DNA of 64,000 bases. Origin: Candidatus Acidiferrum sp. Lineage in GTDB: Bacteria > Methylomirabilota > Methylomirabilia > Rokubacteriales > CSP1-6. The stretch covers positions 13,035 through 77,034 of the forward strand of contig DASQAL010000254.1 in the NCBI GenBank assembly GCA_035635775.1, given 5' to 3'. Positions 1 to 64,000 of this stretch are shown piece by piece. The position numbers and the translations under genes are program-made. How positions within the stretch are numbered: the stretch's first letter is position 1; each line of letters starts with the position of its first letter. The notes beneath the pieces were generated by a model. It saw nothing but the letters and a program-made list of their open reading frames with translations. It was not told the origin of the DNA and made no database searches.

Positions 1-301
1 ACCGGGCGGCGAGCGACTTGGTGTTGAAGGCCTTGGCCGGATCCACCGTGCCCGCCTTGCCGCCTTCCAGCGGGTTCTCATCGTCCCCCATCATCTTCAC
101 GTAGCCGCCCATCGGGATCGCGGACAGGCAGTACTCGGTCTCCTTGCCCCGGAAGCGCCAGAGCACGGGCCCGAAGCCGACCGAGAACCGCTCGACCCCC
201 ACCCCGCAGAGCCGGGCCATGAAGAAATGGCCGAGCTCGTGCACGATGATGAGGATGCCGAGCACCACCACGAACGAGACGAGCATCTGCACCGTTGCCA
301 T
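1..301 (-). CDS. rseP: RIP metalloprotease RseP (site-2 protease), N-terminal ~100 aa; gene runs off the window start
   Basis: Reverse-complement translation from ATG at 301 gives MATVQMLVSFVVVLGILIIVHELGHFFMARL with the HExxH zinc motif and following membrane segment; conserved position downstream of dxr. Confidence 0.8.
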   Translation of the reverse strand, partial: MATVQMLVSFVVVLGILIIVHELGHFFMARLCGVGVERFSVGFGPVLWRFRGKETEYCLSAIPMGGYVKMMGDDENPLEGGKAGTVDPAKAFNTKSLAAR

Positions 302-308
302 GAGGCCC

Positions 309-1484
309 CTATCTCATCGCGGCCGCGACCCCGCCGGGCAGCCAGTCCCGCACCGCCGCCCGCGTCCGGGTGTCAACGTCCACGCACGTGTCGATACTGT
401 CGAGCGCCCGCGCGGGCACCCGCGCCAGCGCTTCCGCGATCAGCTCGGGAATCTGGGTGAAGCGGATGCGGCCGGCGAGGAAGGCGGCGACCGCGATCTC
501 GTTGGCCGCGTTCAGGATCACCGGCGCGCACCCGCCCTCCCGCAAGGCCCGGCGCGCCAGGTCCAGGCACGGGAAGCGCTCCACGTCCGGCTCCTCGAAG
601 GTGAGCGGCCCGATCCGGGTGAGGTCCAGGCGCTCCGCCGGACAGGGTAGGCGCCGCGGGTACGTCAGCGCGTAGAGGATCGGGATGCCCATGTCGGCCA
701 CCCCGAGCTGGGCGATGACCGACCCGTCCACGTACTCGACCATCGAGTGCACGATCGACTGCGGATGCACCACCACCTGCACCTGCTCGGGCTCGAGGTC
801 GAAGAGCCAGCGCGCCTCGATGACCTCGAGGCCCTTGTTCATGAGGGTGGCGGAGTCCACCGTGATCTTGGCGCCCATCCGCCACGTCGGATGGTTCAGC
901 GCCTCCTCCACCGTGACCTTCGCGAGGTCCGCCGCCTTCATCGTCCGGAACGGCCCGCCGGAGGCGGTGAGCAGCACCCTTCCCACCTCGGCGCGGTTGT
1001 GGCCCTCGAGACACTGGAAGACCGCGCTGTGCTCGGAATCCACCGGCAGCAGCGGGACGCCGCGCTCCCGGGCCGCCGCGGTCATCAGGCTGCCCGCCAT
1101 GACCAGCGTCTCCTTGTTGGCCAGCGCGATGCTCTTGCCGCTCTTGATCGCGGCCATGGTGGGCAAGAGGCCCGCCCCGCCCACGATGGCGGAGAGCAGC
1201 ACGTCGGCCTCCACCTCCCCGGCGAGCGTCACGATGCCGGCGGGACCGGCGAGCAGCTCGGGCCGCGGGGACCCCAGCGCGCGCGCCACCGCGTCGAGCG
1301 CCCCCGCATCGGCCACCGCCAGGGCCCGCGGCCGGTGACGGCGGCACAGCTCCGCGAGCAGCTCCGGGTTGGAGCCGCGGGCCGCCATGCCCTCCACCCG
1401 GAACTCGTCGGGGAAATGCTCGGCCAGCTCGAGCGCGCGCCGCCCCACGGAGCCGGTCACCCCCAGCACGGTCAGCCGTTTCAT
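309..1484 (-). CDS. dxr: 1-deoxy-D-xylulose 5-phosphate reductoisomerase
   Basis: C-terminal 391 aa of the supplied 641-aa ORF (MKRLTVLGVTGSVG... NADPH-binding N-terminus, LANKE, DSEHSA motifs); start ATG overlaps cdsA stop (ATGA). Confidence 0.9.
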   Translation of the reverse strand: MKRLTVLGVTGSVGRRALELAEHFPDEFRVEGMAARGSNPELLAELCRRHRPRALAVADAGALDAVARALGSPRPELLAGPAGIVTLAGEVEADVLLSAIVGGAGLLPTMAAIKSGKSIALANKETLVMAGSLMTAAARERGVPLLPVDSEHSAVFQCLEGHNRAEVGRVLLTASGGPFRTMKAADLAKVTVEEALNHPTWRMGAKITVDSATLMNKGLEVIEARWLFDLEPEQVQVVVHPQSIVHSMVEYVDGSVIAQLGVADMGIPILYALTYPRRLPCPAERLDLTRIGPLTFEEPDVERFPCLDLARRALREGGCAPVILNAANEIAVAAFLAGRIRFTQIPELIAEALARVPARALDSIDTCVDVDTRTRAAVRDWLPGGVAAAMR

Positions 1485-2350
1485 GCGCCCAGGGACCTCG
1501 CGTACGTCGCGTAGTAGAAGAGGACCGGCGTGTTGACGAGCAGGCTGTCCACGCGGTCCAGCATCCCGCCGTGCCCGGGGATGAGCCGCCCGGTGTCCTT
1601 GGTGCCGACGCTCCGCTTGATGGCGGACTCGAGGAGATCGCCGGCCTGGCCCACCACGCCGAGCAGGAGCCCGACCACGACCGCGCTCTCGAGAGAGAGC
1701 GCCGGGAAGAACGTCGCGCGCGCGCCCAGCGCGGCCAGCACCGACATCACGAGCTGCGCGAGCGCGCCCTCCACCGTCTTGCCGGGGCTGATCGCGGGGG
1801 CGAGCTTGTGGCGACCCACGGTGGAGCCGACCAGGTAGGCGGCGGTCTCGCCGAGCCACGTGACCCCAACCAGAAGCAGGATCCATTCCCGACCGGCGTC
1901 CAGATCGCGCAGCCAGAACGTGTAGCCGAGCAGCCAGTTCACGTAGCAGACGCCGAACAGGGTGACCGCCACCGGCTCCCAGGCCGGGCGGGCCGCCGGG
2001 GGCCGCAGCAGCCCGACCGCGAGCAGCGCGAGAAGCACCGCGGTGAGCACCACCCGCTCGGACACCGGCAGCGCAAAGCTCGCGGTCACGAGCGAGCCGC
2101 CCACCAGCCCGAGCAGGCGGAAGGTCCGCACGCCCGCCCGCTCGAACATGCCGGTGAACTCCCATTGCCCGAGCGCGCCCGCGAGCACCATGACCGCCCC
2201 GAACACCCACACCGATCCGTCCGCGACCATCCACACGAACAGGGGCAGGAGGATCAGCGTGCTCAGGAGCCGGCGCACGAGCCCTCCGCGGTGGGAGGGG
2301 ACCGCCTGCTCGACCGACCCAGAGAGCGGCACGCCCTGTGCTCGGGACAT
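1481..2350 (-). CDS. cdsA: phosphatidate cytidylyltransferase
   Basis: Multi-TM protein ending in the CTP_transf_1 signature (...KRSVGTKDTGRLIPGHGGMLDRVDS); chosen start MSRAQ overlaps uppS stop as TGATG. Confidence 0.85.
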   Translation of the reverse strand: MSRAQGVPLSGSVEQAVPSHRGGLVRRLLSTLILLPLFVWMVADGSVWVFGAVMVLAGALGQWEFTGMFERAGVRTFRLLGLVGGSLVTASFALPVSERVVLTAVLLALLAVGLLRPPAARPAWEPVAVTLFGVCYVNWLLGYTFWLRDLDAGREWILLLVGVTWLGETAAYLVGSTVGRHKLAPAISPGKTVEGALAQLVMSVLAALGARATFFPALSLESAVVVGLLLGVVGQAGDLLESAIKRSVGTKDTGRLIPGHGGMLDRVDSLLVNTPVLFYYATYARSLGA

Positions 2351-3132
2351 CAAACTTTTCCGAAGCGGCGGTCCCGCTGCTGGAAGTCGGCGATCGCGAG
2401 ACAGAACTCGCGCGCCCCGAAATCCGGCCAGAGGGTCGGCGTCATCCACAACTCGGTGTAGGCGACCTGCCATAGGAGGAAGTTGGACAGACGCAGCTCC
2501 CCGCTCGTGCGGATCAGCAGGTCCGGGTCGGGGATGCCGTCGGTGTAGAGCGCGCGGGAGACGCGAACCTCGTCGATATCTTCCGGCCGCAACTGTCCGC
2601 TCAGCACCTCGCGGGCGAGCGCGCGCACCGCGTCCACCAGCTCGTCGCGACCGCCGTAGTTGAAGGCCATGAGCAGGGTGAGGCCGGTATTGCGCGACGT
2701 CGTCTCGATGAGCCGCTGGATGCGCTCGCCCACCCGCGCGGGCACCCCGTCCGCACGGCCGATCACCCGGAAACGCACGTTGCGCTCCATGAGCTCGGGC
2801 AGCTCGCGCTCGATGGACCGCTCCAGCAGGGCCATCAGGGTGGACACCTCCTGATGGGGCCGGTTCCAGTTCTCCGAGGAGAACGCGTAGAGGGTGAGGA
2901 ACTGGATGCCGAGCTCACCCGCGGTGCGCACGACCGCCCGCACCGACTTGACGCCCTCACCGTGCCCGGCCACGCGCGGCAGCCCGCGGTTGGTGGCCCA
3001 GCGCCCGTTGCCGTCCATGATGACCGCCACGTGCCGCGGGCGCGGCCGGGCCAGGATGCGCTGCTTGAGATCGTCCTCGTGGAGCGTCGACAGCTCCGAC
3101 ACCGCCGCGGAGATCCCGGCCTTCGCCGCCAT
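2350..3132 (-). CDS. uppS: undecaprenyl-diphosphate synthase (cis-prenyltransferase)
   Basis: HVAVIMDGNGRWA, FSSENWNRP, RTSGELRLSNFLLWQ motifs. Confidence 0.92.
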   Translation of the reverse strand: MAAKAGISAAVSELSTLHEDDLKQRILARPRPRHVAVIMDGNGRWATNRGLPRVAGHGEGVKSVRAVVRTAGELGIQFLTLYAFSSENWNRPHQEVSTLMALLERSIERELPELMERNVRFRVIGRADGVPARVGERIQRLIETTSRNTGLTLLMAFNYGGRDELVDAVRALAREVLSGQLRPEDIDEVRVSRALYTDGIPDPDLLIRTSGELRLSNFLLWQVAYTELWMTPTLWPDFGAREFCLAIADFQQRDRRFGKV

Positions 3133-3239
3133 ATCGGGCCATGTTACGTGAGCCCCCTAAGAATTGCCAGGAAAAACCCCCGATAGAACCAAAAACCAGG
3201 AAATATTTCGGGCGCTTACAGGCAACCGGCGACGCAGCA

Positions 3240-3330
3240 GCAACGAGTGTCCGCGGACTGGGGGAGTGCGGGGGCCATTTCTGGGCCCCCGCATTTCAAA
3301 AGAGCTTAAAGAACTAAACGGTAATGAGCC
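3240..3330. repeat. ~65-bp AT-richer intergenic repeat with perfect hairpin GCGGGGGCC-N7-GGCCCCCGC followed by A/T-rich tail; second near-identical copy at 28486-28556
   Basis: gggggagtgcgggggccatttctgggcccccgcatttcaaaagagcttaaagaactaaacgg here versus its reverse complement (about 90% identical) upstream of dinB; lies in the frr-uppS intergenic gap. Confidence 0.7.
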
Positions 3331-3360
3331 AGACGGTTGTCCGCAGAACCCCGCCGCCAA

Positions 3361-3921
3361 CTACACCGTCATCACTTCCTGCTCCTTCTTCCTCGCCAGC
3401 TCGTCGATCTTCACGGTGAACCGATCGGTGGTCTTCTGGATCTGGTCGTGGCCGCGCCGCTCCTCGTCCTCGGACACCTTCTTGTCCTTGGCGAGGGCCT
3501 TGAGCTTGTCGTTGGCTTCGCGGCGCGCGTTGCGAATCGCGACCCGCGCGTCCTCCGCGAACTTCCCGACCGTCTTGGCCAGCTGCTTGCGCCGCTCCTC
3601 GGTCAGCGAGGGCACCGTGAGCCGGATCACCTTGCCGTCGTTGCTCGGGGTGAGCCCCAGGTCGGACTTGGCGATGCCCTTCTCGATCTCCTTCATCTGC
3701 GAGGCGTCCCACGGCTGGATCACGATCGTGCGCGGGTCGGGCACCGACACCGACGCGAGCTGGTTGATCGGGGTCAGGTTGCCGTACGCTTCGACGCGCA
3801 CCCCGTCCAGGAGCGAGGCGTTGGCGCGGCCGGTGCGGACGCTCGCGAACTCCCGCGTCAGCGCGTCCACCGCGGTCTGCATACGGCTCTCGAGATCCTT
3901 CAACACCGCCGGTTGGCTCAT
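3361..3921 (-). CDS. frr: ribosome recycling factor
   Basis: 186-aa product with typical RRF sequence (LLDGVRVEAYG..., C-terminal coiled region). Confidence 0.92.
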   Translation of the reverse strand: MSQPAVLKDLESRMQTAVDALTREFASVRTGRANASLLDGVRVEAYGNLTPINQLASVSVPDPRTIVIQPWDASQMKEIEKGIAKSDLGLTPSNDGKVIRLTVPSLTEERRKQLAKTVGKFAEDARVAIRNARREANDKLKALAKDKKVSEDEERRGHDQIQKTTDRFTVKIDELARKKEQEVMTV

Positions 3922-3924
3922 GGC

Positions 3925-5284
<1,360 letters not shown>

Positions 5285-5298
5285 GGAGGCGTCCTGCC

Positions 5299-6078
5299 TC
5301 AGACGCCGGCTTCCGCCGACTTCGTCATCTCCGCCTCGGTCACCACCGGCATGTCGGGCGAGGCCGGGATCTCCTCCTCCACCTCCTGCTTGGCGAGGCT
5401 GCCGATGCCCTCGATGATCGCGTCCGCGATCCGGGAGGTGATGAGGCGCACCGACCGGATGGCGTCGTCGTTGCCCGGCACCGGGTAGTCGATCCCGGAG
5501 GGATCGCAGTTGGTGTCCACGATCGCCACGATCGGGATGGACAGCCGGCGGGCCTCCTCCACCGCGATCGTCTCCTTCTTGGGATCGATGATGAACACCG
5601 CGGAGGGCAGCCGGTCCATGTTCTTGATGCCGACCAGCGTGCTCTGCAGCTTCGCCCGCTCCCGCTCGAGCCCGATCACTTCCTTCTTGGGCAGCCGCTC
5701 GTACTCGCCGGTCTCGCTCATCTCGTCGAGCTTCTTGAGCCGCGCGATGGACTTCCGGATCGTCGCGAAGTTGGTGAGGGTCCCGCCCAGCCAGCGGTGG
5801 TTGACGTAGAACATCCCGCAGCGGGTGGTCTCCTCCAGCACCGTCTCCTGGGCCTGCTTCTTGGTGCCCACGAAGAGCACGATGCCCCCGTCGGCGGCGA
5901 GATCGCGCACGAAGGCGTAGGCCTCGCGGAACTTCTTGAGGGTCTTCTGCAGGTCGATGATGTAGATGCCGTTGCGCTCGCCGAAGATGTACTTCTGCAT
6001 CTTCGGGTTCCAGCGCTTGGTCTGGTGGCCGAAGTGCACCCCGGCCTCCAGCAATTCCTTCATGGTCAGCGTTGCCAT
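5299..6078 (-). CDS. rpsB: 30S ribosomal protein S2
   Basis: [22 protein letters not shown]... canonical S2 N-terminus. Confidence 0.95.
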
Positions 6079-6207
6079 GGCCCTGCCGTCCTTTCCGTCG
6101 CCGTTCGGTTGGCCTCCGGTTGCGAGCGGCCGGCCCCCGGAGAGGGGCGCGACACTTCCCCGCCAGCCGACGAGGGCGGCGGAGACCGAAGCTCGGAACC
6201 GTGCGTG

Positions 6208-7422
6208 TTAGGTCGTGTACTTCGCGTTGATTCGAACGTACTCCTCACTGAGGTCACATGTCCACACCCGGTCCTCGCCCCGCCCCAGCCCGAGGTCGAT
6301 GGCGATGGTGTAGCCGGGCCCGCCCATCACCTCGTGGATGCGGTCGAGCCGGGCCCCCGGCCGCAGCATCCCCTTCTCCACCAGCAGCTCCCCCCCGATG
6401 GCGATGGCCACGCGGTCGGCGGCCACCCGCGCCGCGCTCTTGCCGAGCGCCATCATGATGCGCCCCCAGTTGGGATCCGCCCCGTTGATCGCGGTCTTCA
6501 CCAGCGGAGAATTGGCCACCGACCGGGCCGCGATCACCGCCTCGCGACGGGTGCGGGCCCCCCGCACCGCCACCTCCACCAGCTTGGTCGCGCCCTCGCC
6601 GTCCTCGACCAGCATGCGGGCGAGCCGCTCGGTGATCGCCTCCAGCGCCCGCGCGAACTGGCGCAGGCCCTTGCCTCCGCGCTCGAGCGACGCGTTCTCG
6701 GCCAGCCCGTTGGCGAGGATCGCCACCGTGTCGCTGGTGGACTGATCGCCGTCGACCGTGATCCGGTTGAAGGAGCGGTCGGTGGCCCGGCGCAGCACCC
6801 GCGGCAGCGAGTCGCGCGCCACCATCGCGTCGGTGGCGAGGAAGCAAAACATGGTCGCCATGTGCGGCTCGAGCATGCCCACCCCTTTGGCGATGCCCCC
6901 GATGGTCACCGGCCGGCCGGCCAGGTCGAACCGGAGGGCCGCTTCCTTCGGCCGGGTGTCCGTGGTCATGATGGCCTCGGCGGCGAGACGCCCGCCCTGC
7001 GGCGAGAGCCCCTTGACCAGCCTGGGCAGCCCCGCCCGGATCTTGTCCATCGGCAGCGGCTGGCCGATCACGCCGGTCGAGGCGATCAGCACCTGCCGTG
7101 GCGGAATCCGCAGCAGCTCGCCGGTGATGCGCGTCATTTCCCTTGCGTCCTTGACACCCTGCTCGCCCGTGCACACGTTGGAGCAGCCGGCCGAGGCCAG
7201 GATAGCCTGGGCGCGGCCGTCACGCACGTGCTCCTGCGAGACGAGCACCGGCGCGCCCTTGATCTGGTTCATGGTGAACACCGCGGCCGCGCGGGCGGGC
7301 GAGGAGGAATAGACGAGGGCCAGGTCCTTCTTACCGCTGGGCTTGATGCCGGCCGCGACGCCTGCGGCGAGGATGCCGGGCACGGCGGTGATGCCTCCCT
7401 CCAGCCACTGGAAGTCCGGCAT
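6208..7422 (-). CDS. argJ: bifunctional glutamate N-acetyltransferase / amino-acid acetyltransferase (ornithine acetyltransferase)
   Basis: Lower 404 aa of the supplied 644-aa ORF starting MPDFQWLEGGITAVPG; ATMFCFLATDA self-cleavage region, TVDGDQSTSDT. Confidence 0.88.
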   Translation of the reverse strand: MPDFQWLEGGITAVPGILAAGVAAGIKPSGKKDLALVYSSSPARAAAVFTMNQIKGAPVLVSQEHVRDGRAQAILASAGCSNVCTGEQGVKDAREMTRITGELLRIPPRQVLIASTGVIGQPLPMDKIRAGLPRLVKGLSPQGGRLAAEAIMTTDTRPKEAALRFDLAGRPVTIGGIAKGVGMLEPHMATMFCFLATDAMVARDSLPRVLRRATDRSFNRITVDGDQSTSDTVAILANGLAENASLERGGKGLRQFARALEAITERLARMLVEDGEGATKLVEVAVRGARTRREAVIAARSVANSPLVKTAINGADPNWGRIMMALGKSAARVAADRVAIAIGGELLVEKGMLRPGARLDRIHEVMGGPGYTIAIDLGLGRGEDRVWTCDLSEEYVRINAKYTT

Positions 7423-7427
7423 CCGGG

Positions 7428-8477
7428 CTACGGATACACCGGAGGCGCGTCGAGACCGGTCCGCTCGTCCCACCCCATCATGATGTTGAGGTTCTGGATC
7501 CCGTTGGCGGAGCCGCCCTTGCCCAGGTTGTCGAGCGCGGACACGCAGACCGCGCGCTTCGTGCGCGGGTCGGCCACCACCGTGACGTCGCAGAAGTTCG
7601 AGCCCACCACCGACCGCGTGGTCGGGCGCTGCCCCTCGTCGAGCACGCGCACGAACGGCTCGCCCGCGTAGAACTCCTGGTAGAGGGCCACCAGCTCCGC
7701 GGTCGTGGCCGGCTTGGCGAGCGGCACCGACGCGGTGGTGAAGAGCCCGCGGTTGAGCGGCACCAGGTGCGGCGTGAACGCGACCACCACCGGCCGGCCC
7801 GCCAGCGCGGAGAGCTCCTGCTCGATCTCGGGGGTGTGCCGGTGGGTGCCCATGGCGTAGGCCTGCACGTTCTCGTTCGCCTCGGTGAAGAGGTACATCG
7901 GGTCGGCCTTGCGGCCCTGGGCGCCCGCGCCGGTGACCCCGGACTTGCCGTCGATCACGATGCCCTCGACGCTCCCGCGCCCGCTCTTGAGCAGCGGCGC
8001 GGTGGCGAGGATCGCGCCCATCGGGTAGCAGCCGGGCGAGGCCACCAGGGACGCGCCCGCGACCTGCTTGCGGTGCAGCTCGGGCAGGCCGTAGACCGCC
8101 TCGGCCAGCCCGCTCGCGTCCTCGTGGGGCGCCTTGTACCACGTGGTGTACAGCGTCGCGTCCTTCAAGCGGTAGTCGGCGGAGAGATCGATGGCCTTCT
8201 TGCCGTGACGCCGGAGCGTCGGCATCAGCCGCTGGGATTCCATGTGCGGCAGCGCGAGAAAGACGACATCGGCCTCGTCGGCCAGGCGCTCCCGGTGGAT
8301 CTCCTGGAACACGAGATCGCTGAGCCCCCGGAGGTGCGGGTAGACGCGGTCGAGGCGCTCGCCCGCGAGCCGCTCGGAGGTGACCGCGCTGATGCGCACC
8401 TTGGGATGGACGGTCAGGAGGCGCAGCAGCTCCGCCCCCATGTACCCGCTGGCCCCGGTGACCGCGATTCTCAACAT
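7428..8477 (-). CDS. argC: N-acetyl-gamma-glutamyl-phosphate reductase
   Basis: MLRIAVTGASGYMGAELLRLL Rossmann N-terminus and SPGCYP active-site Cys motif. Confidence 0.92.
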   Translation of the reverse strand: MLRIAVTGASGYMGAELLRLLTVHPKVRISAVTSERLAGERLDRVYPHLRGLSDLVFQEIHRERLADEADVVFLALPHMESQRLMPTLRRHGKKAIDLSADYRLKDATLYTTWYKAPHEDASGLAEAVYGLPELHRKQVAGASLVASPGCYPMGAILATAPLLKSGRGSVEGIVIDGKSGVTGAGAQGRKADPMYLFTEANENVQAYAMGTHRHTPEIEQELSALAGRPVVVAFTPHLVPLNRGLFTTASVPLAKPATTAELVALYQEFYAGEPFVRVLDEGQRPTTRSVVGSNFCDVTVVADPRTKRAVCVSALDNLGKGGSANGIQNLNIMMGWDERTGLDAPPVYP

Positions 8478-8494
8478 GGCGGCCTCGCGGGCGG

Positions 8495-8890
8495 TTACCG
8501 CTTCGAGTACTGGAACTTGGAGCGCGCGCCGGGCTGGCCGTACTTCTTGCGCTCCTTCATCCGCGGATCGCGGGTGAGGAGGCCGGCCCGCTTGAGCGTC
8601 TGGCGCAGCTTGTCGTCGAACTGCAGCAGCGCCCGCGCGATCCCGTGGCGCACCGCCCCCGCCTGGCCGGTGGGGCCGCCACCGCCCACGTTCACGATCG
8701 CGTCGAACTGCCCGAACGTGTTGGTGAGCTGGAGCGGCTGGGAGATGACCATGCGCAGCGTCTCGCGCGGAAAGTAGTCCTCGAAGGGACGGCGATTGAT
8801 CAGGATGCGGCCGCTGCCCGCCCGCAGCCAGACGCGAGCGACCGAGGTCTTGCGGCGACCGGTTCCGTAGAAACGACTGACGACGGCCAT
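8495..8890 (-). CDS. rpsI: 30S ribosomal protein S9
   Basis: [20 protein letters not shown] ... C-terminal KFQYSKR; upstream 49 codons of the listed ORF are a spurious extension. Confidence 0.93.
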
Positions 8891-8898
8891 GGGGCTCC

Positions 8899-9342
8899 TC
8901 AGCGGGCGCGCTCGCGCAGGGCGAGCGGCTCGGGCTTCTGGGCGGCGTGCGGGTGCTCCGCGCCCTTGTAGACCTTCAGCTTCTTGGCCATCGCGCGGCC
9001 GAGACGGCCCTTCGGGAGCATGCCCTGCACCGCCCACTCGATCACGCGCTCCGGATGCGTCTTGAGCATCCGCTCCGCGCTGACCTCGCGCAGTCCCCCG
9101 ATGTAGCCGCTGTGCCAGCGATAGATCTTGTCGGTCAGCTTGCGCCCGGTGAGGTGCACCTTCTCGGCATTGATGACCACCACGTGATCACCCACGTCGA
9201 GGTGCGGCGAGAACTGGGGCTTGTGCTTGCCCCGCAGCACCGTCGCCACCTGGGTGGCGAGGCGGCCCAGCACCCGATCCTGGGCATCGACCAGGAACCA
9301 CTTGTGCTCTACATCCTCTTCCTTCGGCATTACCGTCGTCAT
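8899..9342 (-). CDS. rplM: 50S ribosomal protein L13
   Basis: [30 protein letters not shown]...; GGAGAT Shine-Dalgarno 5 nt upstream of the chosen ATG. Confidence 0.9.
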
Positions 9343-9404
9343 GATCTCCGTCCGGATGGGACCGCCTACCGCCACGTCGAACACCCCGGCAAATGGCAAC
9401 GGGT

Positions 9405-9434
9405 AATCATAAAAGAAAGACTCCACGCGGTCAA
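9405..9434 (-). promoter_or_regulatory. sigma-70-type promoter for rplM-rpsI(-argCJ): TTGACC-17 nt-TATGAT
   Basis: Minus-strand reading TTGACCgcgtggagtctttctttTATGAT about 60 nt upstream of rplM start; near-consensus hexamers with 17-nt spacer. Confidence 0.7.
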
Positions 9435-9438
9435 CTAC

Positions 9439-10128
9439 CTACCCTGCCCGGCGACGGGACCCGGGCGCGGCGGGGCCCGCCTTCGTCTTGCCCGACCACG
9501 GGCACCGCGCCAGGATCGGGCAGGTCGGGCAGGCCGGCTTGCGGGCGGCGCAGACGCGCCGGCCGTGGAGGATGAGCAGGTGGCTGGCCTGGACCCAGCG
9601 CGGGCGCGGCAGGACCTGGCAGAGCTGGTCGTGGATCTTCTCGGGATCGTCGCCCCGGGCCAGCCCCAGGCGCTGCGAGACCCGGAAGACGTGGGTGTCC
9701 ACCGCCAGCGCCGGGATGCCGAAGGCATTGCCCAGCACCACGTTGGCGGTCTTCCGGCCGACCCCGGGGAGCGCCACCAGGTCTTCCAGAGTGCGTGGGA
9801 CCTCACCCGCGTGGCGCTCCACCAGCGCCCGGGCCATGCCGTTGAGCGACCGGGCCTTGGCCCGGAAGAAGCCGGTGGAATGGATCTCGCGCTCGAGGAC
9901 GGACAACGGCACCGCGGCCCAGTCCGCGGCACGTCGGTAGCGCGGGAAGAGCCCGGCGGTGACCATGTTGACGCGCTCGTCGGTGCACTGCGCGGACAGG
10001 ATCGTCGCGACCAGCAGCTCGAGCGGCGTGGTGAAGTCGAGCGCGGTGCGCGCGTCCGGATAGGCCTTCGCCAGCCGGGTCAGGATCTTGCCCGCCCGCG
10101 CCTTCTTCTCCGCAAGACTCTCGGCCAT
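9439..10128 (-). CDS. nth: endonuclease III (DNA glycosylase / AP lyase)
   Basis: HhH-GPD motif LPGVGRKTANVV and C-terminal 4Fe-4S ligands CAARKPACPTCPILARCP; start ATG overlaps upstream stop (TGATG). Confidence 0.9.
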   Translation of the reverse strand: MAESLAEKKARAGKILTRLAKAYPDARTALDFTTPLELLVATILSAQCTDERVNMVTAGLFPRYRRAADWAAVPLSVLEREIHSTGFFRAKARSLNGMARALVERHAGEVPRTLEDLVALPGVGRKTANVVLGNAFGIPALAVDTHVFRVSQRLGLARGDDPEKIHDQLCQVLPRPRWVQASHLLILHGRRVCAARKPACPTCPILARCPWSGKTKAGPAAPGSRRRAG

Positions 10129-12368
10129 CAGCGTGACTCCTTCGTCTTCGTCGCGGCGGCAGGCGTCTTCGTCGCGGCGGCGGGCGTCGCGGCGGTGGGG
10201 GCCGGATCCTCGCCCACCTCGAGCCGCGCCCGCTGGATGCGAATCGGCGCCATCGACACCGGCATGGGCAGCCGGCGCAGGCGCGGGGTCGGGCCGAAGT
10301 TTCTCACGATCCAGTCCACCAGGAACCCCGGCAGCCGCACCCCGGCGTAGCGGAGGTCGGCGGCACGCAGGGTGAACGGCGCGGGCGGCGACCCCGCCGC
10401 CAGCGCCAGCCGCGCCGAGAGCCCAGGCCCCGGCAGCGCCCAGCGGGCCTGGATCCACCCCTCGTCCATCGTGGCGCGCAGCCCGGCCAGGCCGCGCTGC
10501 TGGGCGATGAACTCGCCCAGGTCCCGCTCGGCGATCCCCAGCCGCTCCACGTGGAGGGAGCCGACGTCGAGGAGCTCGACCGCGCCGGTGACCGCGAGCC
10601 GGCCCGGGTTCACCACCATGTCGCGGACGCGCAGGCGCACCGGGCCGATGCGCAGCGGCGGCTTCCGCCGGACGAACGCGCCGACCAGCGCCGACTCCGC
10701 CTCCACCGTGATCGTGTCCACCGATCCGGCCGCCAGCCCGTCGTCTCGGTAATCGACGGTCACGCGGAGGCCCTGCGCGTCGCGGACTACGTCGGCCAGC
10801 AGCCCGGCCACACCGCGCCGCAGCCTCATGGCGAGCTCGGCCGGCGCCACCCCACGGACCGGCTCGAGGTGGCGCATCCGCACCATGCCCTCGCTGCCGT
10901 CCGGCAGCGGCACGCGCGCGATCACCGGGTAGGCCGCGGCCAGCCACGGGTCCCCACCCTCCAGCGCGGCCATGATCCGGTCGGGCTTGGCGGAGGCCGC
11001 GTCGGGCCCCTGGTCACCCGTTTTCACGATGGCGAAGTCGACGCCGAGCGGGGCCTGCTCCCACGCGCGGCTCAGGCGGAGCGGCAGCCGATCGCGCGTC
11101 ACCTCGTAGCGGAAGTTGGATACCGAGAGGAAGTTGTCGTTGGGCACCACCGCCACCCGCGCCCCGCCGGGGCCCGCCGCCCGCAGGATGGCGTCGAGGA
11201 TCTCCCGATGATGCCAGTCCCGCCCGTCAGGCGGCCAGGAGAACGCCACCGAGGAGACGGTCGGCGCCAGCAGCGTGGGCGGCGGGAGCGCGAAGGCCGC
11301 CGAGCCCACCTGCGCGACGCCCACGATCGCGCAGGCCCAGCCGAGCCCCCGCCGCGCGCGCGGCGGGAGCGCGCTCACGCCGGCCCCCGTCACCAGCGCC
11401 GCGGCAGGCAGGAGCGGCAGGGTGTAGCGCAGGTTCTTGTTCTGGATGAGGACGAAGATCAGGCACGGCGCCAGGGCGGCCCACAGGAGGCCGCGGGCCC
11501 GCGGCCGGCGCGCGAGCGCCACGATCCCCCACAGCAAGAGCGCGGTCGCCAGGAGACCCCACTGGGGAATGATCCCCTGGGGATAGAACAGCAGCGAGGA
11601 GCCGCTGAACGCCGGCGCGTGCCCCGATTCGGCCGCCTGCTTGAACGAGCGGTTGATGATCTGCGCCGGCAACCCGACCAGGCGCGGCCCGTACCACGGC
11701 AGCGTGATCGCCGCGGCCACCCCCAGCGCGGCGAGCAGGTGCATCATGCGGGCCCGGCGCTCCGGCGCTCGGAGCCCCCGCCACGCGACCCAGAGGAGCG
11801 GCCCCGAGAGATACGCGGCGAAGGGCGGCTTGGTGAGCATGCCCAGGCCGAGCACCAGGCCCAGCCCGAGCGTCCACCGGCGGACCGACAGATCCTCCGT
11901 CCGCACGAGCGTGTAGAGGGAAAGGGCCACCATGGCGGCCAGCGGCAGGTCGAGCTGGAAGTTCAGCAGCATGAACACGACGAAGGGCGCGGTCGCGAAC
12001 AGGAAGGCCGCGAGCAGGCCCGCGTCGGCGTCGAGCAGCCGTCGCCCGAGGCCGAAGACGGCGAGCGTGCCCACGACCAGGAAAGCCCAGATCACCGCCT
12101 GGGCGGTCAGCGGAACGATGGGCAACGCGAAGTAGAGGAGCCCGGCCGCGCACGTCGCGATCGGCGGGTAGAAGCTCGACTCGGCGATGATCTCCTGCAG
12201 CCAGTCGCGCCCCGGCGCGGCGAGGCTCCGGTGACAGGCGACGGCGCGCTCGAGATGGTTGGCGTGATCCCATTCGGGCGGGCGGCGATCGATCCCGAGC
12301 CAGACGACCATGACCGTGGCCAGCCCGACCAGCAGACCGGTCAGCGCGAGCCGGTGCCGGCCGCTCAT
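10128..12368 (-). CDS. GT-C superfamily membrane glycosyltransferase (PMT/ArnT-like, GT39/GT83 type) with ~330-aa C-terminal soluble domain of unknown function
   Basis: About 12 predicted TM helices in the N-terminal 400 aa resembling polyprenyl-phosphate-sugar dependent transferases; C-terminal tail has tandem TPAAATK repeat; start overlaps methyltransferase stop (ATGA). Confidence 0.6.
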   Translation of the reverse strand: MSGRHRLALTGLLVGLATVMVVWLGIDRRPPEWDHANHLERAVACHRSLAAPGRDWLQEIIAESSFYPPIATCAAGLLYFALPIVPLTAQAVIWAFLVVGTLAVFGLGRRLLDADAGLLAAFLFATAPFVVFMLLNFQLDLPLAAMVALSLYTLVRTEDLSVRRWTLGLGLVLGLGMLTKPPFAAYLSGPLLWVAWRGLRAPERRARMMHLLAALGVAAAITLPWYGPRLVGLPAQIINRSFKQAAESGHAPAFSGSSLLFYPQGIIPQWGLLATALLLWGIVALARRPRARGLLWAALAPCLIFVLIQNKNLRYTLPLLPAAALVTGAGVSALPPRARRGLGWACAIVGVAQVGSAAFALPPPTLLAPTVSSVAFSWPPDGRDWHHREILDAILRAAGPGGARVAVVPNDNFLSVSNFRYEVTRDRLPLRLSRAWEQAPLGVDFAIVKTGDQGPDAASAKPDRIMAALEGGDPWLAAAYPVIARVPLPDGSEGMVRMRHLEPVRGVAPAELAMRLRRGVAGLLADVVRDAQGLRVTVDYRDDGLAAGSVDTITVEAESALVGAFVRRKPPLRIGPVRLRVRDMVVNPGRLAVTGAVELLDVGSLHVERLGIAERDLGEFIAQQRGLAGLRATMDEGWIQARWALPGPGLSARLALAAGSPPAPFTLRAADLRYAGVRLPGFLVDWIVRNFGPTPRLRRLPMPVSMAPIRIQRARLEVGEDPAPTAATPAAATKTPAAATKTKESR

Positions 12369-13093
12369 GAATCGGCGCGCCGGGCCGCCAGCAGGATCGA
12401 GATGCCGAACGGGGGCGACATCCACCCGAGGAGCCGGGCCTCGGCCGAGAAGCAGGCGGCGAGCGCGCGGTTCCACCGCGGCGCCGGACGGTCGAGATCG
12501 TGCCCGGGTCGCCGCAGCGCCGCCCGCACGAGGCGCACCGCCATGATCGGCGGAGCCAGAAGCGTGTTGAAGTAGGTCAGCCGCTCCACCGCGAAGCCGG
12601 CCCGCTCCGCGACCTGTCGCAGACCCCTCGCCGTGTAGCGGCGGCGGTGGCCCAGCAGCTCGTCGTGGCGGCTCCAGAGCCAGGCGTAGGCCGGCACCGT
12701 CACGAAGAGGCGGCCGCCCGGCACGAGGAGCCGCCGGCAGGCGGAGAGGGCCCCGGCCTCGTCGTCCACGTGCTCGAGCACGTCGAAGAGGCAGACCGCG
12801 TCCCAGCGGCCGAGCTCGAGCGGGATCGCGTCCGGCAGGGCGCCCGCCCGCACGTCGAGGCCGCGCTCGCGGGCGCGGGCGCGGAGCGCGGGATCCGTCT
12901 CGACGCCGACCGCGGTGCCGAAGCGCCCGAGCGCCTCCAGCATGCCGCCGCTGCCGCAGCCGAGCTCGGCCAGGCGCGCGCCTCCCGCGGGCAGCCGGCG
13001 GGCCATCTCGGCGAGGATGACCGCGCGCCGGCCGACGAACCACCAGTGGGCGCGGTCCTCTTCCGCGTGCACCGCCGCGTACGCTGGGTCCAT
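12365..13093 (-). CDS. class I SAM-dependent methyltransferase
   Basis: LAELGCGSGGMLE (motif I), DAVCLFDVLEHV, LLVPGGRLFV motif order typical of Methyltransf_11/23. Confidence 0.75.
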   Translation of the reverse strand: MDPAYAAVHAEEDRAHWWFVGRRAVILAEMARRLPAGGARLAELGCGSGGMLEALGRFGTAVGVETDPALRARARERGLDVRAGALPDAIPLELGRWDAVCLFDVLEHVDDEAGALSACRRLLVPGGRLFVTVPAYAWLWSRHDELLGHRRRYTARGLRQVAERAGFAVERLTYFNTLLAPPIMAVRLVRAALRRPGHDLDRPAPRWNRALAACFSAEARLLGWMSPPFGISILLAARRADS

Positions 13094-13097
13094 GCGG

Positions 13098-13520
13098 TCA
13101 GGCGAGGGCCCGGCGTATCGTCTCGATCCGCTCGCGCGCGGTGGCGGGCGCCAGGGGCGCCGCCTGGTGCTCGACCGTCCAGATCGGCGCGCGGAGCCCG
13201 GGATCGGTCGCCAGGCGTGGCACCAGGTGCCAGTGAATGTGCGGCACCAGGTTGCCGAGCAGCTCGTAGTTCATCTTGACGGGGCGGAAGACGCGGGCGA
13301 GCGCCTGTGCCACGCGACTCACCTCCTCCATGAGCGTCGCGCGCTCCGGCGCGGGCAGATCATAGAGCTCGGTGACGTGCCGGCGCAGCACCAGGAGCAC
13401 GTAGCCGGGGAAGAACTGGTCCTCGTGCAGGAACACGCGGGAGAGGTCCAGATCGACGACGTGCAGGTCGCCGCCGCTCCGGCCGTACTTGTCGCACATC
13501 ACACAGGCCACGTCGGTCAC
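13098..13520 (-). CDS. HIT (histidine triad) family hydrolase
   Basis: C-terminal HIHWHLVPR histidine triad; N-terminal CVMCDK resembles the CxFC of HIT proteins; GTG start overlapping aminotransferase stop (ATG 21 nt downstream is an alternative). Confidence 0.65.
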   Translation of the reverse strand: MTDVACVMCDKYGRSGGDLHVVDLDLSRVFLHEDQFFPGYVLLVLRRHVTELYDLPAPERATLMEEVSRVAQALARVFRPVKMNYELLGNLVPHIHWHLVPRLATDPGLRAPIWTVEHQAAPLAPATARERIETIRRALA

Positions 13521-14659
13521 GGGCGCTCGGACAGGAAGCGGCCGATCCGGACCATCGCCTCCTGGATCCGCTCGAGCGACTGGGCGTACGAGAAGCGCAG
13601 GTAGCCCTCCGCATTGCGGCCGAAATCCACGCCGGGCGTCACGCCCACGTGGGCCTGCTCGAGGATCTCGAACGCGAACGCGAGCGAGTCGCTCGTAAAG
13701 CGGCGGGCGTTGGCCAGCACGTAGAAGGCGCCGGTGGGCGGCGCGCCGACGCCGAGCCCGATGCTCCGGAGGCCGGCCACCATCGCCCGCCGCCGCTCGT
13801 CGAAGATGCGGCGGAAGCGGGCGCTCTCGTCGGCCGCCTCCCGGAGGGCGGCGAGCGCCGCCCACTGCACGAACTCGTTGGTCGAGATGAAGAAGTTGCC
13901 GTGCATGGCGGCCAGCGCGGGCATGAACTCCCGAGGGGCGATCACGTAGCCGACGCGCCAGCCGGTCATGGCGAAGGCCTTGGAGAAGCCGTTCAGCACG
14001 AACGCGTGGTCGGTGAACTCGAGCACGGTGTGCTCCGGCCCCTCGTAGGTGAGGCCGTGGTAGATCTCGTCGGAGATCACCCAGGGGCCGAGGCGGCAGA
14101 GGGCGGCCAGCCGCTCCGCGCTCAGCACGGTGCCGGTCGGGTTGGCCGGCGAGTTGACGAGGATGCCCTTGGTCCGCGGGGTGAGGCGGGCCGCCACCGC
14201 GTCCGGCCGGAACTGGAAGGCGTCCGACTCCTCCACCGGCACGTAGACCGGCACGCCGCCCGAGAACTTCACGAACTTCGGATAGCAGGCGTAGTAGGGG
14301 TCGGAGAGGATCACCTCGTCGCCCGGGTCGACCAGCGCGCTGAAGAGCAGCAGCATCGCGGGCGAGGTGCCCGCGGTCACCAGGATCTGGTCCGGCGATA
14401 CCGTCACGCCGTAGCGGGCGTGGTAGTGCTCGGCGATCGCCTCGCGCAGCGGCAGGATCCCGAGGGTGTGGGCGTAGCGGGTGCGACCGTCCTTGAGCGC
14501 CTTCTCGGCCGCCTCGCGGATGACGGCCGGCGTGTCGAAGTCCGGCTCCCCGAACTCCAGGTGGATGACGTCGATCCCCTGCCGCTCGAGGGCCTGGGCG
14601 CGCTGGAAGACCTCGACGGCCAGGAACGGCTCGATCTCCTGGGTGCGGCGCGCGATCAT
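13517..14659 (-). CDS. pyridoxal-phosphate-dependent aminotransferase, class I/II (aspartate/aromatic aminotransferase fold)
   Basis: 380-aa product; SKAFAMTGWRVGY lysine region, NSPANPTG, typical AAT_I fold order. Confidence 0.85.
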   Translation of the reverse strand: MIARRTQEIEPFLAVEVFQRAQALERQGIDVIHLEFGEPDFDTPAVIREAAEKALKDGRTRYAHTLGILPLREAIAEHYHARYGVTVSPDQILVTAGTSPAMLLLFSALVDPGDEVILSDPYYACYPKFVKFSGGVPVYVPVEESDAFQFRPDAVAARLTPRTKGILVNSPANPTGTVLSAERLAALCRLGPWVISDEIYHGLTYEGPEHTVLEFTDHAFVLNGFSKAFAMTGWRVGYVIAPREFMPALAAMHGNFFISTNEFVQWAALAALREAADESARFRRIFDERRRAMVAGLRSIGLGVGAPPTGAFYVLANARRFTSDSLAFAFEILEQAHVGVTPGVDFGRNAEGYLRFSYAQSLERIQEAMVRIGRFLSERP

Positions 14660-15405
14660 GCGCCCCGACCTCCGGTCGGGCGCCCGCCGAGACGACGCCG
14701 CGCCGCCAGCACCTCGTAGACCATGCGCGGCCCCTCGCGCAGCACGCCGACCTTGGACCCCGGCTGGTCGGCCCAGTTGATCGGAACCTCCACGATGCGG
14801 AAGCCGCGGCGCTCGGCGAGCATCAGCAGCTCGACGTCGAAGCCGAAGCCGTCGGTGGTGACGTGCGGGAAGAGCGCCTCCGCCGCCGCCGCGCGGAAGA
14901 GCTTGAAGCCGCATTGGGTGTCCACCACCGAGGCGATCCCGAGGCGCCGCACCAAGAAGTTGAACACGTGGCCGGAGAGCTTGCGATGCAGGCGGACCTG
15001 GCGGATCACCGAGGGGTCGTGGAGCACGCGCGAGCCGACCGCGAGGTCGGCGCCCGCCACCACCGCCGCTTCGAGCCGCGCCACCTCCCCGATGGGCGTG
15101 GCCCCGTCCGCGTCGGCCATGAGCCGGAGCCGGCCGGCCGCCCGCGCCATGCCCGCGCGCACCGCGTGGCCCTTGCCCCGGTTCCGGCCGAGCGCGTGCA
15201 CGGTCACGCTTGTCCGCCCGGCGGCCACCTCGCGCACCCGGTCGGCGGTCCCGTCCTGGCTGCCGTCGTCCACGACGATCACCTCGTACGACTCGTCGCG
15301 CCCCTCGAAATAGGCCTGGATCTCCTTCAGATAGCTGGGCAGCCGGGACGCCTCGTTGTACGCGGGGATGACCACCGACCAGCGCGGGCCCCGCACGCCG
15401 CCCAC
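14656..15405 (-). CDS. GT2 family polyprenyl-phosphate glycosyltransferase (DPM1/ArnC/GtrB-like)
   Basis: SVVIPAYNE, VVDDGSQDGT, DAD motifs; start uncertain (GTG candidates at 15405 or 15396); the listed ATG would overlap the malic-enzyme gene by 70 nt. Confidence 0.75.
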   Translation of the reverse strand: MGGVRGPRWSVVIPAYNEASRLPSYLKEIQAYFEGRDESYEVIVVDDGSQDGTADRVREVAAGRTSVTVHALGRNRGKGHAVRAGMARAAGRLRLMADADGATPIGEVARLEAAVVAGADLAVGSRVLHDPSVIRQVRLHRKLSGHVFNFLVRRLGIASVVDTQCGFKLFRAAAAEALFPHVTTDGFGFDVELLMLAERRGFRIVEVPINWADQPGSKVGVLREGPRMVYEVLAARRRLGGRPTGGRGA

Positions 15406-15412
15406 GGGCGCC

Positions 15413-16849
15413 CTAGAACCAGTCGGGCGCGTCGGCGCGGCGGCGGCGCCGGGCCACGCCCGTCTTCTGGGCGGCCTTCGCAACCTCGCGGGCCACCGCG
15501 GGCGCCACCTGCTTGTTGAAGACGCTCGGGATGATGTACTCGGGGCCCAGCTCGGCGCGGCCCACGCAGGAGGCGATGGCGTGGGCGGCCGCGATCTTCA
15601 TCTCGTCGTTCACCAGCCGCGCCCGGGAATCGAGCAGCCCGCGGAAGAAGCCGGGGAAGCAGAGCACGTTGTTGATCTGGTTCGGGTAGTCGGAGCGGCC
15701 GGTAGCCATCACCCGCACGTGGCGCTCGGCCTCCTCCGGCTGGATCTCGGGCACCGGGTTCGCCATCGCGAAGACGATCCGGTCGCGGGCCATGCTCTTG
15801 ACGTCCCGCACCGTGAGCACCCGCGGCACCGACAGGCCGATGAACACGTCCGCGCCCCGGATGGCGTCGGACATCCGGCCCTTGACGTTGCCGGGATTGG
15901 TCGCCGAGGCCACCCACGTCTTCATGAAGTCCATCCCGACGGGACGGCCCCGGTGGATCGTCCCGTGCTCGTCCACCCCGATGATGTTCCGGGTCCCTAA
16001 GGCGAGCAGGATCTTGATCGTCGCGGTCCCGGCGGCGCCCACGCCGGAGACTACCACCTTGATCCGGCGGATGTCCTTCTTGACGATCTTGAGCGCGTTG
16101 AGGAGCGCGGCCAGCACCACCACCGCGGTGCCGTGCTGATCGTCGTGGAAGACCGGGATGTCCAGCTCCTTCCGCAGCCGCTCCTCGATCTCGAAGCAGC
16201 GCGGGGCCGAGATGTCCTCCAGGTTGATCCCCCCGAAGGCGGGGGCGATCATCTTCACCGTCTCCACGATCTTGCCCGGATCCTTGGTGTCCAGCGGGAT
16301 GGGAAAAGCGTCCACCCCGGCCAGCTGCTTGAAGAGCATGGCCTTGCCTTCCATGACCGGCATGGCCGCTTCGGGTCCGATGTCGCCCAGCCCCAGGACC
16401 GCGGTGCCGTCGGTGACCACCGCCACCGCGTTCTGCTTGATGGTCAGGGTGAAGGCCCGGCTCGGGTCGTCCTTGATCGCGAGGCAGACCCGCGCCACCC
16501 CCGGGGTATACGCCATGCTGAGGTCGTCGCGGGTCCGGATCGGCACCTTGCTGTGGATCTCGATCTTGCCGCCCAGATGCATCAGGAACGTGCGGTCCGA
16601 GATATTGGCGATCCGCACCCCGGTGATGCCCTTGAGGCGATCGACGATGTCGTGGGCATGCCGGCTGTCGCGGGCCTTGATCGTGATGTCGCGGAGGACG
16701 TGCTCCCTGCTCATCTCGACCAGGTCCACGGCCCCGATGTCCCCGCCGGCCTTGCCGATGACCGAGGTGACGCGGCCCAGCATTCCGGGCTTGTTCCGGA
16801 TCCCGAGCCGAACCGTGAAGCTGTAGGAGGCGCTGGGGGCTACGGCCAT
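15413..16849 (-). CDS. NAD(P)-dependent malic enzyme with N-terminal ACT regulatory domain
   Basis: ACT-like N-terminus (SFTVRLGIRNKPGMLGRVTSVIG) followed by malic-enzyme motifs (YTPGVA, FHDDQHGTAVV, VVSGVGAAG); 478-aa version of the 607-aa listed ORF. Confidence 0.8.
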   Translation of the reverse strand: MAVAPSASYSFTVRLGIRNKPGMLGRVTSVIGKAGGDIGAVDLVEMSREHVLRDITIKARDSRHAHDIVDRLKGITGVRIANISDRTFLMHLGGKIEIHSKVPIRTRDDLSMAYTPGVARVCLAIKDDPSRAFTLTIKQNAVAVVTDGTAVLGLGDIGPEAAMPVMEGKAMLFKQLAGVDAFPIPLDTKDPGKIVETVKMIAPAFGGINLEDISAPRCFEIEERLRKELDIPVFHDDQHGTAVVVLAALLNALKIVKKDIRRIKVVVSGVGAAGTATIKILLALGTRNIIGVDEHGTIHRGRPVGMDFMKTWVASATNPGNVKGRMSDAIRGADVFIGLSVPRVLTVRDVKSMARDRIVFAMANPVPEIQPEEAERHVRVMATGRSDYPNQINNVLCFPGFFRGLLDSRARLVNDEMKIAAAHAIASCVGRAELGPEYIIPSVFNKQVAPAVAREVAKAAQKTGVARRRRRADAPDWF

Positions 16850-16961
16850 CAATCGCTCGTCATGGCGGGCATTTAGACGGTAAGACCGGGCCTCCGGCGG
16901 TGTCAACAATTTTCCCGCCGCCGGTTGACCCGCTCGTGGCGCCCATGGTACTCCACCCCCT

Positions 16962-17555
16962 GTGCCTGGACGACTCGCCTCAGCACTGCTCACCGTCGCG
17001 CTCTGCGGAGTCCCCCTCGCAGGATCGGCAATCGCCGAGACCGAGCGCTGGGTTGTGGAGAGCGGCAAGAGCCGCGTGGGCTTCGACGCCTTCCACCCGC
17101 TGGACAACTTCAGCGGAGCGAGCGAGACGCCCAGCGGCGAGGTGGAGCTGGACATCGAGGACCTCAAGAAGCCCATCAAGGGCGCCCTCACCGTGCCGGT
17201 CGCGAGCCTGCGCACCGGGAAGGCCGGGCGGGACAAGGATCTCCGCCGGGCGCTCGACGGAGAGCGCCATCCGGAGATCCGCTATCGGATCGCCAAGGTC
17301 GAGAGCTCGTTCGCGTCGCTGACCGACAACACCGACGTGCTGCTGACCCTCCACGGGATCCTGTCCATGCGGGGCACCGAGCGGCCCGTGAGCTTCATGG
17401 GGCGGGTTCGCCTACGGCAGGGCACCCTCTGGGTTCGCGGCGAGAACCGGATCCGGCCCGCCGACTTCGGAATCCCGCCGCTCCGCTCCTGGCTGATCAG
17501 CATGAAGGAGCACGTCCTGGCCACGTTCGACCTCGTGCTGAGCAAAGCAAAGTAA
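16962..17555 (+). CDS. YceI-like periplasmic polyisoprenoid-binding protein
   Basis: Signal peptide then YceI-family pattern; codon at 16962 reads GTG in the sequence. Confidence 0.65.
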   Translation: MPGRLASALLTVALCGVPLAGSAIAETERWVVESGKSRVGFDAFHPLDNFSGASETPSGEVELDIEDLKKPIKGALTVPVASLRTGKAGRDKDLRRALDGERHPEIRYRIAKVESSFASLTDNTDVLLTLHGILSMRGTERPVSFMGRVRLRQGTLWVRGENRIRPADFGIPPLRSWLISMKEHVLATFDLVLSKAK

Positions 17556-17826
17556 CCTCCTGCCGTACCGTCCTTTTTCAGCCAATCCAGTGCCGTGGTC
17601 CCCTCTGAGCCCGACCCCGGGCTGAATACTCGGCCGGTGCCGCGCGTCTCTGGGAGCGACGCCGAGTCACGAGGAACAAGGTGCGCGGCTTGGGAGTTCC
17701 TCGAATGAACCAACGCTCTCTGAAACGCTAGACCACGAATCGCCATCTAAACGGCGAGGGCGTAGCCCACAAGGAATCGAGGCGGAAAGAAATACCGACA
17801 CATCTCGACGAGTACGAGAGGCCGTA

Positions 17827-19353
17827 ATGACTTTTAGAGAGAGTGACAGCGTGGTGGCAGCGGAGACGGGCCAATTCCGGGTGACCGCAACCGAGCCAAA
17901 GCGGCGCGGGCGTCCCGCCCAGGTGGCGGGCAAGGTGGGGGCGCCTCCGGTGGATGACGAGCTGGACCGAGTGGTGGATAGCGCGATCGAGGCGGAGGGC
18001 ACGCCGGCCCTGTCCGATGAGGCGCTGCGGCCCTCGGCCTCGCCCGCGGAAGACCCGGTCCGCCTGTACCTCAGGGAGATCGGCAAGGTCTCCCTGCTCA
18101 AGGCCTCGGAAGAGGTCGCCCTCGGCCAGCGCATCGAGGTCGGCCAGATCGCGCTCCGGCGTGCCCTGGGCCGCGTGCCCTTCGCCACGGGCCAGCTCCT
18201 GGCCCTGGTGGATCGGGTGCGCCGCGAGGAAGTGCCGCTCGAGGACGTGATCCTGCTGCCCGAGGGTGGTGAGCCCTCGCCGAGCGAGATCCGCTCGAGC
18301 CTGGCCGCCTTCGCGCGCATCCGCCGGCTGGAGCGGGAGATCGAGCGGCTGCTGGCCGCGCTCGGCGACAAGCGGCGGAACAAGACCACGCGCGCCAACT
18401 ACAACAAGTGGATCGCCCAGAACCGCGCGTCCATCCAGGGCGTGCTCGAGAAGCTGCCGCTCAAGCCGGCGCTGGCCGATCAGCTCGTCACCCAGATCCG
18501 CCTGCTGGCCAAGGGCATGCCCGCGGCGGGCACGAGCCGGTCCGAGCTGCGCCAGCTCGAGCAGAAGGCGGGGGTATCCCGCAAGGCCCTGCTCGCGTCG
18601 CTGAGCGAGATCGAGGAGCACGACCGCGTGGTACGGCAGGCCAAGAAGGAGCTGATGGAGGCCAACCTGCGGCTGGTGGTCTCGGTGGCCAAGCGCTATC
18701 TGGGGAGCGAGCTGTCGCTGCTGGACCTGGTCCAGGAGGGCAATATCGGCCTCATGAAGGCGGTGGACCGCTTCCAGTACCGGCGCGGGTTCAAGTTCTC
18801 GACCTACGCGACGTGGTGGATCCGCCAGGCGATCACGCGGGCCATCGCGGACCACTCGCGCACGATCCGCATCCCGGTGCACATGGTGGAGACGCTCAAC
18901 CGCATCTCGCGGGTGAACCGCTCCCTGGTCAACGAGATGGGGCGCGAGCCCACCCCGGAGGAGCTGGCCCAGCGCACCGGCGTGCCCGCGCGAAAGGTGC
19001 GGCTGATCCTGGAGTCCTCGCGCAAGCCGCTGTCGCTCGAGACCCCTATCGGGGACGACTCGGAGCTGGGCGACTTCCTCGAGGACAAGGGGGCGGAGTC
19101 GCCCAACGACAACCTCATCACCCAGGACCTGACCCTGCAGGTGGAGCGGGCGCTCAGCACGCTGTCGCCCAAGGAGAAGGAGATCCTGAGACTGCGCTTC
19201 GGCATCGGCGAGGCCGGCGAGCACACGCTCGAGGAGGTGGGGCGCCGCTTCTCGGTGACCCGCGAGCGCATCCGGCAGATCGAGACCAAGGCGCTGCGCA
19301 AGCTGCGCCACCCGCTACGCGGCCGCGCCCTCCGCGCCTTCGTCGAGAACTAG
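17827..19353 (+). CDS. rpoD: RNA polymerase sigma-70 factor
   Basis: Regions 1.2-4 present: [51 protein letters not shown]-like, C-terminal [16 protein letters not shown]. Confidence 0.93.
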
Positions 19354-19360
19354 GCCACAT

Positions 19361-19430
19361 TCGAGCGCGGGCTTCCGCCCGCGCATCCGATCTGGGGGGA
19401 TTGGGGGGAGGTTCGGAAGGGGGGCGCGAG
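19361..19430. terminator. two GC-rich hairpins between convergent rpoD and LLM genes (putative bidirectional terminator); the second hairpin belongs to a repeat family
   Basis: GCGCGGGCttccGCCCGCGC directly after rpoD stop; then ttggggggaggttcggaaggggggcgcgagcccccctcc, whose reverse complement recurs at 50548-50590. Confidence 0.55.
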
Positions 19431-19448
19431 CCCCCCTCCGAGTCTCAC

Positions 19449-20285
19449 TCAGCGGATCAGCTTCGCGTACTGGTCGAGCAGGGGCAGGATGACGTCGCGG
19501 CCCTCGGACGGCAGGCGCAGGATCGACCGGGTGATGCCGGCGCCCGCATAGGTCTCGAGCGTCGCCTCGTCGGGCTTGGCGCCGAAGACCGAGACCGAGA
19601 TCGTCTTCATGTCGCGCCCGGCGCGCGCGGCCCGGGCCTGGAGATCCTTGAGCCCGGCCAGGATCACGTCGCCCGCCCGGCCCCGCGGAAACCAGCCCTC
19701 GCAGAAGTCCACCACCCGCTGCAGGGTGTGGCCGCTTTCGCCGCCCAGCAGCACGGGCGGATGTGGCTTCTGGGCGGGCTTGGGCCAGGACCAGATGGGG
19801 TCGAAGTTCACGTGCTGGCCGTGGAACTGGGCCTCGTCCTTGGTCCAGATCTCCTTCATGGCCAGCACCTGCTCGCGCATCCGCTTGTAGCGACTCTTGT
19901 ACTCGGTCCCGTGGTTCTCCATCTCGTCCGCGTTCCACCCGGCCCCGATCCCGAAGAGGAAGCGCCCGCCCGAGAGCAGATCGAGGCTCGCCACCTCCTT
20001 GGCGGTGGTGATGGTGTCGCGCTCGATGATCAGGCAGATGCCGGTGCCTACCTTCAGGCGCTTGGTCGCGGCGGCGGCCGCCATCAGCGACACGAAGGGG
20101 TCGAAGGTGTGGGAGTACTCCTTGGGGAGCGGTTCGCCGCCCGGGAACGGGGTGCGACGGCTCGTCGGGATGTGGGTGTGCTCGGGCACGAACAGCGACT
20201 CGAAGCCGCGCTCCTCGGCGGCGCGGGCGAGCTCGTCGGTGCGGATCGCGTAGTCGGTGGCGAACATGCAAATACCCAAATGCAT
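19449..20285 (-). CDS. LLM-class (luciferase-like) F420/flavin-dependent oxidoreductase
   Basis: MHLGICMFATDY... TIM-barrel LLM pattern, GIGAGWNADE; GGAGG SD 6 nt upstream of chosen ATG. Confidence 0.75.
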   Translation of the reverse strand: MHLGICMFATDYAIRTDELARAAEERGFESLFVPEHTHIPTSRRTPFPGGEPLPKEYSHTFDPFVSLMAAAAATKRLKVGTGICLIIERDTITTAKEVASLDLLSGGRFLFGIGAGWNADEMENHGTEYKSRYKRMREQVLAMKEIWTKDEAQFHGQHVNFDPIWSWPKPAQKPHPPVLLGGESGHTLQRVVDFCEGWFPRGRAGDVILAGLKDLQARAARAGRDMKTISVSVFGAKPDEATLETYAGAGITRSILRLPSEGRDVILPLLDQYAKLIR

Positions 20286-20361
20286 CGCAGACCTCCTTGT
20301 GGCCCGCCTCTGGCGGGCCACGGTTTGTTTAGACCGGCATCACTCCGTGCTTCTTCCGGGC

Positions 20362-20865
20362 TCAGCCCTTCACGACGGCGGTGCGGTAGGTGTTGACCCC
20401 GGTGTCGGGCGGCGAGCCGCTGATCAGGGTGATCATGGTCGCGGCCTCGCTGCGATGGTGGGTCGCGTGGTTGACCACGTGCTGGAGCAGCGCCCCGAGG
20501 GCGACCTGGAACGCCTTGCCCTCCGTGTTCCGGTAGTGCACGGGCCGGGTGAGATCGGCTTCCGCGAGCCCCTCCACGAAGGCGCGCTGCTCCGCCTCGA
20601 ACGCGTCCCAGCTGGCGCGCAGCCCGGTCATGCTCGCGAAGTCCGCGTCGCCCCAGAGCCGGCTCGGAGACGATCCCTTCCAGCGGGTGAGCCAGACATT
20701 GTCGGCTCCATAGATGTGGGCGAACATGCCCTTGAGCGTGGGGAAGCTCCAGTGCGCGCCCATGTCGCGCGTGACCCCGTCCCCCAGGCCGGATGCCAGG
20801 TCGAAGAGCCGGCGGTTCGCCCAGCGGTGATAGTCGTAGTGCTCCCGGATCAGCGCGATGGACAT
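20362..20865 (-). CDS. DinB/YfiT-like metal-dependent hydrolase family protein (DinB_2)
   Basis: His-containing four-helix pattern HYDYHRWANRRL ... HVVNHATHHRSE typical of DinB_2. Confidence 0.6.
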   Translation of the reverse strand: MSIALIREHYDYHRWANRRLFDLASGLGDGVTRDMGAHWSFPTLKGMFAHIYGADNVWLTRWKGSSPSRLWGDADFASMTGLRASWDAFEAEQRAFVEGLAEADLTRPVHYRNTEGKAFQVALGALLQHVVNHATHHRSEAATMITLISGSPPDTGVNTYRTAVVKG

Positions 20866-20888
20866 GGCGTCTCCTTCGCGATGGGGGG

Positions 20889-21104
20889 TCAGTCGATGAC
20901 CGCGACGGTGTCTCCCTCCTGCACCGTCTGTCCCTCGGCGACCTTGATCTCGCGCACCTTGCCGGCGCGCGGGGCCTCCACCGGAATCTCCATCTTCATG
21001 GACTCGAGCACGATGACCGCGTCACCTTCGGCCACCGCGTCGCCCGGCTTGGTGGTGATCTGAAACACCACGCCGGTGATATGGGCTTTGACGTCCTCAG
21101 GCAT
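20889..21104 (-). CDS. small biotinyl-domain carrier protein (biotin/lipoyl attachment)
   Basis: 71 aa with VLESMKMEIPVEAP biotinylation lysine motif (AMKM-like). Confidence 0.75.
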   Translation of the reverse strand: MPEDVKAHITGVVFQITTKPGDAVAEGDAVIVLESMKMEIPVEAPRAGKVREIKVAEGQTVQEGDTVAVID

Positions 21105-21185
21105 TGAGCGCTCCTTGTCGGATTCTCGCGGCGTCTTTCGAGGCCGCCGCATTCTCTCATATCCGGCGGCCGCCCGGCGGCGCGG

Positions 21186-22337
21186 CTAGTAGGGCAGGCT
21201 CTCCCGCCCCATCAGTTCGCGGGCCACCACCATCTTCATGACCTCGGCGGCCCCGTCGCCGATCTCGAGCCCGATCACGTCGCGCATGCGTTGCTCGAAC
21301 GGCAGCTCGTCGGTGTAGCCGTAGTGGCCGTGGAGCAGGAGGCACTGGTGGATGGTGTCCACCGCGAGCCGCGGGCCCCACCATTTGGTCATCGCCGATT
21401 CCTTCGTGTAGGGCCGCCCCTGGTCCGCCAGCCAGAGCGCCCGGTAGCAGAGCCAGCGGCAGGCTTCCAGGTGGGTGGCCGCCTCCGCGATCGCGAAGGA
21501 CACGCCCTCAAAGCGCGCGAGGGCCCGGCCGAAGGCTCGGCGCTCCTTCACGTAGACCATGGTCTCCTCGACCGACTGCTGGGCCACCCCGAGGCAGGCG
21601 AGCGCGATGCCGATGCGGTTGTAGTCGAAGCCCTGCATGACCTGGTAGAAGCCGGTGCCCTCCTCCCCCAGCCGGTGGGACGCGGGCAGGCGCACCTGGT
21701 CGAAGGCCAGGACGGCCCGGCCGATGGCGCGGGTGCCCATGTCGCGCAGCGGGCTGCGCGAGACGCCCGGCCGGTCGAGGGGCACCAGGAAGGCGGTCAC
21801 CCCACGCGCCCGCCCCGCCGGATCGGTGCGCGCGAAGACGACCGCGGCCTGCGCCGCCATGCCCAGGCTGATACCGGACTTCTCCCCGGTGATGACGTAG
21901 CCGTCGCCGTCGCGCTCGGCCCGGCACGCGAGATTGGCCGCGTCCGAGCCGGCGCCGGGCTCGGTGAGGGCGAGCGCGACCACCGCCTCGCCGCTCGCGG
22001 TCGGGGGCAGCCACCGCGTCTTGATCGCGTCGCTCCCGCTGCGCCCCAGGATCTCGCCGGCCAGACCCGCGAGCTGGATCCCGTAGGTGCAGCTGAAGTC
22101 GCCGCGCCCGATCTCCTCCATCGCGATGCCGAAGGTCAGGAAGTCCGCTTCCTGGCCGCCGTAGGCCGCGGGGATGCGCAGGCCCAGCAGTCCCAGCTCG
22201 CCCATGCGCCGCCAGGCCTCCCAGGGGAACTCACCGGTCTTGTCCCACTGGGCCGAGTGCGGCGCCAGCTCCCGCCGGGCGAATTGCCGAAGCGTGCGCA
22301 CCAGCTCGTCCTGCTCGGGCGAGAACGCGAGGTCCAT
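21186..22337 (-). CDS. acyl-CoA dehydrogenase
   Basis: 383-aa segment of the listed 566-aa ORF; ACAD N/M/C domains (ALTEPGAGSD, catalytic region YGYTDELPFEQRMRD); GGAGG SD upstream. Confidence 0.85.
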   Translation of the reverse strand: MDLAFSPEQDELVRTLRQFARRELAPHSAQWDKTGEFPWEAWRRMGELGLLGLRIPAAYGGQEADFLTFGIAMEEIGRGDFSCTYGIQLAGLAGEILGRSGSDAIKTRWLPPTASGEAVVALALTEPGAGSDAANLACRAERDGDGYVITGEKSGISLGMAAQAAVVFARTDPAGRARGVTAFLVPLDRPGVSRSPLRDMGTRAIGRAVLAFDQVRLPASHRLGEEGTGFYQVMQGFDYNRIGIALACLGVAQQSVEETMVYVKERRAFGRALARFEGVSFAIAEAATHLEACRWLCYRALWLADQGRPYTKESAMTKWWGPRLAVDTIHQCLLLHGHYGYTDELPFEQRMRDVIGLEIGDGAAEVMKMVVARELMGRESLPY

Positions 22338-22345
22338 GGGGCCTC

Positions 22346-23122
22346 CTAGAACACCGGCTTGCGCTTCTCGGCGAACGCGCGCAGCCCCTCGGCGGCGTCG
22401 GCCGAGCGCATGTGCTCCGCCACCAGGCGGCGCTCGAGCTCGAGGCCTTCGGCCAGCTCGGTGTCGAACGCGCGGGCCACCAGGGCCTTCACGGTGCGGT
22501 TGGCCGATCCGCTGCCGGCAGCCAGCGCGGCCGCCAGCTCCTCCACCGCGGGAGCCACCGTCCCGGCCGGGACCACGCGATTGACGAGGCCCCAGGCGAG
22601 CGCCTCCGGCGCGGTGAGCCAGCCGCCGAGCAGCATCAGCTCCTTGGCCCGGCGCGCCCCGATGAGCCGCGGCAGCCGCTGGCTTCCGCCCCCGCCCGCC
22701 ACCAGCCCGAAGTTCGCGTGCTGATCCCCGAGCCGCGCGGCCTCGTCGGCCACCACGAGGTCGGCCACCAGCACCAGCTCGAGCCCGCCCGCGAGAGCGA
22801 GCCCGTGCACCCCGGCAATAACCGGCACCGGCAGCGCTTCGATCCGGTCGAAGACGCGATGCCAGAGACGCATGAAGGCGCCCCACCGCTCGGGATCGGG
22901 CGAGAGCTCGCGCACCGCCCGCAGGTCCGCGCCCGCGCAGAAGGCCCGGCCCGTCGCGGTCAGGGTCACCACGCGCGCGCCGGCGTCGCCCTCCACCGCC
23001 GCGCAGGCGCGATCGAGATCGCGGAGCAGCTCGGGGCTGATCGCGTTCAGCCGGTCCGGACGGTGGAGCGTGATGCGCGCGACACCGCCGGATGTCGTGT
23101 AGGTGATCGTCTCGAAGTCCAT
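22346..23122 (-). CDS. enoyl-CoA hydratase/isomerase (crotonase fold)
   Basis: 258 aa; GRAFCAGADL oxyanion-hole motif, GLALAGGLEL; GGAGG SD upstream. Confidence 0.85.
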   Translation of the reverse strand: MDFETITYTTSGGVARITLHRPDRLNAISPELLRDLDRACAAVEGDAGARVVTLTATGRAFCAGADLRAVRELSPDPERWGAFMRLWHRVFDRIEALPVPVIAGVHGLALAGGLELVLVADLVVADEAARLGDQHANFGLVAGGGGSQRLPRLIGARRAKELMLLGGWLTAPEALAWGLVNRVVPAGTVAPAVEELAAALAAGSGSANRTVKALVARAFDTELAEGLELERRLVAEHMRSADAAEGLRAFAEKRKPVF

Positions 23123-23160
23123 GGCCGCCTCCTGGTGAGCGGGCCCGCTCACATCCCCGC

Positions 23161-23958
23161 TCACATCATCGTATAGCCGCCGCTCACCGAGAGGGTCTGC
23201 CCGGTGATGAAGGCCGCGGCGTCGGAGGCGAGGAACAGCACCGCGGGCGCCACGTCCTCCGGCTTGCCGATGCGCCGCAGCGGGTAGGCCTTGGCGATCC
23301 GCGCCTGCATGTCCGGGGCGCTCCAGGCGCGGTTGGCTTCCGCGGCCCACATGCTGAGGCCGCCGAAATCTTCGTCCGAGGCGGGGATGGTCATGCCGGG
23401 GCAGACCACGTTGAGCCGGATGCCGTGGCGGCCGACCTCGCGCGCGAGACTCTTGGACAGCGCGATGACGCCCGCCTTGCACGCGCCGTAGACGCCCTCG
23501 CGGAACTCGCCCATGCGCCCGGCGTCCGAGCCCATGCTGACGATGGCGCCCACCTTGCGCGCGATCATGCCGTCGAGCACCGCGCGGGTGCAGTTGATCA
23601 TGCCCCAGAGATTGAGCTGGATCTCCCGCTCCCACTCGGTCCGCTCCTTCTCCACGAAGAGCCGGTCGTAGGTCCAGCCCACGTTGTTCACCAGGACGTC
23701 CACCCGGCCCGCGCGGCCCTCGACCTCGCGGACCATGGCCTGGACGGACTCCCAGCGGGTCACGTCGGTCGGCACCAGCGTGGCGGACGCGGCCCCCAGC
23801 CCCTCGGCCTCCGCGACGACCTTCCGCCCCTGCCCCTCGTCGATCTCGGCGACCGTGAGGTGCGCGCCCTCCTTCGCGAAGGCCAGGCTGATGGCCCGCC
23901 CGATGTTCGAGCCGCCTCCGGTGACGATCACGCTCTTGCCGCCCAGGTTCACGTTCAT
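23161..23958 (-). CDS. SDR family short-chain dehydrogenase/reductase
   Basis: TGGGSNIG cofactor motif, NNVG, catalytic YGACKAG. Confidence 0.85.
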   Translation of the reverse strand: MNVNLGGKSVIVTGGGSNIGRAISLAFAKEGAHLTVAEIDEGQGRKVVAEAEGLGAASATLVPTDVTRWESVQAMVREVEGRAGRVDVLVNNVGWTYDRLFVEKERTEWEREIQLNLWGMINCTRAVLDGMIARKVGAIVSMGSDAGRMGEFREGVYGACKAGVIALSKSLAREVGRHGIRLNVVCPGMTIPASDEDFGGLSMWAAEANRAWSAPDMQARIAKAYPLRRIGKPEDVAPAVLFLASDAAAFITGQTLSVSGGYTMM

Positions 23959-24000
23959 GGTGTGTTGGCCTTTCACGCTTTCGCGCCCGATCAACCGGCG

Positions 24001-24050
24001 CTTCTTGTTCTGATTGGGGGGGAGCGGCGGCGCTCCTCCCCCAAACCCCC
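24001..24050. terminator. near-perfect G-rich palindrome downstream of the biotin carboxylase gene (putative terminator; related in style to the 19388/50550 repeat)
   Basis: ttgggggggagcggcggcgctcctcccccaa forms a ~13-bp stem hairpin between the accC-like stop (24109) and the SDR start. Confidence 0.45.
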
Positions 24051-24108
24051 CCACCGCATTCTTACATCGCCTCGCGTCCCGATTCGCTCCGCCGCCCGTT
24101 CAACCGTT

Positions 24109-25449
24109 TTACGCGAAGGCGCCCTGCTCGACCATTTGCGTGTGGACGGTGCCCGCGCGGAAGGCGCCGCTCTGCATCACGCGCTGCTGGAATAGGATCG
24201 TCGTCTTGACACCCTCGACCACGAAGCCCTCGAGCGCCCCGCTCATCCGCGCGATGGCCTCGTCCCGCGTGACGCCGGTGGTGATCAGCTTGGCCAGGAG
24301 CGGGTCGTAGTGCACGGTGACCTCCACGCCTTCCGCCACCCCGCACTCGAGACGCACCCCGGGACCTTCCGGCAGCACGAGCCGGGTGATCCGGCCCGGC
24401 GAGGGCATGAAGCCCTTGGCCGGGTCCTCCGCGTAGATCCGGCATTCGATGCTCGCGCCCCGTTGCGTCACCTGCTCCTGGGTCCAGGGCAACGAGTCGC
24501 CTCCGGCGACGCGGAGCTGCGCCTGCACGAGGTCGAGCCCGGTCACTTCCTCGGTCACCGGGTGCTCCACCTGCAGCCGCGTGTTCATCTCGAGGAAGTA
24601 GAACTCGTCGCCCTGGACGATGAACTCCATGGTGCCCGCGTTGACGTAGCCCACCGCGCGGGCCCCCGCCACCGCGGCCGCGGTGAGCCGGGCCTTCAAG
24701 GCGGCGGACAGGTTGGGCGCGGGACTCTCCTCGACCAGCTTCTGGTGCCGGCGCTGGATGGAGCACTCGCGCTCGTGCAGATGCACCACGCGGCCCCCGC
24801 CGTCACCGAAGACCTGCACCTCGACGTGCCGCGGCGACTCGAGGAAGCGCTCGACGAACAGGGCGCCCGAGCCGAAGGCGGACTGGGCGCGCCGCTGGGC
24901 AGAGGCGAAGGCGGCGCCCAGGCCCGCCTCGTCCTTGACCCGCATCATGCCGATGCCGCCGCCGCCCGCGGCCGCTTTGATCATCACCGGATAGCCGATC
25001 CCGCCCGCGACCTCCCGGGCGGCCTCGACCGAGTCCACGGGCCCGTCACTGCCCGGCACCACCGGGACGCCCGCCCCCGCCATGAGCCGGCGCGCGCCGA
25101 CCTTGTCGCCCATCTGCTGGATGACCCGCCCCGAGGGCCCGACGAAGATCAGCCCAGCCGCCTCGCAGGCCTGGGCGAAGCGCCAGTTCTCGGAGAGGAA
25201 GCCGTAGCCGGGATGGACGGCCTGGGCGTTCGTGCGGCGGGCCGCGTCGATGATGCGCTCGACGTCGAGATAGCTCTCGCGCGCGGGCGCGGGCCCGATG
25301 AGGACCGCTTCGTCGGCGTCGGCGACGTGCGGCCAGCCTGCATCGGCCTCGGAGTAAACCGCCACCGTCCGGATGCCGAGAGCCCGGCAGCCGCGGATGA
25401 CCCGGCGGGCGATCTCCCCCCGGTTGGCGATCAAGACGCTCTGCAGCAC
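24109..25449 (-). CDS. biotin carboxylase (AccC/PycA family, ATP-grasp)
   Basis: VLIANRGEIARR, GYGFLSEN, ATP-grasp GYPVMIKAAAGGGGIGM, EMNTRLQVEHPVTE; GTG start 5 nt after upstream stop; no biotinyl or carboxyltransferase domain in this ORF. Confidence 0.85.
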   Translation of the reverse strand: MLQSVLIANRGEIARRVIRGCRALGIRTVAVYSEADAGWPHVADADEAVLIGPAPARESYLDVERIIDAARRTNAQAVHPGYGFLSENWRFAQACEAAGLIFVGPSGRVIQQMGDKVGARRLMAGAGVPVVPGSDGPVDSVEAAREVAGGIGYPVMIKAAAGGGGIGMMRVKDEAGLGAAFASAQRRAQSAFGSGALFVERFLESPRHVEVQVFGDGGGRVVHLHERECSIQRRHQKLVEESPAPNLSAALKARLTAAAVAGARAVGYVNAGTMEFIVQGDEFYFLEMNTRLQVEHPVTEEVTGLDLVQAQLRVAGGDSLPWTQEQVTQRGASIECRIYAEDPAKGFMPSPGRITRLVLPEGPGVRLECGVAEGVEVTVHYDPLLAKLITTGVTRDEAIARMSGALEGFVVEGVKTTILFQQRVMQSGAFRAGTVHTQMVEQGAFA

Positions 25450-25454
25450 GGAGC

Positions 25455-26435
25455 TCAGGCGGGCGGGGCGGCGGACGCGGAGACGGCCTCGAGCACGGCG
25501 ACGCGCCAGTCGGAGCCGGTGGGCACCCAGCGGAGCAGGAGCGTGATGCCGTCGTGGACGCCGTCGAGGCGGAGCTTCACGAGGCGCTGCTCGCCCACGC
25601 GCGCGCACGCGGCGATCCGATGGCGGCCGCCTCCGACGGCGCGGAGCCGCGTCTCGAGATCCGGGCCCAGCTCCACCTCGGGCGCAAGCCAGCGCCGGGC
25701 CCCGGCCGCGTCACCCGCGATCAGCGCATCGCCGAAGGCGTCGAGGGCCTGGGCCAGCGCGGGGGCGATCGCCCACGTGCCCGTGGATTGCTCGAGGCGG
25801 ATGAATTCGGCGGCATCGTCGCTCAGCGGCGCGGGCGGGTCCGCGGCGGCGCTCGCGCGCGTGACCGGACCCGTCCCGGTCACGCCGCCCGCCGCCTCGA
25901 GCAGCGCCCAGAGCCGGATCTCGCAGGCGCGGGCGCGCGTCTCTAGCTCGGGCGTGCGGAGGAGATGCCGCAGGACCGTCTCCCCGGCCGCCACGTGCCG
26001 CCGCTCGTCCTCGATGCAGCGGGTGAGGATCCGGCAGGTGGGCGGCTCATAGACCGCGTTGGCGCTCACCAGGTGGGCCTCGTAGGTGGCGAGCAGATGC
26101 GGCTTGAGCACGCGGTAGATCGCGACCACGCGCTCGATGGTCTGCTCGGGCCGCTCGGCGGCCTCGACCGCGTCCAGGAAGGCCACCAGCCGCGCGTTGG
26201 CGGGCTCGGAGACCTGCGCGGCGGCGCGCAGCTCGGGGAGGCGCTTGCCCCAGGCGTCCGCGTGCTGCGCACTGTCCCAGACGTGGCGGCCCATGAGCAG
26301 CTTGGCCGAGAGCTCCGGGGTCAGCGCCATCCAGCCGCCCAGGATGCGCGTCATCCGCTCGACCGCGTAGCGGTAGTGGCGGACAGTCTTCGCCGACTCG
26401 TCGACCTCGAGGTGTCCCGCAAGCGGGTGCGTCAT
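25455..26435 (-). CDS. hypothetical protein, ferritin-like (putative diiron ExxH) N-domain fused to NTF2/SnoaL-like C-domain
   Basis: YEAHL... and CIEDERRHVAAGE carboxylate/His pairs; C-terminal 120 aa pattern resembling SnoaL-like fold; assignment is inferential. Confidence 0.4.
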   Translation of the reverse strand: MTHPLAGHLEVDESAKTVRHYRYAVERMTRILGGWMALTPELSAKLLMGRHVWDSAQHADAWGKRLPELRAAAQVSEPANARLVAFLDAVEAAERPEQTIERVVAIYRVLKPHLLATYEAHLVSANAVYEPPTCRILTRCIEDERRHVAAGETVLRHLLRTPELETRARACEIRLWALLEAAGGVTGTGPVTRASAAADPPAPLSDDAAEFIRLEQSTGTWAIAPALAQALDAFGDALIAGDAAGARRWLAPEVELGPDLETRLRAVGGGRHRIAACARVGEQRLVKLRLDGVHDGITLLLRWVPTGSDWRVAVLEAVSASAAPPA

Positions 26436-26452
26436 GCGGCAGGAGCGGGCGG

Positions 26453-27208
26453 TTAGTAGACGGCCGACCGCTGGGTGGTCTTGATGAGCCGGGCGATCTC
26501 CTCGTCGGTGAAGCCGCCCTCGCGGCGCGCCTCGGTGGCGATGGAGATCGGCACGAGCTCGTGCGGGCCCTCGCGGCGGATGCCGCCCAGGTTGAAGCGC
26601 TCGTCGATGGTCTCCTGGAACTCGATCGCGAGGCGCCGCCGCTCAGGATCGCCCTCGGTGAGCCGGGTCAGCCACTTGGAGCCCATGCGGACGTGGGTGA
26701 TCTCGTCGGCCAGCACGTAGTCCACCGCCCGCTCCAGGATCGGATCGCCCATCCGGCGGGCGATGTGCACGAGCTGGTTGAACACGTCACAGGCCAGGCC
26801 CTCGAGCCCGCGGTTCACGCCGGCCACGCGGGCCGCCGCGTCCTCCGCGCAGGCGCAGCGCCAGAGGATCGTGGTCTCGGGGAACTCGCCGATATAGCCG
26901 TCCAGGTGCTCGAGGAGGCGCACGTAGATCTCCACGTGGCGGGACTCGTCCCAGACCTGCCGCGCCATGTCCATGGTGAACTCCCACGGCGCGTCCGGAA
27001 AATCGTAGACCGTGCGGCCGGCCCCTTCCATCGCCTGCAGCTCGCCCACCATGATCCCGTGCACGCGCTCCTTGATGGAGTCACGGGACAGCAGATCCGG
27101 GAAGGGGGGCAGCCCCTGGTCGATCTTGAGCTGCGCGACATCGCGCGCCCGCATCCGGATCAGGCGATCCTCGCGGGCCAGCTTGTCGTAGGCGATGGGT
27201 CGTTGCAT
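26453..27208 (-). CDS. DUF455-family ferritin-like diiron protein
   Basis: GELQAMEGAG, DESRHVEIYVRLLEHLDG, LADEITHVRMG motif spacing characteristic of DUF455/ferritin-like superfamily. Confidence 0.6.
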   Translation of the reverse strand: MQRPIAYDKLAREDRLIRMRARDVAQLKIDQGLPPFPDLLSRDSIKERVHGIMVGELQAMEGAGRTVYDFPDAPWEFTMDMARQVWDESRHVEIYVRLLEHLDGYIGEFPETTILWRCACAEDAAARVAGVNRGLEGLACDVFNQLVHIARRMGDPILERAVDYVLADEITHVRMGSKWLTRLTEGDPERRRLAIEFQETIDERFNLGGIRREGPHELVPISIATEARREGGFTDEEIARLIKTTQRSAVY

Positions 27209-27259
27209 GAGCCTCTCCGACGGAGAAATGAACCGCTGTTCAGTGAGTCTAGCCCAAGC

Positions 27260-28471
27260 CTATGCCGAAGGCAACGGGCCGCCCCGGGCCGGCTGATCGG
27301 AGGATCGGGTGCGCTGGGGCCGCCGCACGACGCTGGCCGGGCGGAGCGACTCCTCGCCGAAGCGCGCGGTGACGCGGTCCATGGCCCGCGCGAGCCGCTC
27401 CCGGCGCTGAGCGTCCGGCTCGAGCAGCGAGAGCTGGCCGGACGCGGCGGGCCCCAGAGAGGACACGGACAGCCCGATGAGCCGAACCGGCTGGCGGAGC
27501 GGAATGCGGTCGAGCAAGGCGCGGGCGCGATGGTAGATGGCGAGCCCGTCCTGGGTGGGGTCGTCGGTGTGACGGCGCGTCAGCGTGGAGAAGTCCGCGA
27601 AGCGGAGCTTGAGGGTCACACAGCGCCCCGCGTAGCCCTCCGCGCGCAGCTCGCGCGCCACGCGCTCGGCCTGCTCACGCAGGGTGGCGGCCAGCCGCTC
27701 GGCGTCACGGTGATCGCGGCCGAAGGTCTCCTCGGCGCCCATGGACTTGGGTGGCGCGAACGGCTCGACTCCACGGTCGTCGCGGCCGTGCGCCAAATCT
27801 TGAAGTCCGCGCCCACTCGGGCCGAACCGGGCCTCGAGGTACTCGGCGGGGACCGCGGCGAGCTGGCCGATCGTCTGCAGGCCCATGGCCTCGAGCCCTT
27901 CCGCGGTCACGCGGCCCACCCCCCAGAGCCGCGAGACCGGCAGCGGCGCCAGGAAGGCCGCCTCGGTGCCCGGGGCCACCACCACGAGCCCGTCGGGCTT
28001 GCGGAGATCGGAGGCCACCTTCGCCACGAACTTGTTGGCGGCCACCCCGACGGACGCGGTGAGGCGCAGCGAGGCCGCGATGCGCGCCTTGATGGCGCGC
28101 GCCACCGCCGGGCCGTCGCCGTGGAGCCCCTCGGTGCCGGTCACGTCCAGGAACGCCTCGTCGATGGAGACCGGCTCGAGCAGCGGCGTGAAGTCGGCGA
28201 GGATCGCCATCACCTCGCGGGACACGGCCGCGTACTTGTCCATGTCGACATGCAGGAAGGCGCCGTCGGGACAGAGGCGCGCCGCGCGCCCGATGGGCAT
28301 GGCCGAGTGCACGCCGAAGCGCCGGGCCTCGTAGGAGGCGGCCGACACCACGCCCCGTCCCGACGGATCCGCGCCCACGATCACCGGCCGCCCCCGCAGC
28401 TCCGGCCGGTCCCGCTGCTCCACGGACGCATAGAACGCGTCCATGTCGACATGGAGGATCGTCCGGGTCAC
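27260..28471 (-). CDS. dinB: DNA polymerase IV (Y-family translesion polymerase)
   Basis: ILHVDMDAFYASVEQRD, SIDEAFLDVTG, little-finger domain; GTG start proposed (listed ATG start lies inside the repeat element). Confidence 0.85.
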   Translation of the reverse strand: MTRTILHVDMDAFYASVEQRDRPELRGRPVIVGADPSGRGVVSAASYEARRFGVHSAMPIGRAARLCPDGAFLHVDMDKYAAVSREVMAILADFTPLLEPVSIDEAFLDVTGTEGLHGDGPAVARAIKARIAASLRLTASVGVAANKFVAKVASDLRKPDGLVVVAPGTEAAFLAPLPVSRLWGVGRVTAEGLEAMGLQTIGQLAAVPAEYLEARFGPSGRGLQDLAHGRDDRGVEPFAPPKSMGAEETFGRDHRDAERLAATLREQAERVARELRAEGYAGRCVTLKLRFADFSTLTRRHTDDPTQDGLAIYHRARALLDRIPLRQPVRLIGLSVSSLGPAASGQLSLLEPDAQRRERLARAMDRVTARFGEESLRPASVVRRPQRTRSSDQPARGGPLPSA

Positions 28472-28485
28472 GGGTGGGAGGGCGG

Positions 28486-28556
28486 TCAATCGGTTTACTT
28501 CTTTAAGCTCTTTTTGTATGCGGGGGCCTCGAAATGGCCCCCGCACTCCCCCAGTT
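28486..28556. repeat. second copy (inverted relative to 3240-3330) of the ~65-bp hairpin repeat, immediately upstream of dinB
   Basis: cggtttacttctttaagctctttttgtatgcgggggcctcgaaatggcccccgcactccccc. Confidence 0.7.
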
Positions 28557-28634
28557 CCGTCTCACGTCTTGACCAGGCGCTTGGTACTGCACCGCCCGGG
28601 CCGGCGGTCAACGCGCGGCGTCGGCGCGCGGCGA

Positions 28635-28793
28635 TCAGCGCGTGGCGCTGCGGCCGCGCCACTTGTCGATGGACTTCTTGGAGAAGAGCCACTTCCCTTC
28701 GTGCTCGACGGCCGGGATGAGCCGGTCGGCCGCCATCTGAGCCACCGCCTTCTCGTCCATGGCGAGGTACCGCGCAGCTTCCTTCACATCCAT
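28635..28793 (-). CDS. small helix-turn-helix DNA-binding protein (excisionase/MerR-like HTH_17 type), 52 aa; not in the supplied ORF track
   Basis: Reverse-strand reading ATG...TGA gives MDVKEAARYLAMDEKAVAQMAADRLIPAVEHEGKWLFSKKSIDKWRGRSATR; pattern matches excisionase-family HTH. Confidence 0.5.
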   Translation of the reverse strand: MDVKEAARYLAMDEKAVAQMAADRLIPAVEHEGKWLFSKKSIDKWRGRSATR

Positions 28794-28838
28794 CGTGTCC
28801 TTGGGCAGCACGTCGCTCTCGCCTCCTGTGGAGTGGGG

Positions 28839-29513
28839 TCAGTCCGCGGGCGCGTCCGCGGGGACGTCGGCCGCCTTCTTCAGTCGCTCGATCTCGGCTT
28901 CGAGCGCGTGGATCCGGTCCGCCATCTGCTCGAGCGTGCGGGCGAGCGGATCGGGCAGATCGGTCTGGTTGAGGTCGATCGCCCCGGTCACCCGCTCGCC
29001 GTTGCGGAATGTTATGCGACCGGGTACCCCGACGACAACACAGTTCTCCGGCACCTCGCGGACCACCACCGAGCCGGCGCCGATGCGGCTGCCCGCGCCG
29101 ATGGTGAACCCGCCGATCACCTTGGCGCCCGCGCCGATCATGACGTTGTCGCCGATGGTGGGGTGGCGTTTCTCCCGCTTGAGGCTGGTGCCGCCCAGGG
29201 TCACGCCCTGGAGGATGCTGACGTTCTCACCGACCTCGGCGGTCTCGCCGATCACGATGCCCATCCCGTGATCGATGAAGAGGCCCGGACCCAGGACGGC
29301 GGCCGGGTGGATCTCGATGCCGGTCAGGAAGCGCCCCACGTGCGACACCCAGCGGGCAGTGAGGTGCCAGCCGCCGCGCCAGAACCCGTGGGCGACGCGG
29401 TGGACCCAGATCGCGTGCACGCCCGGACTGCAGAGGACCACCTCGAGCGCCGACCGCGCCGCCGGGTCGCGCTCCAGCACCGTCCTCACATCCCGCCGCA
29501 TTCGCTCAAGCAT
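28839..29513 (-). CDS. cysE: serine O-acetyltransferase
   Basis: Hexapeptide-repeat LbH domain [27 protein letters not shown]..., N-terminal SATase helical domain. Confidence 0.88.
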
Positions 29514-29898
29514 GCCGATCGCTCCTCGTGTCCGCGCGGCTCAGCGCATCGCGCGCCGCCGCCCGCAGTCCCAGGGCCGCGACGTCCGCGGCGTGTCGCC
29601 GCGGCTCCGGCAGCCCGCCCACCGCCGCCTCGACCCGCGCCGCTGAGAGCTCCACCAGCGCTTCCAGCGCGCAGCCCGTCGCCACCTCGGTCGCGGCGCT
29701 CGCCGCCGCGATGGTCGGCCCGCACCCGTAGGCCTGGAACCGCGCCTCCACCACCTGCCCATCCCGCACGCGCAGGTGGAAGCGGACCAGGTCCATGCAG
29801 TCCTTGTACTCCCCTTCCCCCACTCCGTCCGGATTCCGCATGATGCCAGCGTTCCGCGGATTCCGGAAGTGATCGATGAGGACCGGGCTGTACTGCAT
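29506..29898 (-). CDS. NifU-like Fe-S cluster scaffold (IscU/NifU N-terminal-domain type, divergent)
   Basis: [10 protein letters not shown]-terminal motif, Cys at DCMD and YGCGPT; 130 aa. Confidence 0.7.
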
Positions 29899-29913
29899 CG
29901 GCTCGCCGGCCGG

Positions 29914-31068
29914 CTAGGCCCGGACCGGCATGACACTCCGCAGCTTCGCCACCAGCGGCACGGTCGACTCGACCACGTAGTCGATGTCCTCGGCGGTAGT
30001 GCTCCGCCCGAGCGAATGCCGCACCGCGCCCATCGACCACTCCACCGGCACGCCCATCGCCACCAGTACGTAGGAGGGCTCCACGTTGCCGGAGGTGCAC
30101 GCCGAGCCCGCCGACACGCCGACGCCCTTCAGATCCAGACCGAGCACGATGGATTCCGACTCCACGTGCCGGAAACAGACATTGCAGGTGCCAGGCAGCC
30201 GCCGGGTCGGGTGCCCGTTCAGCTGTACGTCGGGCACCCGGCCGCGGATCCCTTCCCAGAGGCGATCGCGTAGCGCGGTCAGCCGGACGGCCTCGTCCGC
30301 CATGTCCCGGCCGCGGATCTCGACCGCCCGGCCGAGCCCGACGATGCCCGGCACGTTCTCGGTGCCCGCGCGACGGCGCCGCTCGTGCTCGCCGCCGTGC
30401 TGGACGGAGACCATCTTGGTGCCTTTCCGGATGTACAGCCCGGCCACGCCCTTGGGCCCGTAGATCTTGTGGGCGGAGAACGACAGCATGTCGATGTTGA
30501 AGGCGTCGAGATCGATGGGCGCCTTCCCGAAGGTCTGCACCGCGTCCACGTGGAACGGGATCCCGTGCTCGCGGGCGATCGCCCCGATCTCCCGCGCGGG
30601 CTGGATGGTCCCGATCTCGGAGTTGGCGTGCATGATCGAGATCAGGATGGTGTCGGGGCGGATGGCCTGGCGCACCGCCTCGGGATCCACGAGGCCGTCG
30701 CCGTCGACGTCCAGGTAGGTGGCCTCGAAACCCAGGGTCTCGAGGTTCTGCACCGCCCGCAGCACCGCGTGGTGCTCGATCTTCGACGTGATGAGGTGGC
30801 CGCGACGGCGCCCCATCGCCACGCCCTTGATCGCCATGTTGTCGGACTCGGTGCCGCCCGAGGTGAAGACGATCTCCTCCTTGCCCACCCGGAGGAAGTG
30901 CGCCACCTGCTCGCGCGCGGTCTCGAGCCCCTCGCGCGCCTCCCGGCCGAAGCCGTGCACGCTCGACGGATTGCCGAATCGCTCGCTCCAGTACGGCAGC
31001 ATCGCCTGGACCACCTCGGGATGTACCGGGGTGGAGGCGTTGTGATCGAGATAGACCTTCCGGTTCAT
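29914..31068 (-). CDS. cysteine desulfurase (NifS/IscS class I)
   Basis: LDHNASTP, FTSGGTESDN, PLP-lysine region SFSAHKIYGPKG, active-site SAGSACTSG. Confidence 0.9.
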   Translation of the reverse strand: MNRKVYLDHNASTPVHPEVVQAMLPYWSERFGNPSSVHGFGREAREGLETAREQVAHFLRVGKEEIVFTSGGTESDNMAIKGVAMGRRRGHLITSKIEHHAVLRAVQNLETLGFEATYLDVDGDGLVDPEAVRQAIRPDTILISIMHANSEIGTIQPAREIGAIAREHGIPFHVDAVQTFGKAPIDLDAFNIDMLSFSAHKIYGPKGVAGLYIRKGTKMVSVQHGGEHERRRRAGTENVPGIVGLGRAVEIRGRDMADEAVRLTALRDRLWEGIRGRVPDVQLNGHPTRRLPGTCNVCFRHVESESIVLGLDLKGVGVSAGSACTSGNVEPSYVLVAMGVPVEWSMGAVRHSLGRSTTAEDIDYVVESTVPLVAKLRSVMPVRA

Positions 31069-31086
31069 TGACGCTCCCCTTTCACG

Positions 31087-31422
31087 ATGTTACGCTGCGC
31101 CCGCATGGCCTCGGCCAAACGGAAGCTGGGTCTGATGCTCTCCACCACCCCCGACCACCCGAACCTCGAGACCGCCATCGGGCTGTCCCGGGCCGCGCTG
31201 GACGGTGGCGGCGACGTCTACCTGTACCTGATCGACGACGCGGTGGACGCGGTGGACGATGATCGTCTTCTCGCGCTCGCCGATCGCGGACTCAAGCTCT
31301 TCGTATGCGCCTACGGCTGCCAGAAGCGGCGACGGCCCCTGTCCGAGCGCGCCACCAACTGCGGCCTCGTGGTGCTCACCGACGTGATCAACGGGACCGA
31401 TCGCTTCATCGCGCTCAACTAG
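31087..31422 (+). CDS. DsrE/TusD-like sulfur-relay protein
   Basis: DsrE-fold pattern with conserved Cys (LFVCAYGC) and C-terminal GLVVLTDVI; true start may be the internal ATG at 31105. Confidence 0.65.
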   Translation: MLRCARMASAKRKLGLMLSTTPDHPNLETAIGLSRAALDGGGDVYLYLIDDAVDAVDDDRLLALADRGLKLFVCAYGCQKRRRPLSERATNCGLVVLTDVINGTDRFIALN

Positions 31423-31423
31423 C

Positions 31424-31780
31424 GTGGCGAGCCCCAGCCAGCCCACCCTCGTCCTGATCTCGGAGGACCCGCGCGTCTCCCACCGCGCCAACGAGGCGAT
31501 GCGGATCGCGCTCGGCATCGTGGCCGGCGAGAACCAGGTGCGCATCGTGCTGACCGGCCCCGCGGTGCACCTGCTCGATGACGAGACCGACGATCTGGTG
31601 GACGGCGACGACATCGCCAAGTTTCGCGCCGCGCTCCGGAAGCTGGGCGTGCCCTTCCACATCCAGGGCGCCCCGCCCACCCCGGCCGACTGGAACGGCG
31701 ACGGGCATCCGGTGGTTCCGGTCACCGCGGCCGAGGTCGCCGCGATGCTCCCCGGGGCCACGCGCTTTCTCGTGTTCTGA
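31424..31780 (+). CDS. DsrF/TusC-like sulfur-relay protein
   Basis: DsrE/F-fold pattern (TLVLISEDP..., VRIVLTGPAV); GTG start abutting previous stop; no Cys. Confidence 0.55.
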   Translation: MASPSQPTLVLISEDPRVSHRANEAMRIALGIVAGENQVRIVLTGPAVHLLDDETDDLVDGDDIAKFRAALRKLGVPFHIQGAPPTPADWNGDGHPVVPVTAAEVAAMLPGATRFLVF

Positions 31781-32010
31781 TGGCCAGCTTCCTGCACCTC
31801 GTGAAGCGCGACTCGGCCGCGCTCGCGGGCGCGGTGATCGAGTCCAATCTCCGGGAGGCCGACGCGCGGGTCACGGTGGTCCTGCTGGACGGCGCAGTCG
31901 CGCCGTCGCTGCCCGCGGGCGTCGCGGTGCGACGCCTCGGCCCGGGGGACCTGGACTACGCGGGCCTGCTCGATCTGGTCTTCGCTCACGATCACGTGAT
32001 CACCTGGTAG
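31780..32010 (+). CDS. DsrH/TusB-like protein
   Basis: 76 aa ending ...VFAHDHVITW like the TusB C-terminus; TGATG overlap with preceding gene; lacks Cys. Confidence 0.5.
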   Translation: MASFLHLVKRDSAALAGAVIESNLREADARVTVVLLDGAVAPSLPAGVAVRRLGPGDLDYAGLLDLVFAHDHVITW

Positions 32011-32011
32011 C

Positions 32012-32212
32012 CTAGCGATCCTGATATTCCTCGTGCCACTTCATCTGGATCCCTTCCAGGATGCCCTCGTTGGAGCCCTTCGCGTCGTCCGCGAACCCGG
32101 GCAGCGCCACCACCCACTTGTGCAGGTCGGTGAAGCGCACGGTGAGCGGGTCCACGTCCGGGTGCGCGTCCATCAGGGCCAGCGCGATGTCCTCGGCGTC
32201 TTTCCACTTCAC
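32012..32212 (-). CDS. iscX: Fe-S cluster assembly protein IscX
   Basis: MKWKDAEDIALALMDAHPDVDPL... matches IscX/YfhJ. Confidence 0.85.
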   Translation of the reverse strand: MKWKDAEDIALALMDAHPDVDPLTVRFTDLHKWVVALPGFADDAKGSNEGILEGIQMKWHEEYQDR

Positions 32213-32259
32213 GGTCGATCCTCCATATTCGCTCGCCTCGCCTTCGGCGGCGGCTCGCC

Positions 32260-32583
32260 CTACTTCGGAATCTCCACGACGACATCTCCCTTCACGATCG
32301 CCTGACAGCCCAGCCGCGAGTGCAGGGTCAGGCCCTCCGCGGTGTCCAGGCGGTCTTCCTCGTCCTGCTCCATGGTGGACAGGTTCTGCTCGCCCTCCCG
32401 CACGATGACGTGGCAGGTGGTGCAGGCACAGCTCCCCCCGCAGTTGTGCTCGAGGTGGATGTCGTTGGCCAGCGCGATGTCGAGGAGCGACCCCGGCCGG
32501 CCGTGATCGGCCAGCGGGTACTTGCTGTCGTCCACCTCGACGGTCCGATTGAGCGGCAGGAACGTGACCTTGTGAACCGCCAT
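32260..32583 (-). CDS. fdx: ISC-type [2Fe-2S] ferredoxin
   Basis: CGGSCACTTCHV ... LGCQ adrenodoxin-type Cys pattern. Confidence 0.9.
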   Translation of the reverse strand: MAVHKVTFLPLNRTVEVDDSKYPLADHGRPGSLLDIALANDIHLEHNCGGSCACTTCHVIVREGEQNLSTMEQDEEDRLDTAEGLTLHSRLGCQAIVKGDVVVEIPK

Positions 32584-32611
32584 CAGGAGCTCTCCAGGTT
32601 GTGCACCGCCA

Positions 32612-34415
<1,804 letters not shown>

Positions 34416-34438
<23 letters not shown>

Positions 34439-35012
34439 GTTGGTCCTCACGCTCCCCCAGCGCGTCACTCAGGTCGTCGATGACGGTGCGCAGGTAGGCC
34501 CGGGTCGCGAGCCGCTGCTTGAACCACTCGAGCAGCGGCCGACGATCGCCCCGCTCGTCCACCAGCCGATCCCACTCCGCCGTGCGGGCGATCAGCGCCG
34601 CCGCCTCGGCCGCGGAGCGCTCCTCGAGGCGGCGACGCTCCTCGCGGAGCCGCGTGCCGGCGTCTCCGCCGAGCCCTTCCGCCTTGGCCTCCTCGAGCGC
34701 CTCCTGCACTTCCATCATCTCTTCCAGGAGCTCCCGGGGCGCCTTCGGCTTGTCGGTGGCGCCCTCCCGGACCTCGCGACCCTCTTCCAGCGCGATCAGG
34801 TACTCCACGCGCGCGAGGGGCTCGCGCAGGGCACGATAGGCGCGGTTCACCAGAGCCGACTGGCCCAGGGCTTCCGCCTGGCGCTCGGCGTCCGCGCCCT
34901 GGTGGAAATCCGGATGGTGCTGCCGCGACAGCTCGTAGAACCGCCGCTGCAGGGCCTCCCCGTCCACCCCCAGCTTGCGGGGCAGCCCGAACACCGTGAA
35001 GTAATCGCTCAC
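34416..35012 (-). CDS. hscB: co-chaperone HscB (J-domain)
   Basis: J-domain with HPD tripeptide (QHHPDF) and HscB C-terminal helical domain. Confidence 0.85.
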
Positions 35013-35076
35013 GAGCGTTTCCTTAAAACAACAACGGGCCCGTCAGGGCCCGCGTTCGTGTCTTCCGGGCCGGGCC

Positions 35077-35403
35077 TCAGGCCGAGAACGATGTCCCGCA
35101 CCCGCAACTAGATTTCGCGGTGGGGTTGACGAAGGTGAACCCGCCCTGGAGCCCCTGCGTGACGTAGTCGAGCGTGATGCCGTTCAGGTACAGGTAGCTC
35201 TTCTTGTCGCACACGACCTGCACCCCGTCGATGTCGAACTTCTTGTCGTGGGGGCCGATCTCGTTGTCGAACTCGAGCTGGTAGGAAAGGCCCGAGCAGC
35301 CGCCCCCCTTGACCCCCACCCGCAGGTAGACGTTCCCCAGATTCTGGGTCTCCATGAGCTGCTTGACCTGCTTCACCGCGGTCTCGGTCAGCGCCAGTGC
35401 CAT
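35077..35403 (-). CDS. iscA: A-type Fe-S carrier IscA
   Basis: GGGCSG and C-terminal SCGCG Cys ligands. Confidence 0.9.
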   Translation of the reverse strand: MALALTETAVKQVKQLMETQNLGNVYLRVGVKGGGCSGLSYQLEFDNEIGPHDKKFDIDGVQVVCDKKSYLYLNGITLDYVTQGLQGGFTFVNPTAKSSCGCGTSFSA

Positions 35404-35424
35404 GATGCGTCGGTCTCCTTTACC

Positions 35425-35841
35425 TTAGGACGCGTCCCGGCCCGCCGGGGCTTCGCTCGCGCTCCACTTCTCCTTGTAGTCCTGGAGCGCGGCCTTGATC
35501 GCGTCCTCGGCGAGCACCGAGCAGTGGATCTTCACCGGCGGCAGCTTCAGCTCGTTCACGATGTCGGTGTTCTTGATCTTGGCCGCCTCGCCCACCGTGC
35601 GGCCCTTGAGCCACTCGGTGGCCAGGCTCGACGAGGCGATGGCGCTGCCGCAGCCGAACGTCTTGAACTTGGCGTCCTCGATGACGCCGGTCTCGACGTT
35701 GACCTTGATCTGCAGCTTCATCACGTCGCCGCACTCGGGTGCGCCCACCAAGCCCGTTCCCACTCCCGGGGTGTCCTTGGTGAAGGACCCCACGTTGCGC
35801 GGGTTGTTGTAGTGGTCGACTACCTTATCGCTGTAGGCCAT
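35425..35841 (-). CDS. iscU: Fe-S cluster scaffold IscU
   Basis: YNNPRNVG, GAPECGD, LPPVKIHCS motifs. Confidence 0.93.
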   Translation of the reverse strand: MAYSDKVVDHYNNPRNVGSFTKDTPGVGTGLVGAPECGDVMKLQIKVNVETGVIEDAKFKTFGCGSAIASSSLATEWLKGRTVGEAAKIKNTDIVNELKLPPVKIHCSVLAEDAIKAALQDYKEKWSASEAPAGRDAS

Positions 35842-35875
35842 GTCCGCACATCCTCCTGATCGCCCGAGGGCGTCG

Positions 35876-37102
35876 TTATTCCGCCTTCCAGTGGATCGAC
35901 TTCAGGTCAACGCCTTCCTTCGCGAGCTCGTAGAGCGGCGACATCTCCCGCAGCCGCTGGATGACCTCGACCGTCTTGCGCGCCACGAAGTCCACCTCTT
36001 CCTCGGTGGAGAATCGGTGCAGTCCGAACCGGATCGACGAGTGGGCCAGCTCGGAGTCCACTCCGAGCGCCGAGATCACGTAGGACGGCTCGAGCGTCGC
36101 CGAGGTGCACGCCGAGCCCGAGGCCAGCGCCGCCTCCTTGTTGAGCCCCATCAGCACCGACTCCCCCTCCACGTAGGCGAAGGAGATGTTCAGGTTGTGG
36201 GGCAGACGCCTCTCCGGGTGCCCGTTCACGTAGGCCTCATCCACCTTGGCGAGGATCTGCTCCTGGAGCCGATCACGGAGCGCGGCGAGCCGCTTACCCT
36301 CCTCGGCCATGACCTCGCGAGAGATCTCCGCCGCCTTCCCGAAACCGACCACCAGCGGCACCGGCACCGTGCCCGAGCGCATGCCCCGCTCGTGGCCGCC
36401 GCCGTCCACCATGGGCGCGATACGCACGCGCGGATTCTTCCGCCGCACGTAGAGCGCGCCGACGCCCTTGGGCCCGTACAGCATGTGGGCGGTGGCCGAC
36501 AGCAGGTCGACGCCCATGGCCTCGACGTCCACCGGGATCTTGCCCACCGCCTGGGTGGCGTCGGTGTGGAAGAGGATCCCCTTCTCCTTGGCCAGCTTGC
36601 CGAGCGCGGCCACCGGCTGGATCGTCCCGATCTCGTTGTTGGCGAACATGATCGAGATCAGGATGGTCTTGTCGGTCAGCGCGGCCCGGACCGCCTCGAC
36701 GTCCACCAGCCCGTCGCGGCCCACCGACACGTAGGTCACCTCGACACCCTGCCGCTCCAGCCGCTTGCAGACGTCGAGCGTGGCCCGCTGCTCGATCGTG
36801 GTGGTGACGATGTGGTTGCCCTTCTCCCGGTACATCTCGACGACGCCCTTGAGCGCCAGGTTGATCGCCTCGGTGCCGCCGGAGGTGAAGACGACCTCCT
36901 TCGGGTCCCGGGCCCCGATCAGCTTGGCGATCTGCTCACGGGCCACGTCCACTCCACCCTCGGCTTCCCAGCCGAAGGAATGGTTGCGGCTCGCCGGGTG
37001 ACCGAACTTCTCCGTGAAATAGGGGATCATCGCCTCGAGCACTCGGGGATCCACCGGGGTCGTGGACTGGCTGTCCATGAAGATCGGAAGCTTCAACGCC
37101 AT
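35876..37102 (-). CDS. iscS: cysteine desulfurase IscS
   Basis: FTSGGTEAINLA, SATAHMLYGPKGVGALY PLP-Lys, SSGSACTS active-site Cys loop. Confidence 0.93.
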   Translation of the reverse strand: MALKLPIFMDSQSTTPVDPRVLEAMIPYFTEKFGHPASRNHSFGWEAEGGVDVAREQIAKLIGARDPKEVVFTSGGTEAINLALKGVVEMYREKGNHIVTTTIEQRATLDVCKRLERQGVEVTYVSVGRDGLVDVEAVRAALTDKTILISIMFANNEIGTIQPVAALGKLAKEKGILFHTDATQAVGKIPVDVEAMGVDLLSATAHMLYGPKGVGALYVRRKNPRVRIAPMVDGGGHERGMRSGTVPVPLVVGFGKAAEISREVMAEEGKRLAALRDRLQEQILAKVDEAYVNGHPERRLPHNLNISFAYVEGESVLMGLNKEAALASGSACTSATLEPSYVISALGVDSELAHSSIRFGLHRFSTEEEVDFVARKTVEVIQRLREMSPLYELAKEGVDLKSIHWKAE

Positions 37103-37121
37103 GCCGTCTTTCTCCTCGGGT

Positions 37122-37562
37122 CTAATGAATGACCGCCAGCGGTGTGGCCGGGACGGTCGGCTCCGCCCCCAGCTCCGCGAGCGTCATGCTATCCAGTACG
37201 TGGCTGATGCTGGCCTGGATCTTCTGCACGGGTCCTCGCAGGTTGCAGCGCGCGAACTGCGGGCAATCGTCCCGCTCGCTCATGCAGCTCACCACGCTGA
37301 TCGGGCCCTCGAGCGCCCGGACGACCTGCCCGACCGTGATCTCCGCCGGGTCCCGGGTCAGCAGGTAGCCCCCCTTGGGGCCGTTGTGACTGGCGACCAG
37401 CTTCTTCTTCGCGAGGCGCTGGAGGATCTTGGCCAGCCGCTCGGGCGGGATGTGAAACTCCTCCGCGATCCGCTTCGCGCTCACCGCGCCGTCGTCGCCG
37501 TGCGAGGCGATGAAGTGCACGGCCATGAGCCCGTAGTCCGCTCGCTTCGTGAATCTCAGCAA
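37122..37562 (-). CDS. iscR: Rrf2-family Fe-S regulator IscR
   Basis: N-terminal wHTH (RADYGLMAVHFIA) and three-Cys cluster ligands C-x6-C-x5-C. Confidence 0.88.
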   Translation of the reverse strand: MLRFTKRADYGLMAVHFIASHGDDGAVSAKRIAEEFHIPPERLAKILQRLAKKKLVASHNGPKGGYLLTRDPAEITVGQVVRALEGPISVVSCMSERDDCPQFARCNLRGPVQKIQASISHVLDSMTLAELGAEPTVPATPLAVIH

Positions 37563-37722
37563 CCCCGTCTCCTCCTGGTTTCCGGCTGTCGGCCCCGCGC
37601 CCTATATCCGACCCGCAGGGTCGCCGACCCCAACAGTCGGAGTCTGCCACCCGTATGGGGACCTGTCAAGGCGTATCTCCGTTTCTGGTGGCTGGGGTGC
37701 GACTTAGGGCGGTCTGACCGGG

Positions 37723-38706
37723 CTAGAGCCAGGCCTCCCGGAACTGCTTGGCGGCCTCTTCGGGGGGGGTCTCGTTGACGTGAATGCCCCCGATCCCGTT
37801 GAGCCGGTCGGGCATGGTGCGGATCTCGATGTGCCAGTGGTAGTCGTCGGCGATGGTCGACCACTCCCCGGGCAGGATCTTGGCGGCCAGGTTGGGCGCC
37901 GTGTAGAGCGTCATCTCGAACGGGGGGTCCCCCAGCTTGCTGCTGAGGGTCCGGAAGAGGCCGCTCAGGAGGCCCGCCAGGTCCGCCACCATCTCCCCCG
38001 AGAGCGAGCCCTCGTAGAGGCAGTTGTGCTGGCGCGGCAGGATCCAGGTCTCGAACGGCGAGCAGGCCGCGTACGGCGAGAGGGCCAGGAAGTGGTCGGT
38101 GAGCCGCACCACCCGATCGCCCGCGGCGATCTCCTGGCGGATCATGTCGCAGTACACGCAGCGCCGCTTGTACTCGTAGTGCTCGCGGCACTCGCGCAGC
38201 TTCCGCCGCACCTCGTCGAAGATGATCGGGATCGCGGTGAGCCGCGAGTAGGGGTGCGTGATCCGCGAGCCCGGCGCCCGGTGACGCCGCGTGACGAGGA
38301 TGTCGCGGATGCTCTGGTCCTGCTTCAGGTCCCGGATGCGCTCGCCGTACATCCACAGCACCTGCTCCCACTGCCCGTCGCCCAGCGTGGCCGCGGTGTC
38401 GTCGTGGCTCGGGCTCTCGACGATCAGCTCGGTGGCGCCGCGCGGGGAGATCCGGTCGTAGAGGCCCACGCCCTCGCGCACCAGCTCCTGCTCGATGCTG
38501 AAGTAGGGATCGGCCTCCGGGATCACCCGCACCGACCAGCCGGGCCCGTTGGGCGCCGAGCCCTCCTTGCGGTAGGCGAAGATCTCGTGGGGCGTATGCG
38601 ACTCGTTGCCCGGACAGAACGGGCACACGGAGGCGGCGGGGCGCTTCGGGCCGGGTCGCACGAGGACCCACCGGCCCCTCGTCGGATCCTTGCGGAGATC
38701 GCTCAT
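37723..38706 (-). CDS. galactose-1-phosphate uridylyltransferase-like (GalT family, HIT superfamily) nucleotidyltransferase
   Basis: Zn-site CPFCPGNE...H and HIT-like HWHIEI active-site motif; 327 aa. Confidence 0.7.
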   Translation of the reverse strand: MSDLRKDPTRGRWVLVRPGPKRPAASVCPFCPGNESHTPHEIFAYRKEGSAPNGPGWSVRVIPEADPYFSIEQELVREGVGLYDRISPRGATELIVESPSHDDTAATLGDGQWEQVLWMYGERIRDLKQDQSIRDILVTRRHRAPGSRITHPYSRLTAIPIIFDEVRRKLRECREHYEYKRRCVYCDMIRQEIAAGDRVVRLTDHFLALSPYAACSPFETWILPRQHNCLYEGSLSGEMVADLAGLLSGLFRTLSSKLGDPPFEMTLYTAPNLAAKILPGEWSTIADDYHWHIEIRTMPDRLNGIGGIHVNETPPEEAAKQFREAWL

Positions 38707-38810
38707 GACTTGGCCACGATAGGGAATGCCCCTCGTTAAGTCAAGGTCGGCCGGGGGTTGCGACGCGACTGGCGGCCCGGGGCCGCCGCTACCGCGCCTG
38801 CGGGCAGCGC

Positions 38811-39200
38811 CTACGGAGAGATAACGCTGGTGCCGTCGCCGCTCGAGGTGATCGTGTAGGTCCCGGCGGGGACGTTCGGGGTATAGGAATAAGCGGCCCA
38901 GCCGCCCGGCGGGGTGGGCACCGAGCTCATGAACGGGCCCGCGCTATTCCCCTGCGCGTTGGTCGCGACTGTGGTGAGCTGTGTGAGGGCCGTCGGGATG
39001 CTGCCCATGTGCGCGCCGTAGACACTGACCGCCGAGGCCAGGCTGCGGGAATCGGCCTGCGCCTTGGCAATACGGCCACGAGCCTGCACGTTGACGAAGA
39101 GCGGAATCGCGATCGTGGCGAGGACGCCGATCACGGCCACGACAACCATCAGCTCGACGAGCGTGAAACCGCGCTCGCTACTCCGGGACCTCCGGGTCAT
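38811..39200 (-). CDS. type IV pilin / pseudopilin (prepilin-type N-terminal methylation domain)
   Basis: RGFTLVELMVVVAVIGVLATIAIP class-III signal peptide with invariant Glu5; start set at MTRRSR inside the listed ORF. Confidence 0.8.
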   Translation of the reverse strand: MTRRSRSSERGFTLVELMVVVAVIGVLATIAIPLFVNVQARGRIAKAQADSRSLASAVSVYGAHMGSIPTALTQLTTVATNAQGNSAGPFMSSVPTPPGGWAAYSYTPNVPAGTYTITSSGDGTSVISP

Positions 39201-39460
39201 GGTCGTCCCCTCCAGTCGGGCGCTACGGGCTACGTACCGGAGCAAGAGAGGGGCCAGCAGGTCCCCCACGGCCTATCTGGCTGAAAACGCGTGGGCGGGC
39301 TGAAACCGTTTGAGGCGGGCGGGCAGAGCCTGACGCGGACAGTCAATCGGGCGGACGAAACGGGCGCTGAACCGGCTCCTCCGGCGAGATCATCCAAAGT
39401 TCTGCTACGCTAGGTCCGTCGTCCACTTTCGCCGCAGGCACGGAGAGAGGGTGCAGATCG

Positions 39461-39706
39461 ATGAGCGAGCCGCGACCGGCCGTCCGAGTATTCAGCAGTC
39501 CCACCTGAGGGCCCTGCAAGGCGGCGAAAGAGTTCCTTTCGTCTCAGGGGGTGGCGTTCGAGGACATCAATGTCCTGGCCGACGCGGAGGCCCGGGAAGA
39601 GCTGATCAAGCTGACGGGAGGCATGAGCATCCCGGTCATCGTGGTCGGAGACCAGGTGGTTCGCGGCTTCAACAAGCCGCAGCTCAAGACCCTGCTGGGA
39701 ATCTAG
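39461..39706 (+). CDS. glutaredoxin-like selenoprotein, active site U-G-P-C with selenocysteine encoded by in-frame TGA at 39506-39508
   Basis: ATG(39461) MSEPRPAVRVFSSPT-TGA-GPCKAAKEFLSSQGVAFEDINVLADAEAREELIKLTGGMSIPVIVVGDQVVRGFNKPQLKTLLGI-TAG; the TGA sits exactly where the first Cys of the Grx CxxC motif belongs; hairpin (putative bSECIS) starts a few nt 3' of the TGA. Confidence 0.7.
39512..39549 (+). promoter_or_regulatory. putative bacterial SECIS stem-loop downstream of the UGA in the Grx-like gene
   Basis: CCCUG-CAA-GGCGAAAG[AGUUC]CUUUCGUC-U-CAGGG: 8-bp inner stem (one G-U), 5-nt apical loop, extended by CCCUG/CAGGG outer stem. Confidence 0.5.
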
Positions 39707-39719
39707 CCCGCGCCGTCCG

Positions 39720-41075
39720 CTAGTTGCCCTGCTGCTGCTTCAGCTTGCGCAGGTGCAGCCGGGCGACGTCCACCCAGTCCTTCTCGGCGGGCAGGTTGGC
39801 GGCCAGCCCGATGTAGCGCTCCCAGAGCGCGATCGATTCCTTGGGGTCCACCTTCTCGTAGACGATGGCCAGGTTGTAGAGCGCGCCGGTGTTCTTGGCG
39901 TCGGCGTCCACCACCTTGCGGTACTCGTCGATCGCTTCCTTGTAGAGGCCCTTGTCCTCGTACACCTCCGCGAGCCCCATCCGCGCATCGAGGTACGTGG
40001 GATCCAGGTCGATCGCCTTCTTGTAGGCGTTGACGGACTCGTAGTAGAGCCCCTTCTCGGCGTAGTAGAGCTTCCCCAGGCTCACGTGCACCTTGGCGTT
40101 CATCGGGTTGTGCTCGACGCCGCGCTGGTACGCGGCGACCGCCGGATCCACCTCGCCCTTCGCGGCGAGCGCGTCGCCCAGCCCGACGTGGGCGTCCGCG
40201 TAGAACGGGCGCAGATCGATGGCCTTGGCGTACGCCTTGATGGCCTCCTCGAAGAGCCGGCGCGGGGCCGTGAGGTACAGATCGCCCAGGGCCTTGTAGG
40301 GCTCCGCGTAGGTGGGATCGAGCTGGGCGGAGGCCCGGAACTGCGCGGCCGCCTTCCAGCGGTTGCCCAGGTTCTGGTGGACCACGCCGAGCGCGTACTG
40401 GGCGGCGACGAACTGCGGATCTGCCTCGATGGCGCGGCTCAGGAACTCGACCGCCGCTTCGCTGCCATCCTGCGTGACCCGGTAGGCGGCCTGGCGCCCG
40501 CGCACGTAGAACTCGTAGGCACGCGATAACCCGGTGGGCGCCGCCCACTTCTGGACGCGCGCCAGCTCCACGTCGCTCGCGGGGACCTTCAGAGCCTTCA
40601 GGTAGCCGGCCGGTAGCGGGCGCAGGCGGTCCAGCAGCTGGCCCTCCGCGATGGCGACGGTGTCCAGCGTGCCGCGCTCGACCTTGTCGCCGCGCAGCTC
40701 CACGAAGCGGGGCTGCAGGATCAGGTCGCTGCCGGTCCGCTTCACCTCCCCGAACAGGGCGACGTCGGCCCCGAGCCGCTTGGCCGCGGCCACGGCGGCC
40801 GCCTCGTCCCACGCCTCCGGCTGCGGGAGCTGCCTGAGGCGGTCGCGATCGATCTGCACCAGCCCCGGCACGTGCACGAGGGCGAGCATGAGCGACTGGG
40901 CCACGCCCTCGCCGATCCACTGCTCCTCCCGCGTGAGATCCGGGGTGGCGAACGGCAGGATGAGCACGTTGCGCGGCTTGGGGGCTGCCTCGGCGACACC
41001 CCCGGCGGCAACCAGCACCAGGAGCAGTCCGGTGACGACGATCCGGTTAGCTCGGATCAGCGCTCTCATCTCCAC
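39720..41075 (-). CDS. secreted TPR-repeat protein
   Basis: Signal peptide then multiple TPR-like repeats (AxxYxxLGxxY... AIxxYxKAIxLxP); start may be M3 (41069). Confidence 0.75.
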   Translation of the reverse strand: MEMRALIRANRIVVTGLLLVLVAAGGVAEAAPKPRNVLILPFATPDLTREEQWIGEGVAQSLMLALVHVPGLVQIDRDRLRQLPQPEAWDEAAAVAAAKRLGADVALFGEVKRTGSDLILQPRFVELRGDKVERGTLDTVAIAEGQLLDRLRPLPAGYLKALKVPASDVELARVQKWAAPTGLSRAYEFYVRGRQAAYRVTQDGSEAAVEFLSRAIEADPQFVAAQYALGVVHQNLGNRWKAAAQFRASAQLDPTYAEPYKALGDLYLTAPRRLFEEAIKAYAKAIDLRPFYADAHVGLGDALAAKGEVDPAVAAYQRGVEHNPMNAKVHVSLGKLYYAEKGLYYESVNAYKKAIDLDPTYLDARMGLAEVYEDKGLYKEAIDEYRKVVDADAKNTGALYNLAIVYEKVDPKESIALWERYIGLAANLPAEKDWVDVARLHLRKLKQQQGN

Positions 41076-44000
41076 GCCCTCCTTTGGCTCGACCCGCGCG
41101 CAGGCGCGCCATCAGCCGACCGAGGCCGACCGGCCCCATCCGGCGCAGCGCGACCTCCGGAATCAGCAGCACCGCCACCAGCCCCACCAGCCACGGCCAG
41201 ATGTCCACGCTCAGGCGCGACTTGTGCCGGTTCTGGAGGAACGCGTCCTTCGGATCGCTCAGCATGCCGCCCCCGGTGAGCTCTGTGATCTCCCGGAGGA
41301 ACGTCTCGTCGACCCCCAGGTCGCGGAACTCCTGCCCGTAGGGCACCACCAGGCCCGCGAGCTGGGAGCCTACCATCTGGTCCGCCCGGCGCTGGGCCAT
41401 GCCCACCAGATACACCCCCTCCTGGGCCGCCGGGAAGCGCCCGCGGTAGCGGCCCGGGCCGATCTGCTCGAGATCGACCACGGTGCGCGTCTTGTCCGGT
41501 GACACCACGCCGACCTGTGAGTCCAGGAAGTTGATGAACTCGCCCTTGGGGTCGATGGCGTCGACCAGGATCTCGCCCACGTTGTCGGTGCGCGAGACCG
41601 TGGCCACCGTATCGCTCCGGGTGCCCGTACGCAACGTCCAGCGCGTCACCTGGGACCAGAACTTGTTGAAGCCGCCCCAGCGCACCCAGAGCACGCCCCA
41701 CTTGGCCTTGGCGTCGGAGGTGAAGGCCACCGACCGGCCCAGGCCGTAGCGCCACGTGGCGAGCAGCGGATCCTCCTGGTGCGTCATCAGCACCAGGTCC
41801 GCGCTGCTCTTCATGCTGGTGGCCACGTAGCCGCCGAGCGGCGGCGCCTCCTTCCAGTTGATCTCCTGGATGGCCTCGTGGGCCGGGCTGGCCACGGTGG
41901 CCTTGAAGGGCTGCTCCACCAGCGAGGCCTTGGAGGCGAGCTGGGTCTCCAGGGTGAAGATGCGGGGGATCGTGGCGTCGTCCTCGGTGTAGTAGAACCG
42001 CCCGCGGCCCCACTTGGCCACGTCCACCATGAGGGGCACGTCGGCGTCCTTGCCGATGGCCACGGTGGAGACCGTGATCTTGTCCTTGGCCATCCGCCGC
42101 AGCAGGCCCGAGAAGTCGCCGCGGGTCATCTGCCCGTCCGACAAGAAGATGACGTGCTTCAGCAGCGCCGGCCGGTCGAAGAGGATCTGGTAGGCCTCCT
42201 TCAGCGCCGGGTAGCCGTCGGTGCCGCCGCCCGCCTTGATCGTGGAGATCGCGTTATGGATGCCCTGCTTGTCCCGGGCCGGCTTGAGGGGAGCGTCCCA
42301 GATGAACTCGGTGTCCCAGCTCATGACCCCGACCTCGTTGCGCTCGTCGAGGAGATCCACCACCAGGTGGGCGGCCTCCTTGGCGATGTCGAGCTTGGTC
42401 ACCTTCTCGTCGGTGGTCATGGCCATGGAGCCCGAGCGATCGATCGAGAGCACCACCGCCAGGCTCGGGATCTCGATCTTCTGCTTCACCTCCATCGTCA
42501 CCGGGAGGGCTTCCTCGATCGGGGTGCGGTAATAGCCGCCGAGGCCGAAGCTCTCCTCGCCGCCCAGCATCAGGAGCCCGCCGCCTTGCTCGCGGACGTA
42601 GTCGCGGATATTCTCCATCTGCTTCTTCGTCATCTTGAGCGACGACACGTTGGACAGGATGAGCCCGTCGTACTTCTGGAGCCCCGCCATGTCCTTGGGG
42701 ATCTTGTCCGCCTCCACCACCGTCACGTCCACGTGCTGGGAGCGCAGGGCCGCCGCGAGGGCCTGGGCCTGGTTGCGGTCCTTCTCGGCGAGCAGCACCT
42801 GCGGCCGCCCGCGCACCACCAGCGTGCCCACCGCGCGGTTGTTCTCCTCGATGGTGTCGCCGTCCACGTCGAGCGCGGCCTGGTAGACGTGGATCCCGCT
42901 CTGCTCGAGCGACTGCCGGTAGGTGAAGACGTTCTTGCCCGGGGAGAGCCGCACCACCTGCGAGCCGAGGAACTCGGCGTTGCGGTAGAGCGACAGCCGC
43001 CCCTGGGTCTCCGCCTGGCTCCACGCCACCACCTTGGCCTGGAACGGCTCGCCGAACTTCACCTCCTGCGGCAGCACCATGGACTCCACGACCACTTCCT
43101 GTGGGAAGGTCAGCGGGGCCGGCACGTAATAGATGTCGGCGCCCGCGTCCTTGGCCGCCTGCGCGACCGCGAGCGCGTTGCCCGCGTTCTGCCGGCCGTC
43201 CGTGAGCAGCACGAACCGGTTGGCCTGGCCGGGCGGCGCGGTGGCCAGCCCGAGCTGGAGCGCCTGGGCCAGGTTCGTCCCGCGCCCGCCCACCTGGGCC
43301 TGGGGGCGCTCGAGCTTGGCGGTCGCGCGAAGCGGCTGGTCCACCATCGCCTCCTCGCCGAACACCACCACGCCCGCCTGGTCGCCCGGCTGCATGCTCG
43401 CCACCGACTGGGCGGCGAAGCGGTACCCGCTCTCGCGCGCGGCCAGGCTCACGCTGTCCGACACGTCCAGCAGGAAGGTCACGTTGAGCCGGTCGGCCCA
43501 GCGCGGGATCGTCGGCTTGGTCAGCGAGTAGAGCAGCATCACCAGGAGCGCGCAGCGTAGGCCGAGGGCCCAGCGGTCGCCCAGCCCGCGGGGCAGCCCG
43601 AGGCGCCCCCCGGTCTGACGGCGCCAGTAGAGGAAGCCCTCCAGCGCGAAGAGCAACAGGGCCAGGGCCACGAAGAAGGGCCAGAGCTCGCGCACGATGA
43701 GCACCGGCGCCGACTCCGGCTGCGCGCCTTCCACGAAGGCGGGCAGCGGCTGCGGGGTCAGGTCCGACTCGTCGCCGTTCATCAGATTCACGGCCACGCG
43801 CGTCTCGCCGCGGGCGGTCACCACCGCGTAGATACCGACCTCGTCGGTCTCGGTGAAGCTCGCCATGCCGCGGTTGACCTGCGCCCGCACGCTACGCCCG
43901 GACGGGGTGCGCACGGTGGCGGTGGTCACTCCGTGCTCCACCGGCAGCAGGATGGGCTGGCCCGTCTGGAGCTGCAGGCTCGACTGGTCGAGCCCGGCCG

Positions 44001-45444
44001 GGTGCAGCCAGCGGAGCCCCTTGGAGAGCATGAGCGGGAAGGCCACCCGCAGGGGGAAGTCGCTGCGGAAGAGATCGAAGCCGAAGAAGAGGGCCTTGCG
44101 GTCGCGCTCTTCCAGGGCGTAGATCAGCGGCCCGCCCACCGCTTCCACGAGGGTCTTGCCGGCGGCGAGCGGCCGGACGCGCATCGCGTCCTCCATCGTC
44201 ACCTTGGCGAAGTCGATCTGCCGCATGATCGGGTGCGTGCGGTCCCAGTCCATGATGGTGGGATTCTCGAGGCGCCCCAGCACCTCGAGCGGCACGTCCA
44301 CGGGCACGGTGTTGACGAGGACGTAGCGACCGTTGCCCAGCTTCTGCGGGCTCACGCTGTCCACCACCACGACGTCGAAGCCCTCCATGCCGCCCTGGTA
44401 GGCGTCGGGCTTGCGCACCTCGAGCTGCACCTGCGGGTCCGTCTTCAGCACCTTTTCCAGGAACAGGTTGCCGGGACTGACGAGCAGGACCGAGATCGTC
44501 CGGGGCGGCGGGATGACCGCGTAGGCGATGTTGTCGGCGTCGAGATCGTCCGAGACGTCGAGCTTGAGCTTGAGCACCCCGCCGCGCTGCTCGCTGAACG
44601 GCACCGTGATGGCCCGGCGCACCTGCGGATCGAGGGTGAGCGTGCGCTCGGTGAGGACCTCGTCGTCCAGGGTCAGCTTCAACGAGAAGCTCTGCCGCTC
44701 GCCCGAGAAGTTGCCCACCGAGAAGAAGGCCTGCGAGTTGTAGGACCCGAAGTAGCTGCGCCGGACCGCGAGGCTCGTGATGCCCACGTTGTGGGAGCGG
44801 CGGCCGGTGCCGGTCCAGCGCACGCGGACGTCGTCGCCCTGGCCCTTGACCGCGTCGGGGTGCGCTCCGTCGGTGAAGACGTGGATCTCCGCGCGCGGGT
44901 CGGGGCCCACCAGCGCGCGCGCGGTCCGGAGGCCCTCCTGCAGGCGGTTCGGGAGGTCGTGCGCCTCCATCGAGCGGATCGCCGAGGAGACCCGGTCGTG
45001 CTCGCGGGTGAAGGGCACCAGCACCTTGGGCTGCACGCCCGCCTCGATCACCATCACCTCGGCGCCCTCGCCCAGGCGGCCGAGCAGCCCGAGCGCGCCG
45101 CGCTGGGCCTGCACGAAGCGCGAGGGCGAGACGTCGATGGCCTTCATGGAGGCGGAGCTGTCCATGACGATGGCCACCCGCTTGGCCCCCTGCCCCATCA
45201 CGTTCACCGCCGGCCGGGCCAGCGCCGCGGTGAGGGCGAGCAAGGCCAGGATCTGGAGGATGAGGAGCGGGTCGCGCTGCAGCCGCTGGAAGAAGGTGGA
45301 GGCCTCGCGGTCGCGGAGCGCGGGCGCCCACAGGAGCAGGCTCGACACCCGCATCTGCCGCCGCCGGACTTTCAGAAAGTACAGGAGGAGCAGCGGCACC
45401 GACAGGGTGCCCAGCAGCAGGGCGAAGGGGCTGAGGAAGTTCAT
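41047..45444 (-). CDS. giant BatA/BatB-like membrane protein with aerotolerance-regulator N-terminal domain and multiple von Willebrand factor A domains (1465 aa)
   Basis: N-terminus MNFLSPFALLLGTLSVPLLLLYFLKVRRR (BatA_N-like); several vWA regions each with a MIDAS DxSxS motif (VAIVMDSSASM, LLDVSDSV, LSIDRSGSM); internal and C-terminal TM segments; overlaps DUF58 gene by ATGA. Confidence 0.75.
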   Translation of the reverse strand: MNFLSPFALLLGTLSVPLLLLYFLKVRRRQMRVSSLLLWAPALRDREASTFFQRLQRDPLLILQILALLALTAALARPAVNVMGQGAKRVAIVMDSSASMKAIDVSPSRFVQAQRGALGLLGRLGEGAEVMVIEAGVQPKVLVPFTREHDRVSSAIRSMEAHDLPNRLQEGLRTARALVGPDPRAEIHVFTDGAHPDAVKGQGDDVRVRWTGTGRRSHNVGITSLAVRRSYFGSYNSQAFFSVGNFSGERQSFSLKLTLDDEVLTERTLTLDPQVRRAITVPFSEQRGGVLKLKLDVSDDLDADNIAYAVIPPPRTISVLLVSPGNLFLEKVLKTDPQVQLEVRKPDAYQGGMEGFDVVVVDSVSPQKLGNGRYVLVNTVPVDVPLEVLGRLENPTIMDWDRTHPIMRQIDFAKVTMEDAMRVRPLAAGKTLVEAVGGPLIYALEERDRKALFFGFDLFRSDFPLRVAFPLMLSKGLRWLHPAGLDQSSLQLQTGQPILLPVEHGVTTATVRTPSGRSVRAQVNRGMASFTETDEVGIYAVVTARGETRVAVNLMNGDESDLTPQPLPAFVEGAQPESAPVLIVRELWPFFVALALLLFALEGFLYWRRQTGGRLGLPRGLGDRWALGLRCALLVMLLYSLTKPTIPRWADRLNVTFLLDVSDSVSLAARESGYRFAAQSVASMQPGDQAGVVVFGEEAMVDQPLRATAKLERPQAQVGGRGTNLAQALQLGLATAPPGQANRFVLLTDGRQNAGNALAVAQAAKDAGADIYYVPAPLTFPQEVVVESMVLPQEVKFGEPFQAKVVAWSQAETQGRLSLYRNAEFLGSQVVRLSPGKNVFTYRQSLEQSGIHVYQAALDVDGDTIEENNRAVGTLVVRGRPQVLLAEKDRNQAQALAAALRSQHVDVTVVEADKIPKDMAGLQKYDGLILSNVSSLKMTKKQMENIRDYVREQGGGLLMLGGEESFGLGGYYRTPIEEALPVTMEVKQKIEIPSLAVVLSIDRSGSMAMTTDEKVTKLDIAKEAAHLVVDLLDERNEVGVMSWDTEFIWDAPLKPARDKQGIHNAISTIKAGGGTDGYPALKEAYQILFDRPALLKHVIFLSDGQMTRGDFSGLLRRMAKDKITVSTVAIGKDADVPLMVDVAKWGRGRFYYTEDDATIPRIFTLETQLASKASLVEQPFKATVASPAHEAIQEINWKEAPPLGGYVATSMKSSADLVLMTHQEDPLLATWRYGLGRSVAFTSDAKAKWGVLWVRWGGFNKFWSQVTRWTLRTGTRSDTVATVSRTDNVGEILVDAIDPKGEFINFLDSQVGVVSPDKTRTVVDLEQIGPGRYRGRFPAAQEGVYLVGMAQRRADQMVGSQLAGLVVPYGQEFRDLGVDETFLREITELTGGGMLSDPKDAFLQNRHKSRLSVDIWPWLVGLVAVLLIPEVALRRMGPVGLGRLMARLRAGRAKGGRGDESADPS

Positions 45445-46349
45445 GCGAGCAGGAGCCCCTTGAGCTGGCGGAGCATGAACTCCTCCACCGGCGTCTCCGT
45501 CACCACCCGGTGGTAGGTGATCTCGTTGCCCCGGCAGAACTGCTCGGCGTGATCGAGGAAGGCGCGGAGCCGCTCGTGGTAGCCGCGCAGGGCCTCGCCG
45601 TCGAGGGTGAGGTCGCGCTGCTCGTCGGTCTCCGCGTCGAGCAGGCGCAGGTCACCGCCGAAGGCGGGATTCATCTCGTCCGCGGCCAGCACGTGGACGA
45701 CGTGCACGTCGAAGCGCCGCTCCAGGAGCGCCTTCAGCCCGCGCTCGTAGCCGCCCGGGTCCATCAGGTCCGAGACGAGCACGGCCAGGCCCGCCTCGCG
45801 CGAGCGCAGCGCGTAGGCCGCGAGCCCCTCGTTCAGCGAGGTGGCCCCGCCCGCGCGCAGGCGGCCGAGGAAGTCCATCAGCGGTATCGCCTGGCTCCGG
45901 CCGCGCGCCGGGTTGAAGCCCTCGGCCATCCGGTCCCGCACCACGCCCACGCCCACCCGCTCGAGCCCCACCAGGCCCACGAAGCCGAGGGCGCCGGCCA
46001 GGCGCGCGGAGTAGTCGAGCTTGGACGGCTCGCCGAAGCCCATGGAGGCGGAGGCATCCACCAGCAGGTGCAGGCAGAGATCCTCCTCGTCCACGAACAG
46101 CTTGAGGTAGAGGCGGTCCAGGCGGGCGTAGACGTTCCAGTCCACGTAGCGGAGATCGTCGCCGACCCCATACTGCCGGTAGTCGGAGAACTCCACGCTG
46201 ATGCCCTTGCGGGGGCTGCGCCGCTCTCCCTTCACGCGTCCACGGAAGGACCGGCGGGAGAGCAGGGTCAGGCGCTCGAGCTGGGTGAGGAAGTCCGTCG
46301 ACAGCAACTCGTGGCCGGCACGCGCGGTGGCCACGACGCTATTTCTCAT
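45441..46349 (-). CDS. DUF58-family protein (MoxR-associated vWA-like)
   Basis: DUF58 pattern EFSDYRQYGVGDDLRYVDWNVYARLDRLYLKLF, LLVDASASM. Confidence 0.75.
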   Translation of the reverse strand: MRNSVVATARAGHELLSTDFLTQLERLTLLSRRSFRGRVKGERRSPRKGISVEFSDYRQYGVGDDLRYVDWNVYARLDRLYLKLFVDEEDLCLHLLVDASASMGFGEPSKLDYSARLAGALGFVGLVGLERVGVGVVRDRMAEGFNPARGRSQAIPLMDFLGRLRAGGATSLNEGLAAYALRSREAGLAVLVSDLMDPGGYERGLKALLERRFDVHVVHVLAADEMNPAFGGDLRLLDAETDEQRDLTLDGEALRGYHERLRAFLDHAEQFCRGNEITYHRVVTETPVEEFMLRQLKGLLLA

Positions 46350-47823
46350 CCAGCGCTTGGAAGTACTCCTTCACCTGGCTCTGGAAGTCGCGCGGCACCT
46401 GCTCGCGCGCGATGGACTCCTCCATCATCTTCCGGTACTGCCCCAGCACGCCCATGTACTGCAGGCGGGAGGGCATCTGCGAGCCGCGCCCGACCATGTT
46501 GGTGTCGATCCCCTGCTTGCGACCCGCACGGGCCTCACCCTCCACGCCCACGTCGAACGGACTACCACGCAGGCGCGCGGTGGGGTCGCCCTTCGGAGAC
46601 CCGCTCTTGCCGCGGCCCGGCAGCAGCCCCTCGCCCTCCGGGAAATCGCCCTCGTCGCCCGGCCCGCCCTGGCCCTGGCCGCGCTCGTTCCCGCGCTTGT
46701 TGCCGCGCCGGTCGCTCTCGCGCCCACCCTTGAGCGACTTGCCGTCGCGGCCCCGCTCCTCCTTGGAGCGCATCTTGTTCAGCGCCCGCTCCATGGCCTC
46801 CATCGCCCGGTCGCTCTGGCCGCCCTCGAGGGCTTCCATGCCTTCGTAGACGTCCCCCGACCAGTCGCTCTGCCCACCCCCTGGCTGGTTCTTCCGCCCA
46901 AGCCGCTCCATCTCCTGCAACAGCTCGCGCAGTTTCTCCGGCGACACCTTCTTATTGGGGTCGAGACCGCCGCGCAGTGCCTTGGCCTTCTGCAAGACCA
47001 TCCGGGCCTGGTTCTGCGTGAAGTCGCTCTGGAGATCCGGCAGCCGGTCCATCTGCTCCAGCATCCGCAGCCGGTCGTCGCCCTTCTTGAGGAAGGAGTT
47101 GAAATCGGGCGCCCGGCCGGCCAGCGACGTGTCCTTGAAGACGGCGGCGAGATCGCCGGGCTGGCTCTGGCCGCCCCCGCCCATGCGCGGCGTCAGCGTG
47201 CGCTCCTGCACCTCCGCCCGCTGCACCGGATCGCGCCGGGTGGCCTGCCGGCGCTCCGCCTGCTGCAGGTCTCCGCCGCGCTCCTTGAGCTTCTCCTCTT
47301 CCTCGTCCCGGGAGACCGAGAAGTTGGGCAGGCCGCCCTGGGGCAACGGAATGGGCGGGGCCGCCGCGAGCACGAGGCCCAGGACGAGCGGGACGGGAAC
47401 GAACTTGGCCCCCCGGGGCAACCGACGCGGGATGATGCGCCGCGCGCCGAGCCGGTCGGCGCGGGCCGCCGCGTCGGCGACGAGGGCCTCCACGATCGGG
47501 GTCCGGTCCGCGCGCTCGGCCCACTCCAGCGCGGTGCTCACCCGATCTTGAAGTCCGTAGCCGCGGTCGGCGAGCCGCGCCGCGTCCGCCTGGGGCAGCT
47601 TCAGCAGGAAGCCCCACAGGGCTCCGGCCCCCGCGCCCGCCAGCAGGAGGATCGCGGCGCCCACGTAGCTCCAGATCCCCAGCGACTCCTTGAGCACGAG
47701 CGGCACCACCGCGGCCACCGCGCCCCACAGGAGGCCGCGCAGGCCATAGAATTCAGCGCGCCGCAGGCGGATCTGCCGGGCGACCTCCGCGACGAGCCGC
47801 TCGATCACCGTGGGACCGGGCAT
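46339..47823 (-). CDS. hypothetical membrane protein with charged/low-complexity C-terminal region (MoxR-operon associated)
   Basis: Two N-terminal TM helices then Arg/Glu/Gly-rich region; position between moxR and DUF58 as in Bat-type operons. Confidence 0.5.
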   Translation of the reverse strand: MPGPTVIERLVAEVARQIRLRRAEFYGLRGLLWGAVAAVVPLVLKESLGIWSYVGAAILLLAGAGAGALWGFLLKLPQADAARLADRGYGLQDRVSTALEWAERADRTPIVEALVADAAARADRLGARRIIPRRLPRGAKFVPVPLVLGLVLAAAPPIPLPQGGLPNFSVSRDEEEEKLKERGGDLQQAERRQATRRDPVQRAEVQERTLTPRMGGGGQSQPGDLAAVFKDTSLAGRAPDFNSFLKKGDDRLRMLEQMDRLPDLQSDFTQNQARMVLQKAKALRGGLDPNKKVSPEKLRELLQEMERLGRKNQPGGGQSDWSGDVYEGMEALEGGQSDRAMEAMERALNKMRSKEERGRDGKSLKGGRESDRRGNKRGNERGQGQGGPGDEGDFPEGEGLLPGRGKSGSPKGDPTARLRGSPFDVGVEGEARAGRKQGIDTNMVGRGSQMPSRLQYMGVLGQYRKMMEESIAREQVPRDFQSQVKEYFQALDEK

Positions 47824-47839
47824 CAGACTCTCCTCTCGC

Positions 47840-48877
47840 CTATCTCAGGAAGACCTCTTTCTCTGAACCGGTCATGCTCTCGGCGGCCGCGACGGTCTGG
47901 CCGATCAGGTCGTCCACGTCCACGCCCTCCGCCTCGCCCTCGAAGTTCAGGATGAGCCGGTGACGGAGCGCGGGCAGCGCGGTGGCCCGGAGATCCTCCA
48001 CACTGACGTTGAAGCGGCCTTCCGAGAGCGCGCGGACCTTCGCGCCCAGCACCAGGGCCTGCGCTCCGCGCGGGCTCGCCCCGTAGCGGATGAAGCGACG
48101 CGTCGACTCGGGGGCCCGCTCCCACTGCGGATGGGTGGCGAGCACGATGAAGGAGGCGAGGTCTCGCACGTGGGTGGCGATCGGGATCTCGCGCACCAGC
48201 TCGCGCATGGTGAGCACCTGGGCACCGGTCAGCACGCGCCGGACCTCGACGTGCCGCACGTGGGTGGTGCGGTCGATGATCTCGGTGAGTTCCTCGAGAG
48301 CCGGATAGCGGACCCGCAGCTTGAAGAGGAAGCGGTCGAGCTGCGCCTCCGGCAGCGGGTAGGTGCCTTCCATCTCGATGGGGTTCTGGGTGGCGAGCAC
48401 GAAGAAGGGCGCGGGCAGCGGGTGGGAGTGGCCGGAGACGGTGACCGACCCCTCCTGCATGCCCTCCAGGAGCGCCGACTGCGTCTTCGGGGTGGCCCGG
48501 TTCACCTCGTCGGCGAGCAGGATGTGGCCAAAGATGGGCCCGCGCTGGAACTGGAAGTGCTTTCGCGCCTGGGCGTCTTCCACGATGATATTGGTGCCGA
48601 TGATGTCGCCCGGCATCAGGTCCGGCGTGAACTGGATGCGGGAGAAGGAGAGCTCGAGGCTCTCCGCGAGGGTCTTGATGAGAAGCGTCTTGCCGAGGCC
48701 GGGGACGCCTTCCAGCAGCACGTGACCGCCCGCGAAGAGACCGACCAGCACCTCGCCGACGACGTCGTGATGGCCGACGATGACCTTGCCGACCTCGGCG
48801 CGCAGCGCCTGGTGGGCGCTCACGAACTCCTGGACTCGCTGCTCCTGGGACTGGCTAGACACGGGAGGCTGCGCCAT
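47840..48877 (-). CDS. MoxR-family AAA+ ATPase
   Basis: Walker A GVPGLGKT, Walker B ILLADEVNRATP, MoxR C-terminal region; AGGAG SD upstream of chosen ATG. Confidence 0.9.
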   Translation of the reverse strand: MAQPPVSSQSQEQRVQEFVSAHQALRAEVGKVIVGHHDVVGEVLVGLFAGGHVLLEGVPGLGKTLLIKTLAESLELSFSRIQFTPDLMPGDIIGTNIIVEDAQARKHFQFQRGPIFGHILLADEVNRATPKTQSALLEGMQEGSVTVSGHSHPLPAPFFVLATQNPIEMEGTYPLPEAQLDRFLFKLRVRYPALEELTEIIDRTTHVRHVEVRRVLTGAQVLTMRELVREIPIATHVRDLASFIVLATHPQWERAPESTRRFIRYGASPRGAQALVLGAKVRALSEGRFNVSVEDLRATALPALRHRLILNFEGEAEGVDVDDLIGQTVAAAESMTGSEKEVFLR

Positions 48878-49094
48878 GAACGGCTCCTTTCCCGCCTGGA
48901 ATTGAATTGATCCATCATAGGGGGGCGTTCCAGCCCCGTCAACTACTTGCCCCTTCTTCTGGCACTCCGATGTGCGTGGTGCCGGAATTTCACTCAGCGT
49001 CACGCGTGCGACACCCCGAAACGCGTGCGAAACGCGCTCGAACGCGCGCGCGGCCCGATTGACTCGATGCGGCAGCAAGGACCGTGCCGCGCGC

Positions 49095-50141
49095 TCAGCC
49101 GGAATCAGGCACCAGTCGCATGTACACGGCGAGGTAGCCGTCGATTTCGCGGTCGGCGCCGAAGCGCGCGCTGACACGCTCGCGGCCCGCCACCCCGAGC
49201 CGCGCGCGGAGATCGGGATCCTGCAGCAGGCGATCGGCCTTCGCGGCCAGCTCCTCCGCCGAGCCGAACAGGAAGCCGGTGATCGCGTCCTCGACGAGGG
49301 ATCGGTTACCCGCGATGTCCGCGGCGAGCACCGCGCGGCCGAGGGAGAGGGCTTCGAGCACCGAGTTGGCCATCCCGCCCTCGGCGAGCGAGCAGTTGAG
49401 CACCACGTCCGCCAGATCGAGGAGGGCGGGCATGCGGTTGTGCGGCACCGCCCCCAGGTACCGGGCCCACCGATAGTCGGCCAGCAGCCGGCGCAGGGCC
49501 TCGCCTTCCGCCGCGTCGATGATCGGCCCCACGTAGACCAGCTCGAGCGTCGGATGCCGGTCGCGCAGGCCCTCGAGCGGCTCCAGCGGAAACGCGGGCC
49601 GCTTCACCTTCCGGATGCCGGCCGGGAACAGAACGATGGGGCCGGGCAGCCGCTGGAGCGCGGCGACCGGCGGCCAGTGGCCGGCGGCCGGCACCCCGAA
49701 CACCGCGCTCTGCGGGATCACCACGAGGCGGGCCGCGGTCGCGGGCAGCGCCTCCACGATGCGATCCGCCATCGACTTGTCGAAGACACTCACCGCCCCC
49801 GCGCCCTCCAGCACCCGCCGGACGATGGGCGCCGCGTCCTCGTCGAAGAGATCCTGGTTCACGTCGGTGCCCGTCACCGTCACCAGCAGCGGGACGCCCA
49901 CGCGCCGCGCCAGCCGCAGCGCGGTGGGGCCGGTGCGGAAGGCGTGGAACGCGTGGATCACCGACGGCCCGTACTGGGTGATCTGGTGGTCGACCGCGCC
50001 CTCGGGCACCACCGAGAGATCCCAGACGCGCAGCTCGACACCGCGCTGCCGGAGACCGCGCGCGATACGGTCGACCGTGATGGCATTGCCGCGAACCGAG
50101 GGCGAGGCGAAGGGCGTGAGGACGGCCACCCGAGCGGCCAT
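49095..50141 (-). CDS. GT4 family glycosyltransferase (glycosyl transferases group 1)
   Basis: GT-B fold pattern with C-terminal E-x7-E region (EGGMANSVLEALSLGRAVLAADIAG). Confidence 0.75.
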   Translation of the reverse strand: MAARVAVLTPFASPSVRGNAITVDRIARGLRQRGVELRVWDLSVVPEGAVDHQITQYGPSVIHAFHAFRTGPTALRLARRVGVPLLVTVTGTDVNQDLFDEDAAPIVRRVLEGAGAVSVFDKSMADRIVEALPATAARLVVIPQSAVFGVPAAGHWPPVAALQRLPGPIVLFPAGIRKVKRPAFPLEPLEGLRDRHPTLELVYVGPIIDAAEGEALRRLLADYRWARYLGAVPHNRMPALLDLADVVLNCSLAEGGMANSVLEALSLGRAVLAADIAGNRSLVEDAITGFLFGSAEELAAKADRLLQDPDLRARLGVAGRERVSARFGADREIDGYLAVYMRLVPDSG

Positions 50142-50280
50142 GGTTGCGCGGAGCCTACACCGGCCCCGCGCGGCAAGGCAATCGCCGCGCGACCCCGGCC
50201 GCCAAAGACGGACTTGCTCCGGGCCGGCCCTGTGTTAAGGTTTCGCTACAGGTCGTCGCCTCACCGGCGAGGGGGAACAG

Positions 50281-50544
50281 ATGGACGGAGCGTCGCGCGA
50301 GATCGGGTGCCCGGAATGCGTCGAGCTGCTCGCGGATTACATCGACGGGTCGCTCCCCCCGGATCAGACGGCGCAGCTCGAATGGCACCTGGACGGCTGC
50401 CCGCCCTGCGTGGCCTTCGTCAATACCTACAAGGGCACCGTCAACGCCGCCCGCCGTCTCCGTGAGCAGCCCGAGACCAGCCTCCCCGCCGAGCTCCGCC
50501 AGAAGCTGATCGCGTTCCTGAAGCGCTCCGACGCATCTCGTTAG
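50281..50544 (+). CDS. zf-HC2 (ZAS-type) putative anti-sigma factor
   Basis: CPECVELLADYIDGSLPPDQTAQLEWHLDGCPPC = C-x2-C ... H-x3-C-x2-C zinc-finger anti-sigma (RsrA/ChrR-like) signature. Confidence 0.7.
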   Translation: MDGASREIGCPECVELLADYIDGSLPPDQTAQLEWHLDGCPPCVAFVNTYKGTVNAARRLREQPETSLPAELRQKLIAFLKRSDASR

Positions 50545-50547
50545 CTC

Positions 50548-50590
50548 GGAGGGGGCTGCGCCCCCCTTCCGAACCTCCCCCCAAAGGACA
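50548..50590. repeat. G-rich hairpin repeat (inverted copy of the 19388-19428 element) after the anti-sigma gene; putative bidirectional terminator
   Basis: ggagggggctgcgccccccttccgaacctccccccaa is the reverse complement of ttggggggaggttcggaaggggggcg(cga)gcccccctcc at 19388-19428. Confidence 0.6.
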
Positions 50591-50641
50591 GGCTGCGCGG
50601 GCGGAGCCCGCGCTCGAAGCGGCTGACCTTACCGAGAACGC

Positions 50642-51709
50642 TTAGGCTAGCGCGAGTCGCGGCTCGGCGGTCACCTCGCCGATCTCCCACACCGGCTCGC
50701 GCGCGCTCGCGAAGGCCTCGCGCACCGCGTCGGCCCTCGCCGGGTCCACCGCGAAGAGCAGGCCGCCCGAGGTCTCCGACTCACAGAGCAGGTTGACCAT
50801 CGCGTCCGGCACCGCCGGGTCGATGCGGAGCCGCCCGAAGACCTCTTCGAGGTAGCGGCGGTTTCGCCCCATGCCGCCGCTCCAGCCCCCCAGATCGGCC
50901 AGCGCCCGCGCGCCTGGTAAGAGCGGCAGGTCCTGGCTTCGAATGGTCAGGCCCGCCCCCGAGGCCGCCACCATCTCGCTGGCGTGGCCGAGGAGCCCGA
51001 ACCCGGTGATGTCGGTGGCGCCGGTCGCCCCCGCCTCCTGCGCCACCCGGGCCGCCACGCGGTTGAGCCGGAGCATGCTCTGCACCGCGCCGTCGAGGAC
51101 CGCGGGCTCGCACTTGTCGTTCTTGGCCGCGGTGGCGATCACCCCGGTGCCGAGGGGCTTGGACAGGAACACGCGCTGACCCGCGCGGAGTCCGCCCTTG
51201 ATCAGGATGCGCCGCGGGTCGACCCGGCCGGTCACGCAGAGGCCGTACTTCGGCTCCGCGTCCACGACGGTGTGGCCGCCCGCGATGACGCCGCCCGCCT
51301 CGTGCACCTTGTCAGCGCCGCCCCGGAAGACGGCCGCGATGATGTCCTTGGGCAGCTCGCGCGGGAAGCCCGCCACGTTGAGCGCGAACAGCACCTGCCC
51401 GCCCATCGCGTACACGTCGGACATCGAGTTCGCGGCCGCGATCGCCCCGAAGAGATAGGGGTCGTCGACGATGGGCGGGAAGAAGTCGACCGTCTCCACG
51501 ATGGCCACGTCATCGGTCACGCGGTAGACGGCGGCGTCGTCGCTCCGGCCGAGCCCCACCAGCAGATCGGGGTGCTCCTCGCGGCGCAGATCCCCGAGCA
51601 CGGCCTGGAGATCTCCAGGACCCATCTTGGACGCTCACCCCGCGCAGGCGGCGTAGGCGGTGAGCCGGATCTCCTTGCCGGTCTTGGGATCGATCAGCTT
51701 CGGGTCCAT
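50642..51709 (-). CDS. selD: selenide, water dikinase (selenophosphate synthetase), selenocysteine-containing form (in-frame TGA at 51635-51637)
   Basis: Listed ORF starts MGPGDLQAVL... (SelD core: DAAV, AIR-synthase-like fold) but the reverse strand continues upstream in frame: ATG(51709) MDPKLIDPKTGKEIRLTAYAACAG-TGA-ASKMGPGDL..., aligning Sec with the catalytic Cys17 of E. coli SelD (TQYSHGAGCGCK); perfect palindrome CCTGGAGATCTCCAGG 15 nt 3' of the TGA. Confidence 0.8.
51600..51622 (-). promoter_or_regulatory. putative bSECIS hairpin for selD UGA
   Basis: CCUGGAGAUCUCCAGG (6-bp stem, 4-nt loop, extendable) beginning 15 nt downstream of the in-frame UGA. Confidence 0.5.
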
Positions 51710-51740
51710 GACCGTGGAGCGGGGACCGCGCGAGAGGCGG

Positions 51741-52634
51741 TCAGACGGCCTCGGCCTCGACGAAGGCGCGGAAAGCCTCCGCGAGGGGCGAGCGGCTGCG
51801 CTCCCGGTGGGTGGCGAGGTAGAAGGCCCGGGCGATCTTGAGATCCTTCACCCGGAGACACCAGACGCTGCCCGCCCGGCACTCGTCCTCGACGGCCCGC
51901 CGCGACACGAGCGACACGCCGACGCCCGCCTTCACCGCCTGCTTGATCGCCTGGGTCGAGCCCATCTCGCCGACCACGCGGAAGGCGGCGATGTCGCTGC
52001 CCGCCTGGGTGAGCGCGGCCTCGAGGGCCGCCCGCGTGCCCGACCCGCGCTCGCGGAGCAGGAGCGGCTCGGCGCGCAGCTCCTCCATCGTCACGTGCTT
52101 GCGCCCGTGCCAGGGATGCGCCGCGCTCACGATGAGGACGATGTCGTCGGGGAACAGCTCGCGGAACTCGATGCCCCGGTGACCCGATCGCGCCCCGACC
52201 ACGCCCACCTCGGCGCGGCCCTCGGCCACCCACTCCGTCACCGCCTGGCTGCCCCCGATGAGCAAGGTGATCGCGATATCGGGGAACTTCTCCTTGAAGC
52301 GGCCGATCAGGGCGGGGAGGATGTACTCACCGGGAATCGTGCTGGCACCCACGAGCAGCTCGCCGCTCATCCGCCCCTGGAAGCTCTCCATCGCCTGCCG
52401 CGCCTCGCGGGACAGGGCAAGGAGGCGCTGCGCGTAGCCCTGCAGCAGGGCGCCGCCCTTGGTGACGGCGGCCCCGCGGCCGAGGCGATCGAGCAGGCGC
52501 ACGCCCAGCTCGTCCTCGAGGCTGCGGATGTGCTCCGAGACGGTCGGCTGCGTCAGGAACAGCGCGTCGGCGGCCTTGGAAAACGAGCCGAGCTCGGCGA
52601 CCTTGACGAAAATCTCGAGCTGGCGTAGATCCAC
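51741..52634 (-). CDS. LysR-family transcriptional regulator
   Basis: N-terminal HTH (LRQLEIFVKVAELGSFSKAADALFLTQPTVSEHIRSLEDELG) and LysR substrate-binding domain. Confidence 0.9.
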   Translation of the reverse strand: MDLRQLEIFVKVAELGSFSKAADALFLTQPTVSEHIRSLEDELGVRLLDRLGRGAAVTKGGALLQGYAQRLLALSREARQAMESFQGRMSGELLVGASTIPGEYILPALIGRFKEKFPDIAITLLIGGSQAVTEWVAEGRAEVGVVGARSGHRGIEFRELFPDDIVLIVSAAHPWHGRKHVTMEELRAEPLLLRERGSGTRAALEAALTQAGSDIAAFRVVGEMGSTQAIKQAVKAGVGVSLVSRRAVEDECRAGSVWCLRVKDLKIARAFYLATHRERSRSPLAEAFRAFVEAEAV

Positions 52635-52742
52635 GGGCCCGAGTATAGAAGCGCCCCGGGGCCGTGTAAAGCCGAGGCCCGCGGCAGAGACACGAAAGGG
52701 GCCCGGAGGCCCCTCGTCGGACGCGGCGGCGCTACCGCTGGC

Positions 52743-52958
52743 TCAGCGGCAGCCGCACCCGCCCCCGCAACAGCCGCCTCCGCCCGTGGGCGCCGACGAG
52801 GCATCGCTCATGCGCCCGCCGGTCTTCACCCCCACGACGGAGAGCCGCCGGCTCACGCGCTCGCTCTCGCACGAGACGCACACCACCGCCGACGGGCGCT
52901 GCACGAACTTCTCGAACTCGGCCCCGCAGGCCAAGCACGCGTATTCATAGATGGGCAT
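52743..52958 (-). CDS. FmdB-family zinc-ribbon protein with Gly/Cys-rich C-terminal tail
   Basis: MPIYEYACLACGAEFE ... CVSCES (CxxC...CxxC) then GGGGCCGGGCGCR tail. Confidence 0.7.
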   Translation of the reverse strand: MPIYEYACLACGAEFEKFVQRPSAVVCVSCESERVSRRLSVVGVKTGGRMSDASSAPTGGGGCCGGGCGCR

Positions 52959-52994
52959 GACGCCGCTCCGATCCTTGTCCCGACCAGTCCGCGG

Positions 52995-53198
52995 TTACTG
53001 TCCGCCGCGCTGGACGTAGCTCTTCACGAACTCCTCGGCGTTCTCCTCAAGGATGTCGTCGATCTCGTCGAGGAGGCTGTCCAGCTCCTCCTTGATCTTC
53101 TTGCCCTTCTTGGAGAGCTCGGCACTACCCGCGCCGCCGTCGTCACCACCCTCGGCAGGCTTGGTCGGCCTCGTTTCCTTCTTCTTCTGCTCAGCCAT
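52995..53198 (-). CDS. pup: prokaryotic ubiquitin-like protein Pup (GGQ C-terminus)
   Basis: 67 aa, disordered acidic N-half and C-terminal LDEIDDILEENAEEFVKSYVQRGGQ, matching the Pup signature (Mtb: LDEIDDVLEENAEDFVRAYVQKGGQ). Confidence 0.8.
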   Translation of the reverse strand: MAEQKKKETRPTKPAEGGDDGGAGSAELSKKGKKIKEELDSLLDEIDDILEENAEEFVKSYVQRGGQ

Positions 53199-53243
53199 GG
53201 GACGTCACCTCCTGGCCCCGGTCCGCGGAGCCGGCGTCAGGGC

Positions 53244-53795
53244 CTAGACCGTCGGCAGCACGATCCCCTGCTGGCCCTGATACTTCCCCTGCCGGTCAGC
53301 ATATGACGTCTCGCAGGCCTCGTCCGATTCAAAGAAAAGGACCTGCGCGATGCCCTCATTGGCGTAGATCTTCGCCGGGAGCGGCGTGGTGTTGCTGATC
53401 TCGAGCGTCACGTACCCCTCCCACTCCGGCTCGAACGGCGTCACGTTCGTGATGACGCCGCACCGCGCGTAGGTCGACTTCCCTACGCAGATCGTCAGCA
53501 CGTTGCGCGGGATCTTGAAGTACTCCACCGAGCGTCCCAGCGCGAACGAGTTGGGCGGGATCACCGCGACCTCGCCCTGATAGTCGACGAAAGACCGCGG
53601 GTCGAAGCTCTTCGGATCCACGATCGTGGTGTTGATATTGGTGAAGATCTTGAACTCATCCGCGATGCGGATGTCGTACCCGTAGGAGGAGAGGCCGTAG
53701 GAGATCCCGCCCTTGCGCACCTGACGGTCTTCGAAGGGCTTGATCATGCCCTTCTCCACGGCCATGCGCCGGATCCAGCGGTCGCTCTTGATCAC
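53244..53795 (-). CDS. dcd: dCTP deaminase
   Basis: dUTPase-like fold motifs ([25 protein letters not shown]). Confidence 0.88.
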
Positions 53796-53838
53796 ACGTG
53801 CACCTTGTACCGATCGTACTGCCTGCTCCGAGTGGGAG

Positions 53839-54747
53839 TCAAGTCTCGGGCAGTCGTTCCCACGTCGCGCCCTCCGCGTCCACCGGGAGACTGAGCGCCC
53901 GGCCCCCGATCCCGGCCTCCCGCAGCGCGCGCTCCATCGCGCGCGCCACGTCGTCGCCGCGGCCGCGCACCGCCGCGAGCATGGACGGACCCGCCCCGCT
54001 CAGGACGCAACCGAGTGCGCCCGCCCGCCGCCCCGCGGCGGCCACCGCCTCCATCCACGGGAAGAGCCGCTGGCGATAGGGCTGGTGGAGCCGGTCCTGC
54101 ATGGCGAGGTCGAGCAGGTCCGGGCGTCCGGCCCCGAGCGCGGCCAGCAGCAGGCTCACCCGCTGCACGTTGAAGACCGCGTCGGCCCGCGGGACCGAGT
54201 CCGGAAGCACCGCCCGGGCCTCCCGCGTGGAGCTCTCGGTCTCGGGCAGCAGCACCACCCAGGCGATCTCGCGCGGCACCGGCAGGCTCACCGCGGTGAC
54301 GCGCGCCCCGTCGGCGCAGGATACGGTGAGCCCGCCCAGCACCGCAGCGGCCACGTTGTCCGGATGGCCCTCGGCCCGGGCCGCCGCGGTGACGAGCGCG
54401 TCGCGATCGAGCGGCTCGCCCAGCAGCGCGTTGGCCGCGAGCAGGCCGCCGACCCAGGCCGCCGCGCTCGAGCCCAGGCCGCGGTTCAGCGGGATGCGGT
54501 TGACGCAGCGAAGGCGCCCGCCGCGGAAGGGCCGGCCCGCCACCTCGAAGCCCAGGGTGACGCCGCGGGCGACCACGTTCGTCGCGTCCCCGTCGAGCCG
54601 GCCCGCGCCCTCGCCCTCCACGCTGACGGAGACTTCGTCCGCCTCCTCGAGGATCACCTCGTTGTGGAGCCCCAGCGCCAGGCCCAGCGCGTCGAAGCCC
54701 GGCCCGAGGTTGGCGGAGGTGGCGGGCACGCGAACCCGGACGCGCAT
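53839..54747 (-). CDS. thrB: homoserine kinase
   Basis: GHMP kinase motifs [12 protein letters not shown] and [15 protein letters not shown]; start at MRVRVRV inside listed ORF. Confidence 0.88.
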
Positions 54748-54802
54748 GGCGCAGAGAATACCCCGGGTCCGGGGTAGAATGCGTGAGAACGGGCCGGCCG
54801 CT

Positions 54803-55936
54803 ATGCCCAGGACCATCATCGAGCCGCAGTTCACGATCGAACACCTGTCCATCCTGGACAGCGACGGCAACCTGGACTCCGCCCTCGATCCCCGGATCCC
54901 CCCCGAGGAGCTCCAGCGCCTCTACCGCGCCATGCTCCTGGCCCGGCATTTCGACGAGCGCATGCTGCGGCTGCAGCGCCAGGGGCGCATCGGCACCTTC
55001 GCGCCGATCAAGGGCCAGGAGGCGGCCCAGCTCGGCAGCGTGGCCACGCTGCGGCGGACGGACTGGATGGTGCCGTCCTTCCGCGAGACCGCGTCCATGC
55101 TCTGGCGGGGCTGGTCCATGGAGAAGCTCCTGCTCTTCTTCTCGGGGTACCTCGAAGGCGGGCGGCCCGAGCCCGAGCAGCACGATCTCCCGATCTGCAT
55201 CCCGGTCGCCACCCAGCTCCCGCACGCGGTGGGCTTGGCCTACGCCGCGCAGTACCGCGGCGACGACGCGGTGGTGATGGCCTACTGCGGCGACGGGGCC
55301 ACCTCCGAGGGCGATTTCCACGAGGCCATGAACTTCGCGGGTGTCTGGCACGTGCCGGTGGTCTTCATCGTGCAGAACAACCAGTGGGCGATCTCCATTC
55401 CGCTCAAGAAGCAGACCCACTCGCGCACCATCGCCCAGAAGGCGCTGGCCTACGGCTTCCCGGGCCTGCAGGTGGACGGCAACGACGTGCTCGCGGTGTA
55501 CGCGGCCAGCCGCGAGGCGGTGGAGCGGGCGCGCCGCGGCGACGGCCCGACCCTCATCGAGTGCGTCACCTATCGCCTGGGCGTGCACACCACCTCTGAC
55601 GACCCCACCAAGTACCGCTCGACCGAGGAGGTGGAGGCGTGGGAACGGAAGGACCCCCTCACCCGCTTCCGCGCCTACCTGCAGACGCGGAACCTGCTCG
55701 AGCCTGGCCTGGAGGAGGCGGTCGACGCGGAGATCGCGCGCGGCGTGCAGGCCTTCGAGGCGGCCGGTCCGCCGGATCCGCTCACCGTCTTCGATCACGC
55801 CTACGGCAACCCGCCCGCCGAGATCGCCGCCCAGCGGGCCGCGATGGCGGCGCGGCTCGGTCATGCCCCCCAGCCGGACGCGGGCCCACCGCCGAGCCCG
55901 CCCATGAGAGGACAGAGGCGCTCGTGGCCAAGCTGA
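54803..55936 (+). CDS. pdhA: 2-oxoacid (pyruvate/acetoin-type) dehydrogenase E1 component alpha subunit
   Basis: ThDP-binding YCGDGATSEGDFHEAMNFAGVW ... VVFIVQNNQWAIS; portion of the listed 611-aa ORF from MPRTIIEPQ. Confidence 0.88.
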   Translation: MPRTIIEPQFTIEHLSILDSDGNLDSALDPRIPPEELQRLYRAMLLARHFDERMLRLQRQGRIGTFAPIKGQEAAQLGSVATLRRTDWMVPSFRETASMLWRGWSMEKLLLFFSGYLEGGRPEPEQHDLPICIPVATQLPHAVGLAYAAQYRGDDAVVMAYCGDGATSEGDFHEAMNFAGVWHVPVVFIVQNNQWAISIPLKKQTHSRTIAQKALAYGFPGLQVDGNDVLAVYAASREAVERARRGDGPTLIECVTYRLGVHTTSDDPTKYRSTEEVEAWERKDPLTRFRAYLQTRNLLEPGLEEAVDAEIARGVQAFEAAGPPDPLTVFDHAYGNPPAEIAAQRAAMAARLGHAPQPDAGPPPSPPMRGQRRSWPS

Positions 55937-56904
55937 ACATGGTGAAGGCGCTGAACCTGGCGCTCCTGCAGGAGATGGAGCGCGATCCCGACGTGCTCGT
56001 GATCGGCGAGGACGTGGGGGTGGACGGCGGCGTCTTCCGGGTCACCGAGGACCTCCACCGCAAGTTCGGCGGCACCCGGGTGATGGACAGCCCGCTCGCG
56101 GAGGCCGGCATCATCGGCGCCTCGGTGGGCATGGCGCTCTACGGGCTCAAGCCGGTCTGCGAGATCCAGTTCTCCGGCTTCGCCTTCCAGTGCTTCCATC
56201 AGATGGAGAATCACGTCGCACGGTACCGCATGCGCACCCAGGGCCGCTTCGGCTGCCAGATGGTGGTGCGCATGCCCTACGGGGGCGGGGTGCGGGCGCT
56301 CGAGCACCACTCGGAGAGCGAGGAGCAGTTCTACGCCCACATTCCCGGCCTCAAGATGGTGATCCCCTCGGGCCCGCGCAATGCCTGGGCCCTGCTGGCC
56401 GCCGCCATCCGCGACCCCGACCCGGTGATCTTCTTCGAGGCCAAGGCGCTCTACCACGCCGCCAAGGAGGACGTGCCGGACGAGATCGAGACGATCGAGA
56501 TCGGCCGGGCCCACGTCGACCGGGCCGGCAAGGACCTCACCCTCGTCGCCTACGGGGCCATGGTCCGGATGGCCCGCGAGGCGGCCGACCGGCTCCACGA
56601 GGAGGACGGGGCCCTGATCGAGATCGTGGACCTGCTGACGATCTCACCGCTCGACCGCGAGACGCTGACCGCGTCGGTGCGCAAGACGGGCCGCGCCGTC
56701 GTGGTCCACGAGGCGCCGAAGAGCTTCGGCCCCGGCGCCGAGATCGCCACCAGCATCATGGAGGGCGCCTTCCTGTCGCTCGAGGCCCCGATCCGGCGCG
56801 TGACCGCTCACGATGTACCCTTCGTGGGCTTCGCCCGCGAGCGGGCGAACCTGCCCGACGTGGCCCGGATCGTCGACGCCTGCCGCGAGACTCTGTCGTT
56901 CTAA
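55924..56904 (+). CDS. pdhB: 2-oxoacid dehydrogenase E1 component beta subunit
   Basis: VAKLNMVKALNLALLQEMERDPDVLVIGEDVG resembles E1-beta N-termini (MAQMTMVQAI...); GTG start overlapping pdhA by 13 nt (ATG at 55939 is the alternative). Confidence 0.85.
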   Translation: MAKLNMVKALNLALLQEMERDPDVLVIGEDVGVDGGVFRVTEDLHRKFGGTRVMDSPLAEAGIIGASVGMALYGLKPVCEIQFSGFAFQCFHQMENHVARYRMRTQGRFGCQMVVRMPYGGGVRALEHHSESEEQFYAHIPGLKMVIPSGPRNAWALLAAAIRDPDPVIFFEAKALYHAAKEDVPDEIETIEIGRAHVDRAGKDLTLVAYGAMVRMAREAADRLHEEDGALIEIVDLLTISPLDRETLTASVRKTGRAVVVHEAPKSFGPGAEIATSIMEGAFLSLEAPIRRVTAHDVPFVGFARERANLPDVARIVDACRETLSF

Positions 56905-56949
56905 TGCCTGGCGAGGCGCAGCCGAAGGCGAGACGAGCGGACAATACAA

Positions 56950-58230
56950 ATGTCTAAGACATTTAGCCTCCCGGACCTTGGAGAAGGCTTGACGGAGGCC
57001 GAGATCGTCGCGGTCCTCGTGCGTGAGGGCGACGTCATCCGGGAAGACGCGCCGCTCCTCGAGGTGGAGACGGACAAGGCGCAAGTCGAGATCCCCTCGC
57101 CCATGGGCGGGCGCGTGGAGAAGGTCCACGTACAGCCAGGCCAGACCGTCAAGGTCGGCGCGCCGCTCGTCACGTTCGCCGATGGGGCGGCGGAGCCGGC
57201 CGCCGCGCCGACGCCGAGTCGGAGCGCGCCCGCGGCCACCGCTCCTGCGCGGGCGGCCGCCGCGGCCCCGCCCGCGCCTGCCGCGCGTGCCGAAGGCCCG
57301 GTGCCGGCGACCCCCGCCACGCGGCGCCTCGCCCGCGAGCTGGGCGTGGATCTCAAGGCCGTGCGCGGCAGCGGCCCGGGCGGCCGCGTGCTCGACGAGG
57401 ACGTGCGCGCCGCCGCGTCCGGATCGCGGGGCGCCCCCGCGCCGGCGTCCGTCGCGCCGGCGGGCCCGGCCAAGCCGCTGGCCACGGTGGGCCTCGAGGC
57501 CCCGCCGCTCCCGCGCTTCGAGCAGTGGGGCCCGGTGGAGCGCGCGCCGCTCTCCCACCTGCGCCGCACCATCGCCGACCGCATGACCCTCGCGGCCACC
57601 CTGATTCCCCACGTCACCCACTTCGACCGCGCCGACATCACGGACCTGGACGCGATCATCACCCGGAACCTCGAGGCGGCCCGCGCCAAGGGCGTGACGC
57701 TCACCCTGACCTCGTTCCTGCTGAAGGCGGCAGCGCTCGCCTTGCTACGCCATCCCACGTTCAACGCGAGCCTCGACCCGGCCGCGGGCGAGATGGTCCT
57801 GAAGCGCTACTACAACCTGGGAGTGGCGGTGGCGACCGAGCGCGGCCTGATCGTGCCGGTGCTACGTGAGGTCGATCGAAAGCCGGTGCTGGAGATCGCG
57901 CGGGAGCTGGGCGCCCTGGCCCAGCGCGTCCGCGACGGCAAGGCCACGCTCGACGACCTGCGCGGCGGCACCTTCACGATCACCAATATCGGCGCATTGG
58001 GCGGCACCGCCGCGATCCCCATCATCAACTACCCCGAGGTCGCCATCCTCGCCGTGGCGCGCGCCCGCCCGGAGCCGGTGGTGCGGCAGGGCCAGATCGT
58101 GCCGCGGCTCATGCTGCCGCTCACCCTCACCTTCGACCACCGCATCGCCGACGGCGCCGACGGCGCCCGCTTCGCCGCCGAGATCGTGCAGCTGCTCGAG
58201 GCGCCCGAGCGACTCCTCTGGGAGTGGTGA
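56950..58230 (+). CDS. dihydrolipoamide acyltransferase E2 (lipoyl domain, E3-binding domain, catalytic domain)
   Basis: Lipoyl Lys in EVETDKAQVEIPSP, Ala/Pro linkers, PSBD (ATPATRRLARELGVDL), catalytic DHRIADGA. Confidence 0.9.
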   Translation: MSKTFSLPDLGEGLTEAEIVAVLVREGDVIREDAPLLEVETDKAQVEIPSPMGGRVEKVHVQPGQTVKVGAPLVTFADGAAEPAAAPTPSRSAPAATAPARAAAAAPPAPAARAEGPVPATPATRRLARELGVDLKAVRGSGPGGRVLDEDVRAAASGSRGAPAPASVAPAGPAKPLATVGLEAPPLPRFEQWGPVERAPLSHLRRTIADRMTLAATLIPHVTHFDRADITDLDAIITRNLEAARAKGVTLTLTSFLLKAAALALLRHPTFNASLDPAAGEMVLKRYYNLGVAVATERGLIVPVLREVDRKPVLEIARELGALAQRVRDGKATLDDLRGGTFTITNIGALGGTAAIPIINYPEVAILAVARARPEPVVRQGQIVPRLMLPLTLTFDHRIADGADGARFAAEIVQLLEAPERLLWEW

Positions 58231-58233
58231 GCC

Positions 58234-59634
58234 ATGGTCATGGGCGATCTCGTCGACGAGGTGGAGGTCGCCGTGCTGGGCGGCGGGCCGGGCGGCTACT
58301 CGGCCGCCTTCCGCTGCGCCGAGCTCGGCCTCGAGACCGTGGTGATCGACGCGGCCCAGCGCCTGGGCGGGGCCTGCCTGTTCGAGGGCTGCATCCCCAG
58401 CAAGGCTCTCCTGCACGTGGCCGCGGTGCTGAGCGAGGTGGAGCGCGCCAAGGAGTTCGGCGTGGACTTCGGCGAGCCGCGCATCTCGCTCGATCCCCTG
58501 CGGAAATGGAAGCAGGAGCGGGTCGTGGGCAAGCTCGCGCGGGGGCTCACCGCGGTGGCGAAGGCCAAGGGCGTCGAGGTGATCGGCGGGCACGGCGTCT
58601 TCGAGGACTCGAGCACGCTCCGGATCGAGGCCGGTGAGACGCTCCGGAAGGTCCGCTTCAAGCACGCCATCGTGGCCACCGGCTCGCGCCCGAGCGGCCT
58701 GCCCGGCCTCACCCTGCAGAGCGAGCGTGTCATGGACTCGACCGCCGCGCTCGAGCTGCCCGACATCCCCGCGCGCTTGCTCGTGATCGGCGGCGGGTAC
58801 ATCGGCCTCGAGCTGGGCACGGTCTACGCGACGCTGGGCAGCCGTGTGACCCTGGTCGAGATGACGGACGGCCTGCTGCCCGGCGTCGACCGCGACCTGG
58901 TCCAGCCGCTCCAGCGCCGTGTGGACAAGATTTTTGCGGCGATCCACCTCGGGACTAAGGTTGCGGCGCTCCGCGAGACTGGTGCCCAGATCGAGGCCGA
59001 TCTCGAAGGCCGGGAGACCGAGCGCTTCGACCGCGTGCTGGTGGCGGTGGGCCGTCGCGCCCAGAGCGACGGCCTCGGCCTCGAGGTCACCCGGGTTCGC
59101 CTGACCGAGCGCGGCCGCTTCGTCCAGGTGGACGAGCGCTGCCGCACCGAGGATCCGCGGATCTACGCGGTTGGCGACGTCACCGGCGAGCCGATGCTCG
59201 CGCATCGGGCGATGCGACAGGGCAAGGTCGCCGCGGAAGCGGTGGCCGGGCGGCTGGCCGCGTTCGACAATGTGGCGATCCCGGCGGTCGTCTTCACCGA
59301 TCCGGAGATCGCCTGGTGCGGGCTCAGCGAGGCTCAGGCCAAGGGTCAGGGACTGACGGTCAAGGTGGCGAAATTCCAGTGGGCCGCCTCGGGACGTGCG
59401 GCGACGCTCGGCCGGTCGGACGGCCTCACCAAGCTGGTCGCCGACGCCGCGTCCGGGCGCGTGCTCGGCGTCGGCATCGTGGGACCGGGCGCTGGCGAGC
59501 TGATCGCCGAGGCGAGCCTGGCCGTGGAGACCGCCGCGCTGGTCGAGGACGTCGCTGTGACCATCCATGCCCACCCGACCCTCTCGGAGAGCTTGATGGA
59601 GGCGGCCGAGCACCTCCTCGCCCCTGAGGCTTAG
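58234..59634 (+). CDS. lpdA: dihydrolipoyl dehydrogenase E3
   Basis: FAD motif VLGGGPGGYSAA, redox disulfide GGACLFEGCIPSK, NAD motif, C-terminal HAHPTLSE. Confidence 0.92.
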   Translation: MVMGDLVDEVEVAVLGGGPGGYSAAFRCAELGLETVVIDAAQRLGGACLFEGCIPSKALLHVAAVLSEVERAKEFGVDFGEPRISLDPLRKWKQERVVGKLARGLTAVAKAKGVEVIGGHGVFEDSSTLRIEAGETLRKVRFKHAIVATGSRPSGLPGLTLQSERVMDSTAALELPDIPARLLVIGGGYIGLELGTVYATLGSRVTLVEMTDGLLPGVDRDLVQPLQRRVDKIFAAIHLGTKVAALRETGAQIEADLEGRETERFDRVLVAVGRRAQSDGLGLEVTRVRLTERGRFVQVDERCRTEDPRIYAVGDVTGEPMLAHRAMRQGKVAAEAVAGRLAAFDNVAIPAVVFTDPEIAWCGLSEAQAKGQGLTVKVAKFQWAASGRAATLGRSDGLTKLVADAASGRVLGVGIVGPGAGELIAEASLAVETAALVEDVAVTIHAHPTLSESLMEAAEHLLAPEA

Positions 59635-59683
59635 GGGCGCGGCCCTGCCCGAGTCGGTCCGCGTCGCCGTCGCTTCGGGCACC

Positions 59684-60322
59684 GTGACCGCGCTCGTGTA
59701 TTCGCCCCCCGAGCCGTCGCGGCGCGCGGCCACCCTGATCCTGGCCCACGGCGCGGGGGCCCCGCAGTCGAGCGCCTTCATGGTGGACTTCGCCCGGGGG
59801 CTCGCCCGGCGCGGCTGCCAGGCCGTCACCTTCAACTTCCCCTACACCGAGCAGGGCCGGCGCCTGCCCGATCGGGCCCCCACGCTCGAGGCCTGCTTCC
59901 GCGACGTCATCGCGGCCATCCGCGCCCGGGCCGATCTCGGGACCGGCCCGCTCGTGATCGGCGGCAAGTCGATGGGCGGTCGCATCGCCTCTCACCTGGC
60001 CGCCCAGGGCCTCGCGGACCTCGCCGGCCTCGTCGCCCTGGGCTATCCGCTTCACCCGCCGGGCCGGCCGGAGCAGCTTCGCGCCCTACACCTGGCGCGG
60101 ATCCGGCAGCCGATGCTGATCGTGCAGGGCTCGCGCGACGCCTTCGGCACGCCCGAGGAGCTGCGGCCCGTGCTGGGACCCCTCGGCGCGACGGCGACGC
60201 TCCACGTCGTCGAGGGCGGCGATCACTCGTTCAAGGTCCCGAAGCGCGGCCCGATCACGCAGGAGGAGGTCTTCGAGCGGGTGCAGGACGAGATCGCCCG
60301 CTGGATCGGGCGGCTGTCCTGA
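59684..60322 (+). CDS. alpha/beta-hydrolase fold protein (COG3571-like predicted hydrolase)
   Basis: Nucleophile elbow GGKSMGG, acid/His region GGDHSF; codon at 59684 reads GTG. Confidence 0.65.
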   Translation: MTALVYSPPEPSRRAATLILAHGAGAPQSSAFMVDFARGLARRGCQAVTFNFPYTEQGRRLPDRAPTLEACFRDVIAAIRARADLGTGPLVIGGKSMGGRIASHLAAQGLADLAGLVALGYPLHPPGRPEQLRALHLARIRQPMLIVQGSRDAFGTPEELRPVLGPLGATATLHVVEGGDHSFKVPKRGPITQEEVFERVQDEIARWIGRLS

Positions 60323-60355
60323 CGCCGCGGGCGAGGCGGCGCGGCGGGATCGCGG

Positions 60356-60625
60356 TCAGCGCAGGTCGAGCTCGATCCCGCCCACCGCTCCCGCGACCAC
60401 GTTGTAGAGCCAGGTGGTGAGGAGCGTCACGAGGAAGCCGAGCACCCCGTAGAGCACCGGGAAGATCACCACCGCCGCGACACCCCACATCGCACCCAAG
60501 CCGCCGCCGTCAGGGCGGAAGAGCGCGGCGATCGAGAAGAACGCGCCCATGATGAGTCCGAAGATCGCGTAGAGCACCGCGACCACCTTGGCTGCCGACA
60601 GGGGCCCGATCCGATTGAGCACCAT
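60356..60625 (-). CDS. small hypothetical membrane protein (3 TM), 89 aa
   Basis: Three hydrophobic helices, Gly-rich; no recognisable family. Confidence 0.45.
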   Translation of the reverse strand: MVLNRIGPLSAAKVVAVLYAIFGLIMGAFFSIAALFRPDGGGLGAMWGVAAVVIFPVLYGVLGFLVTLLTTWLYNVVAGAVGGIELDLR

Positions 60626-60663
60626 GCGTGGCCTCCTTCCGGGTTAGAGACGCTTGAGCCGGG

Positions 60664-61401
60664 TTAGAGACGCTTGAGCAGCCATTCGGGCGTCAGGCTG
60701 ATGGCCCAGGAGTTCAGCAGCGTGTAGTAGTTCGTCACGACCAGGATGCCCACGATCACCAGCAGGACCCCCGCCGCGCGCTCCGCCGTCGGGATGAACG
60801 GGCGGTAGCGCTTGAAGAAGCGGAGGAAGCTGCCGAGGGCCACCGAGGAGAGCAGGAACGGCAGCCCGAGGCCGGCCGAGTAGAAGAGCAGGAGCGTCAC
60901 GCCCTGGCCCACCGTCTTGTCATTGCTGGCCAGCGTGAGGATGGAGCCCAGGATCGGCCCCACGCAGGGTGTCCAGCCGATCGCGAAGGTGAGGCCGACC
61001 AGGAAGGAGCCGAACAGCCCGGCGGGCTTGCTCTGGATCTGGAGCTGCTGGGTGCGGCCGAAGATCCCGACGCGCAGGACGCCCGCGATGTAGAGGCCGA
61101 AGACGATGATGAGCGCGCCGCCGCCGATCCGGATCCACTCGCGGTAGTCGAGCAGGAACTGGCCGGCCACGCTGAACGACGCGCCCAGGCTCACGAAGAC
61201 CACGCTGAAGCCCAGGATGAAGGCGAGCGAGTGCACGAGCACGCGGGTGCGGGCCCCCGCGGTCACCTCGTTGGTGAGCCGGTCCACCGACATCCCGGTG
61301 ATGAATGACAGATACGACGGGAAGAGCGGCAGCACGCACGGCGAGAGGAAGGAAAAGAGCCCGGCCGAGAACGCGACGAGGACCCCGAGCGACTCGCTCA
61401 C
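60664..61401 (-). CDS. ccdA: cytochrome c biogenesis / thiol-disulfide transporter CcdA (DsbD beta-domain family)
   Basis: Two conserved Cys in TM1/TM4 (FLSPCVLPLFP, GWTPCVGPILGSIL); GTG start overlapping tlpA stop (GTGA); lower 246 codons of listed 771-aa ORF. Confidence 0.85.
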   Translation of the reverse strand: MSESLGVLVAFSAGLFSFLSPCVLPLFPSYLSFITGMSVDRLTNEVTAGARTRVLVHSLAFILGFSVVFVSLGASFSVAGQFLLDYREWIRIGGGALIIVFGLYIAGVLRVGIFGRTQQLQIQSKPAGLFGSFLVGLTFAIGWTPCVGPILGSILTLASNDKTVGQGVTLLLFYSAGLGLPFLLSSVALGSFLRFFKRYRPFIPTAERAAGVLLVIVGILVVTNYYTLLNSWAISLTPEWLLKRL

Positions 61402-61943
61402 TTCAGCAGCGACTCGACGACCGCGTGGGCCGCCTTGCCGTCCCACTCGCGCGCCCCGTTCGCGAACAGCACCCGCTTGCCCTTCCGGTCGATGAGGAAG
61501 GTGGACGGCACCGCCCAGACTCCGTAACGCTCGCGCACCGTCATCTTGGGATCGAGCCCGATCGGGAACGTGAGCCGGAACTTCTTCACGAACGGGCTCA
61601 CCACGCTCGCGCCTTGCGAGTCGACGGAGACCGCCAGCACCACCAGGCCGCGGCCCTTGTAGGCCTGGTGCAGGCGCTCCATGCTCGGCATCTCCTCCCG
61701 GCACGGCTCGCACCAGGTGGCCCAGAAGTTCAGGAACACCACCTTGCCCTTGAGGTCGACGAGCCGGATGGTGCGATCGTCGGGCGTGCGGAGCTCGAAG
61801 TCGGGCGCGTCCTTGGCCGGCTTTGGGCGGATCAGCGAGAGGGCCGCCACCGGGTCCTCTCCCGCGGCCCCGCCCGGCGCCAGCACCGCGGCAAGGGCGA
61901 GGAGCGCCACGACGACGCGGCTTTTCACGCGGAGAGTATACAC
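61398..61943 (-). CDS. thioredoxin-fold thiol:disulfide oxidoreductase (TlpA/ResA family)
   Basis: Signal peptide and FWATWCEPC redox motif. Confidence 0.88.
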   Translation of the reverse strand: MYTLRVKSRVVVALLALAAVLAPGGAAGEDPVAALSLIRPKPAKDAPDFELRTPDDRTIRLVDLKGKVVFLNFWATWCEPCREEMPSMERLHQAYKGRGLVVLAVSVDSQGASVVSPFVKKFRLTFPIGLDPKMTVRERYGVWAVPSTFLIDRKGKRVLFANGAREWDGKAAHAVVESLLK

Positions 61944-62013
61944 CCCGGGCCGGCGGGCTCCCCGCGGCGGCCCCGTCGGTGGAATCGTCGTTCTGTGGTA
62001 GGGTTATCCACTC

Positions 62014-63198
62014 ATGGCGGCAACGGCATCCCAGGTGGTCACGATCATCGCCGATGACCTGACCGGCGCCTGCGATACGGGCTGCCTCTTCGCGGGGCCG
62101 GGCCCGGTCGGCGTCCTCGCGGCGCCCGCGCTGACCGCCGCCGACTCCTCCGTGATCACGGTCGACACCGAGAGCCGCTCCCTGCCGCCCCGGGAGGCCG
62201 CCGCCGCGATCCACGCCGCCGCGCGGCGCCTGGGCGAGCGGCTCGCCTCGGGCCGCGTGTTCAAGAAGATCGACTCCACCCTGCGCGGCGCCGCCGGCGT
62301 CGAGCTGACCGCGCTGCTCGAGCACGGGCCGCCCTTCACCGGCGCGCTCGTGTGCCCCGCCTTCCCGGCTCAGCGCCGCGTCGTCCGTCATGGCCGTCTC
62401 CTGGTCGACTCCGTTCCGGTCCACGAATCCGCGATCGCCCGTGATCCCGCCTTCCGCGCCGCCACCTCCGACGTGGCGGACCTGCTCGCGGGCGGCGCGC
62501 CGGTGGTCCCGCTCGGGCTCGACGACGTGCGCGCCGGCGCGGAGAAGGTCGCCCATCTGCTCGAACACCACCGCGGCGCCCTCGTGGCCGCCGACGCGGA
62601 GACCGACGCGGACCTCGCGACGCTCGCGGAGGCCGCCCTCCTGGCGCCCGGCACGCTGATCGCCGGCTCGGCCGGTCTCGGGCGCGCGCTGAGCCGCGCG
62701 CTCGGCTGCGCGGCGCCCGCCGTCGCCCTGCCGCCGGGTCGCGCGCGCCTCGTGGTGGTGGGGAGCCGCCATCCGGCGAGCCGCGCCCAGCTCGACGCCC
62801 TGCTCGCCGCGGGGGTGCCGCTCGTCACCGCGGACGCGCGGGGCCACGGCGATCCCGCGCCCGCGGTGGCCGCGCTCGCGGCCGGGCGCGGCGCGCTCGT
62901 GGCCAGCGCGAGCATTCTGGCGGATCGCGAGGCGGTCGCCCGCCACCTGGCTGCCGCGGCCGCGCGGATCCTCGAGCACGCCGCGCCCGACCTCGTCGCG
63001 GTCACCGGCGGCGACACCGCGTACGCGCTGATCCGCGCGCTCCGCCCGCGACGCTTCGATCTCGCCGGCGCCCCCGCCGACGGGCTGGCCCTGGGCCGGC
63101 TCGTCCTGGAGGACGGCCGCTCCCTCTACCTGCTCACCAAGGCGGGCGGGTTCGGCGCCGCCGACCTCCTCGCCACGATCCTGGGAGGAGCCTCGTGA
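62014..63198 (+). CDS. four-carbon acid sugar kinase family protein (OtnK/YgbK-like, DUF1537+DUF1357)
   Basis: N-terminal ITDDLTGA-like motif (VVTIIADDLTGACDTG) and C-terminal nucleotide-binding domain. Confidence 0.7.
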   Translation: MAATASQVVTIIADDLTGACDTGCLFAGPGPVGVLAAPALTAADSSVITVDTESRSLPPREAAAAIHAAARRLGERLASGRVFKKIDSTLRGAAGVELTALLEHGPPFTGALVCPAFPAQRRVVRHGRLLVDSVPVHESAIARDPAFRAATSDVADLLAGGAPVVPLGLDDVRAGAEKVAHLLEHHRGALVAADAETDADLATLAEAALLAPGTLIAGSAGLGRALSRALGCAAPAVALPPGRARLVVVGSRHPASRAQLDALLAAGVPLVTADARGHGDPAPAVAALAAGRGALVASASILADREAVARHLAAAAARILEHAAPDLVAVTGGDTAYALIRALRPRRFDLAGAPADGLALGRLVLEDGRSLYLLTKAGGFGAADLLATILGGAS

Positions 63199-64000
63199 CC
63201 GCCCCTCGCGTGCCCGTGCTCGGCATCACCATGGGCGACCCCGCCGGCGTGGGCCCCGAGATCACCGCCAAGGCGCTGGCGCATCCCGAGGTCACCGCCG
63301 CCTGCCGCCCGGTGGTCATCGGCGACCGGTCGGTGATGGCCGCCACCCTGGCGCTCCTGCGCTCGCCGCTCACCCTGCACGCGGTGAAGTCGGTGGCGGA
63401 GTGTACGTTCGAGCCGGGGCGGCTCGAGTGTCTCGATCTCGCCAACGTGGACTGCGCCGCCCTGCCCAAGTCCACGGTGAGCGCGGAGGCCGGGCGCGCC
63501 GCCTACGCCTACATCGAGACCGGCGTGCGGCTCTGCCAGGCCGGAGCGATCGACGGCATCGTCACCGCGCCCGTCAACAAGGAAGCGCTGGCCGCCGCGG
63601 GCGTCCAGCACTCCGGGCACACCGAGATCCTGGCGCGGCTCACGAATACGAAGGACTTCGCGATGCTCCTGATGGGCAAGGAGCTCAAGGTCATCCACGT
63701 GACCACGCACGTGGCGCTCCGCCGCGTGCCGGACCTGGTGACGCGCGAGCGGGTGGGCCGCGTGATCCGCCTGGCCCAGCAGACCATGACCGGCCTCGGC
63801 CGGCCCCGCGCGCGCATCGCGGTGTGCGGGCTCAACCCGCACGCGGGCGAGGATGGCCTCTTCGGCGACGAGGAGAAGATCCAGATCATCCCGGCCGTCG
63901 AGGACGCGCGGCGCGAGGGGCTCGACGTCCACGGCCCCCTGCCCGCCGACACCCTCTTCTCGCGCGCGCGGGGCGGCGAGTTCGACATCGTGGTCGCGAT
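63195..64000 (+). CDS. PdxA-family NAD-dependent 4-hydroxythreonine-4-phosphate dehydrogenase-like (PdxA/PdxA2/OtnI type); 3' end beyond window
   Basis: GTG start with GGAGGAG SD; LGITMGDPAGVGPEI, HSGHTE, GLNPHAGE metal-binding motifs. Confidence 0.75.
   Translation, partial: MTAPRVPVLGITMGDPAGVGPEITAKALAHPEVTAACRPVVIGDRSVMAATLALLRSPLTLHAVKSVAECTFEPGRLECLDLANVDCAALPKSTVSAEAGRAAYAYIETGVRLCQAGAIDGIVTAPVNKEALAAAGVQHSGHTEILARLTNTKDFAMLLMGKELKVIHVTTHVALRRVPDLVTRERVGRVIRLAQQTMTGLGRPRARIAVCGLNPHAGEDGLFGDEEKIQIIPAVEDARREGLDVHGPLPADTLFSRARGGEFDIVVA

Follow-up and report, generated by a model that had tools for sequence, protein, structure and literature searches.

Glutaredoxins (Grx, PF00462) with a UxxC motif are among the listed bacterial selenoprotein families, and 63 selenoprotein genes have been predicted in a Methylomirabilota MAG (PMC13188914). 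In Clostridium (Alkaliphilus) oremlandii, glutaredoxin-1 (cGrx1) is a native selenocysteine (Sec)-containing Grx with the motif U-P-H-C and was proposed to be the reductant of a selenoprotein MsrA (PMC7642778). Cp9 of C. pasteurianum transfers electrons from the TrxR-like Cp34 to the peroxiredoxin Cp20, and the Cp9/YruB group is characterized by a [IV]-x-[ILV]-[YF]-[ST] strand, the spacing [ST]-x3-C-x-x-C, a conserved Pro and a Gly-Phe pair (PMC3720550). NrdH-redoxins are defined by the motif C-[VMI]-Q-C together with the nrdHIEF operon (PMC3720550).

A gene found in the window, that is, the whole 64-kb stretch of DNA that was analysed, is placed in this short Grx-like group, with Cp9/YruB, BC3987, NrdH and C. 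oremlandii Grx1. Judged from its sequence, the stretch 39461-39706 very probably encodes, as a functional monocistronic gene, a short Grx-like redoxin of 81 residues, the first active-site residue of which is Sec, and the in-frame TGA at 39506-39508 almost certainly encodes that residue. A first-pass annotation of the DNA had proposed a Grx-like selenoprotein here; this reading holds, and none of the refutation tests it had named went against it where they were run. The evidence comprises the frame, the conserved TGA, the Cys/Sec pairing, the translation of the N-terminus, a hairpin that accompanies the TGA, the fold and a Sec-type selD. The features of the gene are as follows:

39461..39706, + strand: predicted coding sequence of a Grx/NrdH/Cp9-type redoxin selenoprotein (translation, PF00462, TIGR02196, 7c10, synteny)
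39506..39508, + strand: in-frame TGA, codon 16, read as Sec; aligns with the first CxxC Cys of Cys-type homologs
39515..39517, + strand: TGC codon of the resolving Cys19 of U-G-P-C, read from the sequence; invariant in 97 of the 97 family members examined
39442..39451, + strand: possible Shine-Dalgarno site, purine-rich GGAGAGAGGG, 10-19 nt 5' of the ATG, proposed from the sequence

A second reading of the frame from ATG 39461 to TAG 39706 gave, as had been claimed, a Grx/NrdH-type redoxin that is full-length and has TGA where the first active-site Cys would stand. The conceptual translation reads MSEPRPAVRVFSSPT, then the TGA, then GPCKAAKEFLSS and on to a C-terminal LLGI and the stop (TAG, 39704-39706); the 81 residues correspond to 80 sense codons and the Sec codon. 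The predicted active site is U16-G-P-C19. A consensus scan of 39200-39800 found no sigma-70-like promoter and no intrinsic terminator.

With Sec replaced by Cys, the alignment to known families that had been suggested as a check matched PF00462 (Glutaredoxin) over residues 8-67, on profile positions 1-60 of 60, with an E-value of 6.9e-20. The score of 71.5 bits against a gathering cutoff of 22.9 places the protein in the Glutaredoxin superfamily and, as the match covers residues 8-67, it spans the TGA. Among the NCBIfam models the best match was TIGR02196 (GlrX_YruB), with 85.7 bits (U replaced by C) over residues 8-79 on profile positions 2-73 of 74, just below the curated cutoff of 88.55; on its sequence, the redoxin is filed as a close relative of the YruB/Cp9 type and not as an equivalog. 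Two other assignments were rejected. The NrdH-redoxin model (TIGR02194) gave 54.2 bits against 85.75, and the motif is U-G-P-C with no nrdHIEF operon context; the UXX-star model (NF041212) gave 59.2 bits against 66, with its subfamily models at 35-49 bits against 72-100. The predicted Sec of the redoxin is N-terminal and lies in a UxxC motif.

The AlphaFold model of an ortholog that is 84% identical (P0002; pLDDT 75.8) has the order beta1-alpha1-beta2-alpha2-beta3-beta4-alpha3. In this model, strand E8-12 and helix H17-28 flank residue 16, which directly precedes alpha1, so that the redox motif is found at the N-terminus of helix alpha1, as in the thioredoxin fold. Foldseek returned BC3987, M. 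tuberculosis NrdH and cGrx1 as the best structural neighbours of the model. These nearest structural relatives mix thioredoxin-reductase-dependent proteins (BC3987, NrdH) with proteins named as Grx.

The ORF list over the gene holds, as had been stated, an out-of-frame 90-aa ORF (39451-39723), and it also holds an in-frame 51-aa ORF that starts with GTG (39551-39706). The first of the alternatives takes this short ORF, from GTG 39551 to 39706, as the real gene and the 90 nt upstream of it as an untranslated leader. Besides its place in the ORF list, it has in its favour that public pipelines call most database relatives in this way, as a 'glutaredoxin' of 44-66 aa. A 51-aa product would be devoid, however, of strand beta1, the CxxC centre and helix alpha1, and the PF00462 match crosses the TGA. 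Among 15 orthologs, the eight codons before the TGA encode V-[RVT]-V-[FY]-S-S-P-T, with amino acids kept or conservatively changed, while the pairwise synonymous difference is 0.2-0.67 in seven of the eight; the Thr codon at -1, right before the TGA, is invariant ACC. Since these codons keep their amino acids yet vary synonymously, it was concluded that the segment before the TGA is translated. Conservation at the protein level was observed on both sides of the TGA in the same frame (codons -8 to -1 and +1 to +65), with synonymous change outside the hairpin. The start codon has a conserved place 15 codons upstream of the TGA (12-13 in more distant orthologs), and stops lie further upstream. 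The N-terminal codon check thus found an N-terminus conserved as protein and a start position shared by orthologs; hence, a downstream start for the gene was discarded, and the short ORF is a very improbable reading.

It was expected from the outset that such genes would normally go unannotated, and this was borne out by the databases, where only four of 74 relatives are full-length calls, three of them with the TGA rendered as W and one with Cys. The remaining relatives are mostly truncated calls of 44-66 aa, and a few are mis-framed or fused.

The in-frame UGA aligns with the conserved redox-active Cys at the first position of CxxC. This codon is TGA in 42 homologous genes from independent assemblies, which comprise 15 Methylomirabilota genes (the window and L001-L014), the Chloroflexota loci L016 and L018 and 25 further metagenome genes. 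It was found in all 15 of the Methylomirabilota/Rokubacteria sequences (the window and the L001-L014 MAG orthologs), and the forms with TGA carry the motifs UGPC, UQSC, UVPC, UPYC and UGYC. Soil-metagenome contigs are among the sources of these genes. The Cys-containing homologs that had been sought for comparison were also found, as 55 other relatives have TGT or TGC at this codon, with the motifs CPYC or CGYC. At 14 Methylomirabilota MAG loci the redoxin ortholog lies in a syntenic context, with flanking genes that are 57-96% identical and conserved in order; as the TGA was kept across orthologs with flanking genes of this range of identity, it has survived long divergence.

These data also bear on the second alternative, in which the TGA of the window is either a nonsense mutation, the gene being a pseudogene, or an error of sequencing or assembly. 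P0002 (L105), the sole Cys ortholog within the close clade, reads TGC, and truncated copies of the redoxin gene are present at the MAG loci L021 and L022. The TGC copy, however, sits on a 636-bp contig with 0.94x coverage. The breaks in L021 and L022 both lie 3' of the hairpin and neither is at the TGA; beyond the break, L021 has an IS91-family transposase gene, and L022 has unrelated DNA that carries a gene for an MscS-like channel. The error that the first-pass annotation had allowed for finds no support in a same-codon TGA that recurs in 42 independent assemblies, with the frame intact on both sides and synteny conserved, and a nonsense mutation or error is accordingly even less probable than the short ORF. 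A reading of the TGA as a standard amino acid, by an alternative code (Trp or Gly) or by SECIS-independent read-through, can be dismissed to much the same degree: the W at the TGA position of the JGI proteins P0001, P0003 and P0004 speaks for it, but the DNA of P0001 has TGA and its W therefore reflects the choice of code 4 by the caller on a short contig, TGA is the commonest ordinary stop in the window and ends 19 of its 40 likely genes, so that there is no genome-wide reassignment, the genome has about 70% GC, unlike the known code 4/25 lineages, W or G as the nucleophile would abolish CxxC chemistry, and Sec is favoured by the Sec-type selD and by the association of the hairpin with the TGA.

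The Sec reading calls for an RNA element downstream of the UGA, and the predicted elements are as follows:

39512..39549, + strand: whole SECIS-like hairpin, with lower stem 39512-39516/39545-39549, internal loop and upper stem-loop (minimum-free-energy fold, pairing conservation)
39523..39543, + strand: predicted core SECIS element, 8-bp upper stem GGCGAAAG/CUUUCGUC with strands 39523-39530/39536-39543

The stem-loop that had been noticed at 39512-39549 was recovered as the minimum-free-energy fold of 39506-39550, with -15.6 kcal/mol. In the bSECIS model of Zhang and Gladyshev, the apical loop has 3-9 nt with a G in its first two positions, the upper stem has 4-16 bp, the UGA-to-loop spacing is 16-37 nt and the folding energy is at most -7.5 kcal/mol (summarised in PMC13188914). 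The hairpin 39523-39543 agrees with all four published criteria for a bacterial SECIS. Its upper stem-loop begins 14 nt 3' of the TGA and its 5-nt apical loop A-G-U-U-C (39531-39535) starts 22 nt after the UGA; the 8-bp stem, the G at loop position 2 followed by U, the spacing and the energy of -15.6 kcal/mol are all as in the model. Unlike in the model, the stem is conserved as sequence and not as covarying structure.

Comparison with homologs showed the hairpin, counted as present when 7 or more pairs were contiguous and in register, in 41 of 42 TGA forms and in two of 55 Cys forms (Fisher p=9e-24, a value that overstates independence because the 42 TGA forms are phylogenetically related). 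The Cys forms L073 and L082 still have a 7-bp stem. In 40 distinct TGA-type sequences, standard pairs occupy 95.6% of the hairpin pair cells (98.4% in the upper stem and 91% in the lower), against 46-65% in a slid control with partners shifted by 1-3 columns. The upper stem is nearly identical among homologs with only 42-57% protein identity. The mean pairwise synonymous codon difference is 0.065 over codons -1 to +13, compared with 0.385 for the rest of the gene (Mann-Whitney p=5.8e-6). Compensatory change is essentially absent because the stem is almost invariant; changes on both sides were seen in one pair, a level reached by 258 of 500 shuffles, and the variation observed is one-sided (G-U to A-U or G-C, A-U to G-U). 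The folding energy is unexceptional against chance, with z = -0.69 (71 nt), -0.53 (45 nt) and -2.2 (27-nt core), and the hairpin region has 68-70% GC. Hence, folding energy was dropped as evidence and the hairpin is supported by the comparison with homologs, that is, by conservation and by association with the TGA, which point to a SECIS at the level of sequence. No Rfam family matches the hairpin, and a permissive scan of 39440-39640 gave chance-level unrelated matches only. The peptide KE[FY]LS, as encoded by AAAGAGTTYCTTTC, is inherently self-complementary.

A gene of selenium metabolism is found in the same window, 12 kb from the redoxin gene:

50642..51709, - strand: selD, selenophosphate synthetase, TGA-containing (tblastn with E. 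coli SelD, TIGR00476)

The genome thus encodes SelD. The tblastn alignment with E. coli SelD (38.6% identity over 337 aa) passes through the TGA of selD, and the gene scores 350.7 bits against the TIGR00476 equivalog model (cutoff 125). This TGA (51637-51635, codon 25) aligns with the catalytic Cys17 of the E. coli enzyme and is followed by a hairpin (51619-51604) with the loop GAUC starting 21 nt after it; both genes therefore have a TGA with a similarly placed hairpin. When E. coli SelA, SelB and SelD were used in tblastn, SelD alone was matched, and selA and selB had no match in the window (64 kb) or in any of 22 related loci (searched with flanks of at most 10 kb on each side for genome loci and 1.5 kb for metagenome loci). 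ARAGORN found no tRNA-Sec gene (selC) in the 64-kb window or in 18 related loci, and Rfam at gathering thresholds gave neither tRNA-Sec nor any other RNA family in the window. For selA, selB and selC, it is the literature that provides support, at the level of the phylum. The window was also scanned, non-exhaustively, for in-frame TGAs flanked on either side by coding signal. At the thresholds used, which missed the Grx gene, selD was the only credible gene; the other candidates were rejected because they were antisense frames, true stops or neighbouring genes that share a frame (58228).

The redoxin gene lies next to a pseudopilin gene and a TPR/Bat-like operon. When about 40 genes of the window were scanned with Pfam, no redox partner turned up beside it, and msrA was not found among the window genes scanned. 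An AhpC/TSA-like gene (61398-61943) lies 22 kb away. A 2-oxoacid dehydrogenase cluster includes the pyridine-nucleotide disulfide oxidoreductase encoded at 58234-59634. The IscS of the window was matched on soil metagenome contigs, which is informative on habitat only.

Taken as a Sec-redoxin, the protein would be made and would work as follows. At the UGA of codon 16, the hairpin 14 nt downstream would act as a bacterial SECIS and recruit SelB-GTP-Sec-tRNA(Sec), so that Sec would be inserted instead of termination taking place; the binding of SelB and the incorporation of selenium are presumed. The U16-G-P-C19 centre would lie at the N-terminus of helix alpha1, where the selenolate would attack a disulfide, sulfenate or selenenylsulfide of the substrate. 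Cys19 would resolve the intermediate to give an intramolecular selenenylsulfide, which would then be re-reduced, presumably by a flavoprotein reductase or a low-molecular-weight thiol. Enzymes of the peroxiredoxin or Msr type are the likely substrates, as judged by analogy to Cp9 and cGrx1.

A broader proposal, tentative and with the chances leaning against it, is that the U-G-P-C proteins form a distinct, lineage-wide Methylomirabilota subfamily of Sec-redoxins and that all Sec forms descend from one event of Sec acquisition. In this joint proposal, a thioredoxin-type dipeptide on a Cp9/NrdH scaffold may have become fixed at a site that has the isc Fe-S cluster genes on one side and the Bat-like operon on the other. 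The nearly invariant 21-nt SECIS may be common to the UQSC, UVPC and UPYC/UGYC forms elsewhere, including those of Chloroflexota; it may have originated in the self-complementary K-E-F-L-S codons and spread partly by horizontal transfer. If the single origin were true, the RNA element would now dictate the K-E-F-L-S stretch of the protein.

The redoxin gene is real but ordinary, being of a selenoprotein type that is known in bacteria and routinely truncated by gene callers, and it leaves the understanding of Sec decoding and of Grx-type selenoproteins unchanged. The main use of the finding is in annotation, as the family is systematically mis-called in public data; with truncated or W-containing calls, standard annotation hides both the catalytic half of the protein and the dependence of abundant soil bacteria on selenium. 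The TGA together with one nearly invariant hairpin offers a simple search pattern for further members. The gene also illustrates clearly how an RNA element constrains protein sequence (AKEFLSS) and is, with the Sec-type selD 12 kb away, a concrete and well-supported example for the large Methylomirabilota selenoproteomes reported recently.

On comparing the redoxin with the known systems, the groups of BC3987 and NrdH were found to be similar in fold. BC3987 of Bacillus cereus (PDB 3zij/3zit), a Grx-like thioredoxin with the motif C-P-P-C, matches the redoxin sequence with an E-value of 4e-12 and M. tuberculosis NrdH with 3e-10; BC3987 and the NrdH-redoxins (1h75, 4hs1) superpose on the P0002 model with TM scores of about 0.8-0.87 and rmsd of 1.6-1.8 A. 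Both groups have Cys only and no Sec, and the redoxin locus has neither the C-[VMI]-Q-C motif nor the nrdHIEF operon of NrdH. The Cp9/YruB group is similar in its sequence features, as the strand motif, the spacing of S12 to U16, Pro58 and Gly69-Phe70 are all present in the redoxin and the length is 75-80 aa; the redoxin differs in having Sec for Cys and G-P for the usual P-[YW], and in that no reductase or peroxiredoxin gene is adjacent. cGrx1 (PDB 7c10/7c12/7c13) shares with it a short, roughly 80-aa Grx-like thioredoxin fold and Sec as the first residue of UxxC. Its structure 7c10 is the best PDB sequence match to the redoxin (E=7e-14, residues 8-81) and superposes on the P0002 model with TM scores of 0.82/0.90, an rmsd of 1.4 A and 43% identity. 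The two differ in the dipeptide, which is P-H in cGrx1 and the thioredoxin-type G-P in the redoxin, and in their hosts, a Firmicute in the one case and a high-GC soil Methylomirabilota in the other.

The redoxin gene (39461–39706, plus strand) begins at ATG 39461, carries an in-frame TGA at 39506–39508 (codon 16) and ends at TAG 39704–39706; its conceptual translation is MSEPRPAVRVFSSPT-TGA-GPCKAAKEFLSS...KTLLGI. With selenocysteine (Sec, U) written as Cys, residues 8–67 match the entire 60-position Pfam glutaredoxin profile PF00462 (E = 6.9e-20; 71.5 bits, above the cutoff of 22.9). The homology thus spans the TGA, and the full-length glutaredoxin-like frame described in the first-pass annotation was confirmed. 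As also stated there, the mechanical ORF list held no full redoxin ORF at this locus but an out-of-frame 90-aa ORF (39451–39723); its only other entry is an in-frame 51-aa ORF from GTG 39551. The expectation that such genes usually go unannotated was borne out: full-length calls were found for 4 of 74 database relatives, three of these four reading the TGA as Trp, and the others were mostly truncated to 44–66 aa, apart from a few that were mis-framed or fused. It is very probable that the redoxin TGA encodes selenocysteine, as first proposed.

The TGA is present at codon 16 in all 15 Methylomirabilota sequences (window plus L001–L014), and two Chloroflexota homologs also carry it (L016, UGYC; L018, UPYC). 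After a metagenome scan was added, the family comprised 42 genes with TGA and 55 with TGT or TGC at the aligned codon, which agrees with the placement of the TGA at the first active-site Cys; this ratio is no estimate of frequency, since one of the two search patterns demanded Cys at that position. The TGA forms were UGPC (22), UQSC (15), UPYC (3), UVPC (1) and UGYC (1), and the Cys forms for the most part CPYC and CGYC. In a neighbour-joining tree of 96 members every Sec form fell in one half, UGPC and UVPC being sister to UQSC, with some Cys forms interspersed and one (L073) adjoining the Chloroflexota Sec forms; the tree is crude, with about 70 aligned residues, and its groupings are only suggestive. 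The UQSC redoxins, with the motif VYW-S-[ST]-T-U-Q-S-C-H, form a sister clade on soil metagenome contigs (L032, L034, L038, L040, L042, L044, L047, L051, L053, L058, L059, L066, L084, L092 and L094) and share the same 21-nt SECIS sequence, yet are only 51–58% identical to the window protein.

A reassigned genetic code is ruled out, since TGA serves as an ordinary stop in the window more often than any other stop codon, ending 19 of the 40 likely genes. A sequencing error is opposed by the recurrence of TGA in the 42 genes. The sole Cys form in the close clade, P0002 (L105 367–612; 84% identical), has TGC and keeps a complete, perfect SECIS hairpin despite it; it comes from a 636-bp contig with 0.94x coverage (ENA ERZ23872303 NODE_244182), and its TGC may reflect either an error in the reads or a very recent replacement of Sec by Cys. 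Three full-length JGI proteins (P0001, P0003, P0004) have W at the Sec position. The DNA of P0001 (L106 1001–1246) reads TGA there, so the W comes from a gene caller applying code 4 on a short contig. Calling short high-GC contigs in this way disguises selenoproteins as apparent Trp proteins.

The possibility of a downstream start, with no conserved N-terminus, was likewise not borne out. Across 15 orthologs, the amino acids of codons −8 to −1 (V-R-V-F-S-S-P-T) are either retained or replaced conservatively. Pairwise synonymous differences are 0.2–0.67 at seven of these codons; the eighth, Thr at −1, is always ACC and begins a stretch of suppressed synonymous change. In the eleven closest sequences the start codon (ATG or GTG) lies 15 codons 5' of the TGA, in more distant orthologs 12–13 codons; the residues ahead of strand beta1 are variable, and stop codons occur further upstream. 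Judged from these sequence features, the region before the TGA is the true protein N-terminus and not a leader.

The hairpin proposed as SECIS-like at 39512–39549 was found to be the minimum-free-energy (MFE) fold of 39506–39550 and consists of:

39512–39516 and 39545–39549, plus strand, lower stem (CCCUG/CAGGG)
39523–39530 and 39536–39543, plus strand, upper stem (GGCGAAAG/CUUUCGUC)
39531–39535, plus strand, apical loop (AGUUC)

The published bacterial SECIS constraints (PMC13188914) allow an apical loop of 3–9 nt (observed, 5 nt), an upper stem of 4–16 bp (8 bp) and a UGA-to-loop spacing of 16–37 nt (22 nt), and require a G within the first two loop positions (position 2, then U) and an MFE of −7.5 kcal/mol or lower (−15.6 kcal/mol). 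The folding energy of the hairpin is ordinary for a stretch of ~68% GC (z = −0.69 for 71 nt, −0.53 for 45 nt and −2.2 for the 27-nt core), and no Rfam family matches it. Synonymous change is near zero across the 15 orthologs from codon −1 to +13 (39503–39547), where the mean pairwise difference is 0.065, compared with 0.385 over the remaining codons (Mann-Whitney p = 5.8e-6). Four-fold degenerate codons (GGG, CCC, GCG, GCG, CTT, TCG) are frozen across this stretch, as are the AT-rich codons AAA, TTY and CTT, which look out of place against the 86–97% third-position GC of the neighbours. At least seven contiguous in-register stem pairs were found in 41 of 42 TGA forms versus 2 of 55 Cys forms (Fisher p = 9e-24, which overstates independence because the TGA forms are mutually related). 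Among 40 distinct TGA-type sequences, standard pairs filled 95.6% of pair cells (98.4% in the upper stem) versus 46–65% with partners slid by 1–3 columns. All stem changes seen permit pairing (G-U to A-U or G-C, A-U to G-U), and no real compensatory covariation was detected in these 40 sequences, as variation in the stem is minimal. The codons AAA GAG TTY CTT TCN, which encode the peptide K-E-F-L-S, are intrinsically self-complementary, and two Cys forms (L073 and L082, both CPYC) retain a 7-bp hairpin in SECIS register, with K-E-[FY]-L-S codons AAAGAGTTYCTTTC. This suggests a route for the element's origin, in that such codons may have pre-adapted the family for SECIS evolution.

When E. coli SelA, SelB and SelD were used as tblastn queries, SelD alone matched (38.6% identity over 337 residues, 51676–50672, minus strand); selA, selB and tRNA-Sec were not found within the 64-kb window or the related loci. 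The matching gene is:

50642–51709, minus strand, selD, from ATG 51709, with TGA at 51637–51635

It reads IRLTAYAACAG-U-ASKMGPGDL against IRLTQYSHGAG-C17-GCK in E. coli, the TGA aligning with Cys17, and with U as C scores 350.7 bits against the selD equivalog TIGR00476 (cutoff 125). Starting 15 nt past this TGA is a 6-bp hairpin whose loop, GAUC, lies 21 nt past it. The ORF list holds selD only as a truncated 327-aa ATG-start ORF (50642–51625). Since its selD itself requires Sec decoding, there is strong indirect evidence that UGA is decoded as Sec in the host organism. Published work supports this trait for the phylum: PMC13188914, where it cites Deng et al., gives a Methylomirabilota MAG with 63 predicted selenoprotein genes, and the phylum includes Sec-type group 4 hydrogenases (PMC13582414).

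Scanning a single genome per species gave 22 related loci, the closest 14 of which lie on Methylomirabilota/Rokubacteria MAG contigs (69–96% identity), some of them binned under different names. These 14 share a conserved gene order, with neighbour proteins 57–96% identical to their window counterparts:

5' of the redoxin gene, minus strand, HscA, IscS, IscR and a GalT-like gene, with a pseudopilin in the closest ten loci
Redoxin gene, plus strand, in conserved order in 14 loci
3' of the redoxin gene, convergent, TPR, 1465-aa vWA protein, DUF58, orf494, MoxR and a glycosyltransferase
39720–49177, minus strand, Bat-like (aerotolerance-type) operon (MoxR AAA ATPase, orf494, DUF58, 1465-aa vWA protein, TPR protein), convergent to the redoxin gene and kept in 14 of 14 Methylomirabilota loci

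The exact IscS protein is present on soil metagenome contigs. The window is ~70% GC and its remaining genes are housekeeping; four sizeable ORFs of coding-like composition that lack a Pfam match (E ≤ 1e-4 or 1e-5) lie at 53792–55864, 46339–47823, 25455–26435 and 31090–31995, all on the minus strand. Two orthologs are broken. In L021 2672–4500 (Rokuibacteriota MAG JACORX010000265) the gene is cut directly past the hairpin, ...gagtttctttcg abutting gtggctcc, with an IS91-family transposase gene (PF04986 Y2_Tnp and PF14319 Zn_Tnp_IS91) ~300 nt beyond. In L022 10025–11497 (Rokubacteria MAG CAVPSB010000014), SSPT-TGA-RPCKAAKEFLSS gives way to unrelated sequence just 3' of the hairpin, followed on the other strand by an MscS-like channel gene. 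With two independent breaks at one position, the site may be fragile or targeted.

Judging by the anatomy of the hairpin and by what is established about Sec decoding in bacteria, the ribosome would translate 15 codons and reach the UGA, where the hairpin 14 nt 3' of it would offer its apical G-U to SelB with Sec-tRNA(Sec), leading to Sec insertion. In the 81-residue redoxin, U16 would then attack as a selenolate nucleophile and Cys19 would serve as the resolving residue, giving a selenenylsulfide recycled by a reductase system, and SelD-dependent selenium supply would gate expression. As no reductase, peroxiredoxin or Msr gene is adjacent to the redoxin gene, its partners are a matter of inference. 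An AhpC/TSA (TlpA-like) thiol-disulfide oxidoreductase gene 22 kb away (61398–61943, minus strand) uses Cys, although Sec-containing members of its family are known; its product may be a redox partner, but the gene is not linked.

The top NCBIfam match of the redoxin was the YruB/Cp9 family TIGR02196 (85.7 bits, narrowly under the cutoff of 88.55); the NrdH, Grx3 and UXX-star models scored far under their cutoffs. The best PDB sequence match was cGrx1 of C. oremlandii (7c10, E = 7e-14), followed by B. cereus BC3987 (3zij, 4e-12) and M. tuberculosis NrdH. The AlphaFold model of P0002 (mean pLDDT 75.8) has the topology beta1(8–12)-alpha1(17–28)-beta2-alpha2-beta3-beta4-alpha3, with residue 16 at the N-terminus of alpha1, and its Foldseek neighbours were BC3987, NrdH and cGrx1 (TM about 0.8–0.9, rmsd 1.4–1.7 Å). 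Like the Cp9/YruB-type group (PMC3720550), the redoxin has the [IV]-x-[ILV]-[YF]-[ST] strand, the [ST]-x3-C-x-x-C spacing (S12...U16), and the conserved Pro58 and Gly69-Phe70. Cp9 receives electrons from a TrxR-like reductase and delivers them to a peroxiredoxin (PMC3720550), and cGrx1 is a native selenoprotein proposed as reductant of selenoprotein MsrA (PMC7642778). PMC13188914 lists Grx (PF00462, UxxC) among the selenoprotein families of bacteria, and one of its members has been studied experimentally. The redoxin is not new in kind, its family being listed and its host phylum already reported as selenoprotein-rich; the value of the finding is mostly one of annotation, and the redoxin is best described as a new, well-supported U-G-P-C variant in Methylomirabilota.

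Follow-up and report, generated by a model that had tools for sequence, protein, structure and literature searches.

The selD locus and its reading frame

The window analyzed here, meaning the whole stretch of DNA with a length of 64,000 nucleotides (64 kb), carries on its minus strand a gene for the selenide, water dikinase SelD that is interrupted by an in-frame TGA codon. A short hairpin follows this codon inside the coding region, and a gene for a LysR-family regulator is located directly upstream. A second gene with an in-frame TGA, encoding a glutaredoxin-like (Grx-like) protein, is found on the plus strand. The features are collected in Table 1. The host of this SelD is a soil bacterium.

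Table 1. Features of the selD locus and of the second UGA-containing gene, in coordinates of the window
Feature	Position	Strand	Basis or remarks
Full-length selD CDS	50642..51709	-	355 codons including Sec25, then TAA stop 50644-50642
In-frame UGA as predicted Sec25	51635..51637	-	E. coli Cys17 position; TGA kept in 77/80 loci
Internal Met29 codon, start chosen by gene callers	51623..51625	-	yields a 327-aa truncated product
Candidate bacterial SECIS hairpin GG-U-CCUGGA[GAUC]UCCAGG-CC	51602..51622	-	folds, conservation, covariation, codons
LysR_Se, selenium metabolism-associated LysR-family regulator	51741..52634	-	NF040786 match, synteny
Sigma-70-like promoter TTTACA-17-TATACT	52642..52670	-	promoter scan, conservation; putative function
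Terminator-like hairpin AGGGGCC-UCCG-GGCCCCU then UUUCGUG	52697..52714	-	sequence, conservation; putative
Glutaredoxin-like selenoprotein gene (predicted), T-U-G-P-C motif	39461..39706	+	UGA 39506-39508

When the minus-strand frame is translated, it runs from the ATG at 51709-51707 through the TGA at 51637-51635 to the TAA ending at 50642. The TGA is preceded by 24 codons and followed by Ala-Ser-Lys and then the Met at 51625, so that the extended N-terminus is MDPKLIDPKTGKEIRLTAYAACAG-U-ASKMGPGDL. Between the stop of the LysR gene (51741) and the ATG at 51709, the frame contains no further start codon. The frame is intact on either side of the TGA, with about 93% GC3 and only 24 A/T-ending codons out of 356. 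The program-listed open reading frame, on the other hand, comprises only 50642-51625 (minus strand) and has MGPGDL as its N-terminus. The same holds for the public collections, where the exact 327-aa form is named 'selenide,water dikinase' and is shared by 25 cluster members. An exact look-up of the full-length SelD, with Sec written as X, returned no entry in the public protein collection. In the MAFFT alignment the Met29 position is occupied by I, V or L in homologs. The locus had first been described in an original prediction made from the DNA letters, and on re-reading the frame all of its coordinates and sequences proved to be correct.

SelD identity and active site

For the homology searches, the U of the 355-aa product was read as C. 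The TIGR00476 selD model is matched with 350.7 bits (cutoff 125), whereby residues 15-325 align to positions 1-310 of the 311 in the model. The alignment begins at residue 15 and hence upstream of the TGA. The same product scores 311.7 bits against NF002098 (cutoff 299). In a phmmer search of the PDB, SelD from E. coli (3u0o) is retrieved with E = 3e-65 over SelD residues 13-346, and SelD from Aquifex aeolicus (2yye) with E = 4e-57.

The core claim of the original prediction was that Sec occupies the catalytic Cys17 position of SelD, and an alignment of the extended N-terminus with Sec- and Cys-type SelD had been proposed as a check. In both the phmmer and the MAFFT alignments, U25 is indeed located opposite Cys17 of the E. 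coli enzyme, and K28 opposite Lys20. The Asp motifs of the ATP/metal site (DDAAVY, TVDFF, SDVYAMGG and TDITGFG, corresponding to D51, D68, D91 and D227 in E. coli) are kept in the alignment as well. Cys17 and Lys20 are known from established biochemistry to be essential for E. coli SelD. U25 and K28 are both found upstream of the start in the public gene calls, and a protein starting at Met29, being devoid of the Cys17 and Lys20 equivalents, would therefore be catalytically dead. Sequence comparison thus supports the assignment of the gene at 50642-51709 (minus strand) as a full-length SelD with a predicted Sec at residue 25.

Conservation of the UGA among relatives

When one genome per species was scanned, 80 related loci with 51-91% identity were found. 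The nearest relatives are metagenome-assembled genomes (MAGs) of Candidatus Rokuibacteriota/Methylomirabilota, while the remoter loci belong to NC10 and Chloroflexota. At the Cys17 position the codon is TGA in 77 of the 80 loci and TGC in the other three (L070, L071 and L073), which represents a classic Sec/Cys pair.

The original prediction depended on the conservation of the upstream extension in homologs, and the peptide was found to be conserved throughout the 46 distinct sequences of the Rokubacteria clade. Eight of the 12 codons 5' of the UGA are invariant at the amino-acid level (R, L, T, Y, A, C, A, G), and each of these eight residues is encoded by two to five synonymous codons. The combination of fixed residues and free synonymous change indicates that the upstream segment is translated in frame and is under purifying selection. 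This excludes that the gene is a pseudogene and that the TGA is a sequencing error or acts as a true stop.

The hairpin downstream of the UGA

Exactly 15 nt after the UGA, at 51619-51604, lies the perfect 16-nt palindrome CCTGGAGATCTCCAGG, in the very place and with the very sequence that had been reported for it. The 64-kb window contains only eight perfect 16-nt palindromes, so that one would be expected by chance so close to a given TGA (within ~15 nt) at ~2e-3. The palindrome (51604-51619) is the core of a hairpin with its apical loop at 51610-51613, 21 nt past the UGA. This hairpin is kept with a stem of 8 bp and the loop GAUC in 39 of the 46 clade sequences. The stem of the window itself is weaker than that of its relatives and consists of 6 bp and a bulged extension; here, an Ala codon (GCC) in the place of Asp/Glu breaks one pair.

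In the alignment of the 46 sequences, standard pairs are formed in 95% of the cells, compared to 39-56% after shifting the 3' partners by one to three columns. Both-sided (compensatory) changes occur at three stem pairs of this alignment. At the closing pair, 27 sequences have C-G and 14 have G-C, a swap that alters two amino acids jointly (Ala+Glu versus Gly+Asp). In one locus (L008) a U-A pair of the stem has been replaced by C-G. The observed covariation score was reached in none of 500 shuffles. The 5' arm and the loop are encoded by four consecutive A/T-ending codons, GGT/GCT-CCT-GGA-GAT, which are almost invariant in the clade. In the NC10 and Chloroflexi relatives a hairpin of different sequence, GGUCC-GGCG-GACC, is located at the same position.

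The folding energy of all hairpins tested does not differ significantly from that of shuffled sequences (z = -0.5 to -1.0), the background being GC-rich. For this reason stability was dropped as evidence, and conservation, covariation and codon choice were relied on instead. A search of Rfam gave nothing relevant, neither at the gathering threshold for the whole window nor at E <= 10 for 51540-51720, and this SECIS has no curated model there. The published consensus for a bacterial SECIS describes a stem of 4-16 bp and a loop of 3-9 nt, situated 16-37 nt from the UGA and with a G within its first two positions (PMC13188914). With its 6 bp (8 in the relatives), its 4-nt loop, the G as the first loop base and the distance of 21 nt, the hairpin agrees with this description, as the original prediction had anticipated in proposing a SECIS. 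The loop GAUC departs from the commoner G-[G/U] pattern. Taken together, the TGA in 77 of 80 loci, the conservation of the hairpin, its covariation and the rare codons are decisive against chance.

The LysR_Se regulator and the presumed lysR-selD unit

The original prediction mentioned a LysR regulator immediately upstream of selD. This gene is co-directional with selD, its stop codon being located 31 nt ahead of the selD ATG, and its product could be assigned more specifically to the LysR_Se family. It matches NF040786 (LysR_Sec_metab) with 311.8 bits (cutoff 250), where residues 1-294 of 297 align to positions 1-296 of the 298 in the model. All other LysR models remain under their own cutoffs, the next best scoring 203 bits. 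The exact protein already bears the name of a selenium metabolism-associated LysR at NCBI. The LysR_Se subfamily was defined by its linkage to selA/selB/selD, and selenophosphate was proposed as its signal (Lin et al. 2015, PMC5322559). According to a later review, there is experimental support for the archaeal ortholog HrsM (PMC9312934).

In most of the 45 loci of the Rokubacteria clade, the LysR gene directly precedes selD within a block of Pup, FmdB-type zinc ribbon, LysR and selD. The NC10 loci lack the LysR neighbor, as do the Chloroflexi loci with the sole exception of L067 (34% identity). In five relatives a putative selenate ABC transporter extends the lysR_Se-selD block. Some relatives have 1.3-2.6 kb inserted between selD and an anti-sigma gene. 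In L002 and L016, the ORFs of these inserts appear by eye to encode a repeat-type protein of 810 aa and, next to a thioredoxin-like ORF, a protein of 371 aa, and inspection by eye of the two inserts revealed no selenium-related ORFs.

A single promoter-like site was found between 50400 and 53300, where 0.1 would be expected from shuffles. In L001-L011, both its TATACT and its -35-like element are conserved. The -10 element ends only 7 nt before the GTG of the LysR gene, and the lysR-selD mRNA may thus be leaderless. Further upstream, the terminator-like hairpin at 52697-52714 was not called by the terminator scan because of its short T-run; equivalent hairpins with altered stems occur in L002-L009. 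It likely terminates the upstream FmdB-like gene and would thereby mark the start of the lysR-selD unit. Most likely, lysR and selD form one transcription unit that is expressed from the promoter-like site at 52670-52642.

Evidence for selenocysteine decoding in the lineage

The Grx-like gene at 39461 had been put forward as corroboration that the organism decodes Sec. With U read as C, its product scores 85.7 bits against TIGR02196 (cutoff 88.55) and 59.2 bits against Uxx_star (cutoff 66), both under the cutoff. Its TGA is kept in 77 of 77 metagenome relatives. The peptide upstream of it is likewise conserved, as is a hairpin 22 nt past the UGA. In these respects the gene bears out the role that was assigned to it. 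No further TGA-interrupted coding-like ORFs were found in the window beyond selD and the Grx-like gene, the other cases being ordinary gene junctions.

ARAGORN detected no tRNA in the 64-kb window, and thus no selC. NCBIfam scans found neither SelA nor SelB among its large unassigned ORFs, which were assigned as aminotransferase, malic enzyme, RpoD, biotin carboxylase, acyl-CoA dehydrogenase and NifS. Two of the Chloroflexi loci, namely L052 and L058, carry a tRNA-Sec directly upstream of selD. The 643-aa ORF after selD in the NC10 locus L041 was considered as a SelB candidate and rejected, as it encodes a peptide/nickel-type substrate-binding protein.

A recent report predicted 63 selenoproteins in a Methylomirabilota MAG, the largest predicted selenoproteome among bacteria (PMC13188914). 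In the loci compared here, the UGA and the peptide upstream of it are conserved across 77 species-level genomes, which could not be maintained without decoding. The indirect evidence that Rokubacteria would decode Sec is therefore strong.

Proposed mechanism and alternative readings

The reading that we consider very probable is that of a Sec-containing SelD whose UGA is recoded via the SECIS hairpin, encoded beside LysR_Se in a presumed joint unit. For the recoding of the UGA at 51637-51635 the bacterial Sec system would be used, in which SelB loaded with Sec-tRNA(Sec) would bind the hairpin (CCUGGA/UCCAGG, loop GAUC), whose start is 12-15 nt downstream, and deliver Sec to the ribosome. In the resulting enzyme, Sec25 would bind selenium as Cys17 does in E. 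coli, and Lys28 would act in place of Lys20. The joint lysR-selD unit would place the synthesis of selenophosphate under a selenium-responsive transcription factor. A positive feedback is plausible as well, since a Sec-containing SelD would itself need selenophosphate. It may even be that the two-gene transcript of Rokubacteria combines a transcriptional (LysR_Se) with a translational (Sec codon) control by selenium and forms a bistable or self-reinforcing switch, in which LysR_Se possibly senses the selenium status via selenophosphate, the product of SelD. This extension, suggested by the synteny, the conserved promoter-like element and the tight gene spacing, is tentative and on balance unlikely.

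Four other explanations were weighed against the recoding of the UGA as Sec. Gene callers return exactly the 327-aa product, also for the 25 cluster members, and an ATG is available four codons past the TGA. From this, the TGA could be taken as a true stop, with SelD being made from the ATG at 51625 and the 24 upstream codons serving as a leader. However, the truncated protein would be left without the equivalents of Cys17 and Lys20, and homologs carry I, V or L in place of Met29. The SelD HMM alignment moreover starts 5' of the TGA, and the 12 upstream codons are under purifying selection at the amino-acid level while their synonymous sites are free. A true stop is consequently given hardly any credence. 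Even less is left for a selD pseudogene or for an assembly or sequencing error. TGA and TGC are only one base apart, but the same TGA recurs in 77 assemblies that are independent of one another and cover different species and studies, and the reading frame, with its high GC3, is undisturbed on both sides of the codon. The explanation by decay or error can be regarded as effectively refuted by these comparisons.

The UGA could also be decoded as Cys, Trp or Gly, by near-cognate pairing or an altered code. Low-level insertion of Cys or Trp at UGA is known in bacteria and could bootstrap the first SelD molecules, and no Sec machinery was found in the 64-kb window. On the other hand, TGA serves the genes of the window as an ordinary stop more often than any other codon does, so that the genetic code is standard. 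The codon furthermore pairs with Cys in homologs and is followed by a conserved SECIS-type hairpin at the canonical distance. The Grx-like gene repeats this pattern, with a UGA at the redox Cys position and then a hairpin, and the phylum is reported to be rich in selenoproteins (PMC13188914). Decoding as a standard residue is accordingly judged very improbable, and the same low probability is assigned to the possibility that the palindrome has been kept for a reason other than a SECIS. This could be the amino-acid constraint on G/A-P-G-D-L-Q, with the PGDL motif being conserved even in the SelD of Aquifex, or a site in the DNA such as a LysR operator. LysR-type regulators bind dyad sites, and the element is a perfect palindrome at the DNA level. 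The amino-acid constraint, however, leaves unexplained why the synonymous codons are fixed with A/T endings in a GC-rich genome, and it does not account for the paired G-C/C-G swap that changes two residues. The LysR operator was rejected because the NC10 and Chloroflexi relatives, although they lack the LysR neighbor, retain a hairpin in this position with another sequence, as is expected of an RNA element.

The Sec-containing SelD, its possible self-dependence and the linkage with LysR_Se have all been published before. The main practical value of the locus lies in annotation. Public copies consist of the 327-aa fragment from Met29 without the catalytic Sec and Lys. With their start at Met29, these calls illustrate that UGA-blind pipelines mis-model SelD and miss other selenoproteins of the lineage, among them the product of the Grx-like gene (39461). 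Sec decoding in Rokubacteria would also agree with the reported selenoproteome of Methylomirabilota (PMC13188914).

Comparison with known Sec systems

In bacteria, few selenoproteins are as widespread as SelD (PMC1794560; PMC13188914). Its Sec-containing form ranks second in distribution. A Sec-containing SelD was described from mouse, Haemophilus and Methanococcus by Guimaraes et al. (1996, PNAS 93:15086, as cited in PMC1717018), who raised the question of autoregulation. The enzyme at the present locus belongs to the same family as the Sec-SelD/SPS2 of Haemophilus influenzae, Aquifex aeolicus, Methanocaldococcus jannaschii and mammals (SEPHS2), and it has its Sec at the same position of the glycine-rich loop near the N-terminus (G-U-x-x-K). 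As in other bacteria, the hairpin is located downstream of the UGA and inside the coding region. The closest match of the loop is found in the Aquifex SelD structure 2yye, where SGCAAKVGPGDLQEIL is nearly identical to AGUASKMGPGDLQAVL here. Native Aquifex SelD has Sec at the position of the Cys that is seen in this structure construct. The present SelD differs from the known Sec-SelD in its host (Rokubacteria/Methylomirabilota) and in the sequence of its hairpin, which is its own (8-bp stem, GAUC loop).

The SelD from E. coli (3u0o) can be aligned over residues 13-346 and shares Lys20 and the metal/ATP Asp residues, but it contains a Cys where the UGA is found here. The Cys three residues before the Sec (C-A-G-U) is invariant in this clade, whereas E. 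coli has G-A-G-C-G-C. The selD gene of E. coli is not known to be adjacent to a LysR_Se gene. With the LysR_Se/HrsM subfamily (NF040786; PMC5322559), the regulator shares both a full-length match and the adjacency to the Sec pathway. While many LysR regulators are divergently transcribed, the one described here is co-directional with selD and located 31 nt upstream of it. The candidate SECIS, finally, shares with the fdhF-type SECIS and the bSECISearch consensus a hairpin right after the UGA and a small loop with G as the first base, at 21 nt. It bears no sequence similarity to the SECIS of E. coli fdhF and has A in place of G/U as its second loop base.

A second UGA-containing gene

Besides selD, the window carries a second gene with an in-frame UGA, encoding a glutaredoxin-like selenoprotein (Table). 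The TGA is kept in all 77 metagenome relatives, and a conserved hairpin, (G)ACGAAAG-AGUWY-CUUUCGU(C), is found 22 nt 3' of the UGA in a region written in A/T-rich codons. Gene callers would miss this gene or place its start at a later codon.

Table. Features of the window and of related loci.
Feature	Position	Strand	Remark
Glutaredoxin-like selenoprotein gene	39461-39706	+	UGA at 39506-39508; T-U-G-P-C motif
Complete ISC iron-sulfur cluster operon and adjoining genes	28839-37562; 31087-32010	-; +	ISC genes identified from ORF translations
zf-HC2 anti-sigma-like gene	50281-50544	+	Convergent with selD
Hairpin region	50545-50620		Between selD and the zf-HC2 gene
Cys22 codon of selD	51644-51646	-	Three residues before Sec25
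Promoter-like stretch	52634-52670	-	-10-like TATACT
FmdB-type zinc-ribbon protein	52743-52958	-	Cys/Gly-rich tail; just upstream of lysR-selD
Pup-like prokaryotic ubiquitin-like protein	52995-53198	-	PF05639, 76 bits; C-terminal GGQ
dCTP deaminase	53244-53795	-	Just upstream of lysR-selD
tRNA-Sec (tca), Chloroflexi	L052 1831-1927; L058 2782-2878		Adjoining Sec-containing selD
selD-transporter linkage, relatives	L008 4070-6635; L013 4089-6650		Also L014, L026, L031

Genomic neighborhood of selD

The gene order Pup/zinc ribbon/LysR/selD is syntenic across most Rokubacteria-clade loci. The TATACT ends 7 nt 5' of the LysR GTG start, and close relatives display the identical spacing, some with ATG starts. 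This short distance suggests that the mRNA is leaderless or near-leaderless. On the other side of selD, the intergenic region contains GC-rich hairpins (e.g. GCGGGC-UCC-GCCCGC and GGGGGGC-GCA-GCCCCC), with no clear T-run. This region may serve as a shared terminator for the two convergent genes.

In two Chloroflexi genomes, a tRNA-Sec gene lies immediately upstream of selD. In five Rokubacteria-clade relatives, selD is directly followed by a gene that scores 337.7 bits (cutoff 250) against TIGR04553, the 'putative selenate ABC transporter substrate-binding protein' model, and by PhnC- and PhnE-like subunits. The window contains no homolog of this protein or of these subunits. In general, cysteine desulfurases can also provide SelD with selenium. 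The ISC operon comprises IscR, IscS, IscU, IscA, HscB, HscA and ferredoxin, assigned by ORF translation alone, and is adjoined by the gene for a cysteine desulfurase of the NifS type, which scores 521.8 bits against TIGR03402, slightly below the 530.75 cutoff. NifU-like and CysE-like genes are further neighbors, as are three small ORFs, of which one gives a weak, sub-threshold DsrE/F match.

Cys22 in the SelD loop

Cys22 is invariant in the SelD sequences of the Rokubacteria clade (46/46). This residue might provide a thiol that resolves or protects the selenol. At the loop, C-A-G-C is present in the Cys-form homologs L070 and L071, where TGC replaces the TGA of most relatives. The E. coli SelD, in contrast, contains G-A-G-C-G-C, compared to C-A-G-U in the Rokubacteria clade.

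What the first reader, a model, noticed from the sequence alone, without database searches (positions are those of the whole stretch)
52995..53198. Orphan pup gene (Pup-GGQ) with no Dop, PafA, ARC/Mpa or proteasome genes within 10 kb each side
The 67-aa product has the diagnostic Pup C-terminus (LDEIDDILEENAEEFVKSYVQRGGQ) and a disordered N-half. In Actinobacteria pup sits in the dop-pup-prcBA-pafA locus. Here it lies between dcd and an FmdB zinc-ribbon gene, with thrB and lysR/selD nearby. A GGQ terminus requires Dop deamidation, so the ligation machinery must be encoded elsewhere, or this Pup has a different partner. The FmdB-like neighbour with a Gly/Cys-rich tail could be a co-transcribed partner.
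Basis: partly seen in the sequence, partly recalled or inferred. Interest (0 to 1): 0.6.

Follow-up and report, generated by a model that had tools for sequence, protein, structure and literature searches.

The report
Unlinked Pup gene paired with zinc-ribbon gene
This is a genuine bacterial ubiquitin-like tag gene (Pup) that, across a whole soil lineage (Rokubacteria), sits away from its usual enzyme genes and is always followed by a small zinc-ribbon gene; this is unusual gene placement for a known system, not a new system.

Summary
The 67-aa ORF at 52995-53198 (-) is a bona fide Pup (Pfam 76 bits against a cutoff of 27; TIGR03687 67 against 41; E 4e-14 to M. tuberculosis Pup in solved complexes).

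No PafA, Dop, ARC or 20S gene occurs anywhere in the 64-kb window. None occurs in 97 related Pup loci (888 kb) either, while an actinobacterial control locus scores strongly.

The arrangement is fixed across the lineage, whose closest named MAG is Candidatus Rokubacteria:
- dcd lies directly upstream in 80/81 loci.
- thrB lies further upstream in 43/43.
- An FmdB-type zinc-ribbon gene starts 0-38 nt after the pup stop in 95/95.

The C-terminal half is under strong purifying selection. The last residue is only E (66 loci) or Q (31 loci), which points to canonical gamma-glutamyl conjugation and a deamidase.

I could not locate this lineage's PafA/Dop. The tools gave no way to query a Rokubacteria genome, so "enzymes encoded elsewhere" remains an inference (about 0.7). 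A 2008 survey stated that Pup is invariably adjacent to a PafA gene; this lineage is an exception. The invariant pup-fmdB pairing did not turn up in my literature searches, and its meaning is unknown.

Interest is moderate: a new variant of a known kind.

The parts
52995..53198 (-). pup: 67-aa prokaryotic ubiquitin-like protein, Pup-GGQ form (end coordinate includes the stop codon)
   Evidence: PF05639 76 bits, TIGR03687 67 bits. E 4e-14 to Mtb Pup in PDB 7PX9/3M9D. Purifying selection across 97 loci.
53205..53212 (-). Shine-Dalgarno AGGAGGTG, 6 nt upstream of the pup ATG
   Evidence: Read directly from the sequence.
52743..52958 (-). FmdB-family zinc-ribbon gene (71 aa) with a Gly/Cys-rich tail ...GGGGCCGGGCGCR; starts 36 nt after the pup stop
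   Evidence: PF09723 47.8 bits, TIGR02605 45.5 bits. Present directly after pup in 95/95 related loci, gap 0-38 nt, conserved tail GGCCGGGC[GAS]C[HR].
53244..53795 (-). dcd, dCTP deaminase (183 aa); ends 45 nt upstream of pup
   Evidence: TIGR02274 159 bits. dcd lies directly upstream of pup in 80/81 loci with flank: 18 of the 183-aa type, 62 of a 387-aa DCD_N type.
53839..54747 (-). thrB-type GHMP kinase (the 302-aa gene as called in public assemblies), first gene of the conserved block
   Evidence: GHMP_kinases_N/C. Upstream of pup in 43/43 loci with more than 3.5 kb of flank.
53813..53842 (-). sigma-70-like promoter match just upstream of dcd (TTGACT-18-TACGAT); possible start of a dcd-pup-fmdB transcript
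   Evidence: Consensus scan only: 2 sites found against 0.2 expected from shuffles. Not evidence of function.
51741..52634 (-). LysR-family regulator downstream of fmdB, with its own promoter-like site at 52642-52670; variable member of the block (absent in L272-L274)
50642..51625 (-). SelD/AIR-synthase-related gene, usual last member of the syntenic block
   Evidence: AIRS + AIRS_C; synteny.

Best explanation
The ORF encodes a functional, canonical Pup. In this soil lineage (order-level Rokubacteria within Methylomirabilota) the pup gene has been separated from the pupylation enzyme genes. It is fixed in a thrB-dcd-pup-fmdB block, probably transcribed with dcd and translationally coupled to the downstream FmdB-type zinc-ribbon gene.

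Shown: family membership, expression signals, purifying selection, the fixed gene order, and the absence of enzyme genes nearby.

Inferred: Pup-GGQ is deamidated to Pup-GGE by a Dop-type enzyme and ligated through the gamma-carboxylate of its C-terminal Glu to substrate lysines by a PafA-type ligase, both encoded elsewhere in the genome. Whether tagged proteins go to an ARC/20S proteasome or pupylation is proteasome-independent (as I recall for corynebacteria) is unknown. The role of FmdB is unknown; it may be only an operon passenger.
For: Family membership is well above curated cutoffs.

Residues 15-67 align to M. tuberculosis Pup from the Mpa-proteasome, Mpa, Dop and PafA complexes. The LLDEIDD(I/V)LEENAE(E/D)FV..YVQ.GGQ stretch is almost identical.

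Within the lineage, 69 DNA versions of the last 35 codons encode only 9 proteins. Codons 17-34 never change amino acid, although 16 of the 18 positions use 2-5 synonymous codons.

The terminal residue is E in 66 loci and Q in 31, never anything else, and both forms occur on otherwise identical backgrounds. This fits a C-terminal Glu used for conjugation plus a deamidase that makes Gln tolerable.

A strong SD sequence precedes the ATG.

Hecht et al. 2020 (PMC7947786) report Dop and/or PafA homologs in draft genomes of candidate division NC10, which belongs to the phylum (Methylomirabilota) in which Rokubacteria are now placed (PMC8780371 abstract).

Stand-alone Pup_ligase genes with no pup, ARC or proteasome gene nearby do occur in uncultured soil lineages, so dispersed pupylation genes are not unprecedented.
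Against: I never found a PafA, Dop, ARC or 20S gene that can be assigned to this lineage. There is none in the 64-kb window and none in 888 kb around 97 related pup genes. The candidate environmental ligases I chased turned out to be other or unassignable organisms. This is absence of access rather than evidence of absence, because no tool could search a Rokubacteria genome. Iyer et al. 2008 (PMC2588565) found Pup 'invariably' adjacent to a PafA gene in every lineage then known, so an unlinked pup is atypical.
Confidence: 0.7

Rival explanations
1. Pup and the FmdB-type zinc-ribbon protein form a functional two-gene module. FmdB would be an accessory, regulator, chaperone or preferred target of Pup within an otherwise canonical pupylation pathway. 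This is compatible with the best explanation but adds a new component.
For: fmdB follows pup in 95/95 loci with a gap of 0-38 nt (mode 3 nt), which is spacing typical of translational coupling. The pairing persists while other neighbours change: dcd is swapped between a 183-aa and a 387-aa type, an MFS gene is inserted, and lysR is lost. The Gly/Cys-rich tail is conserved. None of 52 actinobacterial control loci has an FmdB-type gene after pup.
Against: All the evidence comes from one order-level lineage in which the whole thrB-dcd-pup-fmdB block is inherited together, so shared ancestry alone can explain the adjacency. The FmdB family has no established function; I found no relevant literature. 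No physical or co-evolutionary link was tested.
Confidence: 0.25
2. The lineage lacks PafA/Dop altogether. This Pup would then work without canonical pupylation, for example as a non-covalent intrinsically disordered binding partner, or conjugated by an unrelated enzyme.
For: No enzyme gene was found near any of 97 pup genes or in the window. The enzymes were not located by any search I could run.
Against: Strict conservation of exactly the residues that contact PafA/Dop and Mpa in solved complexes. A terminal residue restricted to Q or E after an invariant GG is hard to explain without gamma-glutamyl conjugation chemistry. GGQ forms, about one third of loci, would be useless for conjugation without a deamidase. 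Dop/PafA homologs are reported in candidate division NC10 of the same phylum (PMC7947786, PMC8780371).
Confidence: 0.1
3. The ORF is a decaying relic, a recent horizontal insertion or a gene-calling artefact.
For: It lies outside the canonical locus and is very short.
Against: It has a strong SD sequence, sits at the same position in 97 loci from many unrelated samples, has many synonymous substitutions and almost no amino-acid substitutions in its C-terminal half, and has no mobile-element genes flanking it.
Confidence: 0.02

Closest known systems
Actinobacterial Pup (for example M. tuberculosis Rv2111c) in the dop-pup-prcB-prcA ... pafA locus
   Same: Same protein family. Same length class. 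Disordered Gly/Asp-rich N-terminal half. Near-identical C-terminal PafA/Dop/Mpa-binding segment. GGQ terminus with GGE variants among relatives.
   Different: Gene context. In the actinobacterial control loci Pup was found in 52/53, and in the example L230 it sits directly after dop and before prcB. Here it sits between dcd and an FmdB zinc-ribbon gene, with no enzyme, ARC or proteasome gene in 888 kb of related loci. The host is a Gram-negative-type uncultured soil phylum rather than Actinobacteria.
Sporadic non-actinobacterial pupylation systems (Nitrospirae, Verrucomicrobia, Planctomycetes, Plesiocystis; NC10 for the enzymes)
   Same: Pup family members outside Actinobacteria, presumed to have been acquired horizontally (PMC2588565, PMC7947786).
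   Different: [quoted passage not shown] Here it is unlinked in every locus examined.
UBact (ubiquitin bacterial) of Gram-negative phyla
   Same: A small Pup-like tag in non-actinobacterial phyla, associated with PafA/Dop-like and proteasome genes (from my own knowledge of Lehmann et al. 2017; not read here).
   Different: The window protein scores as canonical Pup (PF05639/TIGR03687) and ends in GGQ. It shows none of the divergence I associate with UBact-type tags. A divergent Pup-like tag of another kind (ending ...QPIGE) was seen only in the unrelated locus L091.
Eukaryotic ubiquitin genes fused to zinc-binding ribosomal proteins (Ub-S27a, Ub-L40)
   Same: A protein-tag gene is expressed together with a small zinc-binding protein gene. 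This is an analogy only, from general knowledge.
   Different: Here they are two separate ORFs with a stop codon between them. Only 50 of the 76 ATG-initiated pairs are in frame, so a conserved fusion or read-through product is unlikely. The fused database entries P0068 and P0110 look like gene-calling artefacts.

Membership tests
Pup (PF05639 / TIGR03687) | Scores above the curated HMM cutoffs | tested here: met
   PF05639 76.2 bits (cutoff 27); TIGR03687 67 bits (cutoff 41.45).
Pup (PF05639 / TIGR03687) | C-terminal G-[EQ] signature (GGQ/GGE) at the very end of a 50-90 residue protein | tested here: met
   Ends ...VQRGGQ and is 67 aa. In 97 relatives the last residue is E (66 loci) or Q (31 loci) only. 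The criterion is as stated in PMC2588565.
Pup (PF05639 / TIGR03687) | Conserved C-terminal helical segment that binds PafA/Dop and Mpa | tested here: met
   Sequence-level only. Residues 40-67 align almost identically to the Pup peptides in 7OXY (Dop), 4BJR (PafA) and 3M9D/7PX9 (Mpa). They are invariant within the lineage. Binding itself was not tested.
Pup (PF05639 / TIGR03687) | PafA-type ligase (and Dop-type deamidase for GGQ forms) present in the same genome | not testable with these tools
   No tool could search a genome of this lineage. The indirect routes failed or hit other organisms.
Pup (PF05639 / TIGR03687) | Covalent attachment to substrate lysines | not testable with these tools
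   Requires proteomics or biochemistry.
Canonical Pup-proteasome gene locus (dop-pup-prcBA, pafA nearby) | pup adjacent to a PafA/Dop-family gene ('invariably', PMC2588565) | tested here: not met
   0/97 loci and 0 in the 64-kb window by tblastn and Pfam. The control locus is positive: Dop 1045 bits, ARC 1178, PrcB 503.
Canonical Pup-proteasome gene locus (dop-pup-prcBA, pafA nearby) | 20S proteasome subunit and ARC/Mpa genes in the neighbourhood | tested here: not met
   Same searches. The only AAA+ gene nearby is a MoxR (AAA_3) in a MoxR-DUF58-BatA/VWA cluster.
FmdB zinc-ribbon family (PF09723 / TIGR02605), for the downstream gene | N-terminal CxxC...CxxC zinc ribbon scoring above the curated cutoffs | tested here: met
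   PF09723 47.8 bits (cutoff 34.4); TIGR02605 45.5 bits (cutoff 31.3). MPIYEYxCxxC...CxxC is conserved in 95/95 loci.
UBact | Divergent Pup-like tag that does not match canonical Pup models well, with a different C-terminal motif (recalled from memory) | not tested
   No UBact model was available. The strong canonical Pup HMM scores and the GGQ end make UBact membership unnecessary as an explanation.

The most novel reading that the evidence does not exclude
In Rokubacteriales, Pup and the FmdB-type zinc-ribbon protein are an obligate, translationally coupled pair. FmdB would be a previously unrecognised component of pupylation, such as an adaptor, regulator or dedicated partner. In the extreme version, the lineage has no PafA/Dop at all and uses Pup through different chemistry or non-covalently.
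Probability: 0.2. Interest if true: 0.75.

Novelty: new variant of a known kind. Interest (0 to 1): 0.4.

Why it matters
Pupylation is the only known bacterial counterpart of ubiquitin-proteasome tagging, and it has been studied almost entirely in Actinobacteria, where gene linkage guided the discovery of every component. This lineage is abundant in soil. Here the tag gene is fully uncoupled from the enzymes and is fixed next to a nucleotide-metabolism gene and an uncharacterised zinc-ribbon gene.

That has three consequences:
- It shows that the 'Pup is always next to PafA' rule is not universal, so neighbourhood-based surveys will under-count or misjudge such systems.
- It offers a natural case for asking how pup expression is coordinated with enzymes encoded elsewhere.
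- It nominates the FmdB-family protein, a widespread family with no established function that I could find, as a candidate to test for a link to protein tagging.

If the enzymes prove to be absent, it would point to a Pup function independent of PafA/Dop.

Tried and rejected
1. Mixed Nitrospira/Actinobacteria PafA profile against the 5.8-billion-protein database. The 120 listed hits were nearly all Actinobacteria plus a few Nitrospira-type sequences.

2. Exhaustive profile search of the 50%-identity representatives (7,537 hits, 150 listed). This library carries no names, and canonical PafAs from other phyla are probably absorbed into actinobacterial clusters.

3. P0267, a stand-alone PafA-like gene in the Nitrospira clade, was used as bait for the single genome-collection scan. 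It returned only Kribbella Dop at about 40% identity, so its lineage is not among the species-representative genomes and is not Rokubacteria. The scan was wasted.

4. L091 (ARC + two ligases + E1/E2/JAB) looked compositionally like the window (tetranucleotide r = 0.87). A control then showed Kribbella loci reach 0.67-0.86, so composition cannot separate high-GC phyla. L091's proteins are all singletons from a rare organism, and the locus has its own divergent tag.

5. Other GC-rich representatives (P0297, P0343, P0421, P0276, P0260, P0283) have uninformative or actinobacterial-looking contexts and no assembly overlap with the Pup contigs. The WNE*/WNF*/WNG* accessions have contig numbers running up to 611151, so they appear to be bulk metagenome assemblies rather than MAGs.

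6. Multiplexed query of concatenated catalytic cores. The 4,451-aa version timed out. The 1,024-aa version resolved only a Chloroflexi Dop-like family.

7. Structure route. The first PafA model was poor (pLDDT 55). The second was good (pLDDT 93), but the AlphaFold DB libraries are not installed.

8. Literature. No paper combines Rokubacteria with pupylation, and the six that combine it with 'proteasome' have unrelated titles. The one Rokubacteria supplement held as text (PMC5712423) has no hits, and none is held for PMC8780371.

9. The idea of a conserved Pup-FmdB read-through fusion was rejected because the two ORFs are not consistently in frame.

10. P0137, the top profile hit, is only an Acidimicrobiia-like PafA with an internal assembly duplication.

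Full report
**The observation**

AGGAGGTG lies 6 nt upstream of the start codon. The product scores 76.2 bits on Pfam PF05639 (gathering cutoff 27) and 67 bits on NCBIfam TIGR03687 (cutoff 41.45). Against solved structures its best matches are M. tuberculosis Pup in the Mpa-proteasome complex (7PX9, E 4e-14) and with Mpa (3M9D), Dop (7OXY) and PafA (4BJR). The segment LLDEIDDILEENAEEFVKSYVQRGGQ is almost identical to LLDEIDDVLEENAEDFVRAYVQKGGQ. The family call is secure.

**Surroundings**

On the same strand the order is: thrB-type GHMP kinase (53839-54747), dcd (53244-53795; TIGR02274, 159 bits), pup, an FmdB-family zinc-ribbon gene (52743-52958; PF09723, TIGR02605), a LysR regulator, and a SelD/AIRS-type gene.

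Pfam scans of the large ORFs across all 64 kb found only housekeeping and unrelated genes. These include rpsB, uppS, dxr, malic enzyme, rpoD-type sigma factor, acyl-CoA dehydrogenase, biotin carboxylase, DinB-type polymerase, two class-V aminotransferases, DnaK, a TPR protein, a MoxR-DUF58-BatA/VWA cluster, a 2-oxoacid dehydrogenase complex, a PMT_2 glycosyltransferase and an HhH-GPD repair protein.

tblastn with Kribbella ARC, Dop and PrcB, five PafAs from three phyla and six environmental ligase-family proteins gave no hit in the window at E<=0.01. The stated absence therefore holds for 53 kb on one side and 10.8 kb on the other. Rfam found no RNA family in the window.

**Who carries it**

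The identical protein is indexed in 210 blocks of public assemblies, mostly soil metagenomes. There are 733 related 90%-identity clusters. The closest relatives with organism names are labelled Candidatus Rokubacteria / Rokuibacteriota. One of them (84% identical, GGE form) lies on a 228-kb contig of GCA_016184365.1 with the same synteny.

NCBI third-party annotation labels for proteins identical to the window's dcd and FmdB say Dormibacteraeota or Eisenbacteria. I regard these as inconsistent labelling of one lineage. Rokubacteria are now treated as the order Rokubacteriales within Methylomirabilota (PMC8780371 abstract).

**How general the arrangement is**

I assembled 97 loci of this Pup family, 888 kb in total, of which 23 are at least 15 kb long. 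They came from exact-protein look-ups and one metagenome scan.

- dcd ends 43-187 nt upstream of pup in 80 of 81 loci with enough flank. It is either the 183-aa type (18 loci) or a 387-aa DCD_N-containing type (62 loci).
- thrB lies further upstream in 43 of 43.
- An FmdB-type zinc ribbon (M/V-P-x-Y-E-Y-x-C-x-x-C ... GGCCGGGC[GAS]C[HR]) starts 0-38 nt after the pup stop in 95 of 95 loci with downstream sequence. The commonest gap is 3 nt.
- No locus has any tblastn hit to ARC, Dop, PrcB, PafA or the environmental ligases, even at E<=1e-3. The Kribbella control locus gives 1178, 1045 and 503 bits for ARC, Dop and PrcB.
- In the actinobacterial controls, pup was detected in 52/53 loci. In the example L230 it follows dop and precedes prcB. 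None of the 52 has an FmdB-type gene after pup.
- The single exception to the dcd rule is a 1.8-kb contig (L345).

**Is the gene functional, and in what way**

Sixty-nine DNA versions of the last 35 codons encode only nine proteins. Codons 17-34 never change amino acid, although 16 of the 18 positions use two to five synonymous codons.

The one freely varying position in the C-terminal half is the last residue: E in 66 loci and Q in 31, with both forms on otherwise identical backgrounds. Among the 120 closest clusters the split is 55/55. As I recall, Actinobacteria show the same mixture of GGQ and GGE Pups. It is what one expects if the terminal residue acts as Glu in gamma-glutamyl-lysine ligation and a Dop-type deamidase makes Gln acceptable.

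Together with the near-identity to the M. tuberculosis residues seen bound to PafA, Dop and Mpa, this argues that canonical partner enzymes exist. That is inference, not demonstration.

**The enzymes**

I could not find them, and I could not properly look. No tool lists or searches the genes of a chosen genome.

- A phylogenetically mixed PafA profile returned nearly all Actinobacteria plus a few Nitrospira-type sequences.
- The exhaustive search of 50%-identity representatives showed a large family (3,162 representatives below 1e-30), but that library has no names.
- I characterised the top 150 by composition, motifs and a tree and followed the most plausible non-actinobacterial ones.
- P0267 has no close relative among species-representative genomes.
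- L091 is from a rare organism and has its own divergent tag.
- The others were uninformative.
- A multiplexed core query resolved only a Chloroflexi Dop-like family.
- A control showed that tetranucleotide similarity cannot separate high-GC phyla, so composition-based assignment was abandoned.
- A good PafA model (pLDDT 93) could not be searched against the AlphaFold database because that library is not installed.

Published context: Hecht et al. 2020 detected Dop and/or PafA homologs 'very sporadically' in draft genomes of candidate division NC10, among other phyla (PMC7947786). No paper in the library combines Rokubacteria with pupylation, and the six that combine it with 'proteasome' have unrelated titles.

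**Comparison with what is known**

The protein is an ordinary Pup. What differs is the genomic organisation. [quoted passage not shown] This lineage is a clear, fixed exception.

The second difference is the invariant pairing with an FmdB-family zinc-ribbon gene whose function I could not find described. Because all the evidence comes from one lineage in which the whole block is inherited, the pairing may be historical rather than functional. The translational-coupling spacing, and its persistence while dcd type, an MFS insertion and lysR vary, make it worth testing.

A conserved read-through fusion is unlikely. Only 50 of the 76 ATG-initiated pairs are in frame, and the two fused database entries read the stop codon as Gln.

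**Verdict**

The best explanation (0.7) is a canonical Pup whose gene has been relocated and fixed in a thrB-dcd-pup-fmdB block, acting with PafA/Dop encoded elsewhere. The alternatives are a functional Pup-FmdB module (0.25, not exclusive of the best explanation), a PafA/Dop-independent role (0.1), and relic or artefact (0.02).

Novelty is a new variant of a known kind, and interest is moderate (0.4). It would rise sharply if a direct genome search showed that the enzymes are absent.

Noticed in passing
L091:8052-20909 (ENA ERZ27247709 k141_1097351, 137 kb) and L092 (JGI 3300032069): An unrelated rare organism has a striking cluster: ARC-type AAA ATPase, a Dop-like Pup_ligase (P0360), a 77-aa divergent Pup-like tag ending ...FEQPIGE, a Pup_ligase fused to HEAT repeats (P0353), Prok-RING, ThiF/E1, UQ_con/E2, a YukD ubiquitin-like protein, JAB and CHAT. 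A pupylation-like module therefore sits beside a bacterial E1/E2/JAB ubiquitin-like module.
   Followed up: partly
L270:3847-4035 (IMGVR_UViG_3300009514_000463, 6.5 kb): A phage structural module (terminase, portal, scaffold-like protein, major capsid) carries a 62-aa Pup homolog between portal and scaffold. It ends ...NAEEFVKSYVQKGGE, almost identical to the window's C-terminus.
   Followed up: partly
P0068 and P0110: Two database proteins are Pup-FmdB fusions in which the pup stop codon is read as Gln (...VQRGGE-QS-MPIYEY...). These are probably gene calls made under an alternative genetic code rather than real fusions.
   Followed up: partly
window:53244-53795 compared with L011:8753-9916 and L271:8703-9839: The gene slot directly upstream of pup is always a dCTP deaminase, but of two different types: a 183-aa form (18 loci, including the window) and a 387-aa DCD_N/DCD_C form (62 loci). 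Some loci have an MFS transporter inserted between thrB and dcd.
   Followed up: partly
L087-L090, L094, L095, L355: Several environmental PafA- or Dop-like genes (P0267/P0407, P0297, P0343, P0260) stand alone, with no pup, ARC or proteasome gene in up to 10 kb of flank. Dispersed pupylation genes may be common in uncultured soil bacteria.
   Followed up: partly
one search hit list (P0541, P0468, P0479, P0464 and others): The Chloroflexi-type Dop-like family includes entries whose precomputed domains combine Pup_ligase with Pup (PF05639), with the proteasome family (PF00227) or with AAA. One is a 1,534-aa protein (P0541) combining Pup_ligase with LRR, Roc/Arf-type GTPase and YukD domains. Some of these may be gene-call fusions of adjacent genes.
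   Followed up: no
window:52743-53795 proteins: Proteins identical or more than 90% identical to the window's dcd and FmdB are labelled Candidatus Dormibacteraeota or Candidatus Eisenbacteria in NCBI third-party MAG records. Syntenic relatives are labelled Candidatus Rokubacteria / Rokuibacteriota. The taxonomic labels for this lineage are inconsistent.
   Followed up: partly
window:41047-49603: A MoxR AAA+ (AAA_3) gene, a 494-aa protein with no family call, DUF58 and a 1,465-aa BatA/VWA/GATase1-like protein lie 3-12 kb downstream of pup. The cluster recurs at about the same distance in all long related loci. I saw no evident link to Pup.
   Followed up: no
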